Assembly (NCBI GenBank): GCA_049325335.1 | Contig: JBMOMC010000002.1 | Coordinates: 46,612 to 110,611, forward strand | Source of the DNA: Nitrospirota bacterium | GTDB lineage: Bacteria > Nitrospirota > Nitrospiria > 2-01-FULL-66-17 | DNA length: 64,000 nt | Direction: 5' to 3' | Shown here: piece by piece, positions 1 through 64,000 of the stretch | Layout of the letters: each line of letters begins with the position of its first letter | Numbering within the stretch: the first letter of the stretch is position 1 | The notes under the pieces: model-generated | What the model saw: the letters and a program-made list of their open reading frames with translations, nothing else | Told to the model about the DNA's origin: nothing | The model's database searches: none | Translations under genes and position numbers: made by a program

Positions 1-63
1 CATCAACCGCGCGGCGTCGCGAACCGAGGCGTTACGGTCGATGGTTTTGAGTTCACGAGCCAT
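1..63 (-). CDS. CBS-domain protein, N-terminal fragment; gene runs off the window start
   Basis: Reverse-strand ATG at 63..61 then MARELKTIDRNASVRDAARLM, a typical CBS-domain opening; open to the window edge; too short for the ORF track. Confidence 0.3.
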   Translation of the reverse strand, partial: MARELKTIDRNASVRDAARLM

Positions 64-213
64 TAAGACGGCGAGTGGCAACATACGGGTCGGGTTCGGT
101 ATTCCGCGCCGAATAAAAGAGTGGGCGGATTATACCGGGGTCCGAAGAAGGGGGTCAAGCCGAGGAGTCGTTGACAGGCGAACGGCCGAGTCGCTATGCT
201 CGCGCAAGTTGAA

Positions 214-750
214 TCACTCGTCGTGATCCAACTCCACGTTCCAATACAGGTAGTCTTTCCATACTGATGGAGTATGAGACAGGCCGATGGTCATCGCCAG
301 GGCGGGGTTCCAGGAGGGTTTCACGGGCGCTTTGATCAGCTTCATGCGGGCTTCACCCGGCGTACGACCGCTCTTGTGGTTGTTGCACCGCCAGCACGCG
401 GTGACGATGTTCTCCCAGCTCTTCTTCCCCCCGCGGGCGATGGGCAAGACGTGATCGAACGTCAGGTCTTCGGTGCGAAACCGTTTCCCGCAGTACTGGC
501 ACGAGTAGTGGTCGCGGATAAAAATATTGGCGCGCGAGAATTTCACGCCCCGGCGCGCGGGCTCGATCCGAATCAGTTTCAGCAGGCGCAGGACCGCGGG
601 CAAGGGGACCGTGGTGCTGACCCCTCGAATGCGGCGGTCGTACACCTCCAACACTTCGACCTTTTCCTGCCACAACAAGGTCACGGCTTTTTGCCAGTGA
701 ATGATCCGGAGCGGTTCGTAGGACGCGTTCAGGAGAAGCGATTGTTCCAT
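214..750 (-). CDS. HNH endonuclease
   Basis: ORF 214..813; Cys pairs CQYCGK and CWRCNNHK around FDHVLPIARGG give the HNH zinc-finger nuclease signature; the 813 start is TTG, first ATG is at 750 (MEQSLL). Confidence 0.75.
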   Translation of the reverse strand: MEQSLLLNASYEPLRIIHWQKAVTLLWQEKVEVLEVYDRRIRGVSTTVPLPAVLRLLKLIRIEPARRGVKFSRANIFIRDHYSCQYCGKRFRTEDLTFDHVLPIARGGKKSWENIVTACWRCNNHKSGRTPGEARMKLIKAPVKPSWNPALAMTIGLSHTPSVWKDYLYWNVELDHDE

Positions 751-839
751 CGACGGAATACCCCAGCCGACTTGCCTCGCGGAAAGTGTATCAACTTTAA
801 CGACCCCGCGCAAACCATTGATCGGGGAGGATCGGGCCC

Positions 840-1367
840 ATGATCCGGTCTTATCAGGGGAAAACGCCGGTGATCGACCCGACCGTGTACCTCGCCGCCG
901 GGGCGCGGGTGATCGGCGACGTGGTGATCGGGCCCGAATCGAGTCTGTGGTTCAACGTGGTGGTCCGCGGTGACGTGAACTCGATCCGCATCGGCTCGCG
1001 CACCAACGTGCAAGACCTGTCCATGCTGCACGTCACGCGTCGGACCGCGCCGTTGCGCGTGGGGGATGAGGTGACGGTCGGTCACGCGGCGATCCTGCAC
1101 GGCTGTACGGTTGAGAACCGATGTCTGATCGGCATGGGGTCGGTGGTGATGGACGGCGCCGTGGTCGGCGAGGAATCCATCGTCGGGGCCGGCGCGGTGG
1201 TGCCGGAGCGCATGATCATCCCGCCGCGAAGCCTCGTGGTGGGCGTGCCCGCGACGGTCCGACGCGCGTTGCGGCCCGAGGAGATCGCGTTTCTGGCCCG
1301 GAGCGCGGCCAACTACGTCCAGGACGCGGCGAACTACCGCGCGGACGAGGCGCTGAACAGCCCCTGA
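840..1367 (+). CDS. gamma-class carbonic anhydrase family / hexapeptide-repeat protein
   Basis: Hexapeptide-repeat left-handed beta-helix pattern (IGDVVIGPESSLWFNVVVRGDVNSIRIGSRTNVQD...); GGGAGG 10 nt upstream of ATG 840. Confidence 0.8.
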   Translation: MIRSYQGKTPVIDPTVYLAAGARVIGDVVIGPESSLWFNVVVRGDVNSIRIGSRTNVQDLSMLHVTRRTAPLRVGDEVTVGHAAILHGCTVENRCLIGMGSVVMDGAVVGEESIVGAGAVVPERMIIPPRSLVVGVPATVRRALRPEEIAFLARSAANYVQDAANYRADEALNSP

Positions 1368-2452
1368 TAAATCGCGTCGTGGATCGCGGGACGGAAGGCC
1401 GCGATACCCTGATTCTCCCGCGTCGGGTGGACCCGATTGGTCAACAGGATCACGGTCAGTTCGCGGTCAGGATCCACCCAGATCGAGGTGCCGGTGAACC
1501 CGAGGTGTCCATACGAGCGAGGGGAGAAGAACCGCCCCGATGTTGACGGCGGCGTCGGGGTCGTCCACCCCAGGGTCCAACTTCCATTGCCCACGTCGTT
1601 TTGTCGGGTGAGAAATCGCATGGCCAAGTCCGCGGGCCAGCGGGGTGAGCGCCCGAGCGACGCCTCGCGCCAGCCCCGAACGAGTCGGAGCACGCTCATC
1701 GCATCGCCGAACAGCCCGGCGTGACCGGACACCCCGCCCATGGCGTAGGCGTTCTCGTCGTGCACCTCGCCGCGCAACACGCGGCCCCGCCACGGACACT
1801 GTTCTGTGGCCGCCACGGTTCGATGGTCCGCCCAAGACGGTGAGTCCGTCCGGCGCGCCGGGAGAAAGCCGATGGAGTGCAGTCCCAGCGGGGCAAAGAG
1901 CCGTTCACGCGCCGATTCGTCCAACGGTTGATCCGCGACGCGTTCCAGAATCGACCCGAGCAGGATGAACCCCAGATCGCTGTACCGGCTCTCGGCCCCT
2001 GGAGGGCTGATCAACGGTTCTCGTTCAGCCGCGTCGATGAGCCGGTGTTTGCCCGCCGGCGTCGCGATCAGCTCCGGGGGCACGTCTCGGTAGAACGGGC
2101 GCCAGTCGGGTAATCCCGAGGTGTGCGTCAATAGATGGCGGATCGTCGCCCGCGCGCCCGCCCCGTCCCGCCAGCTCGGCAGGTAGCGGCCGACGGGATC
2201 ATCGACCGCGAGGCGGCGTTCGGCGACCAACGACAGCGCCAGGGCGGCGGTCACAAGGGGTTTGGTCAACGAGGCCAGGTCGAATACGGTGTCGGTGGTC
2301 ATGTCCTCTGCAACGGGGATTTCCGCCGCGCGGCCGAACGCCTCGAAAAACACGACGCGGCCGCCGACATCCGCTACGAGGACCCCGCCGGGAAAGGCGC
2401 GGGCGGCGAGGGTATCCGCCATGAGCCGTCGGATTCGTCGGTCGTGCAGCAC
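1334..2452 (-). CDS. serine hydrolase, beta-lactamase/transpeptidase-like family
   Basis: SxxK motif (SLTKP) near N-terminus and overall class C beta-lactamase/esterase-like pattern; GTG at 2452, alternative ATG at 2422. Confidence 0.7.
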   Translation of the reverse strand: MLHDRRIRRLMADTLAARAFPGGVLVADVGGRVVFFEAFGRAAEIPVAEDMTTDTVFDLASLTKPLVTAALALSLVAERRLAVDDPVGRYLPSWRDGAGARATIRHLLTHTSGLPDWRPFYRDVPPELIATPAGKHRLIDAAEREPLISPPGAESRYSDLGFILLGSILERVADQPLDESARERLFAPLGLHSIGFLPARRTDSPSWADHRTVAATEQCPWRGRVLRGEVHDENAYAMGGVSGHAGLFGDAMSVLRLVRGWREASLGRSPRWPADLAMRFLTRQNDVGNGSWTLGWTTPTPPSTSGRFFSPRSYGHLGFTGTSIWVDPDRELTVILLTNRVHPTRENQGIAAFRPAIHDAIYQGLFSASSAR

Positions 2453-2555
2453 GCGCCATTATACCGTGATCGCCCCGCTGCGGAGGCCGAGGCTGGCGGC
2501 GCGTTCGTGGTTCTCAGTTAAGGCCTTATGTTATGATAGCGACGTGTCGGGCTTG

Positions 2556-3506
2556 ATGACATCACTGCGATCCGGCCACGCGGGCGCCGGTGACGGACGT
2601 GACCCAGCGTCGCTGACCGGCGCGGCCATCGCCGCGCTGGTCACATTGCTGGATCGCGAATCCAAGGCGGAAAATCTGGCGATGATCCGTGCGCGGCTCG
2701 ACGAGGTCGGCGAGGGCGCGCTCCCGTGGCTTGATGCGGCCGCGTCGATGGGCGGCCGATCCGAGCGTGCCGCGGAGATGGCGACTCGTATTCGCCGCCG
2801 GCGTCTCGATGCCGAATGGGAACCGTGGATTGCCGATCCGTGCGCTGATCTCGAGTGCGGGGTGCTGCTCATCGATCGATTCGGTGATCCGTGCCGGGAG
2901 GCCCAAGCGGTCCGGCGCGCGTTGGATGAACTGGCTGAGGCCTTGGGCCGTCGGTTACATGGGGTATCGGACACGACCGCTGTCATCGAGCGTCTGAATG
3001 GGTTGCTGTTTGCCGAACTCGGGTTCCGCGGGAACGTGGAGTCGTATGACGATCCGGAGAACAGTTACCTTTCCCGAGTGTTGGATCGACGGGTCGGGAT
3101 TCCGGTGTCGCTTTCGGTCGTGGTGCTGCTCTTGGCGGAGCGCCTCAAGTTGCCGTTCGTGGGGATCGGGATGCCGGGACATTTTCTGCTTCGGTACGGC
3201 GCCGACCCCTCCGGGCCGTATCTTGACCCGTTCGGGAACGGCCGCGTCCTGAGTCGAGAGGACTGTTTGGCTTGGTTACGGGCGTCGGGATTGCCGGTGA
3301 CGCCCGGGCTGTTCCACCCGGTGGGCCCTCGATACATCGTGGCTCGCATGTTGCGGAACCTGATCGGCGTCTTCACAAAAGCCGGTTTGTCCGGTGAATC
3401 GGTCATATTGACGCGGTATCTCAAACGCGTGACTGCCGCGCCGAAATCATCCACCGGAACCGACTCGGGGCGGCGGAATGTCTCGAGTAGGGGCACGCTG
3501 CCGTGA
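2556..3506 (+). CDS. SirB1-like transglutaminase-family protein
   Basis: ORF 2262..3506 but the first 98 codons overlap the divergent hydrolase; ATG at 2556 (MTSLRSG); motif RRVGIPVSLSVVVLLLAERLKLPFVGIGMPGHFLLRY. Confidence 0.65.
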   Translation: MTSLRSGHAGAGDGRDPASLTGAAIAALVTLLDRESKAENLAMIRARLDEVGEGALPWLDAAASMGGRSERAAEMATRIRRRRLDAEWEPWIADPCADLECGVLLIDRFGDPCREAQAVRRALDELAEALGRRLHGVSDTTAVIERLNGLLFAELGFRGNVESYDDPENSYLSRVLDRRVGIPVSLSVVVLLLAERLKLPFVGIGMPGHFLLRYGADPSGPYLDPFGNGRVLSREDCLAWLRASGLPVTPGLFHPVGPRYIVARMLRNLIGVFTKAGLSGESVILTRYLKRVTAAPKSSTGTDSGRRNVSSRGTLP

Positions 3507-3540
3507 GAGCCGATATGCGCCCCATCCGTCAATAACCGTC

Positions 3541-3843
3541 ATGAGCGCCCCCCTGATGAGCACGTCTCCGCCTCATCCGTTGGTTGAGATCACGATTCTG
3601 GGACGATGTTATCGAGTGCGTCCCGATGTGTCTCTGGTGTGGGCGCTGTACGATGAGGGATTCATCACCGCGGCCAACCGATTTTGTTGGAACGGAACGT
3701 GTTTGTACTGCATGGTGACGGTGGTCTGGCCGAATACTACGGTCGCGGTGCGGAAAAAAGCGTGTGAGATCTTCCCTACCGCCGGGTTGAACGTGATTCG
3801 GCTCGGCGGGGAGTTTTCCGTGCCGGTCCGTCTCGCGTCGTGA
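3541..3843 (+). CDS. small (2Fe-2S)-binding domain protein
   Basis: C-x4-C-x2-C (CWNGTCLYC) plus a later Cys; stop TGA 3841-3843 overlaps the GTG start of the next gene (GTGA). Confidence 0.45.
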   Translation: MSAPLMSTSPPHPLVEITILGRCYRVRPDVSLVWALYDEGFITAANRFCWNGTCLYCMVTVVWPNTTVAVRKKACEIFPTAGLNVIRLGGEFSVPVRLAS

Positions 3844-5573
3844 AGCTCGATCTCGGTCCGTTTGCCGCGTTGGTGCGTCCCCACCGCGGCGCCATGGCGC
3901 AAGCCTCGCTGCTGGTCATGGGCGTGGCCGCGCTCAACCTCGCGTTGCTATGGCTCTTTCGGTATTTCTTCGACCATGTGTTGGTCCGCCACGACACCGC
4001 CGCGCTCGGTCGGATCATCTGGGCCTCGCTCGGCCTGTTTGCACTGCACAGCGCCTTGTCCTTGCGCCAACACGTGGTGTTGGCGCGCGTGGGACAGCGG
4101 ATCGTCACCGCGCTGCGGTTGCGGTTGGTGGAGCACCTAACCACGTTGTCATTGGATTTTTTCGTCAAACGACGGACCGGCGAGCTGATGTCGCGGGTGA
4201 CCAGCGACGTGGGCACGGTGCAACAGGTCGCGACCAACGTGCCCGTGGACTTGGCGAAACAGTCCGTGACGTTCGTGGGCGCGTTGGGGCTGCTCTTGTA
4301 CATGAATTGGCGGCTGTGTCTGGCCGTTCTCGCGGTGATCCCGTTGGTGGTGGTGGTCGCCCGTCTGTTCGGACGGCGGCTCAAGGCGCTCTCGACCGAG
4401 AGCCAGGACCGAGCTGCGGAGTCCGCGACGATCCTGGAGGAAATGTTGTCCGGCATCACGCTGGTGAAGTCGTTCGTGATGGAGCGACACGAGGTGGATC
4501 GACTCGGCGCGCAACTTGAGCGCGCGGACGCGGTGGCCGCCCGCCGCGCCGCGTTGGTGGGGGTGTTCGTGCCCGTGGTCACGGTCCTGACGCTGCTCGG
4601 CGCACTCGGCGTGTTGTGGTACGGCGGGGTGCAGGTGATCGCCGGCGCGATGAGTCCCGGCGATCTGGTCGCGTTTTTGTTGTACGGCGGCATTCTGATG
4701 GGACCGTTTTCCGCGGCGGCTCGCGTGTTTTCGCAGATCAAAGAGGCGCAGGGCGCAATGCAGCGGGTGACGGAGATCCTCAACGAACAGCCGATGGTTC
4801 GCGACGCCCCGGGCGCCGCCCGTCTGGGCGCGGTGAACGGTCGCGTGGAGGTCTGCGACGTCTCGTTCGCCTACGAGCCGGGACGATCGGTGTTGCGCGG
4901 CGTCTCGCTCACCGCGGAACCCGGGCAGATCGTGGCATTGGTCGGACCCAGCGGCGGCGGCAAATCCACGCTCGTTCATTTGTTACATCGGTTCTACGAT
5001 CCCTTGGAGGGGGCCATCTTGCTCGATGGCCGCGACCTACGGGCGATCCGGATGGCGGACCTGTACGCGCGGATCGCCTTCGTGCCGCAAGAGACGATGT
5101 TGTTCGGGGGGACGGTTGAAGAGAACATCCGGTTCGGTCGTCCGTCCGCGCGTCAGGACGAGGTGGCGGCGGCTGCGGAGGCCGCGCACGCGCACGGATT
5201 CATTCAGGCGCTGCCGAACGGGTACGGGACCGTGGTGGGGGAGAAGGGCGTGCGACTGTCCGGCGGGCAGCGACAACGGATCGCGATCGCGCGGGCGGTG
5301 CTCAAGGACCCGAGAATTTTGCTGTTGGATGAAGCCACGTCGGCGTTGGATAATGAATCCGAAGTGTTGGTGCAAGACGCGTTGGACCGCCTGATGAAGG
5401 GCCGCACCACGATCGTGGTCGCCCATCGGTTGTCCACCATCCAGCGCGCGGATCATATCCTGGTGTTGGATCAGGGGCGGATCGTGGAACGCGGCACGCA
5501 CGGCGAATTGTTGGCGAGCCGCGGGGTGTACCATCGTTTGTCGGTCGCGGTGTCGACGAGCGCGGGCGCATGA
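3840..5573 (+). CDS. ABC transporter, fused permease/ATP-binding exporter (MsbA-like)
   Basis: N-terminal six-helix TMD then Walker A GPSGGGKST, signature LSGGQRQRIAIARAV, Walker B ILLLDEATSALD. Confidence 0.85.
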   Translation: MKLDLGPFAALVRPHRGAMAQASLLVMGVAALNLALLWLFRYFFDHVLVRHDTAALGRIIWASLGLFALHSALSLRQHVVLARVGQRIVTALRLRLVEHLTTLSLDFFVKRRTGELMSRVTSDVGTVQQVATNVPVDLAKQSVTFVGALGLLLYMNWRLCLAVLAVIPLVVVVARLFGRRLKALSTESQDRAAESATILEEMLSGITLVKSFVMERHEVDRLGAQLERADAVAARRAALVGVFVPVVTVLTLLGALGVLWYGGVQVIAGAMSPGDLVAFLLYGGILMGPFSAAARVFSQIKEAQGAMQRVTEILNEQPMVRDAPGAARLGAVNGRVEVCDVSFAYEPGRSVLRGVSLTAEPGQIVALVGPSGGGKSTLVHLLHRFYDPLEGAILLDGRDLRAIRMADLYARIAFVPQETMLFGGTVEENIRFGRPSARQDEVAAAAEAAHAHGFIQALPNGYGTVVGEKGVRLSGGQRQRIAIARAVLKDPRILLLDEATSALDNESEVLVQDALDRLMKGRTTIVVAHRLSTIQRADHILVLDQGRIVERGTHGELLASRGVYHRLSVAVSTSAGA

Positions 5574-5597
5574 TGCGACGTACGGCGGGAGGATGCG

Positions 5598-5996
5598 GTG
5601 CAAGAGAACTTTGAAGCAATCAAGCAGGCCATTGCCGAACAACGCGTGCGGTTGGCGATCGTCAAACCGAAAGCGCGTCAATTATTGATCTGGCCCACGG
5701 CGGACCAGAAACAGTGGGCCCCGTCGGGGCTGCAGTGGTTCTCGCGCGGGTTGGGCGCGCTGTTTATCGGGTCGTCGTTGACCGCCGCGTATGCGTGGGT
5801 GACCTGGGAGTTGATGCAGATGATTTTTTCCTGCACGATCAGCCTGGTGTCGTTGCGGTACCTGGATCGGATCGCGGCCCACCATACCCAGGACAAGGCC
5901 TTGTCGGACGAAGCGTTTTTTCACGCAGGTCGCGAATCGGGGTTGATCGAACTCGAACCCGTGACCGGCCGAGCGGAATCCCGCGGCTACTCCTGA
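5598..5996 (+). CDS. hypothetical membrane protein
   Basis: GTG start 6 nt after GGGAGG; one hydrophobic helix (GLGALFIGSSLTAAYAWV); no recognised domain. Confidence 0.45.
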   Translation: MQENFEAIKQAIAEQRVRLAIVKPKARQLLIWPTADQKQWAPSGLQWFSRGLGALFIGSSLTAAYAWVTWELMQMIFSCTISLVSLRYLDRIAAHHTQDKALSDEAFFHAGRESGLIELEPVTGRAESRGYS

Positions 5997-6668
5997 TCAC
6001 CCGCCGCAGAGGCGGTCGATCGGTTCCACGCGCGGGCCCTTGAGGTTGTCGCGCGCGGCGTCCGCGCAATCAAGACTCACCAAATACCGAACCAACTTGT
6101 CCAGCCCGGCGACGGTGAACGTCGCCTTGAAATGGGCGGGCATGGTGGATTCATCGGGCCGTTCGCGCTGCTCGAACCCCGGGACGATGAACGCGCTGGG
6201 GCGGAGGACGGACTCGCGGATGTATTCCTCGGGCGACCGAGCCGAAGCGCGGCCGGATCGGACCGCGGCTTGATACGCGGGGGAGGCCATCCGGCGCTCC
6301 GCGGTGACCTTGGGGAGTAAGAGAGGTCCTTCGACCCCGGATTGCGCGGTGAGGATTCCCGGGATCTGGTGGCACACGCCGCAACCCAGTTTGGTGATCA
6401 TTCGTTCTGGCGTGTCCTCGTCTTGCGCCACCACCGGTATCGATGCGGGCAACGTGTCAGAACCTGGAGTCGTCACGGGCCGCCCGGCTGGGATCGATAT
6501 CGGCGCGGGCGGGGCGAACCACGCATGCCATGCCGCATACCCTCCGACCACCAGCGCGGCGGACCCGACTCCGAGCGTGAGCCAACGGTACTCGGGGGTG
6601 CGAGCCGCGGTCGAGAGCAAGATGAGCGCCATCAGCAGAAACGGGACGGCGATCAGGACGGAGGTCAT
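5997..6668 (-). CDS. membrane-anchored mono-heme c-type cytochrome
   Basis: N-terminal TM helix and a single CxxCH motif (CGVCH); ATG at 6668, ORF-track start 6674 is GTG. Confidence 0.65.
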   Translation of the reverse strand: MTSVLIAVPFLLMALILLSTAARTPEYRWLTLGVGSAALVVGGYAAWHAWFAPPAPISIPAGRPVTTPGSDTLPASIPVVAQDEDTPERMITKLGCGVCHQIPGILTAQSGVEGPLLLPKVTAERRMASPAYQAAVRSGRASARSPEEYIRESVLRPSAFIVPGFEQRERPDESTMPAHFKATFTVAGLDKLVRYLVSLDCADAARDNLKGPRVEPIDRLCGG

Positions 6669-6735
6669 CAACACATCGCGTCGGTGGACATCGCGGGCGG
6701 GAACGATACCAGCGAGAGGGTGGTCGGGTCAATCG

Positions 6736-6773
6736 AGGCCGAACCGTCGCGTAAATGAGACGGTTCGGCCTCG
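6736..6773 (-). terminator. stem-loop downstream of sat (14-bp perfect stem)
   Basis: GAGGCCGAACCGTC / loop gcgtaaatga / GACGGTTCGGCCTC immediately after the sat stop on the minus strand. Confidence 0.5.
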
Positions 6774-6782
6774 GACCTAAGG

Positions 6783-7946
6783 TCAGGCCGGCGCGCGCAT
6801 CGCGTCGATGAGGATCTGCGCGACCTCGGCGCGGGAGAACTCCGGGGGCGGCATTTGGCCCGTACTCAACATTTCCCGGACTTTGGTCCCGGAGAGCGCG
6901 ACGTGGTTGGTCGGGTCGTGCGGGCAGGTCTTGGACGAGGCCATGCTCCCGCACGTTTTGCAGAAAAACGTGTTGTCGAAGAATAATGGCGTGATCCCCA
7001 GTTCGCCGTCCTTGAATTCCCCGAAAATGTGGTGAGCGTCGAACGACCCGTAGAAGTTGCCGACCCCCGCGTGATCGCGCCCTACGATAAAGTGGGTACA
7101 CCCGTAGTTCTTACGCACCAGGGCGTGAAAGATCGCCTCGCGCGGTCCGGCGTAGCGCATGGCCGCCGGCAGCACCCCGAGCAGGGTCCGGTTCTTGGGG
7201 TAGTAGTTCGCCAGCAATGCCTGATAACAGCGCATCCGCACGTTCGCCGGAATGTCGTCGGATTTGGTTTCGCCCACCAATGGGTGGATGAAGAGCCCGT
7301 CCACGATTTCGAGCGCGCATTTCTGGATGTACTCGTGCGCCCGATGAATGGGGTTTCGGGTCTGAAAACCCACCACGGTTTTCCAGCCCCGTTCCGCGAA
7401 CGCCTTGCGGGTGTCCGCGGGGTCCAGGCGGTTCTCGTGAAAATCCGCGTGGGTTTGCCGTCGCAACACGTCGACTTTGCCGCCCAACAAGACCTCACCG
7501 CGTTTGAACAAGTAGTCGACGCCGGGATGCTTGCGATCTTCGGTGCGGTAGATCGAGCGCGCGGCTTGGGCCTTGTCGCGTTGGTAACGCTCTTCCAAGT
7601 GCAGGATCGCCACGATCGTCCCGCTCTCGTCGGTCAGGGCCGCGTCACGGCCGTCCTTCAGGGCTGCGGCCTGGCCGTGATCCACCGCCAGGATGATCGG
7701 CAGGCTCCACGGCAAACCGTTGGCCAGATGCATGGCGTCGCGCACGCTCTCGTAGTCCTTGCGTCCCATGAACCCTTCGATGGGGCTGTAGGCGCCGGTG
7801 GCGATCAAGTCGAGATCGGACCGTTCCCGCGCGTTCAGCGCGATCTTCGGCATGTCGGCGGCTCGGCGTTCTAGGTCGGCTTGTTGTTCGGGCGGGACCA
7901 TTCGATTGATCAGGACGCCGCCGTGGGGGATGGATTGAATAGACAT
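6783..7946 (-). CDS. sat: sulfate adenylyltransferase (ATP sulfurylase)
   Basis: 387 aa; QTRNPIHRAHE and GRDHAGVG motifs characteristic of homo-oligomeric ATP sulfurylase. Confidence 0.9.
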   Translation of the reverse strand: MSIQSIPHGGVLINRMVPPEQQADLERRAADMPKIALNARERSDLDLIATGAYSPIEGFMGRKDYESVRDAMHLANGLPWSLPIILAVDHGQAAALKDGRDAALTDESGTIVAILHLEERYQRDKAQAARSIYRTEDRKHPGVDYLFKRGEVLLGGKVDVLRRQTHADFHENRLDPADTRKAFAERGWKTVVGFQTRNPIHRAHEYIQKCALEIVDGLFIHPLVGETKSDDIPANVRMRCYQALLANYYPKNRTLLGVLPAAMRYAGPREAIFHALVRKNYGCTHFIVGRDHAGVGNFYGSFDAHHIFGEFKDGELGITPLFFDNTFFCKTCGSMASSKTCPHDPTNHVALSGTKVREMLSTGQMPPPEFSRAEVAQILIDAMRAPA

Positions 7947-8063
7947 CTGGTTGTGCTCCTTTCCGCGAACGCTTCTAATAAGAAGCCGACACCCCGCGCG
8001 GGACGAGGTGTCGGTCAGTCGTCGGCTCTTGGATCGAGGCGCAGGGAGGTACGCCTCGACGAA

Positions 8064-10499
8064 TCAGGACGCCTTGTTCTCGATCACCAGCTTGTAGTGA
8101 TCCCCTTCCTGCTCCATGGACACGACGCGGTAGCCGTCGGCCTTCACGCTGCGCGGCACGTTCTCGGCGGGCTCGCCCGCGTCCAACAAGACTTCGAGGA
8201 TTTGCAGGGGATCCATTTCTTCCAATTGGAGCTTGGTTTTGACGTAGTTCATGGGACAGGCCACGCCCAACAGGTCCATTTTGATGGTCGGCGCGGTCGC
8301 GGGCTGAGCCGGAGTAGTCGAGGCGGATGGCGCCGGAGTCGTCTCCGCCTGCGAGCCCTGCGCGACCTTGAGCGAGGCGTCGATCTTGGCGAACGCGGTC
8401 CGGCACGCGTCCGCGAGCGCCTTGGCATCGGCCACGAACCGGCGGGCTTCGTCGAGGGTGATGTGCGATTTGACCGCCGCGCTCCGCTGGATCACGGCCT
8501 CGTACCGATCGCGCGGTACCACGCCCTTGTCCACCATGCGTTGCGAGAATTCCTTGAGCACCAATTCATGGCTGGTTGGCTCGATCGCTTGGGTCACCAA
8601 CAATCCCTTGGCCGCGGCCACGATGCCCAGTTCAGCCCGCATCACCGCGTCAACGGGCTTGTGTTTCTCGATGAGCACGCTGGCGTGCGCCAATTCGTAC
8701 TTGGAGTCTTCCAAGTGTTGTTCCACCATGTTAATGACGCCGCCTGCGCACTCGCCCGCGCCCGCATCCTCCAAGGAGAACGGGGTGTAGGCCCCGTAGT
8801 CCAGGTACTGCGACGGCGCGTCCGCGTGGGACGGCAAGGTGGTGTACGGTTCGAGCGCGGCCGTGATCGGGGCTTTGCCCACGCGGTCCACGAACGCGGT
8901 GAACGATTCGCCGGCTTGACGGTGATCGCGGTAGTACTCCAAGAGCGCGTCCACGACTTCCGGGAGTCGTTTGGCCGGGTACTTACCGCCCGGCAGACCG
9001 AACGCCACGCCGTGATCCGTGGATCGGCCGCCCAGGTGCAACTGGTACGCAGGGATCAACTGCCCGTCGATGCGGTGCCCGAGGCCGTGGAACCCGATTG
9101 ACGCGATGTGATGTTGGGCGCAGGAGTTGGGGCACCCGCTGACTTTGATGTCGATGCCCTTGAGGTCCTCGGCAAAAGCCTTGCCGTTGTGCGCCAATTG
9201 TTCACTGAGCGCGAGCCCGACCCCCTTGGACGAGGTGATGCCCAGACCGCAGGTGTCGGCGCCGGGGCACGTGACCACGTCGCCGACGCGGTCGGCGCCC
9301 GGCGTGCCCAACCCGATCGCGGTGAGCGCCTCGTGCAGCACGAGCAAATCCGCGTCCGCCACCCAGCGCAGGAGAAAGTTCTGAGTCACGGTGACCCGAA
9401 TGCTGCCGTGCGCGAACCGCTCCGTGATGTCGGCCAAACCGCGCAATTGCGCCGTGGTCAAGTCCCCGATCGGCAACGTGACCAATGCCGCGGAGTAGCC
9501 GGCCTGTTTTTGCGGTTTCACGTTGGTGGCCTGCCACGCCTCGAACGCGTGCGAGCGCGACCCGTTGGACGGCGGGCGCTTGGACCCGTTGGTGGGCACC
9601 GGCTCCGACATCGGTGCGAACGCGGCCAGCGTCGCGGCGTCGCGGCCTTCGCATACGAACGCGTACTCCTCAGCGTACATGGCGTAGAACTTCTCGAATC
9701 CGCCTTTTTCAATCAGGAACTTGAGTCGGGCCAGGCTGCGGTTCTTACGGTTGCCGTGGCGGTTGAACACCCGGAGCACGGCTTCACAACGCGGGCGCAA
9801 CTCCGACGCGGGCACCCACTCTTCCAGCAGATAGGGTCGTTTGGGGCTGGGCCCCAAGCCGCCGCCGACCGTGAGCCGGAATCCGATCTCTTCGCGGCCG
9901 TTCACCGTGCGTTTCACGGCCAACACGCCGAAGTCATGGATGCCGGTGAGCGCGCAATCGCTCGCGCAGCCCGAAAACGCGATCTTGAACTTGCGGGGCA
10001 GATTCTCGCACACGGGGTTGCGCAGAAAATGCATGGCCACGCCGTGGGCGTAGGGCGTCACGTCCACCACTTCGTCGCGGCAAATGCCCGCGTAGGGACA
10101 GGCGGTGACGTTGCGGACCGTGTTGCCGCACGCCTCGCGGGTGGTCAGGCCCACCTCCGCGAGTTGCCGCATGATCGCGGCGGTGTATTCGAGTTTGATG
10201 TAGTGGAGCTGAATGTCTTGGCGCGTAGTCAGGTGGGCCACGCCTCGTGAGTAGCGATCGCCGATGTCCGCGACGCGACGAAGTTGAGGCGCGGTCATCC
10301 CGCCGAACGGGATCTTGATGCGCACCATCTGCACGCCGTCTTGCCGTTGGCCGTAGATGCCGTGTTGCAACCGGAACCGTCGAAAGACCTCGGGATGGAT
10401 CTCGCCGCGCAGGAAACGCTGCGTTTCCTGTTCGTAGTTGGCGATCTCCTCCTCGATGTCAGGAGGAATGGTGTGCGTCGCGATTGTTGCCTGTGCCAT
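8064..10499 (-). CDS. sir: assimilatory sulfite reductase (sirohaem/4Fe-4S, ferredoxin-type) with C-terminal TusA-like domain
   Basis: Nitrite/sulfite reductase repeat pattern with cluster Cys (CPGADTCG, CPNSCAQHH); last ~75 aa IKMDLLGVACPMNYVKTK... resemble TusA with a Cys-Pro motif; ATG at 10499 preceded by GGAGG, ORF-track start 10565. Confidence 0.8.
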   Translation of the reverse strand: MAQATIATHTIPPDIEEEIANYEQETQRFLRGEIHPEVFRRFRLQHGIYGQRQDGVQMVRIKIPFGGMTAPQLRRVADIGDRYSRGVAHLTTRQDIQLHYIKLEYTAAIMRQLAEVGLTTREACGNTVRNVTACPYAGICRDEVVDVTPYAHGVAMHFLRNPVCENLPRKFKIAFSGCASDCALTGIHDFGVLAVKRTVNGREEIGFRLTVGGGLGPSPKRPYLLEEWVPASELRPRCEAVLRVFNRHGNRKNRSLARLKFLIEKGGFEKFYAMYAEEYAFVCEGRDAATLAAFAPMSEPVPTNGSKRPPSNGSRSHAFEAWQATNVKPQKQAGYSAALVTLPIGDLTTAQLRGLADITERFAHGSIRVTVTQNFLLRWVADADLLVLHEALTAIGLGTPGADRVGDVVTCPGADTCGLGITSSKGVGLALSEQLAHNGKAFAEDLKGIDIKVSGCPNSCAQHHIASIGFHGLGHRIDGQLIPAYQLHLGGRSTDHGVAFGLPGGKYPAKRLPEVVDALLEYYRDHRQAGESFTAFVDRVGKAPITAALEPYTTLPSHADAPSQYLDYGAYTPFSLEDAGAGECAGGVINMVEQHLEDSKYELAHASVLIEKHKPVDAVMRAELGIVAAAKGLLVTQAIEPTSHELVLKEFSQRMVDKGVVPRDRYEAVIQRSAAVKSHITLDEARRFVADAKALADACRTAFAKIDASLKVAQGSQAETTPAPSASTTPAQPATAPTIKMDLLGVACPMNYVKTKLQLEEMDPLQILEVLLDAGEPAENVPRSVKADGYRVVSMEQEGDHYKLVIENKAS

Positions 10500-10522
10500 G
10501 CGTGGTTCCTCCCGCGAACGGG

Positions 10523-11269
10523 TCAGCGGCTGGCCGTCGCCTTGGACCCGCTGTGCAACCCGCACTCTTTATGTTCCGGTGACTCCCACCACCACCGGCC
10601 CGCCCGGACATCCTCGCCGGGTTTGATCGCGCGCGTGCACGGCGCGCAGCCGATGCTGGGGAATCCCTGATCGTGCAGCTTATTATAGGGCACTTTATTG
10701 GTTTTGATGTACTCCCACACCTGGGACTCGGACCAGTGGATCAAGGGGTTGAGCTTGGCGATGCCGTTGTGCCCGGCGTCGTGCTCGATCATCGGCATGT
10801 CCGCGCGCGTGACGGCTTGGGCGCTTCGCAGTCCCGTGATCCACGCTCGCAACCCGGAGAGGGCCCGACCCAGGGGCTCGACCTTGCGCACACCGCAGCA
10901 CTCCTTGCGGTTCTCGATGCTTTGATAGAACAGGTTCACGCCCTTGGCTCGCACCATGGACTCGACCGCCGGGGCCTGCGGGAAGTAGGTCTCGATCGAC
11001 ACGCCGTAGCGATCCCGGACCGCGTCCATGACCTCGTAGGTCTCCGAGTGCAGGCGTCCGGTGTCCAAACAGAAGATCCTGGGCGTTCGGTGGAGTTTAC
11101 ACAACATGTCGACCAGCACCACGTCTTCCGCGCCGAAGCTGCACGCGAGCGAGACCTGCGAACCGAACTCGTTGAGCGCCCACTTGAGCACGACTTCGGC
11201 CGGTTGCACGGTGTATTGTTGGTTCAAGGTTTTGAGTTGTTCTTGCGTGTACAACGTAGCGGTGCTCAT
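10523..11269 (-). CDS. cysH: adenylylsulfate (APS) reductase, thioredoxin-dependent, Fe-S type
   Basis: PAPS/APS reductase fold; CC...CxxC pairs (ECCGVRK, CAPC) typical of the Fe-S-containing APS-reducing form. Confidence 0.85.
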   Translation of the reverse strand: MSTATLYTQEQLKTLNQQYTVQPAEVVLKWALNEFGSQVSLACSFGAEDVVLVDMLCKLHRTPRIFCLDTGRLHSETYEVMDAVRDRYGVSIETYFPQAPAVESMVRAKGVNLFYQSIENRKECCGVRKVEPLGRALSGLRAWITGLRSAQAVTRADMPMIEHDAGHNGIAKLNPLIHWSESQVWEYIKTNKVPYNKLHDQGFPSIGCAPCTRAIKPGEDVRAGRWWWESPEHKECGLHSGSKATASR

Positions 11270-11531
11270 CGGGACGTCAGCTCCTCAATCGTCATGGTTC
11301 TGGTGAGTAGAATATGACCGGGTCGGGGTCATCGCCTATCTTGCTTCAGTTGTGAGACTATTCCAACTAGTTTACTCAGAATCTGTTCACTATAAATGGC
11401 CCCTGAACGGCCTGTCAAGGCCACTTATAGCCCGCGGCGCGATCTGCATCGGAACGGTTCCTTGTCAACAAACCGACTCGTTTGTTATTGTTATTCTCCG
11501 TGCGGAACTTGTGAGGTAATCCGTCAACAAC

Positions 11532-12842
11532 ATGCCTTGGTATTCCATACTCGTCATTTTGGCGTTGGTTTTGGCGAACGGGTTTTTTGCGGCCGCTGAG
11601 ATTGCGATCCTGACGGTTCGCAAAAGCCGCATCCTGCACCTGGTCGAAGCCGGGAAGCATCGCGCCAAAGACGTACAACGGCTTCAGGCGGATCCGGAAC
11701 GGTTTCTGGCCACGATCCAGATCGGTATCACCGTGATCAGCGCATTGGCCGGCGCGGTGGGCGGCGTGACCGCGATTGAGAACATCAAACCCTACCTGGA
11801 ACAGATTTCGAACCCGTTGCTGCGGAGCGCAAGCGAAGGCATCGCGTTGACCATTGTGGTGGCGTCGATTTCGTATTTGTCGCTGGTCTTCGGGGAGTTG
11901 GTGCCCAAGTCCCTGGCCTTGCGGTATCCGGAGCAGATCGCGTTGTGGGTGGCGTGGCCGATCGACGCGCTGTCTCGATTCTCGTCGGTGGTGGTCAAGG
12001 TCCTGACGTGGTCCAGCCGGCTGATTCTGCGGCCGCTCGGCGCGCACTCAAAGCCCGCGTTCTTCCCCGAGGAAGAGATCAAAAGCCTCTTGATCGAAGG
12101 GCGAGAGACCGGGGCGATCGATCGGACCGAACAGGAGTTGATCCATTCGGTATTCGAGTTCGCCGACATCTCGGTCAAGGAAGTCATGGTCCCTCCGCCC
12201 AAGATCCACGCGATCAAACTCGATACCCCGCAGGAAGCGGTGCTGGCTGATATTACGGAGAACAAGTTTTCCCGGTATCCGGTGTACCGCGAAGAGCTCA
12301 ACGACATTTGCGGCGTGGTGTATACCAAGGACATTCTCGACGCCATGGTGCGGCGGCGACCGATCGACATCAAGACCCTGATGCACCCCGCGTATTTTGT
12401 CCCCGAGAGTATGAAGGTGAGCCACCTGTTGCAGGAGATGCAGCGCCGGCACACCCAGATGGCGATTGTGGTCAACGAGTATGGGACGGTCGAGGGCTTG
12501 GCGACCATGGAAGATCTGATTGAAGAGATCGTGGGCGAGATTCGGGACGAATACGACTTGGAAGAGCGTCCGGTGGAGCGGCTCAAAGACGGATCATTCG
12601 TGGTGGACGCATCCCTCTCGGTCCGGGATTTGAACGAAGAGTATGGCTTGCCGATTCCGGAGTCCCCGCTGTACGAGACGTTGGGAGGCTTTGTCATGGC
12701 GCAGTTGCAGAACATCCCCCGCAGCGGAGCCATCACCCACCACAATCAGCTCAAGTACACGATCGTGGATATGGAAGGCCGGCGGATCATGAAAGTGAAG
12801 ATCGAAAAGGTGCCGGGCTACGAGAAGACGGCGGTGTCGTAG
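11532..12842 (+). CDS. CNNM/CorC-family transporter (DUF21-CBS pair-CorC_HlyC), putative Mg/Co efflux
   Basis: N-terminal DUF21 membrane domain, tandem CBS region, C-terminal transporter-associated domain. Confidence 0.85.
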   Translation: MPWYSILVILALVLANGFFAAAEIAILTVRKSRILHLVEAGKHRAKDVQRLQADPERFLATIQIGITVISALAGAVGGVTAIENIKPYLEQISNPLLRSASEGIALTIVVASISYLSLVFGELVPKSLALRYPEQIALWVAWPIDALSRFSSVVVKVLTWSSRLILRPLGAHSKPAFFPEEEIKSLLIEGRETGAIDRTEQELIHSVFEFADISVKEVMVPPPKIHAIKLDTPQEAVLADITENKFSRYPVYREELNDICGVVYTKDILDAMVRRRPIDIKTLMHPAYFVPESMKVSHLLQEMQRRHTQMAIVVNEYGTVEGLATMEDLIEEIVGEIRDEYDLEERPVERLKDGSFVVDASLSVRDLNEEYGLPIPESPLYETLGGFVMAQLQNIPRSGAITHHNQLKYTIVDMEGRRIMKVKIEKVPGYEKTAVS

Positions 12843-12968
12843 CTATGAGCCTGTCCATGAGCGGCCATCTGCGGCGTTGCTGCTGCGCTTCCGGTCCTCA
12901 CGTACGACTCAGTACGCTCCGGTCCGGTTCTCGCAGCGCCTTGCATCTGGCGCGCTCCTGAACAGGCT

Positions 12969-12989
12969 CCGCCCTGCTTTGCAGGGCGG
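12969..12989. terminator. bidirectional hairpin between convergent CNNM and pabC genes
   Basis: CCGCCCTGC ttt GCAGGGCGG, perfect 9-bp stem with 3-nt loop. Confidence 0.5.
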
Positions 12990-13859
12990 TTAAGGCTTGA
13001 ACCCCTCCAACATTGCGCCGACGAACTCTTGGTATCGGCGTCGCAGGGCGAGTGTAGCCTGTCCCGGTTGTCCCGATCCGACGTGACGCCCGTCTACTCG
13101 GGTGACCGGTAGTACCTCCATCCCCGTGCTGGTCAGCAAAACCTCGTCGGCTTCCCGGAGCTGATCCGGAGTCAGCCGATCTTCGGCTGACTTGATCCCA
13201 TCGCGGCGCGCTAGATCCAACACCACCTCGCGGGTGATGCCTTGGAGGATGCCGTCGGAGAGCGGCGGGGTGTGAAGTGTGCCGTTCTTGACGCAGAAGA
13301 CATTGCTCACCGTGCCTTCCGCGACGTGCCCCGACTCGGTGCACAACACGGCTTCATCCGCGCCCTGTCCGGAGGCCTCGCGTTTGGCTTGGACGTGCGC
13401 CAGCAGGCTCAGTGATTTGACCGACGGGGTCAGCGCGGCGGGACGGAGGCGGGTGTTGGCGAGGATGACGATCGAGGCTCCGGATCGGTACAACTGATCC
13501 GGGTACCCCGCGAACGGCTGCTCCACGATGACCACCGTGGGAGTGCCGTCGTGCCGAACGTCCCAGCCCGTGGTGACGCCCCTGGTGACGGTGGTGCGAA
13601 CCAGAGCCTCCGGGAGCTCATTCCGCTCGATGAGATCGCGGATCGTCCCGGCGAGCGCCGAAGCCGTCGGCAATGGGGCGATCCCCAGCGCGGTTGCGCC
13701 CTCGATCAGGCGCGCAAGGTGCCGGTCGATCAGAAACGGTTGCCCCCGATACACGCGGAGCGTGTCGAAGACCCCGTCGCCGTATCGAAACCCGCGGTCG
13801 TGGACCGAGACCACCGCCTCGCGGTCAGGGACGAACGTTCCGTTGACCACGGCCCACAC
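12990..13859 (-). CDS. class IV aminotransferase (aminodeoxychorismate lyase or branched-chain aminotransferase)
   Basis: Fold-type IV PLP enzyme pattern; sits 4 nt downstream of pabB, which favours PabC. Confidence 0.7.
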   Translation of the reverse strand: MWAVVNGTFVPDREAVVSVHDRGFRYGDGVFDTLRVYRGQPFLIDRHLARLIEGATALGIAPLPTASALAGTIRDLIERNELPEALVRTTVTRGVTTGWDVRHDGTPTVVIVEQPFAGYPDQLYRSGASIVILANTRLRPAALTPSVKSLSLLAHVQAKREASGQGADEAVLCTESGHVAEGTVSNVFCVKNGTLHTPPLSDGILQGITREVVLDLARRDGIKSAEDRLTPDQLREADEVLLTSTGMEVLPVTRVDGRHVGSGQPGQATLALRRRYQEFVGAMLEGFKP

Positions 13860-13863
13860 CGGA

Positions 13864-15396
13864 TCAACCCACCGCGTCGATCAAGGCCTGGGCTTTATAC
13901 AAGGTCTCGCGGTACTCCTTCTCCGGGTCTGAGTCCGCCACGATCCCCGCGCCGGTGTAGAACGACAGCTCGCCGCGTGTTCGCGTCAACGTGCGGATCA
14001 CAATGTTCCAATCCATGTGGCCCGACCACGACACGTAGCCGATGGACCCGGTGTACAACCCGCGCGACACGGGCTCCAGTTCGTCGATGATTTCCATGCA
14101 GCGGATCTTGGGCACGCCGGTCACGGTCCCGCCGGGGAACACCGCATCCAACACGTCGAAGCCCGTCGCGCCCTCCCGGAGCAGGCCGCGGATATTGGAC
14201 ACGATGTGGATGACGTGCGAGTACCGCTCCGTGACCATCAGCTCATCCACCTTGACCGATCCGTACGCGCACACTCGGCCCAGATCGTTGCGCTCCAGAT
14301 CCACCAACATCAGGTGTTCGGCGCGTTCCTTGGGGTTGAGCAACAAATCGGCCGTGAGATCGTCGTCATCGGTCGGGGTCGCGCCGCGGGGCCTGGTGCC
14401 CGCGATGGGACGGGTTTCCACCTCGCGGCCGGACACCTTGACCAGGCGTTCGGGCGATGAGCAGATGATTTCGGTCTCGCCAAGGTCCACAAACGCCGCG
14501 AACGGGGCGGGGTTAATGGTACGCAGGCGCCGATACACGTCCAACCCGTCGCCGTGATGCGTGGCCGTGAATCGCTGCGCCAGATTCGCCTGGAAGATAT
14601 CGCCCGCCGCGATATAGTCCTTGGCGCGGTCCACCATTGCGCAATACGCCTCGCGCGACATGCCGGCAACGATCGAGGCTGCGGGCGCGGTCGGGCTCAC
14701 GTGTTCCGCGCTGAGGCCACGCGTCACCGCGCCGAGAAAGTCCCTCAGCCTGGTGCGGCCCTCTTCCAGCAGCCGCGCGCGCGGCTCAGCCGCAAATCGC
14801 TCGGGAGACGGACAAAACGACGCGGTAAACGTACGCTCAACGTGATCGAACGCGCCCACGAGATCGAACAACATCCAATGCAGGTCCGGAAAGAAGTCGG
14901 TCCGATCGTGTGGTGCGCCGCGTCGGTGCCGTTGCGAGAGCCTGTACCCCAAGCATCCGATCGCGCCCCCGATAAACGGCGGTGCCCCGGGCGGCGCGGC
15001 CACGGCGCCCGGCAGCATCTGGTCAAACACGGCGGCCAGGGGATCAACCGTCGGCGTGGTCGTGGTTTCGCCGGACGTTGACGTCCAGCGGGTCAACGCG
15101 CCGTGTTGGGCCGTGACAGTCTGATACGGCGCGCCGCCGATGAACGAGTACCGTCCCAGCGCTCCGCGACCGGCTCGGCTCCCACTCTCCAGGAGAAACG
15201 ACGGCGCTGCCGCGCGGATAGCGGAGTACGCATCCACCGGCGCGAGATCCCCAAGTGGAATCGTCGCCAACAGCGGAACCGGCACGCGCGCGTCCAGAAA
15301 CCGGGCTTCATTGGTCAACACGCGCCCATCTTCCCGCGCGACTCCGCGCGCTGTCAAGCAGTCGAGTCGTGGTGAGACGCTCCGTGGCGCGTCCAT
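13864..15396 (-). CDS. pabB: aminodeoxychorismate synthase component I / anthranilate synthase component I family
   Basis: Chorismate-binding enzyme C-terminal pattern (GGTVTGVPKIRCMEIIDELEPVSRGLYTGSIGY). Confidence 0.8.
   Translation of the reverse strand: MDAPRSVSPRLDCLTARGVAREDGRVLTNEARFLDARVPVPLLATIPLGDLAPVDAYSAIRAAAPSFLLESGSRAGRGALGRYSFIGGAPYQTVTAQHGALTRWTSTSGETTTTPTVDPLAAVFDQMLPGAVAAPPGAPPFIGGAIGCLGYRLSQRHRRGAPHDRTDFFPDLHWMLFDLVGAFDHVERTFTASFCPSPERFAAEPRARLLEEGRTRLRDFLGAVTRGLSAEHVSPTAPAASIVAGMSREAYCAMVDRAKDYIAAGDIFQANLAQRFTATHHGDGLDVYRRLRTINPAPFAAFVDLGETEIICSSPERLVKVSGREVETRPIAGTRPRGATPTDDDDLTADLLLNPKERAEHLMLVDLERNDLGRVCAYGSVKVDELMVTERYSHVIHIVSNIRGLLREGATGFDVLDAVFPGGTVTGVPKIRCMEIIDELEPVSRGLYTGSIGYVSWSGHMDWNIVIRTLTRTRGELSFYTGAGIVADSDPEKEYRETLYKAQALIDAVG
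15319..15359. repeat. direct repeat copy 1, inside the pabB 5' coding region
   Basis: 41 bp matching 15572..15612 at 38/41; weaker similarity extends to about 64 bp. Confidence 0.7.
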
Positions 15397-15468
15397 GAAC
15401 GTTCGGTTGATGCGCGGTTGACGGGCGTAATTGGCAGCTGCTATGGTACGCCTATGTTTTATGAGGAT

Positions 15469-15551
15469 GGGGATGTTGTTTAAAGATTAAAAGCTCACTG
15501 CAATACCTGCGGCGCAAACCTCCGATCATAAAATCTTTAAACAACGTCCCC
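15469..15551. repeat. inverted repeat / hairpin, 20-bp arms (19/20) with 43-nt loop
   Basis: GGGGATGTTGTTTAAAGATT ... AATCTTTAAACAACGTCCCC in the AT-rich segment between the two pabB-5' repeat copies. Confidence 0.6.
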
Positions 15552-15571
15552 AATCAGTCCCAATTGGCTAG

Positions 15572-15612
15572 CACGCGTCCATCTTCCCGCGCGGCTCTGC
15601 GCGCTGTCAAGC
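15572..15612. repeat. direct repeat copy 2, diverged duplicate of pabB 5' end
   Basis: Reverse translation gives LTARRAAREDGRVLA versus pabB LTARGVAREDGRVLT; no in-frame start. Confidence 0.7.
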
Positions 15613-15833
15613 GATCAAATGGTGGGGCATTGACGGCTGCGTGATGTCAGAGGCCCTTGACGAGCGCGCGCTGAAGCGTGTTAGGCTGGGTACGCCTTAT
15701 TGGGATTTGACAGTGGAAGTGAAGTGGCTTTGAGACCGTCGTGATAATAAATCTGTCCCGTTAGTTGTAGAGAGGGCCGAAGAAAATGGTTCCTGTCACC
15801 CTCCGGGTCCCTGGCCCCAATCGTGGGCCGCAA

Positions 15834-17009
15834 TCAGTTCAAGGGAACGAATGAATTCCGGAACGACATCCACGCCTCCGCAAACTGTTCAGTCCGACCC
15901 ACATTCGACACCTGGTATTCCTCGTGCAGGCCACTACTGCTCTTGAAGACCAGCGCGCCGTATACGGTGACGGGAATCTGATAGTTGTCCTTGAAACGGC
16001 GATCAGGGCTGCCATCTTTGTTTGTCTTCGCCCAAGTATGCTCGATCACCCGGCTATCAGATGGCACATGCTCGTGCTCAATGAACTGAACTGGTGTGTA
16101 AGTCAGAACGACGTCGCGCGTGTCGATAAGGGCAAAGGCCTCTTTGGACACGCGATAGAGAATAAACCCCGGATAGATCCATAGGTCACCACCATTCCTA
16201 TTCGCGAGGTGAGGCACCTGCTGATCCCAGCTAATTAATTCACTCCGTCCCAGTCTAAACGTGACAGGTTCTCTGGTGATGGCCTCTTTGGCGAGGGATC
16301 GTTCGACAATGGCATTTGTTGGCCGTTTGGTCAGCGTGTCCCAGATCTGTTGGGACTCCGCGAGTGTGGCAAATGTGTCGCGCATGCGGTAATAGGGCTC
16401 AGCTTGCTCGCTAGGAATATCGAACTCGGTTGCTAGTGTTGTGAGGCGGAGCTGCTCTTGCAGCTCCGCTTGCTTGGCGGTCGCAGTGTCAGCGTCATTT
16501 TTGAGTTGGGCAAACCGGGTCTTCCACAGATTTTTAAGTAGAAACCCTCGGTCCCATCGTTGATAGCGGTCCGCAGCGTGCTCTTGCTCGCGGTCTGCAA
16601 GCGCAAGTTCCCTCTCAATTTCGTCGTGCTCATCCCGTGTAGTCTTAAGCAATTTCCGAAACTCCTCGAGGCCCTCACTTGTGAGCATTTGAGTGCTCGC
16701 GCTGCGGACCTCCTGAGTCGGTGCCGCCGGTGGTGAGGTTGGTTTTGGGACGGAAACTGTGTCAGGGGGATCTAGAAACGGAGTGATGCTAGGGACATTC
16801 GCCGGATCAGTTGCGTGGAGCCCCCTCCCAGCGATCCGGGTACGAAAGGACACGCCGGTGCCAGGAGCTGAGACGTTTCCATAAACCCCACGTGGTCCGA
16901 TGTTGAGTGAAAACGGGGCGGTTCCAATGGTTGTACTAATACCACTACGCGAAAGATTGAGGCGGACGCCTGGCAGTAGTTTGAATGTCTTCCTGAACCG
17001 CCAACCCAT
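15834..17009 (-). CDS. DUF4236-family protein with coiled-coil middle and uncharacterised C-terminal domain
   Basis: N-terminus MGWRFRKTFKLLPGVRLNLSRSGISTTIG matches the DUF4236 opening; low-GC codon usage unlike neighbours. Confidence 0.65.
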   Translation of the reverse strand: MGWRFRKTFKLLPGVRLNLSRSGISTTIGTAPFSLNIGPRGVYGNVSAPGTGVSFRTRIAGRGLHATDPANVPSITPFLDPPDTVSVPKPTSPPAAPTQEVRSASTQMLTSEGLEEFRKLLKTTRDEHDEIERELALADREQEHAADRYQRWDRGFLLKNLWKTRFAQLKNDADTATAKQAELQEQLRLTTLATEFDIPSEQAEPYYRMRDTFATLAESQQIWDTLTKRPTNAIVERSLAKEAITREPVTFRLGRSELISWDQQVPHLANRNGGDLWIYPGFILYRVSKEAFALIDTRDVVLTYTPVQFIEHEHVPSDSRVIEHTWAKTNKDGSPDRRFKDNYQIPVTVYGALVFKSSSGLHEEYQVSNVGRTEQFAEAWMSFRNSFVPLN

Positions 17010-17220
17010 GTGTCACTCGCTACTATAACAAGGCAGGAGAACCTCAAATACCCCTCCTATTTACTCGGATTCCCTGTCGGAGTCAATCGACTAACAAGCA
17101 ATCCCTCAGGCTCGCTTCAAAATATCGCAGACAAAGGAACTTATCAGCGCAACGCCCACCGAGTGACGCAAAGTAAGGGCCTCTCTCCTAACCCGCGTTG
17201 GTTTTGACACGAGGTCGGCT

Positions 17221-19008
17221 GTGGCTATACTTGGCCGCGTCGCGAGGGGAGCCGTTTGGTCGGTCTTCCTCGCGCTCTTACTTATCGCAGACATGGTGCA
17301 CGAACCCCTCAAGCCGGCATCTGTTGGAGCCCAGCTGGCACCCGAAAATCCTTTGGTCGAGTCCGCCCGCGAGGTGATGCGCGGGTTGGTCAAGGCCGTC
17401 AAAGCGTCGAAGATGTATCTGCCGGAGCACGAGATTTGCCGGAAGTTCCGAGACGATTTTGCAGGGCGGCTGTTGCGGCATCTGGACGAACAGGGCGACC
17501 TGGCGCTGACGGTCAAGGGGTGCGAGTTCTATGTCGGAGACACGCCGGTGTATGAGGAGCCCAACCGGTTCGAGAATCTGGCGTTTCGGTGTTCGTCGGA
17601 CGGCCTTTGTGAATTGGTCCTCCACCAGGGGCTGACGCGCGCAGACCTCGACCGGTTGTTGGATGTGCTCACGTCCGACGCGCGGCCGCTGGACAACGAC
17701 ATTGTCACTAGGTTGTGGGAGCAGCCGATTCCGCACGTCACGTATGAAGTGGCCGAGGTCGATGAAGCCTCGGATCGCGAGGTGGCGCTGTCATCCCGAC
17801 CGCCGGGCGCGAGATCGTTGTCCGAAGCCGCTGATGACGCTCCAGGGGCCGGGGCGCCCGCTCCTGAGCCGGAGGTCATTCCCGACTCGCTGCGTCATGA
17901 CAGTCCGGTGTTCACGCTGACGGATCAGGACATCGAGTTGCTGCAACGGCAAGTGGTGGAAGACAGCACGCAGGATTACGTGGGGCAGTTGATCGATATT
18001 CTGACGTCGATTCTGATGTTGGACGACGATGAGCAGTCGTTTCTGGAAGTGTTGCAGGTGTTGGACGACATTGTGGCCGCCAGCGTCACGCAGGATCGGT
18101 TCGAGCGCGCCAACGATATCGTGAGCCGGTTGTCGGCGTTGCGGGACGACGAGGTCAAGGTCTCGGCGCGCAGTCGCGAGTTGATTCGCGTAGTCTGGAC
18201 CCAGATGGGGAGTTGGGAGCGCGTGGCGCCCTTGGGGAATTCCCTCAGTCGGCAAGGCGCGTGGGAGTCGGACGCCATTGCGCGCTATCTGATCCAACTG
18301 CCGTCTTCCGCCGTGGACTCGCTGATCACTCTGCTCGATCACGTGCAGACCGCCAAAGGGCGACGGATCATTTGCGACGCGTTGACCGCGTTTGCGGGCG
18401 AGGCGCTGGACGCCATGCTCTCGCGGCTTCCGGAGGCGCCTTGGTACGTGGCGCGCAATCTGATCTATGTTCTGGGGCGCGTGAAGGATCCTCGTGCTCA
18501 GCCGGCATTGGAAACGTTCATGGGGCATGCCGATGTGCGCCTTCGCCGCGAAACGCTCAAGGCGTTGGAAGCGCTCGGCGCCGAGCGGCTGGCCGAGGCG
18601 CTTCCCCAGTGGTTGGGTGATGATGACGACGGGGTGCGACTGCACGTGCTTCGTTTGGCGCGCCGTCATCCATCGCGGGATCTTCTGGCGGCCTTGATCG
18701 CGGCGATCAATGACCGCGGGTTTGCCCACCGCAAGGACGCGGAACAGCGCGAGTGGTTTGATACGCTCGCGGATGTTGGGGGCGACGCGGCGTTGTCGCT
18801 GATCCGGCCGTGGTTGGAGCTGGGACGCGGGTGGCGGCAACTCTGGTCGGCGCGGCACGATGCGCGGGCGCGGCATGCCGTGGCGCTGGTGCGGCGAGTC
18901 GGGTCCTCCGCCGCGGTGGCGCTCTTGCGGGAAACCGTCGCGTCCGCGCGAGGGGACATCCGCGAGGAAGCGCGCCGCGCCCTGCAGGACCTGGAGCGTG
19001 CGGCGTGA
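17221..19008 (+). CDS. HEAT-repeat protein
   Basis: Repeated HEAT/PBS-lyase-like units in the C-terminal half; GTG start; stop overlaps next gene start. Confidence 0.7.
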   Translation: MAILGRVARGAVWSVFLALLLIADMVHEPLKPASVGAQLAPENPLVESAREVMRGLVKAVKASKMYLPEHEICRKFRDDFAGRLLRHLDEQGDLALTVKGCEFYVGDTPVYEEPNRFENLAFRCSSDGLCELVLHQGLTRADLDRLLDVLTSDARPLDNDIVTRLWEQPIPHVTYEVAEVDEASDREVALSSRPPGARSLSEAADDAPGAGAPAPEPEVIPDSLRHDSPVFTLTDQDIELLQRQVVEDSTQDYVGQLIDILTSILMLDDDEQSFLEVLQVLDDIVAASVTQDRFERANDIVSRLSALRDDEVKVSARSRELIRVVWTQMGSWERVAPLGNSLSRQGAWESDAIARYLIQLPSSAVDSLITLLDHVQTAKGRRIICDALTAFAGEALDAMLSRLPEAPWYVARNLIYVLGRVKDPRAQPALETFMGHADVRLRRETLKALEALGAERLAEALPQWLGDDDDGVRLHVLRLARRHPSRDLLAALIAAINDRGFAHRKDAEQREWFDTLADVGGDAALSLIRPWLELGRGWRQLWSARHDARARHAVALVRRVGSSAAVALLRETVASARGDIREEARRALQDLERAA

Positions 19009-20474
19009 CGCGCGGCGGGACTCCTCATCACGCGGCGCCCAAACTGTTCGATGCGGTCAAGGGCAGTCACATCCGAGACGAGAACCTGCACCGGATCGGC
19101 AAACGCCTCGTGTATCAAGTTCACATTCTCCTCAAGACCGCGCACATCCATTTGGCGGGCAACGTGGCGCTGAGTCAATCCGCGGACCGGCTGGTCAAGA
19201 CCGTCGTGGAGGTGCACGACTGGCGGGCCGAGCCCGTGTTGCGCCAGGACGGCGATCATGTATACCTCGATGACATTCGGCTCAAGGTTGATCTGGAAGG
19301 GTACATCGGGTTCAGCGAAGTGATCGCCGCTATGCAGGCGCGCGGGGTGGGAAGCGTTCGGTTCGACGCGGGCCTGAGCCCTGGAGACGTCATCGCGTTC
19401 GCGCACGAGTGGGCGACCGCCGCGACCACGACCGCGGAGGAACTGGGCGCGGCCCTGACCCGCGTTGGGGTGTCGCACGTGGAGGTTGCCCCGCCGCTGT
19501 CGGCCCGCGCGAAGCCGTCCCGCGAACACGAGAGCCAGAAAGCGGTGGCCAAACGCACCTACTTCCGCACGATCTCCGCCGTCGCGGAGGTGATGGAGAG
19601 CGTCAAACTCAAACAGGCGGTGGGCGTACGAAAGTCCAAACGCGTGGTGCAGGGCCTCGTGGACAACCTGTTGCAGGATGAGAACACCTTGCTGGGTCTC
19701 ACCACGCTGCGAAGCCACGACGAATACACGTACAGCCATTGCGTGAACGTCTGTATCCTCGCGCTCTCGATCGGTCAGCGGCTGGGTTATGAACGGACGC
19801 ACCTGTCCGAACTCGGCGTAGCCGCCCTGTTCCACGACGTGGGGAAGACGGACATTCCACTGGAGATCCTGAACAAGGCGGGGGATTTCACGCCGGAGGA
19901 CTGGCGGGTCATTCGGCGGCATCCCGTGTATGGCGTGAAAAGCCTGTTGCGCCTCAAGGGGCTCGACGACGTGTCCACGAAGATCGTGATCGCGGGATTC
20001 GAGCATCACCTCAATTATGACTTGTCGGGGTATCCCAAGATCGCAGTGCCGCGCAAACTCACCTTGTTCGGGCGGATCATCTCGCTCGCGGATTGTTACG
20101 ACGCCATGACCGCCTCGCGCGTGTACAGCCGGGTGCCGCTGTCGCCCGACAAGGCGTTGAGCCTCATGGCGGCCAAGGCCGGGACGGTGTACGACCCGTT
20201 ATTGCTCAAGGTGTTCGCCAACACGATGGGCGTGTACCCGGTGGGGACGATTGTGCGGTTCGACACCGGGGAACTGGCGGTGGTCGTCGGTGGCCACCAG
20301 TCCGCGGATCGCCGCGCGCATCCATTGGTCAAACTTATTCGTGACGCCTCGGGCCGCGAGGTGGACGGGGACACGATCGACCTCGCGGCCGCGAACGCGC
20401 GTCCGACGCGTCGGATCGTGGACACCGCGGACGCCCAGTCGCTCGGCATCGACCTCGCCCGGTACTTTCTGTAG
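19005..20474 (+). CDS. HD-GYP domain phosphohydrolase (putative c-di-GMP phosphodiesterase) with N-terminal sensor region
   Basis: HD motif (ALFHDVGK), HHLNYDLSGYP (GYP motif); GTG 19005 overlaps the HEAT gene stop (GTGA). Confidence 0.8.
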   Translation: MTRGGTPHHAAPKLFDAVKGSHIRDENLHRIGKRLVYQVHILLKTAHIHLAGNVALSQSADRLVKTVVEVHDWRAEPVLRQDGDHVYLDDIRLKVDLEGYIGFSEVIAAMQARGVGSVRFDAGLSPGDVIAFAHEWATAATTTAEELGAALTRVGVSHVEVAPPLSARAKPSREHESQKAVAKRTYFRTISAVAEVMESVKLKQAVGVRKSKRVVQGLVDNLLQDENTLLGLTTLRSHDEYTYSHCVNVCILALSIGQRLGYERTHLSELGVAALFHDVGKTDIPLEILNKAGDFTPEDWRVIRRHPVYGVKSLLRLKGLDDVSTKIVIAGFEHHLNYDLSGYPKIAVPRKLTLFGRIISLADCYDAMTASRVYSRVPLSPDKALSLMAAKAGTVYDPLLLKVFANTMGVYPVGTIVRFDTGELAVVVGGHQSADRRAHPLVKLIRDASGREVDGDTIDLAAANARPTRRIVDTADAQSLGIDLARYFL

Positions 20475-20600
20475 CCGCAGCGCGGTCTCCCCTTGATTTT
20501 CCCTCAGGCTGTGGTGTATCTCTATCCCGGTTTTGGGGACGGGTGTCCCCCTCCGGAATATGCATCCAACTGACATGAGAGAGGGGAGGTGATCGTAGTG

Positions 20601-20897
20601 ATGAAGAAGCTCGTGGTGGTGCCCTTGATTGCCGCGCTGTTGATGCTGCCCTTGACCGGGTGTGAATCCAAAAAGCTCAAAGAGGAGAACGCGAGTCTGA
20701 AACAACAAGTGGACTCGTTGACCCAAGAGAAGAACGGGTTGGCGGCGAAGACCGACGAATTGAGCAAGTCCAACATGGACCTCCAGGCGAAGATCGGCGA
20801 CTTGGAAAAGAAGGTGGAAGAGTTGTCAAAGCCGAAACCGGCTCCGAAGCCCGCGGCGAAGGCGCCCGCCAAGAAAGCTCCGGCGAAGAAGAAGTAA
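20601..20897 (+). CDS. Lpp-like coiled-coil lipoprotein with Lys/Ala/Pro-rich tail
   Basis: Signal peptide + lipobox LTGC, heptad-like segment, tail KPKPAPKPAAKAPAKKAPAKKK; GGAGG 11 nt upstream of ATG 20601. Confidence 0.6.
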   Translation: MKKLVVVPLIAALLMLPLTGCESKKLKEENASLKQQVDSLTQEKNGLAAKTDELSKSNMDLQAKIGDLEKKVEELSKPKPAPKPAAKAPAKKAPAKKK

Positions 20898-20921
20898 GGC
20901 GGTTGTCGATGATGTGTCGCG

Positions 20922-20946
20922 AGGGCGGACCGATTCGGTCCGCCCT
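20922..20946 (+). terminator. hairpin terminator after lipoprotein gene
   Basis: AGGGCGGACCG att CGGTCCGCCCT, perfect 11-bp stem, followed by T-containing tract. Confidence 0.55.
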
Positions 20947-21043
20947 TCGTGTTGTGGCTCCGCGTCATTCGTGGGGTGGCGTAGGGCTGCTGGGTTCAGG
21001 GCTTTACACGGTTCTGCGGCCGGCAGTAGGATAGCGGGACCCG

Positions 21044-22540
21044 ATGGTTACGCCACGCCTCCGTTCCGCCGCCCCGCGCGGTCCGTTCCGCGCGTTCCAA
21101 CGTCTTCATCTCACCACCAAACTCCTCTTGATGATGGGAGTGCTGACCGTGCTATCGCTCGGTTCGGTCTTCCTGTTCTATGCGTATAATGAACGACTGC
21201 TCATTCGAGAGATTACCGAGAATGTGAACGATCTCTCATCCGCGATCCAGATCAGCGGCGAGGAATTGACCAGCCAGGCGTCCACCAACGAGGGCCGGCT
21301 TCAAGATTATGTGGGCCGGTTGACTAAAAAGGGCGTGCGGGAAATTTCCATCATCAGTAACTCCGAAAAGGTCATTGCCAGCTCAAACCCGACTCGCGTG
21401 GGCCAGAAAATCAACCCGCATCGCAAGGATTTGTTCATCACGGCGCGACTGGGCGAGGGCAACGCCGAAGGCGTTCAGACCCATAATCTCTTGGTGCCGA
21501 TTGTCGTGGACAAGCAACAGGTCGGCTACGCCCACATCATGTTGGTGATGGACGATTACGAGCGGCTGCTCCGGACGAATCTGATCAAACGGTTGATGGT
21601 GACGGGCGGGATCTTCGGGCTCGGAGCCGGACTGGTGCTGTTTTTGTCGTGGCGGTACACGCGTCCCATCTATCAGGTCGTTGCGGTCGCCAAGCAAGTG
21701 GCCGCGGGCAACCTGTCGGCCACGCTTCCTCAAGACCGCGGCGACGAAATCGGCGAGCTGATTGCCAGCGTGAACGAGATGGTCGATCGGCTCAGAGAGC
21801 AGCGCGCCTTGGAAGACCGGCTGCGCGAGGCCGAGCGGTTTTCGGCGTTGGGGCAGCTCGCGGCTGGGATTGCCCACGAGATCCGCAATCCACTGAATTT
21901 CATCAGCCTGTCCCTCGACCGCGTTCGAGATCTCGTCAAGCGGGAGGATGGCGGCCGATCCGATGAGATCCCGGCGCTCCTCGGGAGTATCAAGGGCGAG
22001 GTGTTCCGGCTCAATCGCCTGATCGATAGTTTTTTGAAGTACGGGCGTCCGGTGAAGCTGGCGCGGCAGTGGGTGTCGGTGCGCGCGCTGCTGGACGACG
22101 TGATCGCGCTGGTCCGCCCGAAAGCGGATGAAGCCCGCGTGGCGCTGTCGGTGGACGGGGAGTCCCTTCCGCCGTGTTTCGTGGATCCCGAGCAGATCAC
22201 CCGGTGCGTCATGAACGTGATGCTCAATGCCTTTCAGTCGATGCCGGACGGCGGGAGACTGCGCGTGGTCTTGGCCTTGGAGCCCGGGGGCGACGAGTCC
22301 GTCGGGCGGTTCGTGCGGCTGGCAATCGGGGACACCGGGGCCGGTATCGGAGAAGAGGACTTGTCCCGGGTGTTCGAACCGTATTTTACGACCAAGAAGC
22401 TGGGCATCGGTCTGGGACTAGCCCTGACCAAGCAGATTATCGAAGAACACGGCGGGACGATCGCGATTGCCAGCCGGATCGGCGAGGGAACCACGGTCTC
22501 GATGCGGGTGCCGGTCGGACGCGACGAGGCGCGCGGATGA
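21044..22540 (+). CDS. sensor histidine kinase (TM-HAMP-HisKA-HATPase)
   Basis: H-box HEIRNPLNFIS, N/G boxes (DTGAGIGEED, GIGLGL). Confidence 0.85.
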   Translation: MVTPRLRSAAPRGPFRAFQRLHLTTKLLLMMGVLTVLSLGSVFLFYAYNERLLIREITENVNDLSSAIQISGEELTSQASTNEGRLQDYVGRLTKKGVREISIISNSEKVIASSNPTRVGQKINPHRKDLFITARLGEGNAEGVQTHNLLVPIVVDKQQVGYAHIMLVMDDYERLLRTNLIKRLMVTGGIFGLGAGLVLFLSWRYTRPIYQVVAVAKQVAAGNLSATLPQDRGDEIGELIASVNEMVDRLREQRALEDRLREAERFSALGQLAAGIAHEIRNPLNFISLSLDRVRDLVKREDGGRSDEIPALLGSIKGEVFRLNRLIDSFLKYGRPVKLARQWVSVRALLDDVIALVRPKADEARVALSVDGESLPPCFVDPEQITRCVMNVMLNAFQSMPDGGRLRVVLALEPGGDESVGRFVRLAIGDTGAGIGEEDLSRVFEPYFTTKKLGIGLGLALTKQIIEEHGGTIAIASRIGEGTTVSMRVPVGRDEARG

Positions 22541-23901
22541 CGCGATCGCTGCTGGTGGTGGACGACGAGCGCTCGCAACGCGAGATTCTGGAGCGTATTC
22601 TTCGCGACGAGGGGTACGAGGTGCGCACCGCGGGGACGGCGCGGGAGGCGGCCTCGATTCAGCGCCGTGGTCCGTGTGACGTCGTCCTGAGCGACGTGAA
22701 GATGCCGGACACCGAGGGGGTGTCCGTGCTGAACGATCTGCTCGGCGCGGCGCCAAACTCGACCGTGATCCTGATGACCGCGCACGGAACGATCGACTCC
22801 GCGGTGGACGCGATGAAAAAGGGCGCGTTCGACTACCTGACGAAGCCGCTGGATAAGGATGAGTTGCTGATCACCATCGCGCGGGCGTTCGAGCGCGTGA
22901 GCCTCTTGCGGGAGAACCGGCGGCTGCGCCAAGAACTAGATGACCGCGTTCGGGTCGGAAGCCTCATCGGACACCACCCGTCGATGCAGGACATCATCAA
23001 GGTCATCAAGAAGGTGGCGCCCAGCGCGTCGACCGTCTTGATCGTGGGTGAGAGCGGCACCGGCAAAGAGCTCATTGCGCGCGCGATTCATGATGAGAGC
23101 CCCCGACGGGAGCTGCCGTTTCAGGCGATCAACTGCGCGGCCATTCCCGATCCGCTGATGGAAAGCGAACTGTTCGGCTATGAGAAGGGGGCGTTCTCCG
23201 GCGCGCAGACTCGCAGCATCGGCCTCTTCGAGGCGGCTCACCGCGGGACGATCTTCCTGGATGAGATCGGCGACCTCGGGCTCGGTCTGCAGGCGAAAAT
23301 CTTGCGCACGTTGCAGGAGCGGACGATTCGCCGGGTCGGGGGACAAGAAGAAGTCCCGATCGACGTTCGCGTGGTGGCGGCGACCAACAAAGACCTCGAA
23401 GCGGAGATCACCGCGGGTCGGTTCCGTCTGGATCTGTTCTATCGCCTCAACGTGGTGACGCTCCGGGTGCCGCCGCTTCGCGAGCGTACGGCGGACATCC
23501 CGTACCTGGTCGACGCGTTTCTTCACAAACACGAGGGTATGGACCGTGGCGCCAAGACCATCTCGAAAGACGCACTGCGCGTGCTGATGGACTATCCGTG
23601 GCCGGGCAACGTCCGTCAGTTGGCCGCGACCATCGAGCGCGCGGTACTGCTCTGCGAGAAAGATGAAATTCAGGTGGATGATCTCCCGCCGGAAATCCGT
23701 CGGCCGCCGTCTCCGCTTCCCACCCCGTTTCAACTCCCGGTCGGCGGCGTGTCGCTCGATCAGCTCGAACGATCCTTGATCGAACAGGCGATGGCTCAGA
23801 GTCATGGAGTGATCGCCAAGGCCGCCCGTCTCCTCGGGCTCTCATACAAGACGCTCCAATATCGGCTCGAGAAGTTGCGGGCCGCCGACCCGCCGACCTG
23901 A
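22537..23901 (+). CDS. sigma-54-dependent response regulator (NtrC family)
   Basis: Receiver domain, AAA+ domain with GESGTGKE and GAFSGA, C-terminal HTH; ATG overlaps kinase stop (ATGA). Confidence 0.9.
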   Translation: MTRSLLVVDDERSQREILERILRDEGYEVRTAGTAREAASIQRRGPCDVVLSDVKMPDTEGVSVLNDLLGAAPNSTVILMTAHGTIDSAVDAMKKGAFDYLTKPLDKDELLITIARAFERVSLLRENRRLRQELDDRVRVGSLIGHHPSMQDIIKVIKKVAPSASTVLIVGESGTGKELIARAIHDESPRRELPFQAINCAAIPDPLMESELFGYEKGAFSGAQTRSIGLFEAAHRGTIFLDEIGDLGLGLQAKILRTLQERTIRRVGGQEEVPIDVRVVAATNKDLEAEITAGRFRLDLFYRLNVVTLRVPPLRERTADIPYLVDAFLHKHEGMDRGAKTISKDALRVLMDYPWPGNVRQLAATIERAVLLCEKDEIQVDDLPPEIRRPPSPLPTPFQLPVGGVSLDQLERSLIEQAMAQSHGVIAKAARLLGLSYKTLQYRLEKLRAADPPT

Positions 23902-24014
23902 ACACCCCAAATGGGGTAGGCGGTCGCCGCATTTCGGGTATCGCGGCGGCCACGCGTTCGGGCCACGGTTTGCAACTCTCTCGATTGCCGAGTGTTTTAA
24001 CCCCGTCATGCTCC

Positions 24015-24030
24015 TGGCACGCCCTATGCT
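24015..24030 (+). promoter_or_regulatory. sigma-54 (-24/-12) promoter candidate
   Basis: TGGCACGcccTATGCT: GG and GC at correct 12-nt spacing, about 35 nt upstream of ATG 24066. Confidence 0.5.
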
Positions 24031-24065
24031 GTAGCGAGCTGTTTCAAGAAAGGAGGTGATGTCAG

Positions 24066-24329
24066 ATGAAGCAGTGGCTCAAGAGTGTGTGCGCGATGGC
24101 GGCGGTGTTGGTGTTCGCGGCGGCGGCGTATGCCGGGATGACCTCGGTCAGCGGCGAGGTCGCCAAGTACGAAGCCGGGAAGACCCTCTCGGTCAAAGAC
24201 GCCAAGGGCGCGGTGGCGATGTTCGAGATCTCCAAGGACACGAAGGTCGAAGGCGAGGTGAAAGTTGGCGCCAAGGTGTCCGTGGAGGCTGATGGAAACA
24301 AGGCCCATTCGGTCAAAGCGGCCAAATAA
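24066..24329 (+). CDS. small secreted protein of unknown function
   Basis: 87 aa, signal peptide (AAVLVFAAAAYA), strong AGGAGG RBS. Confidence 0.6.
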   Translation: MKQWLKSVCAMAAVLVFAAAAYAGMTSVSGEVAKYEAGKTLSVKDAKGAVAMFEISKDTKVEGEVKVGAKVSVEADGNKAHSVKAAK

Positions 24330-24364
24330 CGGTCGGGTCTGATTCCGGCACGGTACGGTAGGGG

Positions 24365-24393
24365 CGCCGATCCTCTCGGGAGGGGGATCGGCG
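24365..24393 (+). terminator. hairpin after small secreted protein gene
   Basis: CGCCGATCC / 11-nt loop / GGATCGGCG. Confidence 0.45.
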
Positions 24394-24470
24394 GCGCGCG
24401 CCGCACGGGCTTGCTTCCTTCTACCGTACCTGCCGGACGGCCTTGGCGTGAACACGACGGGAGACGCAAG

Positions 24471-24806
24471 ATGATGATGCGACGGGTGATGCCGTGGGTG
24501 GCGATCGGGCTGGTGGCCGTGTTGCCGATCCTCGGAGGTTGTGAAAGCAAACAACAACGGGAGGACAACGCAAAACTCAAGGCGCAGGTCCAAGCGTTGA
24601 CGCAGGAGAAGGGCGAGTTGCAACGCAAGGTGGACGGCGCGCAACAAGAGCAGGCTCAGCTCAAGACGAAAGTCGATGAGTTGACGAAAAAAATCAGCGA
24701 CGCGGAGGCCAAGCTGGCCGCGGCGGCCAAGCCCGCTCCCAAGGCGGCGAAAGTAACGGTCAAGCCGGCGGCCAAACCCGCCCCCAAACCGGCGGTCAAA
24801 AAGTAA
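24471..24806 (+). CDS. Lpp-like coiled-coil lipoprotein, paralog of 20601..20897
   Basis: Lipobox LGGC followed by ESK as in paralog; shared LTQEK motif; tail KPAPKAAKVTVKPAAKPAPKPAVKK. Confidence 0.6.
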   Translation: MMMRRVMPWVAIGLVAVLPILGGCESKQQREDNAKLKAQVQALTQEKGELQRKVDGAQQEQAQLKTKVDELTKKISDAEAKLAAAAKPAPKAAKVTVKPAAKPAPKPAVKK

Positions 24807-24873
24807 CCGTATCGAGCATCGGTTCTACCGAAGGGGCTTGCCTGGTCCGGCAGGCCCCTCGTGTATCAAGACC

Positions 24874-24901
24874 GAACAACGATTGACAGCAGCCGATTCG
24901 C
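24874..24901 (+). promoter_or_regulatory. sigma-70-type promoter candidate upstream of FHA gene
   Basis: TTGACA - 16 nt - TATATT, about 45 nt upstream of GTG 24946. Confidence 0.4.
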
Positions 24902-24945
24902 CTCTATATTTGTGATGGCTGGATCTGCCGCCCGAGGAAACGATC

Positions 24946-25323
24946 GTGTTAGACCCCGAACAAACCATTCGTCCGGACCTTTCCCACCCGTATTTGCCGG
25001 GGCGAGAACCCGCGTATCCGTTGTTGCGCGTGTTGAGCGGGCCGCTGGAGGGGCGCGAGTTTACCCTGACGGCCGATCGGTACGCGGTGGGCCGTGACGT
25101 GCAATCGGATATCGTCATCGCGCAGCCGGAGGTCTCTCGCCGGCACGCCGAGATCATTCGGATGGCCAGCGAATACGTGGTGATGGACCTCAAAAGCGCC
25201 AACGGGATTTACATCAATAATTTGAAACTCGATCGAGCCGTGTTGCACCACGGCGACGTGTTCCAGATCGGCTCCTGTGTGTTTCAGTTCATCTGGAGCC
25301 GACACCAGTCGTCACCGCCGTAA
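24946..25323 (+). CDS. FHA domain protein
   Basis: FHA signature GR...DIVI...VSRRHAEI...DLKSANGIYIN...L..GDVFQIG. Confidence 0.75.
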   Translation: MLDPEQTIRPDLSHPYLPGREPAYPLLRVLSGPLEGREFTLTADRYAVGRDVQSDIVIAQPEVSRRHAEIIRMASEYVVMDLKSANGIYINNLKLDRAVLHHGDVFQIGSCVFQFIWSRHQSSPP

Positions 25324-25326
25324 CGC

Positions 25327-26952
25327 ATGGGCCGGCGCACACCCGCCAAGGGACGGTCGCGACGCCCGAGGGCGTCTCCACGGACGGCCGCGACGCCGTC
25401 GAAGCTCTCCACGCTCCTGGAACACCTCCCCGGCATGATGTATCGGTCGCGGGCCGACGGGCGTCACACGATCGAGTTCGCGAGCGAGGGGTGTTTCGAC
25501 TTGACCGGGTATCGCCCCGAGGCGTTGACGGCCGGGATGACGAGGCCGGATCTGGTCCATCCCGACGACCAATGGTCCGTGGAGCGCGCCATTGGAGACG
25601 CGGTGGGCGCCAAACGCGCGTTTCGGGTGGAGTACCGATTGCGGACCGCGTCCGGGGAGACGCGGTGGGTCTCCGAGCAGGGGCGGGGAGTGTACACCCG
25701 TCGCGGCGCGCTCACCGCGGTGGAAGGCTACGTCAGCGACATCACGGAGCAGAAATCGGCCGAGCGGTTGCTGGCCGAGCAGGCGATCCGCGATGCGCTG
25801 ACCGGTTTGTACAACCGCCGATTTTTCGACGAACGCATCGACATTGAGTTGGCCCGCGCCAGACGCAACGGCCACGCCGTCGCGTTTTTGATGTGCGATC
25901 TTGATCATTTTAAATCCATCAACGACAGCCGGGGGCATCAGATCGGCGACGAGGTGCTCAAGGCCGTGGCCAACGTGATCATGGCGGCCACGCGCGGCAG
26001 CGACATGGTCGTGCGGTGGGGGGGCGATGAAGTCGTCATCGTATTGTCCGAAACGAACGAAGCCGGCGGCCGTATCGTGGCCGACCGCATTCGGCGGGCG
26101 GTGTGTCGGCTGAGCGAGGCCCGGGACATCCGGTTCGACATCAGCATCGGGATCGCGGTGTTCCCGAGCCACGGCGAATCCGTGAGCCAGATCATTCGGC
26201 TCGCCGACCGCGCGCTGTATATCGCCAAAAAAAGCGGGGAGCGCATCCATGTCGGGGACGAACACTACCGGTTGGACGAACAGGCCATCAAAGTGGTGTT
26301 TCAGCCGATTGTGGACGTCTGGTCCGACCAGGTGTTGGGATACGAAGCCCTGAGCCGAGACCCCGAGGGCCGGTTGAGCGTGGCCGAGTTGTTTCGCAAG
26401 TACCACGTGGTGGGTCAACTCGACGAACTCAAAACGATCTGTTTCAAGGAGCAGTTGCGGGTCGCGGAGGAACTCCGATTGAACCGGATTTTCCTGAACG
26501 TGGATTTCCACGTCTTGGAACATCTGGAACCGCCGCCCAAGCCGGACGGCACCGACGTCATCGTCGAAATCTCCGAGCGCGACGCGCTCCACGACGTGGA
26601 GCGGCATTTGGAGATCGCGGTGAAGTGGCGCGCGTGCGGCTACAAGTTCGCCATCGACGATTTCGGCGCGGGCTTCGTGTCGCTGCCGTTCGTGGCGCGG
26701 CTGATGCCCGAGTACATCAAGATCGACCGATCGCTGGTGCTCCAAGCCGTGGCGTCGGACACATTTAAGGGGTTTTCCAAACATCTCCTAATCGCCTTGA
26801 GGACCTATGCCACCGAGGGGATCATCGCCGAGGGGATCGAAACGGAACGAGAACTGGCGGCGATGAAGGGGATCGGGATTTTTATCATCCAAGGGTTTCT
26901 TTTGGGGCGTCCCCGGGCATTGGGGCCGGACCAGTCCGCCGACGCCGCGTAG
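25327..26952 (+). CDS. PAS-GGDEF-EAL protein (variant GGDEV motif; EAL residues intact)
   Basis: PAS region, GGDEF domain with RWGGDEV, EAL domain with YEALSR, DDFGAGF, EGIETE, QGF. Confidence 0.85.
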   Translation: MGRRTPAKGRSRRPRASPRTAATPSKLSTLLEHLPGMMYRSRADGRHTIEFASEGCFDLTGYRPEALTAGMTRPDLVHPDDQWSVERAIGDAVGAKRAFRVEYRLRTASGETRWVSEQGRGVYTRRGALTAVEGYVSDITEQKSAERLLAEQAIRDALTGLYNRRFFDERIDIELARARRNGHAVAFLMCDLDHFKSINDSRGHQIGDEVLKAVANVIMAATRGSDMVVRWGGDEVVIVLSETNEAGGRIVADRIRRAVCRLSEARDIRFDISIGIAVFPSHGESVSQIIRLADRALYIAKKSGERIHVGDEHYRLDEQAIKVVFQPIVDVWSDQVLGYEALSRDPEGRLSVAELFRKYHVVGQLDELKTICFKEQLRVAEELRLNRIFLNVDFHVLEHLEPPPKPDGTDVIVEISERDALHDVERHLEIAVKWRACGYKFAIDDFGAGFVSLPFVARLMPEYIKIDRSLVLQAVASDTFKGFSKHLLIALRTYATEGIIAEGIETERELAAMKGIGIFIIQGFLLGRPRALGPDQSADAA

Positions 26953-27056
26953 GCTCGGCCCCTCGTAGGATTCCTCCGTACGGCGCCGGCCGTCACGAGT
27001 CCGGCGTCAGCCGCCTCGGGGTGCGTGATCGTGCCGGAACCGTCCGGCGCACGCTG

Positions 27057-28145
27057 TTACGCGTCGTGGTGCGACGGGCTGTGTTTCGGCAGGACGGAGG
27101 GATCGAACAGCACGGTGTGTGTGGCGTTGATTTTGATGTCTACGCGGCTCCCGAGCTCGTAGACCACGTCCGAGGGTTGCGTGGAGTGGAGCGGGCGTCC
27201 GGACGCCAGGTGCACGGTGTAGAGGTTCTCCGAGCCGCGGAATTGGCGGTTGACCACGACCGCGGGCGCGTGGTCCGACGGCACGAGCAGCACGTCGTCG
27301 GGTCGGATCATCACGGACACGGCCATGCCGGTCGGGAATCCCGAGGTGTTGGGGAACGGGCCGAGTTCGGTGCGGACCTGCAGGCCGTCCACCGCGCCCG
27401 GTACGAAGTCGGCTTGGCCCACGAACTCGGCCACGAACGGCGTGGTCGGGAGGTGGTAGACGATTTCGGGGGTGCCGAGTTGTTCGAGACGGCCGCGGTT
27501 CAAGACCGCGACGCGGTCGGCCATGGCAAAGGCTTCTTCGTGATCGTGCGTGACCAACACCGTGGTGGCGCCCGATTGCCGCAAGATCGCGTCGACTTCC
27601 TGCCGCATCCGCGAGCGCATATCCGGGTCGAGGTTGGAGAAGGGCTCATCGAGCAGGACCACGATCGGCTTGGGGGCCAAGGCCCGGGCCAGGGCCACGC
27701 GTTGCTGTTGGCCGCCGGAGAGTTGGTGCGGGTGCCGCGCTTGCAGCCCCGCGAGCCCCACGAGTTCCAAGACCTCCGACACGCGGCGTGTGCGCTCGGC
27801 CCGTCCCAACTGATGGAGACCGAACGAGACGTTGCGCGACACGGTTAAGTGGGGAAACAGGGCGTAGTCCTGGAACACCATGCCCACGCCGCGGCGTTCC
27901 GGCGGAACCCAGGCGCCGTTGCCCGCCACGCAATGGCCTCCGACATGGACCGTGCCGGTCGTGGGGTCCTCGAATCCGGCGATGAGACGCAGCAGCGTGG
28001 TTTTTCCGCACCCGCTGGGCCCTAGGACGGCGAGGGTGTGGCCGCGCGCCACGGTGAGCGAGAGCGCGTCGATCGCGGGCGCGTGGTCGGGTTGATACCG
28101 CTTGGTCACGCCCGCCAGTTCAATGACGGGGCCGGGCGCGTTCAT
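27057..28145 (-). CDS. ABC transporter ATP-binding protein with C-terminal TOBE-like domain (FbpC/ModC-like)
   Basis: Walker A GPSGCGKTT, signature LSGGQQQRVALARAL, Walker B VVLLDEPFSNLD; ATG 28145 preferred over 28208. Confidence 0.8.
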   Translation of the reverse strand: MNAPGPVIELAGVTKRYQPDHAPAIDALSLTVARGHTLAVLGPSGCGKTTLLRLIAGFEDPTTGTVHVGGHCVAGNGAWVPPERRGVGMVFQDYALFPHLTVSRNVSFGLHQLGRAERTRRVSEVLELVGLAGLQARHPHQLSGGQQQRVALARALAPKPIVVLLDEPFSNLDPDMRSRMRQEVDAILRQSGATTVLVTHDHEEAFAMADRVAVLNRGRLEQLGTPEIVYHLPTTPFVAEFVGQADFVPGAVDGLQVRTELGPFPNTSGFPTGMAVSVMIRPDDVLLVPSDHAPAVVVNRQFRGSENLYTVHLASGRPLHSTQPSDVVYELGSRVDIKINATHTVLFDPSVLPKHSPSHHDA

Positions 28146-28293
28146 CGCGGTCCCGTCCGGCGCTGCTCCGCGAGCGGGATGCGGCGGATTATGAGGCAGG
28201 CTCGGCATCGGCTTTGATTATACGTCGGAAACCGCATGAAACGAAGGGTATCCACGCGTCCTGTCCAGACCGGCTCACGTCGGGCGCGGTCGA

Positions 28294-29340
28294 TCAGCGG
28301 TTGGCGAGCAGATACACGTCCATGAAGAGATACACGAACCACCCCGCCAGCAGCAAAAACCAGCCCGCAATCAAAATAAAATCCAGTGTAGTGTGGAACG
28401 ACACCGAGAAATTTTCCGCGACCATGGTGGAGACGTCTTCGATCGTGTCCAGTTTATGTTGGACGGACGTTTGCCACGCCTCGATGTGGAATTTTTTGGC
28501 CAGGAGCGCGTACACGCGGGCCGCGTACCAGTCGCCGATGAGTTTGATGCGGTGCTCCGTGGCCTGCGACTCCAGGAGGGTCTCCGCACGGATTCGCATG
28601 ATCTCTCGGAGCAAGGCGCGGACTTCGCGACGGCGAAACATCGATTGTTTGGGCGTGGTGCGGAGCATCCGCGCGATATGGGCAATCCGCGCGTCGAGCG
28701 CCTGATCGGACATCCGCATGCGCAGCAGTTGGAAATTGGCGATTTCGATCAACTCGATGTTGGCGTCGAAATCCGCGTGCGGGTCAAAGAGCACCGCGCC
28801 GTCCCAGTCCACGATCGTCAGATCGTCCTTGCCGTATTTGATGTTGGCTCGGAGGGTGGCGTGAACCTCTTCTTCGTCGAGCGGGAGGCGCTCGTCCTTG
28901 ATCAGTCCCACCAGCCGTTCTCCGTGCAGGGTCAGGAACACCTCGGGGTCGCCCTGATAATCGGCGATGCAATACACCCGGTACTCTTCCTGAAATTGCG
29001 GATCGCCGTCCAGACGACGAAGGATCGCGCGGCACGCCTCAATGAGCTCGGTGTGGATGTCGAACAACGGGGCGGTGAGCAGGTCGTCGACCTCGACCGT
29101 GATCTCCGCGATCGCGAATCCGGGATCATAGGTCTTGACGATTTCCACTGCCGGGCGGCCGCTCAGCGTGACGGCGGTGCGTTCGATGATTTGCTGGCGC
29201 GGCGTCAGATCCGGGTAATAGTTGGGCGCGGCTTTGGAGGACTTAGAGGCGACCGTCCCGGTCGGCGCCACCCGCGCGGCAACCGGGCTGATCACGAAAC
29301 CGATCAGTCGGGCGGGGATCGCCAAGCGTTCCCGTTCCAT
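28294..29340 (-). CDS. membrane-anchored protein, possibly DUF155/RMD1-like
   Basis: Soluble domain plus C-terminal TM helix; family assignment from overall pattern only; start set at first ATG not overlapping the divergent ispB gene. Confidence 0.35.
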   Translation of the reverse strand: MERERLAIPARLIGFVISPVAARVAPTGTVASKSSKAAPNYYPDLTPRQQIIERTAVTLSGRPAVEIVKTYDPGFAIAEITVEVDDLLTAPLFDIHTELIEACRAILRRLDGDPQFQEEYRVYCIADYQGDPEVFLTLHGERLVGLIKDERLPLDEEEVHATLRANIKYGKDDLTIVDWDGAVLFDPHADFDANIELIEIANFQLLRMRMSDQALDARIAHIARMLRTTPKQSMFRRREVRALLREIMRIRAETLLESQATEHRIKLIGDWYAARVYALLAKKFHIEAWQTSVQHKLDTIEDVSTMVAENFSVSFHTTLDFILIAGWFLLLAGWFVYLFMDVYLLANR

Positions 29341-29512
29341 TCCGAGATCATACGGACGGCTCGGGGGGAGAGTCAATTTGCGCCGCGCCGCGCATGCGCG
29401 GGGGTGGTATCCGGAAGGTTGACACGCCGGATTCTCTTCTTGACTTCGGTCGTGAGCCTCCCCTACACTGGCGCCCATGCAAACCGGAAGGCCGGGAGTC
29501 GAGTTATCGACC

Positions 29513-30487
29513 ATGCAGGACGTCTGGGACTTCTATCGGACCGACCTGCGGGAGGTGGATCTCTCGATCGAAAAATACGTGGACTCCGGCGTTCCGCTCA
29601 TCAACCAAGTCGCACTCTATATCTTGACCAGCGGAGGCAAACGCATTCGCCCGCTGTTGCTGATGATTTCCGCCCGGGTCTCCGGGTTCGAGGGACCCTC
29701 GGACCAAACGGTCACACTGGCCAGCGCGGTCGAATACATCCACGCGGCCACCCTGTTGCACGACGACGTGTTGGACGACGCGACCCTGCGCCGCGGTAAA
29801 GACCCCGCGCACGCGGTGTGGGGGAATCGCGCGACGATTCTGGTCGGCGATTATCTCTATACCAAGGCCGTATGCCTGGCCGTGCAGATCGGCCTGTTGG
29901 AGGTGGATTCGATCCTGGCCAACGCGTGCCGGGTCATGGCCGAGGGCGAGGCGTTGCAATTACTGCACTGCGGGGACCTGTCGTTGACCGATGCGGCCTA
30001 TCTAAAGATCGTCGAGTGTAAAACCGCGGCGTTGCTGTCGGCCGCGTGCCGATTGGGCGGGGTCATCAGCGGCGCGCCGTGGCGGACCAAAGACGCGCTC
30101 GGCCAGTTCGGCATGCACCTGGGTATCGCGTATCAAGTGGCCGACGATACGCTCGATTACGTGGCGGATCAGGGGCGCTTGGGCAAGGCGCTCGGCAAGG
30201 ATCTCTCCGAAGGCAAAATCACCCTTCCGTTGCTGCACCTGTTGCGGTCGGTCAACGGCACCGAGCGCCGCCTGGTTGAAACCGTGGTGCGCGACGGGCA
30301 AGCCTCGGCCGAGCAGCTTCGGGACATCCTCGATCTGATGCAGACCTACGGTTCCACCACGTACGCCATGGACGTGGCGCGCCGGCACATCACCCTCGCC
30401 CAGCAACAGTTGGAAGCCTTCGACAATGGTCCGCATCGACAAGCCTTGATGGCGGTCGCGGATTACGTGGTCGCGCGGGATCACTGA
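29513..30487 (+). CDS. ispB: polyprenyl diphosphate synthase (octa/hepta/solanesyl type)
   Basis: Two Asp-rich motifs (LLHDDVLDD, VADDTLDY). Confidence 0.85.
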   Translation: MQDVWDFYRTDLREVDLSIEKYVDSGVPLINQVALYILTSGGKRIRPLLLMISARVSGFEGPSDQTVTLASAVEYIHAATLLHDDVLDDATLRRGKDPAHAVWGNRATILVGDYLYTKAVCLAVQIGLLEVDSILANACRVMAEGEALQLLHCGDLSLTDAAYLKIVECKTAALLSAACRLGGVISGAPWRTKDALGQFGMHLGIAYQVADDTLDYVADQGRLGKALGKDLSEGKITLPLLHLLRSVNGTERRLVETVVRDGQASAEQLRDILDLMQTYGSTTYAMDVARRHITLAQQQLEAFDNGPHRQALMAVADYVVARDH

Positions 30488-30569
30488 TCGGTTGCCCGTT
30501 GTTGTCGGTGGTCCCTTCCTACCAGCCCTCCTATCTGAACGCGAACCAGTGCCTCGACGAGGCCTGCTC

Positions 30570-30800
30570 ATGATCGGTCCAATCGTGCTGGGCCTCGTGC
30601 TGGCGCTTTCGCCAGCCGCATGTACGTCTTCCGAACGCGCCGCGCAAGAAGCTTACGAGCTCGCGCAGTTCGAAGAGAAACAGGGAAACGCGGCCCACGC
30701 CCGGCAACTCTATCAACAGATCGTCACGAAGCACCCCGACACGCCCTGGGCCGAAAAAGCCCAAGCGCGGCTAGGCGAGCTTCCTCCGGCCCAGCCCTAG
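30570..30800 (+). CDS. small lipoprotein with TPR-like helical hairpin
   Basis: Signal peptide MIGPIVLGLVLALSPAAC; ORF-track N-terminus lacks signal features. Confidence 0.4.
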   Translation: MIGPIVLGLVLALSPAACTSSERAAQEAYELAQFEEKQGNAAHARQLYQQIVTKHPDTPWAEKAQARLGELPPAQP

Positions 30801-30846
30801 TTCCTGCTAGAAACACGCTCCTGCGGCGAGTAGGGTGACTGGGAAT

Positions 30847-31416
30847 CTAATACGCGTCCGCGTCACATCGCACTAATCTCACGTCGACTTCCCGCTCCAC
30901 ATATGTCCATTCCACCGTGCTACGGAGCGCTGCGACCAGCTTGTCGAACGCCGCACCGTCCTCGGCCGCATACTCGAACCAGGTCAGAAAATCGAACGGC
31001 TCGTTGTCGCCCAGATCCCGGCAATGGTGCAGCTTGCGCGCAATCGCGGGCAGGAAACCCATGCCGATCCGGATGTGCTGGGACTGCGCTTCAAAGATCG
31101 CTCGTCGTTCGTCCTGCGGTAGGTTCCACCACGCGGCGGATTTTTTGATCGGGATCAGCGCGGCGTGCGTGGCCTCGAATCGGCCCAGCGGAGGCTGATT
31201 CGAGGCCAAGAGGCGTTTCTCCACCCGCTCCACGTAACGCTCGTTGCTGGTGATCCCGCGAAGCGCCCACGAACCGCTCCGCAACGGTTGCTGCGACAGG
31301 CTGTCGACCACGGTGACGTACCCCACCGGGTCCAAGCCATGCCCCTTCACCGCGTCCATTGTAAGGACGCGCCATTGACCCGTCGTACCTCCGATAAATG
31401 TTGACCGTCGAGACAT
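30847..31416 (-). CDS. chlorite dismutase family protein, short form
   Basis: 190 aa from ATG 31416; AAWWNLPQDERRAIFE and KLHHCRDLGDNEPFDFLTWFEY pattern typical of short-clade Cld-like haem proteins. Confidence 0.55.
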   Translation of the reverse strand: MSRRSTFIGGTTGQWRVLTMDAVKGHGLDPVGYVTVVDSLSQQPLRSGSWALRGITSNERYVERVEKRLLASNQPPLGRFEATHAALIPIKKSAAWWNLPQDERRAIFEAQSQHIRIGMGFLPAIARKLHHCRDLGDNEPFDFLTWFEYAAEDGAAFDKLVAALRSTVEWTYVEREVDVRLVRCDADAY

Positions 31417-31589
31417 CGCCACTCCGTCGAAATGTTCGATCGAAATACCCAATTTGCAACTTCCGGACCGAGTCGGGATGACTCGGGATTGGCCGAGCGG
31501 TGAAATGTTACCGAGGGAATGACGCGTTGAAGCTTGAACCAACCATCAAGGGTAGACAACTTTGTCGCCCGTCCGTCATTTCTGTCGGT

Positions 31590-31609
31590 CTCACGGCGAT
31601 CGCCGTGAG
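31590..31609. terminator. perfect 20-bp palindrome downstream of tonB
   Basis: CTCACGGCGATCGCCGTGAG; could be terminator hairpin or operator. Confidence 0.45.
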
Positions 31610-31623
31610 AAGGGTGAGGCCGT

Positions 31624-32586
31624 TTACACCGGGAAGAACACGAACGGGTAGGTGACGATGATGACGCCGTCATACAGGTGGGGGAACTTCCACATCTTGA
31701 TCCGGCTGGCGAGGGCTTGTTCCAGCGGGGCGTGATCCATGGTGGTGGAAATGATGCGCGTTTCAATGACCTTGCCGGTGGCGTCGATGGAAAACTCCAC
31801 GGAAATGGTGCCCTTGAGCGTGGGGTTGGCACGGAGTTCTTTGTTGTAGAGGTAGATCAGGCCGTTCTTGTACTGCTCCACCACGCGCGCGATGGCGTCG
31901 TAATCAATCGACGCGCCTGTCCCCGACCCACCGCCTCTCAGCCGGACGCCCACGCCGTCGCCGAGACGGTGCCCGCCGCTGCCCGCTCCGCCGGCGCCGG
32001 TCTCGGTTGGAATCCGGGCCAAGGCGACTTGTTCGCCGTGGGCGAGTCTGGTGCGGTCGCCGCTGCCCAGGGATTTGGATTTGGCCACGGTCTTGTCCAC
32101 CAATGCGGTATCGTGCGACAGGGGTTTAGTAGCAATGGCGCGGGTGCTCTTGGCGGTCGGGGCCGTGATCAGATCCGACGATGACAAGGCCTGGGTCAGG
32201 CGATCGCTCTCGATGATGTCGCTGAGTCCGCCTTTTTCTTCTTCTTCGATCAACGAGGCGAGCAGGCCGCTCTGCCGCACGATCTCCCGTGTTTGCTGGG
32301 CCGAGGGTTTTGGCGGGGCCGCCGGCTTCTTGTCGGCTTTGGGTTTGTCGGCGTCCTTCTTTTCCGGGGCGACGTCCGCCACGTTAGGTTTCTCCGGTGT
32401 GGCTACGATGGGCGGAGGTTCCAAGATCAGCTTCGCCACACGTTCGGGCAGATCCTGAATGTCGGGGTGCTCGGGAACAGGCATGCGGATGATGGTCACG
32501 AGCGCCGCGGCCAACAAATAGAAGCCCAGCGAGACACGCAGGGTCTTCTTAAACAGCTCATCGTCTGAATGCGGTACGATGATCAT
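31624..32586 (-). CDS. TonB-family energy transducer
   Basis: N-terminal TM anchor, Pro/Lys/Ala-rich linker, TonB-type C-terminal domain. Confidence 0.75.
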   Translation of the reverse strand: MIIVPHSDDELFKKTLRVSLGFYLLAAALVTIIRMPVPEHPDIQDLPERVAKLILEPPPIVATPEKPNVADVAPEKKDADKPKADKKPAAPPKPSAQQTREIVRQSGLLASLIEEEEKGGLSDIIESDRLTQALSSSDLITAPTAKSTRAIATKPLSHDTALVDKTVAKSKSLGSGDRTRLAHGEQVALARIPTETGAGGAGSGGHRLGDGVGVRLRGGGSGTGASIDYDAIARVVEQYKNGLIYLYNKELRANPTLKGTISVEFSIDATGKVIETRIISTTMDHAPLEQALASRIKMWKFPHLYDGVIIVTYPFVFFPV

Positions 32587-32598
32587 CTACGGTCTCCG

Positions 32599-33096
32599 TT
32601 AACCGATCTGCTCTTTTTGCACCACCGCGAGCGCGATGTGCGGAAACTCCGCCTGCGCGCAGGTGGCCATGAGTTTTTTGAGCAACTGAAACGGAATCTT
32701 GCGATCCCCCATAATCGTGATGTTCCCGGTGAACGTGACCGACGCGGTCTTTTGCGCCATGGCGCGGGTGCGGTCTCCCAACCGAGTCAGCTCCTGCGTG
32801 AGCGGTCCCAGGATAGTGTCCGGTTGCGCGATGGCTTCCGCCACGCCCATGACGCGTTTCCCGTCCACGAAGATCTCCCTGTCCGTCACCAACAAGGTGA
32901 CGGTCGGACGCGGGGCCTTTTCCGCGGTGGAGGCTGGCAGCTTGAGGCCTTCGGAGTCTGGTAACGCTTCTTCACCCGCAAGATGAACCAGGAGAAACAA
33001 TAGCAGGATGGTGAAAATGTCCATCAAGCTGATGAGGCTCAACGACACGACGGCGTCGCGGCCTCGTCGATTATGGAGCCGGTCGCGAAACTTCAT
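32599..33096 (-). CDS. ExbD/TolR-family protein
   Basis: Single TM helix and ExbD-like periplasmic domain. Confidence 0.8.
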   Translation of the reverse strand: MKFRDRLHNRRGRDAVVSLSLISLMDIFTILLLFLLVHLAGEEALPDSEGLKLPASTAEKAPRPTVTLLVTDREIFVDGKRVMGVAEAIAQPDTILGPLTQELTRLGDRTRAMAQKTASVTFTGNITIMGDRKIPFQLLKKLMATCAQAEFPHIALAVVQKEQIG

Positions 33097-33581
33097 ACGC
33101 GTTTAACCTCGCCGATTGAAATGTCCGGAAACAACTCCTGGGACGGGCCGGCCTTCCGGCACACGTCCATGACTTCGACCAAGGACTCGTACGCCACGTC
33201 GGGCTCGCTCAATAGGATGACCGACTTTTCCTGCGGGTAGGAGGTTTTTACCCGTTGCAACAGCGCAGTCAGCCCAGCGAGGTCGTACGCGCCGTTTTGC
33301 AGCGCGAGCCGATTCGGAGCCAACCCGCTGCCTTGTACGCTGATTCCGTCCCGGTGCAAGGCCACGATCAAGCTGAACGGTTCTTGCGCGGGCGGCGCGG
33401 CGGCGTGCGCGCTCGATGCCGTGGGCAGGTTGAGCTCCAACACCGCGAGCCGGGAAAACACCACGCCCGTCAGCAAGAACGGGATCAACACCACCATGAG
33501 ATTCATGAATGGCGTGATGTTCAGCGAGTTGTCGCCTTGCCCGAACCGGCGAGCCCGACGTAGCCGCACGCTATTTCGCAT
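33093..33581 (-). CDS. ExbD/TolR-family protein, second copy
   Basis: NITPFMNLMVVLIPFLL TM helix; 4-nt overlap with downstream exbD. Confidence 0.8.
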   Translation of the reverse strand: MRNSVRLRRARRFGQGDNSLNITPFMNLMVVLIPFLLTGVVFSRLAVLELNLPTASSAHAAAPPAQEPFSLIVALHRDGISVQGSGLAPNRLALQNGAYDLAGLTALLQRVKTSYPQEKSVILLSEPDVAYESLVEVMDVCRKAGPSQELFPDISIGEVKRV

Positions 33582-34293
33582 GCACGGTCCCTTTCATCCC
33601 CACCGCTCGGCGCGGCTGGAGCATTTCCGAGCCGTTGGAGTACGCGTCCGCCGCGTCACTCTTCGCCATCTGGCCGGCCAGATTCACCAGCCTCAGCGCG
33701 TACCCTTCCACGGTGTCGATAACCCGGTTGGTGCGGCTCTGGAGAAATCCGTGCACCAACATGAGCGGCACCGCCACGATCAATCCGAACGCGGTGGTGT
33801 TCATGGCTACTGAAATCCCCTTAGCCAACAACGTGGCCTTCTGGGCGGGGTCGGCCATCGACACCGCGGTAAAGGCCTGGATCAACCCTACGATGGTGCC
33901 GAGGAGTCCGAGCAGGGTGGCGACGTTGGCCAGATTCGGCAGGTAGTTGAGCCGTGCCTCCAGCCGCGGAATGACCTGCATCATGGCCTCGTCCACGCCG
34001 CCTTGGGCGTCTTCCCGGGTGAACGAGCCTTTCATGCCGCGAATTCCCCCCGCGAGGACCTGGTGGAGCGGGCGGTTGGACTGCGTGCAGTGACGCGCTG
34101 CTTCGTCCATGCGCCGGCCGTGGATGCTCGGCGCAATTTGCCCCCACAGCCGTTCGCCGTTGGTCCCGGCCCGCGCGATCACCACGATGCGTTCCACCAC
34201 GATCGCGGTTGACACAGCCAGCACCAGGAGGATCGGATACATGAAGAATCCTCCGGCCTGGAAAAAGTTGATATATGTTGCCACGCTGGTCAT
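33571..34293 (-). CDS. MotA/TolQ/ExbB proton-channel protein
   Basis: Three TM helices and the conserved C-terminal channel pattern. Confidence 0.85.
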   Translation of the reverse strand: MTSVATYINFFQAGGFFMYPILLVLAVSTAIVVERIVVIARAGTNGERLWGQIAPSIHGRRMDEAARHCTQSNRPLHQVLAGGIRGMKGSFTREDAQGGVDEAMMQVIPRLEARLNYLPNLANVATLLGLLGTIVGLIQAFTAVSMADPAQKATLLAKGISVAMNTTAFGLIVAVPLMLVHGFLQSRTNRVIDTVEGYALRLVNLAGQMAKSDAADAYSNGSEMLQPRRAVGMKGTVHAK

Positions 34294-34625
34294 TGGTTCC
34301 CTCCTCCTGTTCCGGATATCGGTGTGCGCAAAAGCTGGCGTTGAAAACGCGCTCGATCTACGGGTTCGAGTAGTTCTTGTTCAAAACTCCGGCGAAGCGG
34401 CATGTCGTTGTCCACCGCCGACAGCGTATTCTTCCACGGGACCACGTACACCACGTGCGGTTGCTCCAAGGTGCCCTGGATCTCGGTGCCTTCCATCAGA
34501 AAGCGTTCGACGTTCGCGTCCGTCCCGACGGACTCGGCTCCGGCGGGCGCGGTGTCCGCCGCTGAGGCCAGTCCGACAGCGAGCAGCACGGTTGCGGGTA
34601 TGAGCGACCCGATCAACCGCCTCAT
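34290..34625 (-). CDS. hypothetical periplasmic protein
   Basis: Signal peptide; 4-nt overlaps with both neighbours. Confidence 0.4.
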   Translation of the reverse strand: MRRLIGSLIPATVLLAVGLASAADTAPAGAESVGTDANVERFLMEGTEIQGTLEQPHVVYVVPWKNTLSAVDNDMPLRRSFEQELLEPVDRARFQRQLLRTPISGTGGGNQ

Positions 34626-35263
34626 GGCGTCTCCTTGACGCGGTCCACCCGCTTCTGGAGCGCGGCGATCCAGATCGCCACCTCCTCTTGCCCCTCTCCG
34701 CCCGCAGCCAGATAGGTCTGATAGTGCTCGATCGCCTTGTCGGGTTCATTGAGATACAGATCGTAGAGCACTGCCAGGTTGTAGTCGGCGTCTCGGAAAT
34801 CCGGCGCGGCATTGAGCGCGCGGCGGTATGCGTCTTCGGCCTGGCGAAACTTGCCTTGCTCGCGCAATGCGAGCCCCATGTTGTAGTAGGCTTCGGGGTA
34901 TTGGGGTTGGATCTTGATCGCCTGTTGGTACGCGGCTACGGCTTCCGGCAGCAGTCCCATGCGCTTGTAGACCACGCCGAGATTGTTGTGGAACACGCTC
35001 ACGTGCGGGTAGCTGGTCCGCAAGTTTTCGAACGCGGCCCTGGCTTCCTTGAGCTTTCCGTTCTCAATCAGGCTCGTACCTTTTTGGAAGCGTAGGAGAA
35101 CCTGGTCAAGTTTTTGTGCCTCAGCGGCACGCGATTCGTCGCTTCGCGCGGTGGTCTGAGTCGGGATCGGCGCGGGCGGCGGCAACATCGCGCGGGTGCA
35201 AGCCGTCAGCGCCGCGACAAGGACGAGCAACAGACGCATGAATTTCTGGGGACGGGTACTCAT
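34622..35263 (-). CDS. TPR-repeat lipoprotein
   Basis: Signal peptide with LTAC lipobox; at least three TPR units. Confidence 0.75.
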   Translation of the reverse strand: MSTRPQKFMRLLLVLVAALTACTRAMLPPPAPIPTQTTARSDESRAAEAQKLDQVLLRFQKGTSLIENGKLKEARAAFENLRTSYPHVSVFHNNLGVVYKRMGLLPEAVAAYQQAIKIQPQYPEAYYNMGLALREQGKFRQAEDAYRRALNAAPDFRDADYNLAVLYDLYLNEPDKAIEHYQTYLAAGGEGQEEVAIWIAALQKRVDRVKETP

Positions 35264-38103
35264 CGTTCAGCCGCCAAGAGCCTGTCAATGATTGACGAGA
35301 GCGGTTTAGCCGTCAACGTCTCGACATCGATATTCGAAGTGAGTCGCTCGGTTCGCTCTGGACGTTTGTAGAGCGCGGGCCGCAATTCCGCCAGCCGGTC
35401 GTAACTCTTCTTGACCCACTCGTTGTAGGCTCCCGGTTGGCTCGACGCCCGCTGCACGTTGCTGGCATACGCCTGAATCGCCTTTTCTTCAAACGGGAAC
35501 GCTTTCTCTTCCAGTTGGAACTTGTACTCGTCCACCTGTTCCGGGGTGAGTTTCTTCGGGAGTTCGGCTTCGAGCAGCGCGGTCTTGAAGTGTTCGAACA
35601 CCTCGCCCAGGCGGTACGCGGACGTGGCAACCACCTCCTGGTATCGCGTCTCCGCGGCCCGTGTGTAGAGCGTGATCGTCTTGTCCAACGCCTGAGTCTT
35701 ATTTTTGAGGTTCTTTTTGAACGGCTCCCTCAGGGCGATTTTTTTAAGCGACCGGAACGACTCCTCGGCCTGGTGGAACACGGCTTGCGCCGCGAACTGG
35801 GTGCCGGGTGCCTGTTGTTCCACCTCCGTGAACAGCTTGAGGGCCTCCATGGTCTTCCCCTGGCGCTGCCGGATCATGGCCATCTTCCACCAACCTTCAG
35901 GCGCATCCGGGTGTTTGGGGAACCGCTCGGTGAATTGCGCGAAGACCGCGTAGCTCTTGTCCCATTGGGAGGCCTTTTCGTAATCGACACCGGCGGTCCA
36001 GAGAATCTGTGGCGCCTGCGCGTGGTGTTGGGGTAACGTGGCCGCGGCTTCGAAAGCCTCGGCGGCTTCGCCCCACTGTTCACCTTGTTCGTAAATCAAG
36101 GCGGTTTGGAGCGCGGCTTTTGCGCCGAGGTCGGACGTGGGGTCGCGCTGGACCAGTTGCTGGTAGGCGGCGATCGCCTCGCGCGGCTGCTTGAGCGTTT
36201 CGTACAGACTCGCCGCCTCGAACAACGCGTCGGCCGCCAAGGGGCTCTCCGGGGCTTCGCGCGAGATGGCGGCAAACGTCTTGGCCGCGTCGCTGAGCCG
36301 ATTGGCCTTCTTGTGCTGCTCTCCCTGCTTGTACATGGCCGCGGCCAACAGATCGTTCATCTCGCGCTGCTGGGCCTTGTCCGCTGTCGGGAGGAGCGAC
36401 AGGGTCAGCGCGTACGCCGCGCGAGCCTCGTCGAAACGGCCTTGCCGCATATAGGAGTGGGCGATCAACTTCTGCGCGGTGGCGGTGCCCGTGAAATTGG
36501 GATACCGGGACAAGACCTGCCCCAACATCTCGCGCGCCTCGGCATCGCGTTGCTGGTCGAACAGGATCTCGCCGGACTTGAGCAAGACCGTGGGCGTCCG
36601 GGCATCCTTCGGGAACTGATCCGCGAACCGTTTCGTCAACGCGACGAATCGCTCGTGGCCCTTCTTGTCCTGAAGTTTTTCCGCGGCCACGATGGCGGAG
36701 TACGCGGGTTCTTTGTCCGCCGCGACTCCGGGATAGCTGTAGGCCACGGCTTCGTACGCCGCGGCCGCCTGCGCATACTCCTGCAACGCCATCAGGGATT
36801 CGGCGTACAGCAGATGGACTTCCCGCGTGTCCTTTTCCTCAGGGAACTCCGCGAGGAACTGGCGATACCATCCGACTGCTTCCCGATACTGCTCGGCCTG
36901 TTTGCTCTCCCGCGCAGCGGCATGCGCGGACACCCCGAGCCGGTACAGACTGTCTTTGACCAAGGGGCGCGAGCGGGCTCGACCGGCCTCGTCGGTGGCC
37001 TTGTACCAGACGCTGGTGCTCAGGTACCCGTTCACGAGTGCGATTCTGGCGTCACGCGCGGCTTCGGGATCCCTCTCCTTCTCGTACGCCTCGATGACAT
37101 ACGACGCGAAGATGGGCGCCATGTCGTGCATGGGATGCTGTTGTACGAACGTCCGGTAGGTCGCAATCGCCTGCTGCCGGTTCCCCTCACCCAGATATTG
37201 GTTCCCCATCATGAGGTAGAGATCTTTCTCGTAGAGCGCGATCCCGTGTTGTTTGAAATAGTCGGCCATGGGTTGCGGCCCGCCCAACCCCCGGAATGAA
37301 ATAGCCACGTACGTCAGCGCTTCCCACACGAGGGACCCGGAGTCGGCGGCCGTGGCCGGTTGTCCGGCGGTCTTCTTGTCCACGAGGTACAAGAACTGAT
37401 CGACCGCGTGCGGGTATGCGCGGAGATTGAAGTAGGTCCACCCGAGTTTGTACCGGGCCCGGTCTTGAAGGACCGGATCGTCGAGCCCAATCGTCTGCTC
37501 ATAGGCGTCAGCCGCCTGCTCGAATCGACGGCCGTCAAAGTCGGATTCGCCGATACGGAAATATGCTTCCTGGAGGTGGGGACTGGTCGGGTATTCCGCG
37601 ACCAACTTACTGAGCAACGGCTGGGCCAGGTCCCGACGCCCGGTCTCCGAGTAGGCACGGGCCAGACCGTACAGCACGTCGTCCTGCGCATGAAATGTCG
37701 GATCGGTTTCGAGCAACGTCCGGTAGGTCGTGATCGCGTCGTCGTAATTGACCAGCGGCGGGGGGCCTTGTGGGTCCTTCTCATACGCCTCCATCGCCGA
37801 GAGAAATTGCTGGTGCGCGCGTTCAAGATACAGATCCCCGAGCCGTTTGAGTGCCTCGGATCGCAGGACGGGGTCCACGGTTCCGTAATCCTTGAGAAAG
37901 CCTTCATACCCTGTGATCACGTCGGCTTTGCGAACCACGGGCAACGGCGCGCTCGAAGCCGCGTTTACGGCCTCCGAGTCCACGCGCAACACGCCGTGAT
38001 CCTTCGCGCTTGCGCAGGCCGTCAGCAGGCATGTGAGGCCGGCGAGAGACCACGTGGTCGCGGTGTGAAAAACACGGTGTTTCATTGGCTCGCCATATCC
38101 CAC
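35260..38103 (-). CDS. large TPR-repeat protein (947 aa), secreted
   Basis: Signal peptide then TPR-like helical repeats throughout. Confidence 0.8.
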   Translation of the reverse strand: MGYGEPMKHRVFHTATTWSLAGLTCLLTACASAKDHGVLRVDSEAVNAASSAPLPVVRKADVITGYEGFLKDYGTVDPVLRSEALKRLGDLYLERAHQQFLSAMEAYEKDPQGPPPLVNYDDAITTYRTLLETDPTFHAQDDVLYGLARAYSETGRRDLAQPLLSKLVAEYPTSPHLQEAYFRIGESDFDGRRFEQAADAYEQTIGLDDPVLQDRARYKLGWTYFNLRAYPHAVDQFLYLVDKKTAGQPATAADSGSLVWEALTYVAISFRGLGGPQPMADYFKQHGIALYEKDLYLMMGNQYLGEGNRQQAIATYRTFVQQHPMHDMAPIFASYVIEAYEKERDPEAARDARIALVNGYLSTSVWYKATDEAGRARSRPLVKDSLYRLGVSAHAAARESKQAEQYREAVGWYRQFLAEFPEEKDTREVHLLYAESLMALQEYAQAAAAYEAVAYSYPGVAADKEPAYSAIVAAEKLQDKKGHERFVALTKRFADQFPKDARTPTVLLKSGEILFDQQRDAEAREMLGQVLSRYPNFTGTATAQKLIAHSYMRQGRFDEARAAYALTLSLLPTADKAQQREMNDLLAAAMYKQGEQHKKANRLSDAAKTFAAISREAPESPLAADALFEAASLYETLKQPREAIAAYQQLVQRDPTSDLGAKAALQTALIYEQGEQWGEAAEAFEAAATLPQHHAQAPQILWTAGVDYEKASQWDKSYAVFAQFTERFPKHPDAPEGWWKMAMIRQRQGKTMEALKLFTEVEQQAPGTQFAAQAVFHQAEESFRSLKKIALREPFKKNLKNKTQALDKTITLYTRAAETRYQEVVATSAYRLGEVFEHFKTALLEAELPKKLTPEQVDEYKFQLEEKAFPFEEKAIQAYASNVQRASSQPGAYNEWVKKSYDRLAELRPALYKRPERTERLTSNIDVETLTAKPLSSIIDRLLAAER

Positions 38104-40010
38104 AGACGAATTTGGTTGAGCCGCGCCGCGGCGGCCATGGTTTCGATCCGCCCGTGGCGTTGGTCCACGGCTTTGACCAACAGGGCTTGCAGCGGCGGGA
38201 GGAGTTCGGCCCGCGCCGCGGTTAATCGGCGTTGGTGCGCAACCAAATCGCGTCTGATGTCACGGATGTCGCTGCGGAACGTGCCGAGTCGGTTTTCAAT
38301 GCCCGCAATGGATTCCACCAACTTCCGTTGATCGCGATCCGCCTGCTCAAGGTCCTCGTGCAATCGGTTTAACGCACGTTGAAGGTCGTCGCGTCGTCCC
38401 GGGACGTCGGTGGCAATGGTCCATACACGCTCGCCATAGAGCACATCGAGCCAGCGATCGGTCGTTTGCCACTGCGCCCGAAGGTCGTGGAGCCGGTCAC
38501 GCACGGCAGGTGTTCCGTCGTCCATCCGTCGGATGGATTCTCCGACCGCACGGCTCTTCCGCCGAGCGTCTTCCAGCTCGTCGAGCGCGGGGCGCTCAGC
38601 GCCCGATGCCCAGTTCCGCGCGGTCTCGTGCCGGACAGCCTGCTCGATCGCGGTTTGCAACACAGCCTCTCGCTGCGTGAGCGGGGCCACGGGGCTTTCA
38701 TCGAGAAAGCCTTGCACAATGGGCACGCGCTCGCGAAAAATCGCTTGTCGATGCTCGAGCATCACGTCGAAGACGGCCGTGTCCTCGAGTTTTCGGGCCA
38801 GGTAGTGCTCAAGGGCCGCGAGTTCGCCGTATTGTTTGACCCAGTATCGGAGTCCGTCGTCTTCCAGGATCGGAGCGAGGGGACTCCGCATCACTGCGTG
38901 GAAGTCCGTAAACAGCGCGTCCAATTGATCGCGATCTCGGATCAGGGATTTGATCGCAAGAAGGTTCTGCTGTGTCCGCTGGTAGGTGTCCAGGGCCGTG
39001 ACATACGATTCGAGCGCCTTGGCGTGTTGTCCCAGGCGGTCGTAGCAATGGCCGATCGTGGTGAGGGCTTCCAGCGCATAAGGATGGTCGGGGGCCGCGC
39101 GTACGAGCGCTAAAAACGCGGCAAGCGACTCGTTGTACCGCTTGCGATACAAATGAGCCCAACCTAAGCCGAACGTCGCGTCGGGGTAGAACCGGCTGCT
39201 CGAAGGCACGGAGGCCAAGGTCGGGACCGCGTTGTCGTACCACCCGGTCTCGGTGAACAACAATCCCAATGTCACTCGGCTCTTCTCGGCAAGGGCTTGG
39301 CGTTCCGCGTCGTCCTCGGGGGTGAACGCGCCCGCGCCTTCGAGCAGGCGGATCGCGGCCGACACGTCGGCCAGTTGCATCCGGGATTTGGCCGACGCCA
39401 GCGCGGCGAACGGGCGGTACGCGCTGGAAGTCGGAACCGTCGCGAACGCGCGCAGCGATTCGTCGAATTGCCCCAGCGCGTAATGGCTCATTCCGGCGAA
39501 GTAGGCGGCTTGGTCAAGCGATGCGAATGTCGGATCGCGATCAAGTCGCTTGTACGTGGACACCGCAGCCTCGTACAAGGATCGCGAGTATTGGAGCCGT
39601 TCGATCAGCAGCAACACCTGGTTACGGTCGTTTCCCGGTGGGAATGTGGCAACGAGCTGATCAAAGATGGTTCTGGCGGACCGGTGAAGGCCCCATGCCA
39701 GATAGAGGCTGCCCCGAAGCAGGCGGGTCTCGTTGAGCAGGCTGGGCTCGTTCTGAACCCCCTTTTCCATCAGCTTCAGTCGAGTCGCGGACGTCAGGTA
39801 GTCCTCCAGAAAGAAGTGGTAGTAGGCTTCTTTCTTAAGCGAGGCCACGGTGGCGGGGGATACGGGGGAGACCGGCCATGCCTCGGCCGTGGTCGCTCCG
39901 ACCTGGAGGGTGTCGGAAGCCGCAGCAAGGGGCGTGGTGCCATCCCCGGCAAAGGCCGGGAACGCCCACGCGCCGAGACTCAGGACAAGGATGTTAATGC
40001 CACGCTTCAT
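38082..40010 (-). CDS. TPR-repeat protein (642 aa), secreted
   Basis: Signal peptide; TPR-like repeats and coiled-coil C-terminal region. Confidence 0.7.
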   Translation of the reverse strand: MKRGINILVLSLGAWAFPAFAGDGTTPLAAASDTLQVGATTAEAWPVSPVSPATVASLKKEAYYHFFLEDYLTSATRLKLMEKGVQNEPSLLNETRLLRGSLYLAWGLHRSARTIFDQLVATFPPGNDRNQVLLLIERLQYSRSLYEAAVSTYKRLDRDPTFASLDQAAYFAGMSHYALGQFDESLRAFATVPTSSAYRPFAALASAKSRMQLADVSAAIRLLEGAGAFTPEDDAERQALAEKSRVTLGLLFTETGWYDNAVPTLASVPSSSRFYPDATFGLGWAHLYRKRYNESLAAFLALVRAAPDHPYALEALTTIGHCYDRLGQHAKALESYVTALDTYQRTQQNLLAIKSLIRDRDQLDALFTDFHAVMRSPLAPILEDDGLRYWVKQYGELAALEHYLARKLEDTAVFDVMLEHRQAIFRERVPIVQGFLDESPVAPLTQREAVLQTAIEQAVRHETARNWASGAERPALDELEDARRKSRAVGESIRRMDDGTPAVRDRLHDLRAQWQTTDRWLDVLYGERVWTIATDVPGRRDDLQRALNRLHEDLEQADRDQRKLVESIAGIENRLGTFRSDIRDIRRDLVAHQRRLTAARAELLPPLQALLVKAVDQRHGRIETMAAAARLNQIRLWDMASQ

Positions 40011-40542
40011 ACCCGAACTCGGGTTGTTTCTTGGCGTCGTCGTCGCGAATGACCAACTTTAAGAAAGCCGCGCCTTTCTCCTTGGCGAGGGGGATGTTCT
40101 CCGCTCGTTTGTAGTCCTGTCCTTGCGGACCTTTGCCCGTAAACACCGCGGCGATTTGATGGTCGCCTGACTTCACGTTACCCATATACAGCCGCTGAAT
40201 CCCGCCCTTTTTGAGCGCGGTGACTTCGCGCTCGGTATACAGGTGCGTGGTCACCATGGTGTCGTCGAGCACCAATTTCACGGAGTCTAAGACGAAGTAA
40301 TTCCCGCCCTCGACGCTCAGGAAAATCACCAACGAGGAGTCCTCCGGATACAACAGATCTTCCTGGAGTCGAAAGAGCCGCGTGTTGAGATCGAGCACGT
40401 CGTCTTTTAATCGCTGGATCTTCACGTCCAATGCCTCGATGTCGCGTTCAGGATTGGGAGGTTCCTCCGCCCGCGTGGGGAACCCCGTCGTGAAGACGAA
40501 CGAAAGACACCAGAATCCGACGAGTGCGTGAAATGGTTTCAT
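39994..40542 (-). CDS. hypothetical secreted protein
   Basis: ATG 40542 overlaps apbE stop (ATGA); signal peptide MKPFHALVGFWCLSFVFT; ORF-track N-terminal extension lies inside apbE. Confidence 0.5.
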   Translation of the reverse strand: MKPFHALVGFWCLSFVFTTGFPTRAEEPPNPERDIEALDVKIQRLKDDVLDLNTRLFRLQEDLLYPEDSSLVIFLSVEGGNYFVLDSVKLVLDDTMVTTHLYTEREVTALKKGGIQRLYMGNVKSGDHQIAAVFTGKGPQGQDYKRAENIPLAKEKGAAFLKLVIRDDDAKKQPEFGYEAWH

Positions 40543-41585
40543 CAGGGTTCCTTCCCGTGTTCCATAAGTTTTGCCCCGAGGCCGAGTCCCGCCAGCCCCG
40601 AGGACAGGTGCATGTCGCCGTTTCGGTCGATGATGATCGCCTCCACGTCGTCCAGTTGTTCGACCAGCGCCAGGCCTTGTTCCGGGCCCAGCACGAATAC
40701 GGTTGTCGACAACGCGTCGCTGGTCATCGCGTCCGTCGCCAAAATGGTGGCGCTGCGAGATTTCTTCGCGGGATATCCGGTGGTCGTGTCGAGAATATGG
40801 TGGTAACGCACGCCGTCTTTGACGAAGAATCGTTCGTAGTCTCCGGACGTGGAAACAGCCTGGTCTTCGAGCGGCAACACCGCGAGAATGCCGTCGGCCT
40901 TGTCCGGATCCCGAAGCCCGATTCGCCACAAATCGTCGCCGTTTGTGCCCCGGATCAGCGTGTCACCGCCCGCCATGACCATGGCGTTGTGGACTCCGTG
41001 TGCGTTGAGCACGGCCATGGCCCGGTCCATGGCGTACCCTTTGCCGATCCCGCCGAGGCCGATCTCCATCTCACGCGCAGGGAGAAACACCGTGGAGTGG
41101 TCGTCGTCGACGCGGACCTTCCGATAATCCACAAAGGGGAGCTGGGCCTTCACGGCGGCGGGGTCGGGGATCACGCCCGCGCGAAAGTTCCAAAGTTTTC
41201 CGACCGACGCGAAGGAAATGTCGAACGCGCCGTCGGAGAGTCGGGAGAAAAACAGCGAGCGTTGAATCACCTGCAACAATTCGCGACTCACCGCAACCGG
41301 CGCCACCCCGGCCTGTTGATTGATCCGGGACAGTTCGGTCTCCGGCAGAAAATTGCTCATGAGCCGTTCCAGACGGGAAACCTCGTCGAACGCGGCGTTG
41401 ACCGCGCGCCGCAGTTGTTCGCGATCGTTACCCACGGCTTTCACGATCACCTGGGTTCCCATCAACGCGCGCTCTTCGGACACGAGTACGGGTCGGGAAG
41501 GCGGCGTGACGGCCTGAACCGGCGCCACCGCTGCGCCGGCCAGCAGTACGTTAGTAAGTAAAGCCAACGCTCGTGTGTAGGACAT
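40542..41585 (-). CDS. apbE: FAD:protein FMN transferase (ApbE family)
   Basis: Signal peptide; ApbE-family pattern (GGIGKGYAMD, SGDYERFF...RYHHILD). Confidence 0.8.
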   Translation of the reverse strand: MSYTRALALLTNVLLAGAAVAPVQAVTPPSRPVLVSEERALMGTQVIVKAVGNDREQLRRAVNAAFDEVSRLERLMSNFLPETELSRINQQAGVAPVAVSRELLQVIQRSLFFSRLSDGAFDISFASVGKLWNFRAGVIPDPAAVKAQLPFVDYRKVRVDDDHSTVFLPAREMEIGLGGIGKGYAMDRAMAVLNAHGVHNAMVMAGGDTLIRGTNGDDLWRIGLRDPDKADGILAVLPLEDQAVSTSGDYERFFVKDGVRYHHILDTTTGYPAKKSRSATILATDAMTSDALSTTVFVLGPEQGLALVEQLDDVEAIIIDRNGDMHLSSGLAGLGLGAKLMEHGKEP

Positions 41586-42687
41586 GGGCTCTCTGCGAGT
41601 ACAGTGCGCCGGTGCGCGGGTCCGTAAAGTTGTCGTAGTCGTACATCAACAATGCGTAGCTGAACAGGACCGACATGTTTTCCAGCCCGTGCCACTTGAA
41701 CCCTTGGGGTTTGTATTGAAGCGATCCGCCGATCCAGTGGTCGGAGAAGCGTGATAACTCCTTGTCCCGGGCCTTGTAGATCTGGGTGGCCGGGACCCGG
41801 TCCCCGTAAAAACTGGCCTCGCCCTGACGGTAATATCGATAAAACACGCCGCCGAGCCAATCGGCGCGTATGTACCGCTGATATTCCACCTTGCCGGTAT
41901 GGGACCTGACCTCAAAGGTGTCCTGGTAGTACCGATAATCGATCTGGATGGCGCTGCGCCGCCCGATCGACACGTTGTCCGCTGATCCGGGATCAAACCC
42001 ATAACTGGTTCGCAGCGCCCACGCGTGCCCGGTCCGTGATTCAGGATACCGTTCAGGAGCAAACGCCTCGCTGTCGAGGATCGCGCTGCGGTACGGATTG
42101 TTGAGAAAACCGGAGTCAGCCGTGTTTTCATAGTTGATCTGCCCCAACCAACGAGGGGTCAATGACTGACTCAGCCCGACCGCATAAATCGTTCGGTTGG
42201 CGTGTTCCTGCCCGAACGCGGGATCGCCGTTTTTGCCGATCTCATCCCAGGAGCGAGCAAGCCGGAAAGTGAGCGTGGCGTTCTTCTCGAAGAGGTCGTG
42301 CGCCATGGCCACGGCGAACGTGTTTGAGGTGTAGTCGGACTCGTGGCTCCGCGTGTAGTTGATTCCGGTGAGGATGTCCTCGTGCAGGACGTCGGCGCCC
42401 AATGAATATTCGGTCCGCTGTTCGCGGTACGGGCTGGCCTGGGTCACCACGTCGATCGATGCCGAGCTGACCAGATCCACCCTGGCGCCGGCCTTGACCG
42501 ACAGGCGGTTGAGCAATTCCTTCTTGACGATCATGGCCGGTCCTTGAACCGTAATACCGCCGCCGCTGTAGAGGTTGTAGCCGATCGCCATATCGTCTTG
42601 GGGAGGCTCCACGGCCTCCGCGGTACCGAGCAGCCCGGCCAGCAGCGCCGCACAACCGCCGGCTTGCATGCACGCGCGCGCGTTCAC
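41551..42687 (-). CDS. DUF3570-like outer-membrane beta-barrel protein
   Basis: Signal peptide; alternating beta-strand pattern ending in aromatic residue. Confidence 0.6.
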   Translation of the reverse strand: MNARACMQAGGCAALLAGLLGTAEAVEPPQDDMAIGYNLYSGGGITVQGPAMIVKKELLNRLSVKAGARVDLVSSASIDVVTQASPYREQRTEYSLGADVLHEDILTGINYTRSHESDYTSNTFAVAMAHDLFEKNATLTFRLARSWDEIGKNGDPAFGQEHANRTIYAVGLSQSLTPRWLGQINYENTADSGFLNNPYRSAILDSEAFAPERYPESRTGHAWALRTSYGFDPGSADNVSIGRRSAIQIDYRYYQDTFEVRSHTGKVEYQRYIRADWLGGVFYRYYRQGEASFYGDRVPATQIYKARDKELSRFSDHWIGGSLQYKPQGFKWHGLENMSVLFSYALLMYDYDNFTDPRTGALYSQRAHVLHTSVGFTY

Positions 42688-42911
42688 CGGCAGCCGCAGC
42701 CCCCGCCGCTTCCGCTAAACCCGCCGCGCGATCCCTCCAACACTTCTTCGATGTGCACGTGCCATTCCGCCTGGAGGACGTTGGCGTCGAACTGCATGAT
42801 TTCGTCCGCGAGGTACTCTCGCTGCCACGGCTTCACCGCGGAGCAACCCGCGAGCAGGGCGCTGATCATCACGGTCGCAAGCACGAGGGCCTTCGCGGTC
42901 ACCGGCGTCAC
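42684..42911 (-). CDS. DUF4266-like small lipoprotein
   Basis: 75 aa, lipobox LAGC, C-terminal GGGCGC signature. Confidence 0.6.
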   Translation of the reverse strand: MTPVTAKALVLATVMISALLAGCSAVKPWQREYLADEIMQFDANVLQAEWHVHIEEVLEGSRGGFSGSGGGCGCR

Positions 42912-43432
42912 TCCTTGAGCAATGCGCGGATTTCGGATTCGTACCGATCCGGGTCGGCGGGCCCAAACCCCCAGTGCACGTGACGAAGGGTCCCGTCCTT
43001 GGCCACGACGAACGTGGTCGGCATGGAGCGAATCTGGTACAGGTCCGATGTGCTCCCGGCCGGATCGAGCAACACGGGGAACGACAGGCCGAGCGCGGCG
43101 CTCAGGTGCGAGGCCTGGGAGGACACCTTGTCGATATTGACGCCGAGGACTTCCAACCCGAGGTTCTGATACCGACGATACAGGACGTTGAAATACGGGA
43201 GTTCCTCTTTACACGGCGTGCACCACGTGGCCCAAAAATTCACGAGCACCACCCGTCCGCGCAGTTCGCTCAACTTCACGTTGCCGCCGGTCGAGCGCTT
43301 CAGCGTGAAGTCGGGCGCCTTCTTTCCCGCGCGGGGGATCTCGCTTGAAACGGGTGGCGCCAACAGCAGCACACTCAACAACGAGGCGGCCAACAACGAG
43401 ACAATGCGAATCGTACGCATCGGGTTCCTCAA
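42908..43432 (-). CDS. TlpA-family thiol:disulfide oxidoreductase
   Basis: Signal peptide; thioredoxin fold with WATWCTPCKEE active site. Confidence 0.85.
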   Translation of the reverse strand: MRNPMRTIRIVSLLAASLLSVLLLAPPVSSEIPRAGKKAPDFTLKRSTGGNVKLSELRGRVVLVNFWATWCTPCKEELPYFNVLYRRYQNLGLEVLGVNIDKVSSQASHLSAALGLSFPVLLDPAGSTSDLYQIRSMPTTFVVAKDGTLRHVHWGFGPADPDRYESEIRALLKE

Positions 43433-44079
43433 AAGAATAGGACGAGGGCGAGGGTGCCCTCGATGTTGTACGTGAGTTTGTTCACGCCCGTGACATCGGT
43501 TTCGAACATATGAAACCGCAGGTCGGGCCTCACGTTGAACCAGTCCGTGACAAAGATTTTGAACCCGGTCCCCGCATTGGCGCTGAAGTGGCTGCGGTCA
43601 TCCATGGTGACCTGGCCTAAGCCGCCCGCCAGATAGATGGCGGAGTTGATGGTGCGTTTGCGCGTGAGAAAGAGTTGGCCCGGGAAGAGATCGTAAGAGA
43701 CGCCGACGTTCCAGTATGAGAGATCGTCATTGACCAATAACGAGCGGCCCGTCAGCCGGCGAAACGCGGATTGATCGACTTGCGAGATCGCGTAACTCGC
43801 CTCGAACGCGACATCTTCGTTGACGTGATAGGTGAGTCGCAGTCCGAACACGGAGGATGCGCCGAAGCCGTCGGGCGCGTAGATGCCGGCGTACGGACCC
43901 AACTCAAACCGTTCGGTGTCCAGGCGCGCTTCTTTGAGCCGCCGATCGTCGCTCGGCGGCTTGATGACGGGTTCCTCCTCGATCGGCAGGCCCTGACCGA
44001 ATGCCGATGATCCGAGATCCACGCCCGCGCCGATTACCAGACCCATCCCCACCGCCATCCATGTCCGCCACGTCATCAT
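43429..44079 (-). CDS. outer-membrane beta-barrel protein
   Basis: ATG 44079 gives signal peptide MMTWRTWMAVGMGLVIGAG; amphipathic strands, C-terminal Phe. Confidence 0.5.
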   Translation of the reverse strand: MMTWRTWMAVGMGLVIGAGVDLGSSAFGQGLPIEEEPVIKPPSDDRRLKEARLDTERFELGPYAGIYAPDGFGASSVFGLRLTYHVNEDVAFEASYAISQVDQSAFRRLTGRSLLVNDDLSYWNVGVSYDLFPGQLFLTRKRTINSAIYLAGGLGQVTMDDRSHFSANAGTGFKIFVTDWFNVRPDLRFHMFETDVTGVNKLTYNIEGTLALVLFF

Positions 44080-44084
44080 GGTCG

Positions 44085-44807
44085 CTAGAAGTGGAACACC
44101 AATCCCGCGCTGTACTCTTGGAACTCCCTGGTGCGTTCGGTGGTCATGAACAGGGTGAAATGTCGGACGTCCACGCGCCCCTCCAGGTTCCGGAACAGCG
44201 GAACGATGACTCCGACGCCGGCATGCATGGTGGGAAACGTGCCGGAGTCGGCGTTGACCAACAGGGTGGTGGGCGTGACGTGCGCGACGCCCCCGCCCAT
44301 GGCGGCGTTGACCGCCAGCCACGACGCGCGCCACGGGGTTACCACGATCCCTCCGTGGTAGAGTTGCGTGCTGCCCAAGTCCCCGGCCCCAAAGCCTCCG
44401 GTCGCTTCGAACGCGAGATGGTCGGTGAGCGTGTGCGTGAACCGCACGCAGAGGACCGGATCACCCGCGAACGTGCCGGCGCTCCACCCCAATGCGGTAC
44501 GGCCCGCGATGAAGTCGTCATAGATTCGCTCGGTCCAACGCTTGCGGTATCCGGATGCCATCAAGGTTTTTTCGATCTCGCGTCGATGGGCCCATCCCAC
44601 GGTTCCGTTGCGGAGACGGATTTCGTACCAGTCCACGCGTTGTTTGAGCAGCCGGATGGTTTCGCCTTTCTCCGCGATATAAAAGACCGGGTAGCTGCTT
44701 CCCGGTCCGGTATGGATTTCCAGAAACGGTTCGACCACCGCGGCTTCCCGGAAGACGGGCTCCTTTCCGAACGCGACGGCGGGGCCGACCATCAGCCCCA
44801 CCGCCAT
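44085..44807 (-). CDS. SH3-like domain + outer-membrane beta-barrel protein
   Basis: ATG 44807 (MAVGLMVG); bacterial SH3-like segment then barrel strands ending in Phe. Confidence 0.45.
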   Translation of the reverse strand: MAVGLMVGPAVAFGKEPVFREAAVVEPFLEIHTGPGSSYPVFYIAEKGETIRLLKQRVDWYEIRLRNGTVGWAHRREIEKTLMASGYRKRWTERIYDDFIAGRTALGWSAGTFAGDPVLCVRFTHTLTDHLAFEATGGFGAGDLGSTQLYHGGIVVTPWRASWLAVNAAMGGGVAHVTPTTLLVNADSGTFPTMHAGVGVIVPLFRNLEGRVDVRHFTLFMTTERTREFQEYSAGLVFHF

Positions 44808-44848
44808 GATGCAGATCCCGAGTCCCCATCCCGCAATCACCCGCGCCC

Positions 44849-45310
44849 TCAAAGCGGGTTCTGGATCCAGCCCAAGATCGCGACATAATCCGCGTCCGTC
44901 GCGCTCATGAAGATGTCTCCCCCCAGGTGCTGAATCCCGCCCGCCGCGAGCGCCAATGGTTTGGTGAGCAGTTTGCTGGTCGTCGGGTTGGCGAGGTTGG
45001 CCATGCCCGCGGCCGAGTCGCTGTTGGCGAGCAACTGATCCGCGGTGCAGGAGTTTCCCGAACAGTCGAACACCCGAAAACTCCCGCCGGGTCCTCCCGA
45101 ATTCGGGTTGTCCTTGTCCCGGTAGTGGCACCCGCCCTGCGAGCAACTGCGCGCGTCGAGGATCGATTGAATCGCCGTGGCAAATACCGACTGATCCAAT
45201 TGACCGAGCGCCTCCTGCTCGCCGGGTTCCACGTGCCCGCAACCCGTTCCGAACCACGCCGTCATCATCGCGCACGCAAGTATACCCCTCGTGTGTGATC
45301 GGCCCGCCAT
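44849..45310 (-). CDS. small secreted cytochrome-c-like protein, paralog of the C-terminal module of 45313..47745
   Basis: Cys-rich; CSQGGCH (Cx4CH) at the position of CASCH in the paralog; shared C-terminal TDADY(V/A)(A/T)IL(G/N)WI. Confidence 0.5.
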   Translation of the reverse strand: MAGRSHTRGILACAMMTAWFGTGCGHVEPGEQEALGQLDQSVFATAIQSILDARSCSQGGCHYRDKDNPNSGGPGGSFRVFDCSGNSCTADQLLANSDSAAGMANLANPTTSKLLTKPLALAAGGIQHLGGDIFMSATDADYVAILGWIQNPL

Positions 45311-45312
45311 CC

Positions 45313-47745
45313 TCACTGCGCCGCGATGATCCAGTTGAGGATGGTGGCGTAATCCGCGTCCGTGGCGGCCAACGGCGCGGGATTCACCGGCTGGCCGTTG
45401 CGGACCATCGGCACCACGCCGGTGCCTTTGACGAACAGCAGGCTATTGGCCGGGTTGGTCACGTTCACGCGGGCCGCGGTCGCCCCAAAGTCGCCTTCGG
45501 GGTCTCCGGTCAGCACGAAATTGCTGTCGCCGCCCGCCACGTGACAACTCGCGCACCGTCGTTGCAAGATGGGCTGAATCGTGGTTTCGAACACGGTCTC
45601 GTCCAGATTCGCCCGGCCCGGATTGGTGATGACGTCGTAGTTGCTGAACTGCGCGCCCAGATCGATCCACTCCACGATGGTGCGTTTATCTTGGGCCGAC
45701 AACATCCCGGCGTGGTTATTGGCGTCGGTGGCCGGCAAGGCCACGGACGAACGGAGTTCCTCGCCGAAGATGCGCTCGACCAGATGGCTTTGGCGTGATT
45801 CCCCGGGCTGCACGAGGTCGGATCCGTCCGACTCCATTTCGCCGCCGAGCAGGGTGGTGTACGAGATCGGGAACCCGAGGCCCGACACATCGCCGCTCAA
45901 ATCAAGATTCCCGCTCGGGGTGGTTGACGAGTGGCACGACACGCATTCCGCGTCGAAGATCGTCTGCACGTGGTCCGTATAGTCAATGACCGCGATGGTG
46001 GGCGGCGTGTACACGGACGGCGCGCGGTTGAGCGCGATCGAATCCGCGGCTGCGCGTTGCGGCTGACCGCGACGCGGCGAATGGCAGCCGTTGCAGGTCC
46101 GGCTTTCGCCGGGCCGCACCTGCAGCCAGTTTTCCTTCACCTTAAACGACCGTCCCTCATTATCGACCACGTGCAAGGTCAGGGACGTGTCGGCCGGGAC
46201 CGTGACCCGGAACGAGCCGTCCGCTTCGACCGGGGCATATCCCAGGATTTTTTGGCGCTCGAAGTCGGTGAGCCCCATGTCTTCGACCCCCACCCCGGGC
46301 TGGCTCGGCACCGCCTGGACCACTCGAACCTGTCTGACCACTTGCAGCGACGCGTCGCCGACCAGCGCCGCGAAGTCGATGTTGCCGCTGCCGTCGCGCG
46401 GAATGGTCACCCCCAAGACGCTGTTCGACAACGCGCGGTTGGCTTCGGAGTCGTACACGCTTGTTGCCGCGAGCACGCCGGTTGTCCCGGTCCGGTTCGC
46501 AGGTGTACTGGGCTTGGTCGAGGGGATATCGCTGGCGGCCACGGCCATCAACGGCACCGGCTCCACGTAGACCTGCTGGGTTCCGGCGTTCGGCACTTTG
46601 ATGGGTTTGAGCGTTCCGTCCGCGTTGTTGAGCATCCAGATGCCATACCGAGCCTCTTCCCCCTCGGTCACCACCCCGGTATCCTCGTCTTCCATATCTT
46701 CGACCACCTCACCGGTCGAGTAGGAGACCAGGTAGCGGTTGGTCCCGTCCGGCACCGGGTACACGTTGTGATACCGGCCGACCTCGGAGGCTTCCCGGCC
46801 GGTGGGAATCACTTGGCTTCCGGTCAACTGGAGCGACGAGGTGTTGGGGTTGTCGGCTTCCGCCGCCACGTCGACCACGCCGATGGCGCCGCCTTCAAAC
46901 GTGCCGGTCAATGGCATCATGGTGCCGACCATTTGCCCATCCGGGAGCTCCCGGATGTCCAAGAACGAGTTCACCCCGGAATGGGATCCGTATTTGACGA
47001 ACATGTCGGTTCCGTCCGGTCCCATCACGAACATGGGGAACTTGTTTTCTCTGCCCAAGTGTTCCCAACGACTGAACGCAATGTTCCCGTCGCGCAGGAC
47101 AATCGGGTTGCGGTCGTGGCTTTGATTAAACGAAATCTGGACCACCTCGCCGCCGTCGCACGACGGTTGGGACGACGACACCGGTTGCGTGCGATCCAGC
47201 ATGTGCAGCACGGTGGATCGCCGGCGTTCGTATTCGTCGAGGTGCCCGGGTCGATCCGAGGAGAACACGATTCGGCCGTCGGGCAGGTACTGCGGATCCA
47301 CTTCGTTTGACGAACCGCACGTGAGCTGGACCGGATCGCTCACCCGCGTCCCGTCCGCGTTCACGTCCACTTCGTACAGATGCCACCGGTCCGCGCTGCT
47401 GGTGCGCATCGCGAACACCACCCGAAACTGCTCGTCGGTGGTCTGGGCGAACACCTCCGGATCGCTCACATCGCCGACCCCGTTCGTGACATCACCCGTG
47501 AGGTTTCGTAGGGTGCCGGATGGGGTGGCGGGCACCAGAGTCATCAGATCGCCGCCTGGTTCGAAGCGAATGGGATCCAATGGGTCACCAATCGCGTCGA
47601 GGCTCCGCGCCGCAAAGACGATCCCAGGGATGTCTTCCTGCGCGACCGGGCTCTCTCCGGTTCCGCAGGACCACGCGGCAACCCCGCCGACCAGGGACAA
47701 CGCGCCCCAACGGATCCACTTCATCGTTTGTGCGTGCAGTCGCAT
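45313..47745 (-). CDS. secreted beta-propeller (TolB/PD40-like) protein with three CxxCH haem-binding motifs
   Basis: Signal peptide; PD40-like repeats (LPDGRIVFSSDR); CNGCH, CVSCH, CASCH; ATG 47745 with GAGGA upstream. Confidence 0.65.
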   Translation of the reverse strand: MRLHAQTMKWIRWGALSLVGGVAAWSCGTGESPVAQEDIPGIVFAARSLDAIGDPLDPIRFEPGGDLMTLVPATPSGTLRNLTGDVTNGVGDVSDPEVFAQTTDEQFRVVFAMRTSSADRWHLYEVDVNADGTRVSDPVQLTCGSSNEVDPQYLPDGRIVFSSDRPGHLDEYERRRSTVLHMLDRTQPVSSSQPSCDGGEVVQISFNQSHDRNPIVLRDGNIAFSRWEHLGRENKFPMFVMGPDGTDMFVKYGSHSGVNSFLDIRELPDGQMVGTMMPLTGTFEGGAIGVVDVAAEADNPNTSSLQLTGSQVIPTGREASEVGRYHNVYPVPDGTNRYLVSYSTGEVVEDMEDEDTGVVTEGEEARYGIWMLNNADGTLKPIKVPNAGTQQVYVEPVPLMAVAASDIPSTKPSTPANRTGTTGVLAATSVYDSEANRALSNSVLGVTIPRDGSGNIDFAALVGDASLQVVRQVRVVQAVPSQPGVGVEDMGLTDFERQKILGYAPVEADGSFRVTVPADTSLTLHVVDNEGRSFKVKENWLQVRPGESRTCNGCHSPRRGQPQRAAADSIALNRAPSVYTPPTIAVIDYTDHVQTIFDAECVSCHSSTTPSGNLDLSGDVSGLGFPISYTTLLGGEMESDGSDLVQPGESRQSHLVERIFGEELRSSVALPATDANNHAGMLSAQDKRTIVEWIDLGAQFSNYDVITNPGRANLDETVFETTIQPILQRRCASCHVAGGDSNFVLTGDPEGDFGATAARVNVTNPANSLLFVKGTGVVPMVRNGQPVNPAPLAATDADYATILNWIIAAQ

Positions 47746-47942
47746 AGCGTCCTCGTTTCTCGGGGTGAAGAGTGGGTACATGGCTCGTCGCATAGGTGCA
47801 AATCGCATGCGAGGCTCGGTGTGGAGCTCGATCGCGGCCGCGGGGGCGAAACGCTCGATTGCCGGCTTGTCGTTGTTCGAACATGGACATCGGATTCAAA
47901 AATGGTGATGACCCTTCCATGGGTAATTACCATCCGGTGATG

Positions 47943-49310
47943 TCAGGCGATACGCGCCGGGGCGAGCGAGCCGTCGGCGGGGGGCGTATGCTCCTGGAGC
48001 AACACGCGGCGGTGCCAGTGTCCGGCGCGGACGCGGTGCAGCAGCAGCGCCATGCGCACGAGCCAATCCGCGGCCATCAAGCTCCACACGGTCGTCACGT
48101 CCGCGTGCCAGACCGCCGCGCACAACCACGCCGCCGGAACCCGCACGCCCCAACTCCCGATGACCGTGCTCAGGAAGAGAAACCCCGTGTCGCCGGCTCC
48201 GCGCAGCGAACCCGACAGCGTCAACGCGAGGGCCATAGGGATCTGGAGGATCGCGGCGATCAGGAGAAACGACGCGCCGAGCGCGATGACTTCCGGATCG
48301 TGGGTGAACAGTCGGAGCAAGGGCCCCGGCGCGAGCACGAACAGCAACGCACATCCGGCCATCATCATGACGGCCAGGCGTGCGGCTTCACGAGTGGCGA
48401 TGACCGCCTGCGTGATCTGCCGAGCGCCCAACCGTTGCCCCACCACGGTGGTCGCGGCGATGCCGATTCCCAGACCGGGGAGAAAGGAGATCGCTTCGAT
48501 CGCCATGCCGATTTGGTGCGCCGCGTACGCCACGGTGCCGTACACGATCACGGCTTTGACGAAGAGCAGTTGCGCGAGTTGTTGCAGGATTCGATCTGCG
48601 AAGACCGGCAGTCCGACCCGCAGCACGGGCGCCATGACGGTTTGCGGGGCGCGCCCCGCGAGGAGGTACCGTTTCTTGAGGCCGACGTAGAGGAGGTACG
48701 CGGCGCCCGAGGACTCCGAGACCGCGCCGGCGACCGCCGCGCCGGTGACCCCGAGCGCGGGGAGCCCCCAGAGGCCGTGGATCAAGGGATAGGCCGCGGC
48801 CACGTGGATGACGTTCATGCCGATCGCGGCGCACAGGGGCGAACGCGTGTTGCCCGCGCCGTGCATCACGGCGGAGATCAGGTTCACGAGCAGGGAGCAG
48901 GTAAAGAACAAAAACACGATGCGAAGATAGGGCGCGACCACGTCCACCACGTCATCGGGCGCGCCCAGAAAGATCGCGCCGTAGCGGCTGCACAATATGC
49001 CGGCCGCGCTGATGCCGATTCCCATGACCGCGCCGACCATGACGGACCGCATTCCCACGCGGCCGGCGTCGTCGCGTCGCTGCGCGCCCCAGAGTTGAGC
49101 GACCAAGACGCTGGCGCCGGCCGCCAGCCCCCACGCCGCGGTCATCCCCGTCAGCATGAGGAGTTGTCCGATGCCGACCGTGGCGATGGCGACTGTTCCC
49201 AGGCCGCCGACCAACGCCAGATCAACGATCATGGTGGCGCGTTGGAGCAGGCTGCTGAGCACCACCGGCCCCGCCAAGGAGCAGATTTCTCGGCGAATCG
49301 CGTCCATCAT
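47943..49310 (-). CDS. MATE-family efflux transporter
   Basis: 12-TM MATE pattern; ATG 49310 (MMDAIRR) preferred over ORF-track start 49436. Confidence 0.85.
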   Translation of the reverse strand: MMDAIRREICSLAGPVVLSSLLQRATMIVDLALVGGLGTVAIATVGIGQLLMLTGMTAAWGLAAGASVLVAQLWGAQRRDDAGRVGMRSVMVGAVMGIGISAAGILCSRYGAIFLGAPDDVVDVVAPYLRIVFLFFTCSLLVNLISAVMHGAGNTRSPLCAAIGMNVIHVAAAYPLIHGLWGLPALGVTGAAVAGAVSESSGAAYLLYVGLKKRYLLAGRAPQTVMAPVLRVGLPVFADRILQQLAQLLFVKAVIVYGTVAYAAHQIGMAIEAISFLPGLGIGIAATTVVGQRLGARQITQAVIATREAARLAVMMMAGCALLFVLAPGPLLRLFTHDPEVIALGASFLLIAAILQIPMALALTLSGSLRGAGDTGFLFLSTVIGSWGVRVPAAWLCAAVWHADVTTVWSLMAADWLVRMALLLHRVRAGHWHRRVLLQEHTPPADGSLAPARIA

Positions 49311-49654
49311 GAATGTGTGAGAGGCGGTAGCAAGATAACACAGCCCTGTGGCGTGTCTATCCAATGACGGGGTGAGCGGCGGACGTGCGCCTGAAGCGTG
49401 GCGGTGTCGAATGTGCCGCGGTGTCGCGATCAACACCCGTCGCGGCTTAATGCCAGAACAATGCCACCGTGTGTCGTTGATCTCGGCGTGGAAAACGCGG
49501 TGGGTTCATCAGAATATGCCGAAAATCCGTCGCGAGTGCCGGGTTTTGGCGTCACTGTTTCGCCGGGCGCTCTCCCCGTGAAATGGGAGGGGATCTGTTC
49601 GCGTCGGGTGATTCAAGAAGGAGGCGGTGAGTCGTCGCGACGTGTCATGATAAG

Positions 49655-49684
49655 GGCCCGTCGGTGGAGTGTCCGACGGGCCCT
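49655..49684 (-). terminator. hairpin downstream of yceI-like gene
   Basis: GGGCCCGTCGG / 8-nt loop / CCGACGGGCCC. Confidence 0.45.
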
Positions 49685-49717
49685 TGGGCCACGGGTTGGA
49701 ACCGAGAGGGGAGTGGA

Positions 49718-50335
49718 TTACTTCGACGGTTTTTCCTGAATAGCCTCGATCTCCAATTTGATCTTCACCGTATCACCCACCACGAGGCCGCCCTTATCCA
49801 AGGTCTTGGTCCACTGCATGCCGAAATCTTTGCGGTTGATGACGCCTTCGCCGCTAAATCCCACACGGGTATTCCCGTACGGGTCGGCCACCGCCCCGTT
49901 GAACGTCCCGGTGAGCGTCATCTCTTTTGTGACGCCGAGCAGGGTGAGGTCACCGATCGCGGTGTACTGATCGCCCGCCTTGGTGTACCTCTTCATTTTG
50001 TACGTCATGGTCGGGTGTTTGGCGACGTGAAAGAAGTCGGGACTCTTCAAATGGTCGTCTCGTTTTTTGTGGTTGGTGGTCACGGAAGCGGTCTGGATCA
50101 CCGCGTCGATGGATTTAACCTCTTTCGTGTCGGGGTCCATGACCACCGATCCCGACAACTCCGTAAATCGCCCGGTGGTCCGGGAGACCACCATATGGGC
50201 CACGTCGAACCCGACGATCGAGTGGTCGAGGTCCACGTTGAACCGCGCAACCTCGGCATACACGGCGTTCGGAAGCCACGCAACGGCCGCCGCGACCGCA
50301 AACAGACGCGCCCATCCTGGGAAAACGTGACTCAT
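49718..50335 (-). CDS. YceI-family periplasmic protein
   Basis: Signal peptide; YceI-like pattern; AGGAGGA RBS before ATG 50335. Confidence 0.75.
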   Translation of the reverse strand: MSHVFPGWARLFAVAAAVAWLPNAVYAEVARFNVDLDHSIVGFDVAHMVVSRTTGRFTELSGSVVMDPDTKEVKSIDAVIQTASVTTNHKKRDDHLKSPDFFHVAKHPTMTYKMKRYTKAGDQYTAIGDLTLLGVTKEMTLTGTFNGAVADPYGNTRVGFSGEGVINRKDFGMQWTKTLDKGGLVVGDTVKIKLEIEAIQEKPSK

Positions 50336-50478
50336 CGTGTCCTCCTGTGCCTGTTGTCCTTGGTGTGTGGCGTCGAAGCCGAGGGATGCTAGCCATGAGG
50401 ACATGAGCTTGTCAAGCGGGCCCGCGCGACGCGTCGGGGAGTTGACAGGCGAGCGGAAGCTGGTATGTCCATACCATC

Positions 50479-51321
50479 ATGACGATGATTCACGGCGCGG
50501 ATGGAGCCGCTAGGCGGCGCCCCAACAAATGGTTCGTGGCCGTGTGGCGCGCGATCTGCAAGTGGAGCGTGCGTCCCGTTGCGGACCGAGGCGATGTGCG
50601 TGAGACGCGGGCCCCCCGCGCCGCGGCCGGTTATACCGTGGATCTCGCCGAAGCGTTGCAGGTTCTTCGGCACGCCGGGTATCCGGAACCGCCCAACCAC
50701 GTCCGATCCGAGAATGCCCGAATCGAATACGTGTTGCACGCCTTGTGCGAATTGACGATCCATGACGGCTTGACCGGTCTGGTCAACGCCCGGCAGTTCA
50801 TGACCGTGTTGGAACAGGAGGTGGAACGATCGTTCCGGACCGGACAGCCGTGTTCATTGCTGCTGATCGACTTGGATCATTTTAAGGCGATCAACGATCA
50901 CCGCGGGCACGTGGCCGGCGATCAAGCGCTTCGGATGGTGGGGCGTGTGATGAAGTCCGGAACACGCACCATGGACACTGCGGCACGCTACGGCGGCGAG
51001 GAGTTCGCGGTGCTGCTCCCGAACACGTCGCGGGACAGCGCCGCGAAAATCGCCGAGCGACTCAGATGTCACATCGCGCAGGAGGCGGTGCCGGTCGAGG
51101 GCGGCGCGTTCCACGTGACGTGCAGCATCGGCATGGCCTGTCTGAGTGGTCAAGCCCGTCGCACCGGAACGGAATTCATCGCGATGGCCGACGAACAGCT
51201 CTACCGCGCGAAACACCAGGGCCGGAACCAAGTGTGCTGCGACGAGGAACCCGCGCTCGCGCTGACTCCGAACGAGCGGCTGGCCTTGTCGAATCGAACC
51301 CGCGGCACGGAGGGGATGTGA
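50479..51321 (+). CDS. GGDEF-domain diguanylate cyclase
   Basis: Canonical RYGGEEF active site. Confidence 0.85.
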   Translation: MTMIHGADGAARRRPNKWFVAVWRAICKWSVRPVADRGDVRETRAPRAAAGYTVDLAEALQVLRHAGYPEPPNHVRSENARIEYVLHALCELTIHDGLTGLVNARQFMTVLEQEVERSFRTGQPCSLLLIDLDHFKAINDHRGHVAGDQALRMVGRVMKSGTRTMDTAARYGGEEFAVLLPNTSRDSAAKIAERLRCHIAQEAVPVEGGAFHVTCSIGMACLSGQARRTGTEFIAMADEQLYRAKHQGRNQVCCDEEPALALTPNERLALSNRTRGTEGM

Positions 51322-52133
51322 TGAGCACAACCATGCAACGGGCCCGCGTCATCGCGGTGACCAGTGGGAAAGGCGGCGTCGGCAAAACGCTCCTCACCGC
51401 CAACCTGAGTTATTGTCTGGCGCAGGCCGGTCACGCGGTGTTGGTGGTGGACGCGGATTTTGGTCTGGCCAATCTGGACATCATGCTTAATCTCAGTCCG
51501 TCGGCCACGCTCCATGACGTCATCGTCGGCGCCAAATCGCTCGACGAGGTGATCATCGACGGACCCGGCGGCATCCGGATCGTGCCGGCCGCGTCCGGGA
51601 TGGCCGAGTACACTCGGATGTCCGCGGACTTTCGGGACGCGTTGGTGGAGACGCTCGCCGCGCTCGCCGCGCGGTACGACTACGTGTTGCTCGATACCGG
51701 CGCCGGGATTTCCGACGCGGTGTTGTACACCACGTCGTTGGCGGATGAGGTGATCATTGTGGCGACGCCGGACCCGACCGCCATGACCGACGCGTATGCC
51801 GCGGTGAAACTCATTGCGGGGCAACAGCGGCGGTCATGGCTGTGGTTGTTGGTCAATCAGGCGTCCGACGCCGCGACCGGTACGCGCATCGCACAGCAAC
51901 TTCAGCGCGTAGTCGATCAGTTTCTGCAACCGCAACTGGGGCGTCCGGTCCGGTTGTCCCCTCTGGCCGTGATTCCCGCGGACCCCCGAGCCGGGCAGTC
52001 CGTCTGCGCGCAGCAACTCTTGACGGCCGTGGCCCGGGACTCGAAGGCCGCGCTCGCCATCGCGGACGCGGCCCAACGCCTTCAGGTTCCTCCGGGGGAA
52101 TCCGCCGTACCGCGTGTCGCCAACCAACGGTGA
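51321..52133 (+). CDS. MinD/ParA/FlhG-family P-loop ATPase
   Basis: Deviant Walker A SGKGGVGKT; ATG overlaps the GGDEF gene stop by one base (TGATG). Confidence 0.75.
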   Translation: MSTTMQRARVIAVTSGKGGVGKTLLTANLSYCLAQAGHAVLVVDADFGLANLDIMLNLSPSATLHDVIVGAKSLDEVIIDGPGGIRIVPAASGMAEYTRMSADFRDALVETLAALAARYDYVLLDTGAGISDAVLYTTSLADEVIIVATPDPTAMTDAYAAVKLIAGQQRRSWLWLLVNQASDAATGTRIAQQLQRVVDQFLQPQLGRPVRLSPLAVIPADPRAGQSVCAQQLLTAVARDSKAALAIADAAQRLQVPPGESAVPRVANQR

Positions 52134-52251
52134 CGGGGTCCGCCGGCGCGCGATTTGACGGCCTGACGGGCGGGCGGTACCTTTCCGGTACGCGGGTATC
52201 CGAGATGGGGATGTGTCGCGCGGAGAACGGCTCCGCGCAGGGAGGAACCAC

Positions 52252-53526
52252 ATGACGGTACGTCACGTCGTCGCCGTTGTTTCGGCCGCCTGGGGCGTGG
52301 TTGCCTTGGGCGCGTTAGCGGGCCTTGCCGCGCTGTTCGTTCGATCGGGATCGGTCAGCGCTCCGGCATCGGTCGCCAGTCTTGCCGCGGTGGCCGGCGC
52401 GCTCGCCGCGTTGACCGTGATCGCCATTGGTCTGGCGGCCAGACGCCTGTTCGATCCGATGGCGCGGGCGCTCGCGGATCGGTGGTTGGACGCGCAACGC
52501 TCCGCGCGCGAATTGGAGCGTTCCCACAAAGAATTCGCGATCGTGGCCCGTTACGCGGATTCCTGTACGAAGTTCCAAGACTCCGCGGAACTTTACCGGA
52601 ATCTGACCCATCACATGGCGCAAACGGTCGGCGCCGGCGTGTGTTTCATCATGCGATATGAAAAGGCGTCCAACCGCATGGTGGGTCAAGCCCCGGGATA
52701 CGGGATCGCGGAGGAGGCCATCAAGTCGATCCAGTATGCGGTGACCCCTGCAGTCAAGGCCGTCTGGAACTTCTCGACCCAGGGGAGCCTGCTCAGTAAC
52801 GATCCGCAAGGAGACCGGCGTATCTTGCCCGAGATCACCACCGCATTGGGGCTCTACAACTGCCTGGTGGTCCCGTTCTTTTTCCAGGGGCGCGTGGCCG
52901 GCCTTGTGGTGGCTGCGAATAAACCGCGCTGGTTTACCTACGATGAGGTGCGGATGCTGAGCGCGTTTTCGAGCTACACGTCGCTGGCAGTGGCCAACCA
53001 ACAACTGCAGCAGGAAATGCGGCGGACCATTCGTGACGGCCTCACCGGGTTGTATGCCGCGCATTACTTCCGCGGGTTGTTGGATCAGGCCATCGCGGCC
53101 CAGGAGGCCGGGGGCCGCCACGTCTCGGTGTTGGCGGTGGCCATCGATAATTTTCAGGCGTGCCTGGAGTTGTACGGTCGCTCCGGCGCGGATCGGATCG
53201 TCAAGGAAGTGGCGTCGCGCCTGCTCGGTTACGTGGGCGCCGACGGGTACGTGGCGCGGTACGGAGCCCAGGAGTTCGTGATGGCGTGGCTGGGCCGAGA
53301 CGGGAACGACCCGACGACCGCGGCGGAACGGATCCGCGGGCTGGTTGAGGAACACCCGGTTGCCGTCGACACCGGGATTCCGTTTGCCGTCACCGTGAGC
53401 ATCGGGGTGGCGTCCGCCACCGTTCCGGTCGCTTCCGAACGACTGCTCCACGCGGCCCAGAGCGCGTTGCGTCGAGCCAACCAGAGCGGGAAGAACCACA
53501 TCGTGACGGCCGGCGTCGACGCATAA
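52252..53526 (+). CDS. membrane-anchored GAF + degenerate GGDEF domain protein
   Basis: Two N-terminal TM helices, GAF-like region, GGDEF fold with YGAQEF in place of GG(D/E)EF; GGAGG RBS before ATG 52252. Confidence 0.7.
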   Translation: MTVRHVVAVVSAAWGVVALGALAGLAALFVRSGSVSAPASVASLAAVAGALAALTVIAIGLAARRLFDPMARALADRWLDAQRSARELERSHKEFAIVARYADSCTKFQDSAELYRNLTHHMAQTVGAGVCFIMRYEKASNRMVGQAPGYGIAEEAIKSIQYAVTPAVKAVWNFSTQGSLLSNDPQGDRRILPEITTALGLYNCLVVPFFFQGRVAGLVVAANKPRWFTYDEVRMLSAFSSYTSLAVANQQLQQEMRRTIRDGLTGLYAAHYFRGLLDQAIAAQEAGGRHVSVLAVAIDNFQACLELYGRSGADRIVKEVASRLLGYVGADGYVARYGAQEFVMAWLGRDGNDPTTAAERIRGLVEEHPVAVDTGIPFAVTVSIGVASATVPVASERLLHAAQSALRRANQSGKNHIVTAGVDA

Positions 53527-53623
53527 GCGTTCCCTTTTCCAGCTTCACGAGCCAGCCCACGAACGTCTCGCCGGATACACCCGCCGTCTCCGTAGTACAA
53601 TAGGCCGCACAGGAGGGCGGGTG

Positions 53624-54010
53624 ATGAACGGATCGATGTGGATCGGCCTGTTGGCCGCGGCGATGATTGTGGTGGGTGGTGCGCCTGAGGTGGGCGCGGC
53701 GGATCTGACGACCATTCACGGTCCGCAACTTGAGGCATTGATGGCCGACGGCCGGCCGCTAACGGTCGTGGACGTTCGGGAGCCCGAGTTGTTCGCCGCC
53801 GGGCACATTCCGGGCGCCGTGAATATCCCGTACGACGACGCCAGGCCGCGCATCGTTCGGGACCTGTCGCCAGACGAACGGATCGTGTTCGTCTGCCACG
53901 GCGGCCCAATGGGTGATGAACTGGGTGCCCTGCTTGCGGCTCGCGGGTATGGCTCCGTCTACAACCTCGCGGGCGGCATGAAAAAGTGGCGAGGCGCCGT
54001 GGTGAAGTAG
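53624..54010 (+). CDS. rhodanese-domain sulfurtransferase, secreted
   Basis: Signal peptide; rhodanese fold with active-site Cys in FVCHGG. Confidence 0.8.
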   Translation: MNGSMWIGLLAAAMIVVGGAPEVGAADLTTIHGPQLEALMADGRPLTVVDVREPELFAAGHIPGAVNIPYDDARPRIVRDLSPDERIVFVCHGGPMGDELGALLAARGYGSVYNLAGGMKKWRGAVVK

Positions 54011-54043
54011 CGGAGCCCCGTTCGAGGCGGGCCGCGTCGGGTG

Positions 54044-54961
54044 TTAGAACGTGACGTAGACGTCCACGAGGCCTCCGGCGCCGCTCTCCTTGCCGGTTCG
54101 TTCAAAGTTCGTGACCACCACCCCCGCGGTCACGCCCCACGAATCAGCCAGGAAGCGGATGCCGGGCACGAACGACAGCGCGTCATCCGGCTCGTGCGCC
54201 GCGCTCCGGCGGGCGGATGTACCGCTTGCCTCCGCGATGAGTTGCAGTTCTCCGGCATCTTCCAACAATCCGGCCCGACCCAGGGGAACCACGACCGCCA
54301 CCCCATACACCAGGGCGGAGTCGGATTCCGGACGGCCGGGGTCGCGCCAGAATCCTCCCAACTCGGTTACCACCGACCACCGGTGTTCGCCGGAGGCCAG
54401 GTCGAGTTCTCCCGACAGCGTGGCCAGATACCCGTTGGTGCTGACGCTGCCGATCTCCAGTTTGTCCGCGGTTTCGCCCACCCAGGTGGCGGAGGCGGCG
54501 AGCGCGGGACGCCAACCGCGTTGATTCCACACCCGATGTTTCACCGAGAGGGTGGTGTCCCCGACGCCGTCGGTCGACACGTCGTTCGCCTGAACATTGA
54601 CGTACGGGGCGGTGACGGCCGCCTCGATGCGCGCCGGGAGCCCCACTGCCACGGCCCATCGGATCTGGGTAAGGGCATCGGCCGCCGGGTCCTCTCCCAA
54701 AAGGATGTCCACGCGGTTGCCGACGCTTCCGGAGGCGCCGTAGGCCATGAGCCCGACACGGCCCTGCCCCGGGGCCAACACCTCGGGCGAGTTGACGGTG
54801 ATCGCGCCGGTGTATCCCAACACCGTGGGCGCCGGGGCAAACGGCCCGGCCGTGCCGGGCCGCGGCGTTGCTGCGATCGCCAACAACAGGAGGAGCAGAG
54901 TGAATCGGCGCCGACGTATCAACCGTGTGGTCATTAGGGGTCCCGGGTATCCCGTCAACAT
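54044..54961 (-). CDS. outer-membrane beta-barrel protein
   Basis: Signal peptide (RRRRFTLLLLLLAIAA); alternating strands, C-terminal YVTF. Confidence 0.45.
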   Translation of the reverse strand: MLTGYPGPLMTTRLIRRRRFTLLLLLLAIAATPRPGTAGPFAPAPTVLGYTGAITVNSPEVLAPGQGRVGLMAYGASGSVGNRVDILLGEDPAADALTQIRWAVAVGLPARIEAAVTAPYVNVQANDVSTDGVGDTTLSVKHRVWNQRGWRPALAASATWVGETADKLEIGSVSTNGYLATLSGELDLASGEHRWSVVTELGGFWRDPGRPESDSALVYGVAVVVPLGRAGLLEDAGELQLIAEASGTSARRSAAHEPDDALSFVPGIRFLADSWGVTAGVVVTNFERTGKESGAGGLVDVYVTF

Positions 54962-55078
54962 GGCGTGTAACCGCCGGGCGATCGTAGCCAGGGGGCCATC
55001 GACGTGTCAAGGGGTTCGCCGTCGATCGCGGGGCGGCGCCCGTGTATGGACGATGCGGCACGCTGGTCCGCGGTCGAG

Positions 55079-55107
55079 TTGACGGATCGCCACGCTGTGC
55101 GTACTCT
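55079..55107 (+). promoter_or_regulatory. sigma-70-type promoter candidate
   Basis: TTGACG - 17 nt - TACTCT, about 35 nt upstream of ATG 55141. Confidence 0.35.
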
Positions 55108-55140
55108 CTTCTCCCGTCACCTCATGGGAGGAGTGGCGGC

Positions 55141-55527
55141 ATGCAAAACCGCATCGTGATCCATTTCGGCGACGGCCGCATCGTCAAAGGCAGCACCGGG
55201 GACTTTTTCCCGAACAAACAGTGGTTTCACTTGGTGGAGAAGGACAGCGGCAAGTCCAATCGCATCGACGTCGCCAAGCTCAAGGGGATTTTTTTCGTCA
55301 AAGACTACGACGGCCAACCGGAATACCGGCATTGCAACGACGTGGAGCGATCCGGGCTTGGGAAACGGGTGAAAGTCAGTTTTAAAGACGGGGAATCGAT
55401 CGTAGGGTATACCTCGGGGTTTTCTCCGACCAAACCGGGTTTTTTCCTCTTTCCCGCGGATGGGAACGGGAACACGGAAAAAATCTTTGTGGTCAGCGTG
55501 GCCACCGAGGAAATCAGTTTTTTGTGA
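55141..55527 (+). CDS. hypothetical protein
   Basis: ATG 55141 with GGGAGGAG RBS; beta-rich, no recognised domain. Confidence 0.45.
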   Translation: MQNRIVIHFGDGRIVKGSTGDFFPNKQWFHLVEKDSGKSNRIDVAKLKGIFFVKDYDGQPEYRHCNDVERSGLGKRVKVSFKDGESIVGYTSGFSPTKPGFFLFPADGNGNTEKIFVVSVATEEISFL

Positions 55528-55582
55528 GAGACCTCGCGGCCGGACGCCCTGCACCCCGCGCTCGAATGCACCATCGGGCGTC

Positions 55583-56566
55583 ATGTCCGGTGCCAACATG
55601 ACACGAAGCGTCGTCCAGCCCCAACTGATGTCCGCGTTGAACGCGGCGAACAACGACGAGTTCCGCTTCGCCCTGATCTGCGGCATCTTGGAGGCGTCGC
55701 CCGACGGCATTCTCGTCGTGGATGATCAGGACCGGATTGTCACGCACAACCGGCGCATGCTGCACGTCTGGGACATCCCGGAGACCGACTTGCCGGGAGC
55801 TCGCGACGGCGTGGCGGAAGGGATCGACGATCACCACCTGTTATCGCGCGTGCTTTCTCGGGTGGCGAATCCGGACGCGTTCCTGGCTCGGGTGAAGGAA
55901 CTGTACGCCGATCCCAAGGCGGACGATCATTGCGAAATCGAGCTCAAGGACGGTCGGACGCTCGATCGGCATTCCACCGGGTTGTGGAACCAAGCTGGGA
56001 AATACCTGGGGCGGGTATGGTTTTTCCGCGACATTACGCAGCGCAAGGCGACCGAAGCCGCGCTGAAAGACCTTGCGCAGACCGATTCGCTCACTGGGGT
56101 GGCGAACCGGCGGCACTTCTTGCTGCGCGCGAACGAGGAGTTCAGCCGCGCGAAACGGTTCGGTCGGCACCTCTCGGTGATCATGATCGACCTCGATCAC
56201 TTCAAGGCCGTCAACGACCGATGGGGCCACGCCGGGGGCGACGAGGTCCTCAAGGCGTTTTGCGCCGCGTGGAGTGCGATCGTGCGACGCGGCGATGTGC
56301 TGGCGCGGATGGGCGGAGAGGAATTTGCGTGGCTGTTGTCAGAAACCGGACGGGAGAAAGCGTGTCTGGCGGCCGAGAAGCTCCGTCGCGTGGCGGCCAC
56401 GATCGCCGTCCCCCGCGACGGCGACGTGATCACGTTTACGATCAGCGCGGGGGTTGCGACCATGGCGCCGACCGATCGAACGGTCGAAGACGCCGTGGCG
56501 CGGGCCGACGCGGCGTTGTATCACGCCAAAGCCAACGGCCGTAACCGCACCGAGTCCGACGCCTAA
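55583..56566 (+). CDS. PAS-GGDEF diguanylate cyclase
   Basis: PAS-like N-terminal region; GGDEF domain with RMGGEEF. Confidence 0.8.
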   Translation: MSGANMTRSVVQPQLMSALNAANNDEFRFALICGILEASPDGILVVDDQDRIVTHNRRMLHVWDIPETDLPGARDGVAEGIDDHHLLSRVLSRVANPDAFLARVKELYADPKADDHCEIELKDGRTLDRHSTGLWNQAGKYLGRVWFFRDITQRKATEAALKDLAQTDSLTGVANRRHFLLRANEEFSRAKRFGRHLSVIMIDLDHFKAVNDRWGHAGGDEVLKAFCAAWSAIVRRGDVLARMGGEEFAWLLSETGREKACLAAEKLRRVAATIAVPRDGDVITFTISAGVATMAPTDRTVEDAVARADAALYHAKANGRNRTESDA

Positions 56567-56586
56567 GCCGCGCGGTCCATCACGGA

Positions 56587-58242
56587 TCAGCGGGCCGGAT
56601 ACGGAGGCAAACTCCGCAGCCGCGGGTCATCAACCGGTCCACCCAGCGTGAAGTGATACAGACTCTGGTACTGGAGTGTCGTCAGTCCCAACACCCGGTG
56701 CATGGGGTCGTCGAAGAAACAGCCGATGCCTGTGCCGCGGATGCCCGTGGCCTCGGCCTCCAAGTATAGGACCTGGCCGACGATGCCGGTTTCCCAAAAC
56801 AGCCTGGGATACGCCCATGCGCCGTCGCGCTGCAAGGGCCGCTCGAACTCCGCGATCATGCCGAGCGCAAAACAGCCGTCGGCCGCAATCGCTTGATGGC
56901 AGGAGACTTGCTCGGCGACTTGCCGGGCATCCCCGGTGAGTAACCGATATAGCGGCAGGCCGTCAGGGCACGCCGCGGGTCGCTCCCAGGCGAACTCCGG
57001 CTTCATGGCCGCGCGGAGGGCCTCCGCCTGCCCGGGCTCTCGTACCAGCAGATAGAGTCCGGGGTCCAGGTCCTGGACGCGATGGACAAAGAGCGCTAAG
57101 TGAACGCGCGGTGTCCAGGGGAGCATGGTGAAGGGGAATTGACCGGGACCGGCCAAGGTCTTGCCCAGAATCTGGTAGAACGCCTCGCGTGTAATGCCGG
57201 TCCGGCCGTCGAACGCCACCGCGCTGCGACGTTGAAAAATCATGTGGCGGAACGGAATCGGCACGGTTCCGATCGCGCGCGGCGGGCCGGCAGGATGAGC
57301 GCTCTCAGCCCCATGAGCGGTTGGCGGCTTGCGGGCCGCGGCGCTCACGCGGTCGATGATGGGCCAGTCCACGTGATCGGGACTCAACGGATTGGGGCGA
57401 CCGTGCCACGACACACTCGCGAACGCGGCGATCGCATCGCTCGGCACCGTCACCGCTCCGCGGGATTCGCCTTGTGGGTAGACCGCGAGCACGCAGTCGG
57501 GGTCCTCGGCTTCGGCGCCGTGAGGATCCCCGACGCCGAGCAACGCCGCCACCTCGTCGCTGCTCAAATCATCCAGGAGGGTTGCCTGCCAGCCCAAACC
57601 CGCGGCCGCCAGGCTCACGGCGGCCATGGCGTGTCCCACGTCGTGCTGGCAATAGCGGTACGCCCGCTCGCCGTACTTCCACGCTTCCCGCCAATGGACC
57701 GACGTCAACCCAATCAACAACACCGCGCTCGGCAACTCCGCGGTCAAGGCTTGCCAGGTCTCCAACGGGACCTCGGCACGGCGTTCCAACGCGTGTTCGG
57801 CGGGCGCGTAGTGGCACACCATCGGCGCAATGCACAATCCCTCGATCGGGCCGCAGATCAGGTACCCTTCAGTGGGATGGAGGTTGCCGCTGGACGGGTT
57901 GATCCGCAACGCCCATGACGAGTCCCCGGCCTGTTTCCAGGCGGAGAGCGCCAGGCTGTCCGAGAAGAGTTGCGACACGGTGCGATGCGTGAAGGGCTGC
58001 GGTACCACGTGGCCTGCGACAAACGCCGGCTCGTAGCGGGGGTCCGGAGTGGGCGCGACGTGCTCCAGCGTGATCAGCGTGGCGCCCGCGTACCGCCGAA
58101 ACGGATCGGGCTGCGTGGCCCAGTCCAAGTGGCCGGGCCCGCGGGCATACGCGTGCAAGTGGTGCTTGGTTGCCTGGTGGTAGGCGATGACTTCCGTGAG
58201 CGTATCAGACGTCACGCTGCCCTGGTCATCGCCGGTCGTCAT
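56587..58242 (-). CDS. SagB-type dehydrogenase / two-domain nitroreductase-family protein
   Basis: N-terminal AYHQATKHH motif typical of SagB/ThcOx-type dehydrogenases; two nitroreductase-like halves. Confidence 0.65.
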   Translation of the reverse strand: MTTGDDQGSVTSDTLTEVIAYHQATKHHLHAYARGPGHLDWATQPDPFRRYAGATLITLEHVAPTPDPRYEPAFVAGHVVPQPFTHRTVSQLFSDSLALSAWKQAGDSSWALRINPSSGNLHPTEGYLICGPIEGLCIAPMVCHYAPAEHALERRAEVPLETWQALTAELPSAVLLIGLTSVHWREAWKYGERAYRYCQHDVGHAMAAVSLAAAGLGWQATLLDDLSSDEVAALLGVGDPHGAEAEDPDCVLAVYPQGESRGAVTVPSDAIAAFASVSWHGRPNPLSPDHVDWPIIDRVSAAARKPPTAHGAESAHPAGPPRAIGTVPIPFRHMIFQRRSAVAFDGRTGITREAFYQILGKTLAGPGQFPFTMLPWTPRVHLALFVHRVQDLDPGLYLLVREPGQAEALRAAMKPEFAWERPAACPDGLPLYRLLTGDARQVAEQVSCHQAIAADGCFALGMIAEFERPLQRDGAWAYPRLFWETGIVGQVLYLEAEATGIRGTGIGCFFDDPMHRVLGLTTLQYQSLYHFTLGGPVDDPRLRSLPPYPAR

Positions 58243-58246
58243 GCCG

Positions 58247-59056
58247 TTATCCCGCGGTGATCACGTCATTGAGCAGCCGACACCCGGCAAAGAGTGTGGC
58301 CTCTTCGTCACGCATCCACCGGCTGATGGCGCCCAGGTAGACGAGTGTGTCCGCGACGGCTTTGATGTCGTGGATCCCGGTGTCCGATTGGGCAACCGTG
58401 GGATTCACCGGTTTGCTGCGATCAATCAGATACCGCAAGAGTTGTCGTTCCGGGCCATGACCAATCTCGGCCGCGAGGCGCTGTACAAAGGGTTCCCACT
58501 GAGGCCGGCCCGTTGCGATCGGATTGTCCCCGTAGTGAAGCAACAACTTGGTCAGATACGGATGGTTCCCGGTCCACGCAGCCAACGGGGGGGCAGTGTC
58601 TTTCCCGATCAGCCGTCGCGTTTCCCCATCAAGGAGGACCGAGAGGGGGAACAGGCGGAACGACACATCAGCCAACATCTGGGTGTCGCCCAAGAGCGTT
58701 CTCAGTCGGCGCCCACCGGTCACCACCAGGCTGGTTGGTTTCGCCGCGCACACTCGCGCGAGCAAGGGGGTGATCACCGAGTCAGTCAGCGCGTCGAGAT
58801 TGTCCAGAACGATGATCGAACCAGGAGACCACTCAGTGTGTGGAGAAGGGATTTCAGCGAGGTCGACCTCGACGGTTGGGCGTGACAGTCCCTGCAGGGC
58901 GGTTCGGACCAGGGAGGTCTTACCCAGCTTCGGCCCGCCGATCACCGCCAGTGACTCGCCCTGCGCGATGCGCCAACGCAGGTTCCGCACGAGGCCCTGC
59001 CGACCGATGAATGTGTCTCCGGTCGTGGGAACGGACGTGAAGGGTGTGATGAACAT
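58247..59056 (-). CDS. P-loop NTPase-like protein of unknown function
   Basis: Walker A-like GGPKLGKTS; 4 nt upstream of SagB-type gene on same strand. Confidence 0.5.
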   Translation of the reverse strand: MFITPFTSVPTTGDTFIGRQGLVRNLRWRIAQGESLAVIGGPKLGKTSLVRTALQGLSRPTVEVDLAEIPSPHTEWSPGSIIVLDNLDALTDSVITPLLARVCAAKPTSLVVTGGRRLRTLLGDTQMLADVSFRLFPLSVLLDGETRRLIGKDTAPPLAAWTGNHPYLTKLLLHYGDNPIATGRPQWEPFVQRLAAEIGHGPERQLLRYLIDRSKPVNPTVAQSDTGIHDIKAVADTLVYLGAISRWMRDEEATLFAGCRLLNDVITAG

Positions 59057-59232
59057 GGCTCACTGTAGCACAGGTCACGCCGCGCTCGATGTGCTCCGCC
59101 TCGCAGCTCCTCCACTGAATCCCTCGGATCGAAGGATTCGGTTTGCCGGCCGCCTCCGTCGTTGATTTGAGAACCGCATAAACCTCACGGCGACTTCCCG
59201 GCATAGAGACCCGGGTTGGCGTCGAACTGCCG

Positions 59233-59403
59233 CTAACGGCCGACCGAACAGCAGGAGTATGTTTGGTCCCGATGCTCGCTCTGATCTGCCGTGTTCTTCG
59301 GGTTTGCCGACATGCAGCAGTCCGGATCCTTCTGGGGCATGCCGTGATGAACCGAAGTGGTATGTCCACACCCGCACCCCCCGGTTACTGTCTGTTTGTT
59401 CAT
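59233..59403 (-). CDS. small Cys/His-rich peptide (56 aa), not in ORF track
   Basis: AGGAGG 6 nt upstream of ATG 59403; MNKQTVTGGCGCGHTTSVHHGMPQKDPDCCMSANPKNTADQSEHRDQTYSCCSVGR; 6 Cys in CxC/CC/CC pairs plus 4 His. Confidence 0.5.
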   Translation of the reverse strand: MNKQTVTGGCGCGHTTSVHHGMPQKDPDCCMSANPKNTADQSEHRDQTYSCCSVGR

Positions 59404-59585
59404 GTCCGTCCTCCTGTTTGGGGGTTCGCCAAAGGCTCAAGTGCCCTGGTCACCTCGGAGACGGACGACCGAGCCGGATATTACACCGGGCCAAACAATG
59501 CCCCGCCTTCCCTCCAAACACGTGGTCCGCACCGCTTGTCGGGTGAACGCGGAATACGATAGACTCCGGCCTCTGAGAGCTACCG

Positions 59586-60191
59586 ATGTCCGACCATCTG
59601 TCTCATCAGCCGCATGAGTCCGAGGCTCCCGAGTCGGCAGTCGTCCGGCTTGACGACCTGGTGGCGGCGCTCAACCAACACCAGGACGCGTTTCGCGGGT
59701 TTCTGCGCCGTCGGGTGGAGGACTCGGCGTTGGCGGAGGACTTGCTTCAGCAGAGTCTGGTGCGGGCGGTGGAGCGCCACCGCTCGGTCCGAGACGAGAC
59801 CAGCGCGGTGGCGTGGTTCTACCAGATTTTGCGCAACACCGTCATCGACTATTACCGCTCGCGCGGGGCGGAAGCGCGGCGCGATGACGCGTACCTTCAA
59901 GAGCTGGTGGCGACCGGACAGGACAAGGAGCCGCCGCCGGGTGAGATCACCGCCACGATCTGCGCGTGCCTTAATCGATTGCTGCCGGCTTTGCGGCCGA
60001 ACTACGCCGAACTGATCCGGCGTATCGATCTGGAAGGTGAATCGCCCCAACAGGTCGCGGCGGCACTGAACATCTCGGTGAATAACCTGACGGTTCGACT
60101 CCACCGTGCCCGCCAAGCCCTCCGCGCCAGCCTGGAAGAGACCTGCGGCATCTGTACCACCCACGGGTGCTTAAACTGTACCTGCGAATAG
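59586..60191 (+). CDS. ECF sigma factor with C-terminal Cys-rich extension (CorE-like)
   Basis: Sigma-70 region 2 and region 4 patterns; tail CGICTTHGCLNCTCE. Confidence 0.8.
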   Translation: MSDHLSHQPHESEAPESAVVRLDDLVAALNQHQDAFRGFLRRRVEDSALAEDLLQQSLVRAVERHRSVRDETSAVAWFYQILRNTVIDYYRSRGAEARRDDAYLQELVATGQDKEPPPGEITATICACLNRLLPALRPNYAELIRRIDLEGESPQQVAAALNISVNNLTVRLHRARQALRASLEETCGICTTHGCLNCTCE

Positions 60192-60315
60192 GCCGGGAGG
60201 ATCGGCGCGCCGTTTCCGGCGAGGCCCTGTTCCGGCACTGTAATATCCGCGACGGTCGTCCGTCTCCAGGGTGAGCACGGGCAATGGGCCTGGGGCACCA
60301 CGAGGAGGGCGACCC

Positions 60316-61080
60316 ATGAACAGCGCGACGATGACAACTCGGGACCACGCAACAGCGCACCACCACGGCACGGTCACGGACCCGATCTGCGGGATGTCGG
60401 TTGACCCGGCGGAGGCGGCTGGCACGAGCGAGTACCGGGGCAACACGTATTATTTCTGCTCGATTCGATGCAAACAAACGTTCGATCGCGATCCGCCCGC
60501 GCACGTTCGTTCCGAGGCTCACGCAGGGCGCGGACCGGCGTCGAAGCCGCCTACGGTTTCCGATCAACCTGGCGGGTTGGGCTCGCTCAATCGTCTGGCC
60601 TTGAGCGCGACCGTGCACTGCTTGACCGGTTGCGCGACCGGTGAAGTGCTGGGTCTGGTGATCGGCACGGCGTTGGGGTGGGGTACATGGCCCACCATCG
60701 CGTTGGCGGTGGGCTTGGCCTTCGTGTTCGGTTATCTCTTTACTCTGGTCCCGCTCGTGCGGGGAGGGCTGGGATTCCGCGCCGCGTTCGGTCTGGCTTT
60801 GGCCTCGGACACGGCGTCGATCGCGATCATGGAAGTGGTCGACAACGGCGTGATGCTCGTGATTCCCGGCGCAATGGACGCGGGGCTGGCCGATCCGCTT
60901 TTCTGGGGAAGCCTTTCCATCGCACTGACGATCGCGGGCGTCGCCGCGTTTCCGGTGAATCGGTGGCTGATCGCCCGCGGGCGAGGGCATGCCTTGGTCC
61001 ATCAGTACCACGGCCACACCCCGTCGGAGGGTGGGCCTGCCGGCGGGCAGCATGCCGGGACATACGGAGCGCACCATTAA
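60316..61080 (+). CDS. YHS-domain + DUF4396-like membrane protein
   Basis: YHS/TRASH-like DPICGMSV...YYFCSIRCKQTF then 4-TM domain with HCLTGCATGE; GAGGAGGG RBS before ATG 60316. Confidence 0.7.
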   Translation: MNSATMTTRDHATAHHHGTVTDPICGMSVDPAEAAGTSEYRGNTYYFCSIRCKQTFDRDPPAHVRSEAHAGRGPASKPPTVSDQPGGLGSLNRLALSATVHCLTGCATGEVLGLVIGTALGWGTWPTIALAVGLAFVFGYLFTLVPLVRGGLGFRAAFGLALASDTASIAIMEVVDNGVMLVIPGAMDAGLADPLFWGSLSIALTIAGVAAFPVNRWLIARGRGHALVHQYHGHTPSEGGPAGGQHAGTYGAHH

Positions 61081-61194
61081 TGGATTGGGACGCGTGAACG
61101 GCATCGTTATCACCGTGCACCACCGTCGGAGGCCTGTCATTCCGCGTGGTGATATGGTCTGCGGGTTTGCCAATTCCGCGAGGGGACTTCCGGC

Positions 61195-62019
61195 ATGACC
61201 GACCGCGCAGGTGGCGCGTCCGTGCGGTGGCCGCTCCCCAAACACGACTACTGGTCCACGCCGTTCGCCGAGGCGTTGTTACACCATTTGGTGCTCGTTC
61301 CGGGATTGACCATCCTGGATGTTGCCTGCGGCCACGGTATTCCCGCGTTCTATGTGGCCGAACAGATCGGCCCGACCGGGCAGGTCTTGGGCCTCGACAT
61401 CAGCGAGCACCAGATCGCGCGCGCTCGGGCGATTCAGGGATCGCAGCTCCCGTGGTTGAAGTTTGAGTGTGTGGACGTGCGCGTATTGCCGTCATCGGTT
61501 CCGACGTTCGATCGCATTATCGGCAACTTGTCGGTCATGTTCTTTCGCCCGAACCGGTTCGACTCGGTCCGCGGGTTGGTTGAGCATCTCAAGCCCGGCG
61601 GCCAACTGGTCCTGACCTTCCCGTCCCTCGGCACGTTCGATGCGCTGTGGCGGAGAATCGATCGCGAAATGGTCGCGCGCGGGCTGAGGGTGGAAGCATC
61701 GCGCCTTGCGGCGTATGTGGCGGAGCGGCCGTCCGCCAAAGACGGTCGGGGATGGCTCGAAGCATTGGGTCTCGATCGGATCGAGGTTGCCGAGTGGCCC
61801 CTGGAAATCGCCACCGGTCCCGGCCCGGCGTTTCTTTTCCATCCGTTGCTGCGAGGAGGATTTCTTGACGATGCGTATGAGTGTTTCGATGATCAGCGGC
61901 TTGCGGACGAGGTCATGAAGGCGGTATCCGAGGACTTGCCGAGTTTCACGCCGTTGATCGCCCAACGGTGCGTCTTGTCGGGGTGGAAGCGCGGCCTGAA
62001 CGACGCCGCGGTCAAGTGA
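61195..62019 (+). CDS. class I SAM-dependent methyltransferase
   Basis: Motif I LDVACGHG and motif post-I LGLDIS. Confidence 0.8.
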   Translation: MTDRAGGASVRWPLPKHDYWSTPFAEALLHHLVLVPGLTILDVACGHGIPAFYVAEQIGPTGQVLGLDISEHQIARARAIQGSQLPWLKFECVDVRVLPSSVPTFDRIIGNLSVMFFRPNRFDSVRGLVEHLKPGGQLVLTFPSLGTFDALWRRIDREMVARGLRVEASRLAAYVAERPSAKDGRGWLEALGLDRIEVAEWPLEIATGPGPAFLFHPLLRGGFLDDAYECFDDQRLADEVMKAVSEDLPSFTPLIAQRCVLSGWKRGLNDAAVK

Positions 62020-62563
62020 TGTGTGTGAGCCGTAGCCGGGGCGTGTCCGATCCAGACGCCGGTCTGACCCCGGTGTCCACCAGCCCGAGATAGCGATCGA
62101 CATCGGTCCGGAATGTTTCGACTGCGAGTCCCATCCAGATTCCGTGGAATGCACCGAGTCGCTCGCCCGCTGCTTTGGCGAGCGTGCGCGCCGCCCGCGT
62201 GTGGCCCATGCGGAGTTTAAGCAACGCAGCGGCCGAGCCGATCAGTCCCTGGACGAACCGCGCGTGGTCTGACTGCGGGGGGTGCGCGCGCCACAACGGT
62301 TCCCACGCTTCATGCGCCTCCCAGAAATACCAACGGTTGAACAGGTCGACCCCGCGAAGATAGGCCTGCAGCGTCGGCCACTGCTCGGGCGTCCATGGTG
62401 CGTGCACGGCGGGTACACTGCGCGCGATGCGACCGGTTTCCGGGTTTCGGTCAGGGTGCGGCGAGAGGCCGGGGATGAATCGCGACGCGGGGAGCGTCCG
62501 GTCGGATCCGTACCAGGGAATCGTGGCGACGTCAGATGGATCAAGGGGCGGGGTGACGGGCAT
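62012..62563 (-). CDS. DUF309-domain protein
   Basis: DLFNRWYFWEAHEAWEPLW matches the DUF309 signature. Confidence 0.6.
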   Translation of the reverse strand: MPVTPPLDPSDVATIPWYGSDRTLPASRFIPGLSPHPDRNPETGRIARSVPAVHAPWTPEQWPTLQAYLRGVDLFNRWYFWEAHEAWEPLWRAHPPQSDHARFVQGLIGSAAALLKLRMGHTRAARTLAKAAGERLGAFHGIWMGLAVETFRTDVDRYLGLVDTGVRPASGSDTPRLRLTHIT

Positions 62564-62595
62564 CAGGTGGTGGATAGAAGATGACGGGTGGGTCG

Positions 62596-64000
62596 CTACT
62601 TCGCGGAGAATGAAAAGTTAGCGTTGGTCTGTCGGTTTGGACGGATCGTGACGTGGGCGTCCTGTTTTCCCAACGTGGGGTGCCACGCGTAGACGTCGTA
62701 CGTCCCCGGCGGGATGTCGTGAATCCGGAATGAGCCGTCGTCCCGTACGATGGCGTAGTAGGGATTCTCCACCGGGAGGAAGAATGCCTGCATGAAGTTA
62801 TGCTGATCGCACTCCAGTTTGAAGATACGGTCTTTCTTCCGGAGGATTACCGGCTTCTTGATGATCTGGCCTTTTTCAGGGAGGGGAAGATTGAAGATCG
62901 ATATGTTGCTCGAGCCCACGACTTCATAACTATGCAGATTGTGCAGGACGCCAGTGGCGGCTTTGGGATCGGTTGGGTCCGCGTCCAGATTTTCGATCAC
63001 GATTTCCTTTTTCTTGACCACCACGCCCGCAAACGTCGATGCGCCGCCCTGCACGAGAAAGCGACACCCCTCCGCCGTCACCTTGGTCCCCGTGAACTCA
63101 AAGGGCTCCCCGCTCTGGACATCCTTCATGTAGACCACGACGTCCTTGAGCGCGTTGTCCTTGCCGATTCGGACCTCCTGGACAATACGATTGCCGTGAC
63201 CGTCGGAGTCGGCTCGGGCGCAGAATCCCATGTTGGGGAACTTGTCGAGGGCAACCACCTTGGGCGCGGGCGGAACGCCTTTGAACGTCACCATGCCCGT
63301 CAGCGTTCCACCCGTCCTGGCCGGGATTTCGACGGAGTCCTCGTCGTCTTCGATCTCGTCTGACTCAGCCGGCACAACGACGAGGTGGATTGGATCCGGC
63401 GTATCGAATGTCAGGGTGACGCGCTGCGTTCGTTCATTACCGGCGGCGTCGCGCGCTGAGACGGTGATGGTGTTGGTCCCCTCGAGCAACGGCACGCTGT
63501 GTGAGAATTCGCCGCGATCCAAGGCAAGGGGAACGTCGTTAAGTCGCGCCTCCACCACGTCGTCGGTATCGGAAATTCGACCCTCCACCGTGATCACTCC
63601 GACATTCGTCACCATGCCATCAGCCGGCCTCGAGATCGAGATATCTGGAGAGATGGTATCAAGCGCGACCATGATCGAGTCCCGGCTCTGATTGCCGGCG
63701 CGGTCCACAGCGGTGGCCACCAGCGGATTCGATCCCTGATCGGTCAGCAGAACGTGAGCGGTAAAAGTCCTGCCCGTCGTCGTCGCCCGTACGTCATTGA
63801 CCGTTACGACCGCAGTCGCGTCATCAACCGTGCCAGTGACGATCACGAGGTTACGATTCAGGAGTGCCCCATACGCCGGGGACGTGATGGTCACCGCGGG
63901 GCGGGTAGTATCTGGACGTGTGGAGACGGTTCCTTTCGGCGTGGCTTCGACCGTGTCCGTCGTCGGAGCTTCGTTGGCGAGCACCAGGGGTTCACGGGCC
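62596..64000 (-). CDS. Ig-like / carboxypeptidase-regulatory-like domain protein, probably N-terminally truncated by window end
   Basis: Beta-rich repeats; frame stays open upstream of 63984 to the window edge; no signal peptide at ORF-track start. Confidence 0.5.
   Translation of the reverse strand, partial: AREPLVLANEAPTTDTVEATPKGTVSTRPDTTRPAVTITSPAYGALLNRNLVIVTGTVDDATAVVTVNDVRATTTGRTFTAHVLLTDQGSNPLVATAVDRAGNQSRDSIMVALDTISPDISISRPADGMVTNVGVITVEGRISDTDDVVEARLNDVPLALDRGEFSHSVPLLEGTNTITVSARDAAGNERTQRVTLTFDTPDPIHLVVVPAESDEIEDDEDSVEIPARTGGTLTGMVTFKGVPPAPKVVALDKFPNMGFCARADSDGHGNRIVQEVRIGKDNALKDVVVYMKDVQSGEPFEFTGTKVTAEGCRFLVQGGASTFAGVVVKKKEIVIENLDADPTDPKAATGVLHNLHSYEVVGSSNISIFNLPLPEKGQIIKKPVILRKKDRIFKLECDQHNFMQAFFLPVENPYYAIVRDDGSFRIHDIPPGTYDVYAWHPTLGKQDAHVTIRPNRQTNANFSFSAK

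Follow-up and report, generated by a model that had tools for sequence, protein, structure and literature searches.

A YHS domain has been described as a probable copper sensor that works by means of one Asp and three Cys residues (PMC4626032), and the cop clusters of Sulfolobus encode two copper metallochaperones, CopM1 and CopM2, that are stand-alone TRASH-domain proteins of 56 to 71 residues (PMC3595675). [quoted passage not shown] Here, we describe a locus of a Nitrospirota bacterium in which a small open reading frame (ORF), homologous to the YHS domain of a neighboring membrane protein and preceded by a copy of the same promoter, lies next to the gene of a CorE-like sigma factor. A sequence-only reading of the window (the whole 64-kb stretch of DNA analyzed) had grouped this ORF with the genes downstream from it, which encode a Walker A protein and a SagB-type dehydrogenase, and had proposed a metallothionein-like protein or the precursor of a modified peptide. 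That grouping turned out to be wrong, and the interpretation overall was partly supported. The features of the locus are collected in Table 1.

Table 1. Features of the small ORF and its surroundings, in window coordinates
Feature	Position	Strand	Evidence or details
Two-domain nitroreductase with SagB-type N-terminal domain	56587..58242	-	551 aa
AAA+/STAND-like P-loop protein, Nitrospirota specific	58247..59056	-	269 aa; Walker A GGPKLGKT
Conserved TGTGCTACAGTG element (extended -10-like), 5 nt upstream of the P-loop start codon	59061..59072	-	Alignment of loci
Hairpin between small ORF and P-loop gene	59117..59139	-	10-bp stem including one G-U pair, 3-nt loop, -14.5 kcal/mol
In-frame tail after the stop, RQFDANPGLYAGKSP*, homologous to YHS C terminus and linker	59185..59232	-	Ungapped collinearity
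Small ORF, diverged truncated YHS-domain paralogue, 6 Cys and 4 His	59233..59403	-	56 codons; homology searches
AGGAGG ribosome-binding site of small ORF	59410..59415	-	6 nt upstream of ATG; direct reading
Predicted ECF-type promoter copy, TGTAAT-N14-TCCGTC(TCC), upstream of small ORF	59460..59485	-	Motif occurrence and conservation
Inverted duplication (promoter and 5' UTR), arms flanking the sigma gene	59428..59485 and 60239..60296		Repeat search; 58 nt, 76% complementary
CorE-like (ECF238, formerly ECF44) sigma factor	59586..60191	+	Pfam Sigma70_r2 and r4_2; best NCBIfam match SigZ
Predicted parent ECF-type promoter of YHS-DUF4396 gene	60239..60264	+	Motif occurrence and conservation
YHS-DUF4396 membrane protein, parent of small ORF	60316..61080	+	Pfam YHS 2.6e-12, DUF4396 2.5e-42
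SAM methyltransferase (ArsM/UbiE-like), downstream of YHS-DUF4396, syntenic	61195..62019	+	Pfam/NCBIfam

The 56-aa product of the small ORF (MNKQTVTGGCGCGHTTSVHHGMPQKDPDCCMSANPKNTADQSEHRDQTYSCCSVGR) bears all the features for which it had been singled out, that is, an AGGAGG site ahead of the ATG, CxC, CC, and CC pairs (Cys residues at positions 10, 12, 29, 30, 51, and 52), and four His residues (positions 14, 19, 20, and 44). Cys, Ser, and Thr are abundant in the peptide, and a comparable richness in Cys was reached by just 0.8% of the 249 small ORFs of the window (40 to 80 aa, six frames). The GC content at third codon positions (0.67) was the highest among its three positions, yet lower than in real genes, and the codon usage score was -0.15 versus +0.2 to +0.5 in the latter. 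A Logan contig (L001) was identical to window positions 56189..61626, with 0 mismatches, so that the TAG stop is not the artifact of a single assembler, the underlying reads being probably the same. In a word-indexed search of 5.8 billion proteins, the peptide itself was the sole return; it came from the Logan assembly and was absent from NCBI, which agrees with its description as unannotated. Its AlphaFold2 model was unconfident (pLDDT of 45), and sequence searches with PADLOC and against the PDB gave no match.

Homology searches placed the peptide among YHS domains. It aligns by tblastn to the N terminus of the neighboring YHS-DUF4396 protein with 43% identity over 54 aa (E value of 1e-6), an identity that extends to residues outside the domain (MN..T.T, HHG). 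An exhaustive phmmer search of 1.84 billion representative proteins recovered the peptide itself and YHS-repeat proteins (E values of 4e-11 to 8e-4), plus one low-complexity repeat protein (P0123), and no orthologue. The hhalign comparison to YHS gave a probability of 94.5% and an E value of 7.9e-8, and in the multiple alignment, residues D26, P27, C29, M31, Y49, and C52 are kept. The 56-aa form had no match to the Pfam YHS profile (PF04945) at an E value of ≤10, below the gathering threshold of 30.3 bits, while a read-through form with the stop replaced by Lys scored 16.6 bits (E value of 0.008, residues 25 to 69) and the YHS domain of the parent protein scored 50.3 bits. The metal ligand set of one Asp and three Cys is incomplete, with D26, C29, and C52 retained and Arg55 in place of the third Cys, followed by the TAG. 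Four other Cys residues have been gained, beside the ancestral ligands (P of about 0.03).

These results bear on the metal-binding peptide that had been suggested. Its kinship to YHS (TRASH-type) domains and the promoter that it shares with a metal-related gene speak for such a role, whereas a place in a known metallothionein family found no support. The small size and the Cys and His content would suit a member of an established bacterial family (SmtA/BmtA or MymT type), but the profile search against Pfam and NCBIfam was empty even at an E value of ≤10, the exhaustive phmmer search returned YHS-domain proteins and the low-complexity one, and there was no sequence match to any solved structure. 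We regard membership of these families as extremely improbable.

The end of the ORF tells something about its history. The stretch CCSVGR*RQFDANPGLYA aligns collinearly and without gaps to FCSIRCKQTFDRDPGAY, and with the tail beyond the stop included, tblastn scores 44.3 bits instead of 38.5. Since the homology carries on in frame beyond the TAG, one codon after Arg55, the stop looks like a secondary nonsense mutation. Recoding as selenocysteine or pyrrolysine was also considered and found unsupported, as the codon is TAG rather than TGA and is aligned to a Lys position. The ribosome-binding site (the counterpart of which, at the matching position ahead of the YHS-DUF4396 gene, is GAGGAGGG), the ATG, and the reading frame have been retained across at least two in-frame indels.

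The similarity between both genes continues upstream, where it is much higher. The promoter cores of the two copies are identical at 26 of 29 bases compared to 56% in the coding part, and at the rate of the coding region so few differences (at most three in 29) would be seen with a probability of about 1e-4 to 5e-4. In the whole window, the 24-nt core has exactly two occurrences versus 0.01 expected, and the pattern TGTAAT-N14-TCCGTC likewise has these two window matches only. The version ahead of the small ORF, TGTAAT-N14-TCCGTCTCC, is the motif that eight other contigs (L089, L090, and L107 to L112) carry 5' of their DUF4396 genes, in all of them between the orthologous sigma and DUF4396 genes. 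The motif of the gene adjacent to the sigma factor, its putative target, is thus also present upstream of the small ORF, and from its position and conservation we infer that this sigma factor recognizes it. Two other occurrences were attributed to chance, a site at 5126..5149 with three mismatches and no TGTAAT, located within a conserved ABC transporter motif, and a match in another contig (L037) with no downstream gene.

The sigma factor itself has the domain architecture and Cys features of the CorE-like group (ECF44/ECF238), with a CxC motif (C126-A-C128) and a C-terminal Cys-rich domain (C187, C190, C195, C198, and C200) with the spacing C187-x2-C-x4-C-x2-C-x-C200. Together with the conserved promoter and the DUF4396 membrane protein, it makes up a module conserved in Nitrospirota that appears to be essentially undescribed in the literature searched. 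The N-terminal heads of the DUF4396 proteins are interchangeable (YHS, Cys/His, or poly-His), and the YHS-DUF4396 fusion was also found in homologues of 226 to 255 aa. The methyltransferase that follows is 85 to 92% identical in L107, L108, and L088. The functional unit of the peptide is on this side, with the sigma factor and the YHS-DUF4396 protein, and not on the side of the enzymes.

As described in the sequence-only reading, the Walker A protein and the two-domain SagB-type dehydrogenase are encoded on the same strand as the ORF, 4 nt apart. The N-terminal half of the latter (residues 87 to 239) passes the NCBIfam SagB-domain model TIGR03605 with 90.4 bits (cutoff of 78.4), so that a SagB-type flavin mononucleotide (FMN) domain is present, and its only related solved structure is an uncharacterized nitroreductase (3EO7). 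The P-loop protein has 420 homologues at an E value of ≤0.001, the best 120 of them with 70 to 79% identity and varied contexts. Its AlphaFold2 model (pLDDT of 65) showed in Foldseek generic AAA+ similarity only (RuvB, ORC, RFC, and Avs4, with TM scores of 0.26 to 0.37), and PADLOC gave no match for it. The co-orientation of the three genes, the SagB-type domain, and the abundance of Cys, Ser, and Thr in the peptide might suggest a ribosomally synthesized and posttranslationally modified peptide (RiPP) precursor, with the dehydrogenase as its modifying enzyme and the P-loop protein as a partner. This is contradicted by synteny, as L088 and L107 keep both enzymes and the peptide is missing; the absence of the peptide from such orthologous loci had been named beforehand as evidence against the proposal. 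In L107, the closest locus (sigma factor 90% identical), phoX occupies the place of the peptide. Two other contigs with the enzyme pair (L086 and L087) had no match to the peptide in the little upstream sequence present, and a third (L005) ends before the position of the peptide.

Other observations point in the same direction. The segment specific to the window stops some 30 nt ahead of the P-loop start, and there the region of the TGTGCTACAGTG element begins. This block is invariant in six aligned loci regardless of the upstream gene, and L107 has it too; going by this alignment, it is a conserved promoter-like element of the P-loop gene's own. The nitroreductase family has 593 related loci over many phyla, and neighbor clustering around 80 of them, also from many phyla, gave no conserved neighbor, only synteny at the genus level. 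A Pfam scan of approximately 45 window ORFs revealed no YcaO, which confirms what had been noted from the sequence, and homology relates the peptide to a folded metal-binding domain rather than to a leader-core precursor. We therefore give the RiPP precursor next to no credence and, judging by synteny, the P-loop and nitroreductase pair is not part of the functional unit of the peptide.

The best explanation, in our opinion with about an even chance of being right, is that the small ORF arose by partial duplication of the YHS-DUF4396 gene and encodes a metal-induced, thiol-rich peptide. The duplicated piece would extend from the promoter through the ribosome-binding site and start codon to the N-terminal YHS domain and would lie inverted across the sigma gene from its parent, and a duplication that includes the promoter would make the ORF part of the sigma/DUF4396 metal-response module. 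A metal, copper being the best guess, may bind the CxC and the C-terminal Cys-rich domain of the sigma factor, which once activated would direct RNA polymerase to both TGTAAT-N16-CGTC promoters. From the first, the YHS-DUF4396 membrane protein would be expressed, and from the second, a small cytoplasmic peptide with the Asp and two Cys residues of the YHS domain retained, four further Cys residues gained, and the third Cys of the domain lost along with the C terminus. Rich in thiols, such a peptide might buffer the metal or serve as its chaperone.

The pattern of substitution introduces another possibility. At codon positions 1, 2, and 3, the private substitutions of the peptide lineage number 22, 20, and 23 of 68, respectively, and this nearly equal distribution indicates relaxed constraint; by its sequence, the small ORF is a fast-diverging copy. 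It could then be a decaying, nonfunctional remnant in which selection keeps the promoter, for metal-dependent transcription toward the P-loop and nitroreductase genes, or simply a young copy of which selection keeps nothing. The poor codon score, the orphan status of the ORF, the loss of the third Cys with a premature stop and homology beyond it, and a promoter far more conserved than the ORF would all be expected from a remnant. So would the lack of an intrinsic terminator ahead of the P-loop gene. The hairpin that had been noticed there is real, but it was rejected as a terminator since it has no U tract, the terminator scan makes no call there, and shuffled sequences fold as well as the intergenic region does (z of 0.04). 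Conversely, decay fits poorly with a ribosome-binding site, ATG, and frame that have survived the indels and with gained Cys residues that adjoin the ancestral ligand positions. The P-loop gene, moreover, already has its own promoter-like element, and in L107 it sits 3' of phoX with no sigma-type promoter. Third-position divergence suggests that the copy predates the split between the window and L107 and has therefore persisted for some time. On balance, the chances of a mere remnant seem appreciable but short of even.

Returning to the metal-induced peptide, a more specific version of it seems possible, if rather unlikely: a newborn functional metallothionein-like peptide, made of a YHS fragment and an ECF promoter, which freed from its membrane partner gained Cys residues fast and serves as a cytoplasmic, metal-induced buffer in one Nitrospirota lineage. 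If so, it would exemplify how small thiol-rich metal-binding proteins arise from domain fragments. If the peptide is functional, the locus would be a clean natural case of a small metal-binding protein born by partial duplication including the promoter; if it is not, it would be an ordinary decaying duplicate. In either case, a Cys-rich small ORF beside a "SagB-type dehydrogenase" mimics a RiPP cluster, and this misannotation has been averted by placing the ORF in a metal-response module conserved in Nitrospirota. The relatives of nitrite oxidizers depend on copper and iron enzymes, and the module hints at a role of DUF4396 proteins in their metal homeostasis.

Compared to known systems, the likeness to TOMM/LAP RiPP clusters (precursor, YcaO, and SagB/McbC dehydrogenase) consists of a SagB-type nitroreductase near a Cys-, Ser-, and Thr-rich small ORF, but the window has no YcaO, precursor and enzymes do not co-occur at orthologous loci (L088 and L107), and the peptide represents a fragment of a domain. 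The resemblance to the archaeal CopM proteins is closer, as they are also of the small stand-alone TRASH/YHS kind, their genes are located beside a metal-responsive regulator, and they are induced together with a membrane metal-handling protein (PMC3595675), an induction that in our case would follow from the promoter. The size of 56 aa also fits. However, CopM has the full Cys motif, is cotranscribed with a P-type ATPase, and is controlled by the repressor/activator CopT, while the small ORF has an incomplete motif, no adjacent P-type ATPase, a DUF4396 partner, and an ECF sigma factor as putative regulator.

With the YHS domain (PF04945), the peptide is collinear over about 45 residues, keeping DP-C-x-M ... 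TY-x-C-S and, of the ligands proposed (PMC4626032), the Asp and every Cys but the third. It differs in the Arg at this third Cys with the stop one codon on, in the replacement by Cys of a Gly (in CGM) and a Phe (in FCS) that are conserved, in an additional N-terminal CxC, and in being stand-alone, with no membrane or enzyme domain attached, and below the Pfam threshold. Finally, the sigma factor shares with CorE and CorE2 of Myxococcus xanthus (ECF44, now ECF238) the sigma2 and sigma4 regions, the CxC in the linker, and the C-terminal Cys-rich domain, and as in their regulons, there is no obvious anti-sigma gene and the adjacent genes, the putative targets, are metal related. Its residue at the position of CorE2 Cys174 is Thr, and the copper-responsive CorE also has a non-Cys residue there (Ala). 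While the targets of CorE and CorE2 are P1B-ATPases, multicopper oxidases, and CDF pumps, the putative targets here are a DUF4396 membrane protein and the YHS-derived peptide.

The sequence-only reading had grouped the small ORF with the P-loop and SagB-type genes located downstream from it, either as a RiPP precursor or as a metallothionein-like peptide. Its description of the peptide was accurate, since the strong AGGAGG site, the CxC, CC and CC pairs (six Cys: C10-x-C12, C29-C30, C51-C52) and the four His are all present; among the window's small ORFs, just 0.8% are as Cys-rich. The Logan assembly L001 matches positions 56189 to 61626 with 0 mismatches. The Walker-A protein (269 aa, GGPKLGKT; NCBI ACOYXR_03910, on a 453-kb contig of the Nitrospirota MAG) and the 551-aa nitroreductase likewise lie on the same strand 4 nt apart, and the N-terminal half of the latter scores 90.4 bits with the NCBIfam SagB-domain model, above the cutoff of 78.4.

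Features of the small-ORF locus and other positions discussed in the text
Feature	Position	Strand	Remarks
Small ORF, 56 aa	59233..59403	-	AGGAGG 6 nt before ATG
Inverted-repeat arm 1	59428..59485		58 nt, upstream of small ORF
Inverted-repeat arm 2	60239..60296		58 nt, upstream of YHS-DUF4396 gene
Window-specific segment	~59086..59516		
Hairpin	59117..59139		10 bp, -14.5 kcal/mol
TGTGCTACAGTGGGCC block	59061..59072	-	directly before P-loop gene start
P-loop gene	58247..59056	-	
Nitroreductase gene	56587..58242	-	
Sigma factor gene	59586..60191	+	
YHS-DUF4396 gene	60316..61080	+	
Methyltransferase gene	61195..62019	+	
Rejected third promoter site	5126..5149	+	
831-aa cytochrome c protein	45313..47808	-	
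NIR_SIR-TusA gene	6783..10565	-	

Comparison with syntenic loci showed no linkage between the small ORF and the two enzymes. The closest orthologous locus, L107, keeps all five of the flanking genes (identities: nitroreductase 81%, P-loop 77%, sigma 90.5%, YHS-DUF4396 81%, methyltransferase 85%) and carries, between the P-loop and sigma genes and exactly at the place of the peptide, a gene for a 484-aa PhoX-family protein (2574..4028, - strand). In a second contig, L088 (identities: methyltransferase 92%, P-loop 76%, nitroreductase 79%, DUF6982 85%, porin 65%, rhodanese 71%), an FG-GAP protein replaces the sigma, YHS-DUF4396 and peptide genes. Similarity to these loci picks up again ~30 nt upstream of where the P-loop gene starts and ~70 nt upstream of the beginning of the sigma gene, which delimits the window-specific segment. 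A RiPP precursor serving the SagB-type enzyme is highly improbable, as L088 and L107 retain both enzymes without the peptide, an outcome that the sequence-only reading had itself named as refuting. No YcaO was found among the ~45 ORFs of the window scanned, in agreement with the earlier reading. Elsewhere in the window, an 831-aa protein combines a hydrazine-synthase alpha-subunit middle domain (PF18582, 8e-20) with a C-terminal cytochrome c domain, and a sulfite/nitrite reductase (NIR_SIR) with a C-terminal TusA fusion adjoins ATP sulfurylase, probably forming an assimilatory sulfate-reduction cluster.

The P-loop gene seems to have its own promoter. The TGTGCTACAGTGGGCC block adjoins its ATG or GTG, with no Shine-Dalgarno sequence, and is invariant in seven loci (window, L002, L085 to L088 and L107) independently of the upstream gene; it resembles an extended -10 element placed 5 nt away from the start codon, which would make the mRNA leaderless. 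Most of the P-loop protein's 420 homologs at E <= 0.001 (70 to 79% identity in the best 120) have no nitroreductase gene next to them. The pairing, with 4 to 12 nt between the genes, is confined to a subclade (window, L005, L086 to L088 and L107), and in other Nitrospirota the P-loop gene lies beside GGDEF, rhodanese or DUF309 genes without the nitroreductase. No neighboring gene is conserved around the nitroreductase, whose family spans 593 loci in Acidobacteriota, Planctomycetota, Gammaproteobacteria and other phyla.

The peptide had no match in Pfam, NCBIfam, PADLOC or PDB, and in a word-indexed search of 5.8 billion proteins it matched only itself. A tblastn comparison of window proteins with the fetched loci aligned it to the N terminus of the YHS-DUF4396 membrane protein encoded two positions away (43% identity over 54 residues). 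With itself and one low-complexity protein set aside, phmmer against 1.84 billion representatives gave only YHS-repeat proteins (E = 4e-11 to 8e-4), and hhalign against the N termini of Nitrospirota YHS-DUF4396 proteins gave a probability of 94.5% (E = 8e-8). D26, P27, C29, M31, Y49 and C52 are kept, and residues beyond the domain (MN..T.T, H.T..HH) match too, which makes the neighboring gene family the likely source. The third conserved YHS Cys has become Arg, and the TAG falls at the Lys position directly after it. The ungapped alignment crosses this stop (CCSVGR*RQFDANPGLYA versus FCSIRCKQTFDRDPGAY), with homology still recognizable for 15 in-frame codons; only the read-through version matches the Pfam YHS model, weakly (16.6 bits versus a threshold of 30.3). 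Together, the YHS homology, the lost Cys and the homology beyond the TAG, which suggests a fairly recent nonsense mutation, indicate that the ORF derives from a YHS domain and is degenerate, truncated and enriched in Cys. Of the metallothionein-like proposal, the Cys enrichment stands, although on a YHS domain and not in any known metallothionein family, so that membership in a classical family is very improbable.

The regulatory sequence was duplicated as well. The two 58-nt arms, inverted relative to each other and 76% complementary, enclose an ECF sigma factor gene; their core is TGTAAT-N14-TCCGTCTCC, alternatively read as TGTAAT-N16-CGTC in an ECF-type layout. The cores are identical at 26/29 positions versus only 56% in the coding parts (P ~1e-4 to 5e-4 under drift at the coding-region rate). 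Exactly two copies occur in the 64-kb window and only one in L107; a third candidate with three mismatches, lacking TGTAAT and lying inside an ABC-transporter CDS (NIRFGRPSA), was dismissed as chance. The sigma factor has both hallmarks of the metal-dependent CorE-like group (ECF44, now ECF238; PMC4937300, PMC8999054, PMC7826278), a CxC (C126, C128) between sigma2 and sigma4 and, at the C terminus, a Cys-rich domain (C187-x2-C-x4-C-x2-C-x-C200), and we infer that the motif is its target promoter, with recognition predicted and the second copy at the small ORF. Origin and regulatory affiliation of the ORF are well supported.

The same order of orthologous sigma gene (66 to 90% identical where measured), motif (CTGTAAT-N14-TCCG(T/C)CTCCAGG) and DUF4396 gene was found in eight other contigs (L089, L090 and L107 to L112). 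In this Nitrospirota module the DUF4396 protein carries interchangeable N-terminal heads: YHS, a Cys/His stretch ('THHEMECCTH' in L089) or poly-His (L090). The module seems to be undescribed, DUF4396 being mentioned in a single paper of the literature searched, and offers the more useful side result of this analysis. In the NCBI record of the MAG, the DUF4396 protein (P0140) has 167 aa and lacks the YHS domain; homologs of 226 to 255 aa and a GAGGAGG before the ATG at 60316 (window 60271..61080, +) support the 254-aa fusion. In L107 (5001..5768, +), Tyr replaces the second conserved Cys of the orthologous YHS domain (YYFYSVSC), which shows that the ligand set varies in full-length YHS-DUF4396 proteins too.

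The evidence on whether the peptide functions points in both directions. In favor, the promoter core, RBS and ATG have been kept, the frame survives at least two indels, and four new Cys lie beside ancestral ligand positions (CGM to CCM, FCS to CCS, N-terminal CxC; probability of at least four by chance ~0.03). Third-position divergence is 0.57 versus 0.34, suggesting that the duplication predates the split of the window and L107 lineages and hence that the copy persisted for some time. Against function, the third ligand Cys is lost, the TAG seems to be a fairly recent nonsense mutation, neither large search returned an ortholog, the codon-usage score is negative, GC3 is only 0.67, and substitutions private to the peptide lineage are about equal across codon positions 1, 2 and 3 (22, 20 and 23 of 68), whereas two YHS-DUF4396 orthologs show the usual third-position excess. 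AlphaFold2 modeled the peptide with low confidence (pLDDT 45). The best-supported reading, to which we give an even chance, is that metal would activate the CorE-like sigma factor, which would fire both promoter copies, one driving the gene of the YHS-DUF4396 membrane protein and the other giving a small, thiol-rich peptide in the cytoplasm, which may buffer or pass on metal. Copper is our tentative best guess by analogy, since copper-responsive CorE likewise has a residue other than Cys at the position of CorE2 Cys174. Somewhat less likely, the ORF is decaying and selection keeps the promoter copy alone, possibly for metal-dependent transcription into the P-loop and nitroreductase genes. This is conceivable because no terminator lies in between: the hairpin reported 3' of the ORF exists but lacks a U tract and was not called as one, and the intergenic region holding it folds no better than shuffled sequence.

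Precedents for a functional, metal-handling peptide are the stand-alone TRASH-domain copper chaperones CopM1 and CopM2 (56 to 71 aa; PMC3595675) and a YHS domain that probably serves as a copper sensor via one Asp and three Cys (PMC4626032). The peptide and its locus are a variant of kinds already known, the YHS/TRASH small metal-binding proteins and the CorE-like regulons.

Follow-up and report, generated by a model that had tools for sequence, protein, structure and literature searches.

The window analysed here, a stretch of 64 kb from a Nitrospirota bacterium, contains a gene for an ECF sigma factor with a cysteine-rich tail, flanked by a small Cys-rich peptide gene on one side and by genes for a YHS-DUF4396 membrane protein and a methyltransferase on the other. 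As an earlier note on this DNA had described, the sigma gene beginning at 59586 is divergent from the peptide gene, the gap between them (59404..59585) being exactly 182 bp, and it is followed by the YHS membrane protein and then by the methyltransferase, both of which gave Pfam matches. No known RNA families were found within 58900-61300. The features of the locus are the following:

59074..59533, no strand: window-specific segment with the peptide gene and its promoter (blastn against the related locus L081)
59233..59403, minus strand: gene for the 56-aa Cys-rich peptide, a truncated, Cys-enriched YHS-domain paralogue (BLASTP to the neighbouring protein)
59460..59485, minus strand: second copy of the promoter motif, inverted and facing the peptide gene, with 23 of 26 bases as in the other copy
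59586..60191, plus strand: gene for the CorE-like ECF sigma factor (201 aa; Pfam Sigma70_r2 and Sigma70_r4_2)
59961..59969, plus strand: codons of the CxC motif, C126-A127-C128, read from the sequence at the sigma2/sigma4.2 junction
60144..60185, plus strand: core of the Cys-rich tail, C187-x2-C190-x4-C195-x2-C198-x-C200, with H193; the spacing is that of CorE
60239..60264, plus strand: predicted sigma-dependent promoter of the YHS-DUF4396 operon, a match to TGTAAT-N16-CGTC
60316..61080, plus strand: gene for the YHS-DUF4396 membrane protein (254 aa; Pfam YHS and DUF4396)
61195..62019, plus strand: gene for a class-I SAM methyltransferase (Pfam Methyltransf_25/11/31)

Judged by its sequence, the product of 59586..60191 is a genuine CorE-like ECF sigma factor of the old group ECF44, now within ECF238; the ECF238 placement is by proxy, through the closest curated model, SigZ, itself an ECF238 member. 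The protein matches NCBI MFZ5861980.1, encoded in a Nitrospirota MAG, at 100% identity. Pfam recognises Sigma70_r2 at residues 30-94, Sigma70_r4_2 at residues 128-179 and no other domain, which is the composition of a group-4 sigma factor (sigma2 and sigma4 domains only), and the score exceeds the cutoff of the NCBIfam sigma70-ECF superfamily model. The top NCBIfam match is SigZ (TIGR02959; E 3e-33), although its 114.9 bits lie under the equivalog cutoff of 168.65. SigZ of Bacillus subtilis is similar in that it lacks an anti-sigma factor and that its short C-terminus contains Cys, but only two of them. SigZ and CorE2 have both been placed in ECF238, a group in which the CxC motif is not general (Casas-Pastor et al., 2021). 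The metal-related neighbourhood by which CorE-like factors are also recognised is present, since the YHS-DUF4396 gene and the YHS-derived peptide gene adjoin the sigma gene; in its relatives the sigma genes adjoin P1B ATPases, HMA/CopZ proteins and DUF4396 proteins.

The C-terminal end of the sigma protein reads ETCGICTTHGCLNCTCE. Its tail of 22 residues, CGICTTHGCLNCTCE, contains five Cys (C187, C190, C195, C198 and C200), which together with C126 and C128 of the linker make up the seven Cys of the whole protein. Since PDB structures of ECF sigma factors align with it only up to about residue 185, the tail is a true extension; the six-Cys C-terminal extension of the earlier note therefore stands as an extension, but with five Cys and not six. 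The resemblance to CorE-type factors that it had noticed is well founded, given a Cys-rich C-terminal domain with four invariant Cys and the CxC of the linker. The four invariant tail Cys of CorE-like sigmas are residues 181, 184, 192 and 194 in CorE (C-x2-C-x7-C-x-C; PMC3107203), and C187, C190, C198 and C200 of the window sigma align with those of the plasmid sigmas of P. zucineum and R. litoralis. C195 is the equivalent of CorE C189, and the spacing of all five is shared (CorE 181/184/189/192/194 against 187/190/195/198/200). The CxC between sigma2 and sigma4.2, which is a signature of ECF44 factors and is essential in both CorE and CorE2 (PMC4937300), is found as C126-A-C128. Conservation of these residues is strict: an alignment of 38 homologues (58-91% identity) shows no change at the seven Cys, H193 or G194, and none of 84 Nitrospirales homologues has lost any of the seven Cys. 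The tail pattern occurs in as many loci, one of which (L066) has an in-frame stop codon within the tail. The linker CxC is invariant in alignments A1, A3 and A5 and, on our reading, present in all 84 loci.

CorE and CorE2 were compared by their published residue numbers and through the two plasmid sigmas; P. zucineum and R. litoralis are organisms of the founding CorE-like list (PMC3107203). With CorE, the window sigma shares the sigma2 and sigma4 domains with CxC between them and no linked anti-sigma factor, a residue other than Cys following the second tail Cys, and adjoining copper-handling genes, P1B ATPases being among the targets in its relatives. It differs from CorE in its shorter tail (22 residues against 38), which lacks the sixth Cys (C206), in its distance in sequence, with 37-43% identity even to other proteobacterial members such as the P. 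zucineum and R. litoralis plasmid sigmas, and in its targets, which would be a YHS-DUF4396 protein and a mini-YHS peptide and not a multicopper oxidase. CorE2 (MXAN_5263 of M. xanthus; ECF238 subgroup 15) is closer in tail length (28 aa) and has an essential CxC and a small adjacent regulon.

The earlier note had placed the Cys tail where a separate anti-sigma factor would normally act. The absence of a partner is confirmed insofar as no anti-sigma-like gene next to the sigma gene is conserved across 84 related loci, in which the genes upstream (DsbA-like protein, Slp, DeoC, PhoX or the peptide) and downstream (CopZ, ATPase, DUF4396 or methyltransferase) vary from locus to locus; the wording was loose, however, because the tail of CorE is required for activity and is not inhibitory. 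The peptide and the YHS-DUF4396 protein were themselves considered as anti-sigma factors and rejected, as neither is kept beside the sigma gene and the peptide lacks the HxxxCxxC motif. A conventional ECF sigma could nevertheless be held by an unlinked anti-sigma factor, with a Cys tail that binds structural zinc and has no sensing role. The gene search covered the 64-kb window and the loci around the sigma gene, the authors of the CorE work themselves left some room for an anti-sigma factor (PMC3107203), and the AF2 model, in which the sigma domains are confident, predicts the tail as a short knuckle-like hairpin, a candidate structural Zn site. Because the pLDDT of the tail is about 63 and the pTM 0.42, the same model gives no structural support to a joint site of CxC and tail. 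This alternative is nonetheless very improbable. Besides the lack of a conserved anti-sigma-like neighbour, a metal-related neighbourhood is the rule for the CorE-like group, and the metal-dependent activity of CorE and CorE2 needs both the CxC and the Cys tail: overexpressed without metal they are inactive, and deletion of the tail inactivates the protein and does not free it (PMC3107203, PMC4937300).

The new element of this analysis is an ECF-type promoter motif, TGTAAT-N16-CGTC. The earlier note had suggested a search for promoter motifs in 59404..59585 and upstream of the YHS gene, and each of these regions holds one copy. The 26-nt motif has exactly two matches in the 64-kb window against 0.04 expected, and a PWM scan of the window yielded no further sites. 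Its architecture is that of ECF promoters, with AA in the -35 element and CGT in the -10 element, and it has no dyad symmetry. The two copies are 88% identical whereas the duplicated leader and coding DNA around them is 55-60% identical, a difference that suggests constraint on the motif. In 876 kb of related loci a relaxed pattern gave 84 matches against about 0.8 calculated by chance. Just after the sigma gene, on its strand, a match occurs in 69 of the 84 related loci, at a median of 80 nt past the sigma stop codon, while in the other 15 the motif is absent within 1.3 kb downstream. It accompanies metal genes even several kb away from the sigma gene (L056, L068 and L080). The first genes preceded by the motif encode P1B ATPases with YHS and HMBD domains (29), DUF4396 proteins (28), HMA/CopZ-like proteins with GMxCxxC (14) and methyltransferases (4). 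TGTAA and CGTC are the invariant parts, and many of these promoters have additional conserved sequence past the -10 element (CGTC-TGTAA..GGTGAAC). The self-contained regulon proposed by the earlier note agrees with these data, as the motif precedes both flanking units in the window and follows the sigma gene in most related loci.

We infer that the motif is read by this sigma, a link that consists in co-location and architecture. Another ECF sigma or a metal-sensing repressor might instead read TGTAAT-N16-CGTC, the Cys-tailed sigma then having other targets. The assignment is one by association; the 15 loci with no nearby motif and the conserved stretch after the -10 element, which could be an operator, fit such a regulator, and there is no autoregulatory anchor for the sigma-motif link because no TGTAAT-N16-CGTC was found ahead of the sigma gene in the same orientation, either in the window or in the related loci. 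Incomplete autoregulation is typical of CorE-like factors, however, and CorE2 shows no autoregulation by metal. The motif stays right behind the sigma gene while the following gene changes, the pattern to be expected if the promoter is a target of the sigma, its form is that of an ECF promoter and not of a dyad, and the sigma4 and sigma2 recognition segments (N167-R176; W77-Y79, D88 and R91, in 38 aligned homologues) are as invariant as TGTAA and CGTC themselves. Recognition by a different regulator is thus quite improbable.

A relative of this sigma has been reported before. Gomez-Santos et al. (2011; PMC3107203) listed NIDE1902 of Candidatus Nitrospira defluvii among 21 sigmas with a Cys-rich domain, already as a CorE-like factor. 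The N. defluvii protein P0058, presumably NIDE1902, is 62-68% identical to the window sigma, with the same tail (SCGACSTHGCLNCTCE) and the same CxC. Its neighbours differ, and related loci of the N. defluvii type carry CopZ after the motif (L002). No promoter or regulon had earlier been proposed for NIDE1902, and the protein has never been characterised.

The gene behind the plus-strand promoter copy encodes a protein in which Pfam detects YHS (E 2.6e-12) and DUF4396 (PF14342; E 2.5e-42), the latter with 145 bits against a gathering cutoff of 27. Its start is most likely the ATG at 60316, which follows a GGAGG at a distance of 8-12 nt and lines up with the ATG of the peptide; a GTG at 60271 was rejected as it lies directly after the predicted -10 element. 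The fusion of YHS and DUF4396 is kept in nine homologues among the matches listed (66-84% identity). The AF2 model shows a small YHS fold and four long helices, and the invariant residues comprise H101-C102-x3-C106, E110, D165, M172, E173, D176, N177, M180, M187, H225 and H232. Neither a solved structural relative of DUF4396 nor relevant literature on its function was found. The methyltransferase gene lies 114 nt downstream on the same strand and has no motif of its own; it is probably co-transcribed with the YHS-DUF4396 gene, and would belong to the regulon by position only. The arrangement of the two genes is kept in L081 and L083. In four other loci (L018, L020, L024 and L060) methyltransferase genes are directly preceded by the motif; their products are 30% identical to that of the window, in the SAM core only, and on this similarity the window methyltransferase is not clearly orthologous to them.

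The peptide on the other side of the sigma gene is related to the same membrane protein. It matches the N-terminus of the YHS-DUF4396 protein by BLASTP (43% identity, E 9e-10), and the DNA of the two genes is collinear from the -35 element through to the stop codon of the peptide. An exhaustive HMMER search with the peptide returned itself, ten YHS-repeat proteins (phmmer E 4e-11 to 8e-4) and one unrelated low-complexity repeat protein, and no orthologue appeared in any database searched. Pfam YHS (PF04945) gave no match at E 0.01, which leaves the peptide, as read from these comparisons, a derived YHS relative and not a member by the curated threshold. It shares with YHS/TRASH domains and small bacterial metallothioneins the YHS core (DPxC.M ... 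Y..CS) and richness in Cys and His, a richness that also resembles the CC/His N-termini of Nitrospira ATPases and DUF4396 proteins. Unlike YHS/TRASH domains, it lacks the third Cys of the domain, because it ends before it, and has gained a CGC and two CC pairs. Its promoter copy stands 56 nt upstream of its ATG, which is preceded by AGGAGG (7-12 nt before). Compared by blastn with L081, whose sigma is 91% identical, the window aligns at 56584-59073 and 59534-62554, while the peptide segment 59074..59533 does not align and is replaced in L081 by a 1.8-kb PhoX gene. On this sequence evidence the peptide gene is a partial copy, in inverted orientation, of the YHS gene, taking in its promoter, its leader and the start of its YHS-coding part.

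A different role for the peptide, as the precursor of a RiPP served by the P-loop-like and SagB-like genes that lie downstream, was considered and rejected. This pair is kept without the peptide in L081 and L082, in both of which PhoX stands where the window has the peptide, and the origin of the peptide as a YHS-domain duplicate also argues against this role. No YcaO partner for a TOMM-like cluster was seen among the adjacent ORFs scanned, and a SagB-type RiPP locus was not recognised. The P-loop/SagB pair matched no defence-system models. In the interval from the peptide gene to the P-loop gene, the RNA folds no better than shuffled sequence (z -0.09), and a consensus scan found no terminator; the genes on either side of it may be co-transcribed.

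The protein signatures, the motif and its conservation, the target genes and the duplication are established here. The reading that we consider rather probable is that a single protein of the CorE type both senses metal and regulates transcription, controlling a small local regulon. The sigma would be made from a promoter of its own lacking TGTAAT-N16-CGTC and would become active only once the five tail Cys, perhaps with His193, and the CxC pair at the sigma2/sigma4 junction have bound a thiophilic metal, most probably copper. Metal binding would thus switch the sigma on, and the loaded protein would direct RNA polymerase to TGTAAT-N16-CGTC promoters. One of these would drive expression of the YHS-DUF4396 membrane protein and probably also that of the methyltransferase. 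The inverted copy would drive the 56-aa Cys/His-rich peptide, which would provide the cytoplasm with additional metal binding or buffering. As one conserved promoter sequence heads both neighbouring gene sets, the system would be a small and largely ordinary metal-defence circuit.

The signal metal is likely copper. For CorE, Cu(II) is the reported activator, and Cu(I) is reported to turn the factor off; CorE2 responds to Cd and Zn. Copper is favoured because in the related loci the motif precedes genes for P1B ATPases and CopZ-like proteins and because the tail position after the second Cys corresponds to CorE Ala185 and not to CorE2 Cys174. This is the position at which the specificity of the two Myxococcus factors is swapped, Ala185 going with copper and Cys174 with Cd/Zn (PMC4937300); the residue is Thr in the window sigma and Ser, Thr or Ala in the 84 loci, Cys occurring in none. 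Because a single residue shifts specificity, a metal assignment from sequence is weak. The ATPase of L014 shows CPC, YN-x4-P and M-x2-SS, which we take to be P1B-1 Cu(I)/Ag(I) signatures. A search of the literature for a Nitrospira copper response through a Cys-tailed sigma, and for metal, binding or expression data on Nitrospirota members, returned none.

The same architecture and regulon could serve a signal other than copper, such as Zn, Cd, Ag, Hg or thiol oxidation, with targets that handle that stress. CorE2, the closest characterised relative in ECF238, is activated by Cd and Zn, its specificity being swapped by one residue (PMC4937300); for DUF4396 neither a function nor a structural relative is known, neither YHS/TRASH domains nor CC/His-rich N-termini are confined to copper, and ZAS-like Cys clusters can work as redox sensors (PMC6851896). 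Against such a signal, the genes most commonly preceded by the motif in the relatives encode P1B-1-type ATPases and CopZ-like HMA proteins, both hallmarks of copper/silver handling, and the specificity position is never Cys in the loci compared. A signal other than copper is hence unlikely, and copper remains the preferred metal.

A wider reading, which we put forward tentatively and hold to be somewhat short of probable, is that DUF4396 represents an unrecognised class of copper-handling membrane proteins within the core regulon of Nitrospirales CorE-like sigmas, and that the peptide is a newborn metallothionein-like gene. If so, DUF4396 proteins could be copper exporters or sequestering proteins, for which the invariant HCxxxC and the Met, His, Asp and Glu residues within predicted helices, together with YHS, CC or His-rich capture modules at the N-terminus, would be the relevant features. 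CopA, CopZ and DUF4396 would then form a core regulon read via TGTAAT-N16-CGTC, and a new gene would have been born when a sigma-dependent promoter and the first domain of the gene behind it were duplicated in inverted orientation.

None of these findings overturns current understanding. CorE-like sigmas are the clearest case of a sigma factor that senses metal unaided, and the two that have been studied are both from Myxococcus. Nitrospira are key nitrifiers of soil and wastewater treatment, and complete ammonia oxidation, for which copper enzymes are needed, is carried out by many other Nitrospira. The results offer a compact, testable circuit, made up of a single sigma, its putative promoter of 26 nt and a few targets. 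They may also provide the first functional handle on the widespread DUF4396 family, and a concrete example of how a regulon may grow through the copying of a promoter together with a domain.

The sigma factor gene of the window encodes a protein with no domains besides the two of an ECF sigma factor (Pfam), and a 28-nt promoter-like string occurs on either side of it:

59586..60191, + strand: sigma factor gene, 201 aa; Pfam Sigma70_r2 (residues 30-94) and Sigma70_r4_2 (128-179)
59458..59485, - strand: promoter copy, 28-nt string before the Cys-rich peptide gene
60239..60266, + strand: promoter copy, 28-nt string before the YHS-DUF4396 gene

An exact match to the protein is NCBI MFZ5861980.1, encoded in a Nitrospirota MAG. 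Of the curated NCBI models, the generic ECF superfamily one alone scores above its cutoff; SigZ TIGR02959 leads the specific models (E 3e-33) but, at 114.9 bits, falls short of its cutoff of 168.65. This fits ECF238, which in the classification of Casas-Pastor et al. unites the former groups ECF44 and ECF24 and also contains SigZ. The alignment of PDB ECF sigma structures with the protein ends at about residue 185, which makes the final 16-22 residues a genuine extension of the C-terminus. This tail, CGICTTHGCLNCTCE, had been described as carrying six cysteines; it has five (C187, C190, C195, C198, and C200), and a further pair, C126 and C128, makes up a CxC where sigma2 meets sigma4.2. All seven, together with H193 and G194, are invariant in 38 aligned homologues. 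The Cys-tail pattern is found in 84/84 Nitrospirales loci (80 loci encoding sigma homologues plus four close-relative contigs), one copy, in locus L066, having an internal stop codon. This in-frame stop lies within the tail (L066 ~6500-6567, CGFCTKYGCV*CTCV, a 4-Mb Nitrospiraceae MAG) and points to a pseudogene or else to an error in sequencing; the promoter motif of that locus is displaced downstream by 547 nt from its usual position. In the AF2 model the domains are confident, the tail hairpin is of moderate confidence and the pTM is low, so the model adds nothing on the metal site.

[quoted passage not shown] The resemblance to CorE proposed in the earlier note holds for the CxC, the tail spacing, and the four invariant cysteines. 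In CorE the tail residues are Cys 181, 184, 189, 192, 194, and 206, of which 181, 184, 192, and 194 are invariant in the family (PMC3107203), and the spacing C-x2-C-x4-C-x2-C-x-C of our protein is exactly that of the first five. The CxC and the four invariant cysteines are also conserved in aligned plasmid sigma factors of Phenylobacterium zucineum (43% overall identity) and Roseobacter litoralis (37%), organisms of the founding CorE-like list (PMC3107203). The same 2011 list already includes NIDE1902 of Candidatus Nitrospira defluvii (PMC3107203); the N. defluvii homologue P0058 is 62-68% identical to our sigma factor and has the same tail. Homologues of 37-46% identity occur on 315 plasmid records (including CP114554, CP114558, and CP114563), among them plasmids of Candidatus Manganitrophus, many of the Roseobacter group, and many enterobacterial conjugative plasmids.

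Upstream of the sigma gene, the neighbours are a DsbA-like exported protein (28 loci), Slp, DeoC, PhoX, or the peptide; as they vary, the gene has no conserved anti-sigma partner linked to it. An anti-sigma factor encoded elsewhere, with the tail merely holding structural Zn, is marginally the least probable of the explanations considered; the Cys-rich domain and the CxC are each essential to the metal-dependent activity of CorE-like factors (PMC3107203, PMC4937300, PMC6851896). The DsbA-like thioredoxin gene (e.g., L014 4907..5923) is absent from the window; in its 28/84 loci it shares the strand of sigma, ends a median of 29 nt short of the sigma start codon, and may be co-transcribed with sigma.

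The 182-bp divergent gap between the sigma gene and the ORF of the 56-aa Cys-rich peptide (59233..59403, - strand) was correctly reported, and the motif search suggested for this gap and the region before the YHS gene recovered a shared string at both. This string, TGTAATATCCG-N3-CGGTCGTCCGTCTC, occurs exactly twice in the 64-kb window, with none expected by chance; its shortened form, TGTAAT-N16-CGTC, hits the same two sites only (0.04 expected). A position weight matrix built from the related-locus sites found no third site in the window. The architecture is that of an ECF promoter: an AA-containing -35, a 16-nt spacer, and a CGT-containing -10. The consensus across related loci is C-TGTAATAtTtg.cg.cCTccTCCGTCTgtAa, and the relaxed pattern TGTAA[TG]-N14-[TC][CT]CGTC gives 84 matches in 876 kb against a calculated ~0.8 by chance. 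In 69/84 loci a match is found on the same strand as sigma, no more than 1.3 kb past the sigma stop codon (median 80 nt). Many Nitrospira copies run on as CGTC-TGTAA..(G)GTGAAC (L018 7509/7535, L025 6643/6669, and most in L012-L067), and in ATPase-type promoters a second TGTAATTCTGA...ACGTC unit follows immediately; both window copies lack the second TGTAA and retain GGTGA. This extension may represent a second promoter in tandem, an operator, or a leader element.

First ORF after the motif, with number of cases

P1B ATPases with YHS and HMBD domains: 29
DUF4396 proteins: 28 (6 YHS-fused, the rest with His-rich N-termini bearing CC motifs)
HMA/CopZ-like proteins with GMxCxxC: 14
Methyltransferases: 4
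DUF3313 lipoprotein: 1
Unclassified: 8

The downstream gene varies between loci and the motif keeps its place behind the sigma gene; it also precedes such genes several kb from sigma (L056, L068, L080). That a different regulator reads it is very unlikely, if a shade less so than the unlinked anti-sigma factor. Upstream of the sigma gene itself no motif was found on its own strand, either in the window or in the related loci, which agrees with reports that CorE and CorE2 are incompletely autoregulated (PMC6851896). The ~50 nt leading up to the sigma start codon, GCTTGTCGGGTGAACGCGGAATACGATAGACTCC, are conserved with a 91%-identical relative (window 59534..59585, L081 7829..7880), and the homology between both restarts exactly there (59534). 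The TTGTCG ... TAGACT within this region is a candidate housekeeping-type promoter, left unflagged by a consensus promoter scan.

Taken together, the sigma factor is probably a CorE-type single-protein sensor and regulator, switched by metal through the tail cysteines and the CxC. It would be made from a promoter without the motif; a thiophilic metal bound by these cysteines would switch it on, and the activated protein would read both TGTAAT-N16-CGTC promoters. The protein signatures, the motif with its conservation and the genes behind it, and the duplication are observations; the reading of the motif by this sigma factor, its switching by metal, and copper as the most likely metal are inferred. 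The specificity position, Ala185 in CorE and Cys174 in CorE2, switches copper versus Cd/Zn (PMC4937300); CorE2 has Cys after the second tail Cys, whereas the 84 Nitrospirales loci have Ser (47), Thr (36), or Ala (1), and never Cys. The motif-preceded ATPase of L014 carries CPC, YN-x4-P, and M-x2-SS, which we take to be P1B-1 Cu(I)/Ag(I) signatures. It is rather unlikely that the signal is a different metal or redox in nature.

The YHS-DUF4396 protein and the methyltransferase announced downstream of sigma are both present (Pfam). NCBI places the start of the DUF4396 gene (60316..61080, + strand) internally, and its 167-aa product (MFZ5861981.1) omits the YHS domain; nine listed homologues (66-84% identity) have the fused form of 254 aa. 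The AF2 model of the YHS-DUF4396 protein (mean pLDDT 79.7) shows a small YHS fold and four long helices, with a disordered linker between them. Residues H101-C102-x3-C106, E110, D165, M172, E173, D176, N177, M180, M187, H225, and H232, kept in 33 homologues, would suit a metal site within the membrane. The methyltransferase, 114 nt further downstream, belongs to the generic class-I enzymes; since no motif stands directly before it and its identity to the motif-preceded methyltransferases of other loci is only 30%, measured over the SAM core, its membership of the regulon is positional only.

With the peptide as query, HMMER run exhaustively over 1.8 billion representatives matched, besides the peptide, ten YHS-repeat proteins (E 4e-11 to 8e-4) and a single low-complexity repeat protein that is unrelated. 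By BLASTP the peptide is 43% identical to the YHS-DUF4396 N-terminus over 54 residues, both from Met1 (E 9e-10). The DNA of the two sides is collinear from the -35 element through the peptide stop codon, with identities of 23/26 bases in the motif, 28/51 in the leader, and 95/159 in the coding part, and no similarity in the 15 bases upstream of the motif (3/15). From this collinearity and N-terminal identity it follows that the peptide gene, promoter included, is a partial, inverted copy of its neighbour's promoter, leader, and YHS-coding start. In the peptide gene, the changes since the duplication are a GGCGCG insertion, two added CC pairs (CGM to CCM, YFC to SCC), and loss of the third Cys of the YHS domain. 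In L081, whose sigma is 91% identical, homology spans 56584-59073 and 59534-62554, and the 460-bp peptide-bearing segment is swapped for a PhoX gene. The P-loop-like and SagB-like genes downstream of the peptide are retained there without it, which rules out a RiPP precursor. The peptide gene is unannotated at NCBI and called only in a Logan assembly. The gene pair (56587..59056, - strand) encodes a P-loop-like protein of 269 aa and, 4 nt apart, a tandem-nitroreductase SagB-type protein of 551 aa (TIGR03605 above cutoff), and stands beside PhoX in the relatives L081 and L082; no YcaO partner was seen among adjacent ORFs, and defence-system models gave no match to the pair.

The CorE-like kind is already known, and this clade was flagged in 2011 (NIDE1902). 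The present analysis adds a defined candidate promoter, TGTAAT-N16-CGTC, a candidate regulon spanning Nitrospirales in which DUF4396 joins CopA and CopZ, and a peptide, specific to this lineage, that stems from duplication of a promoter together with a domain.
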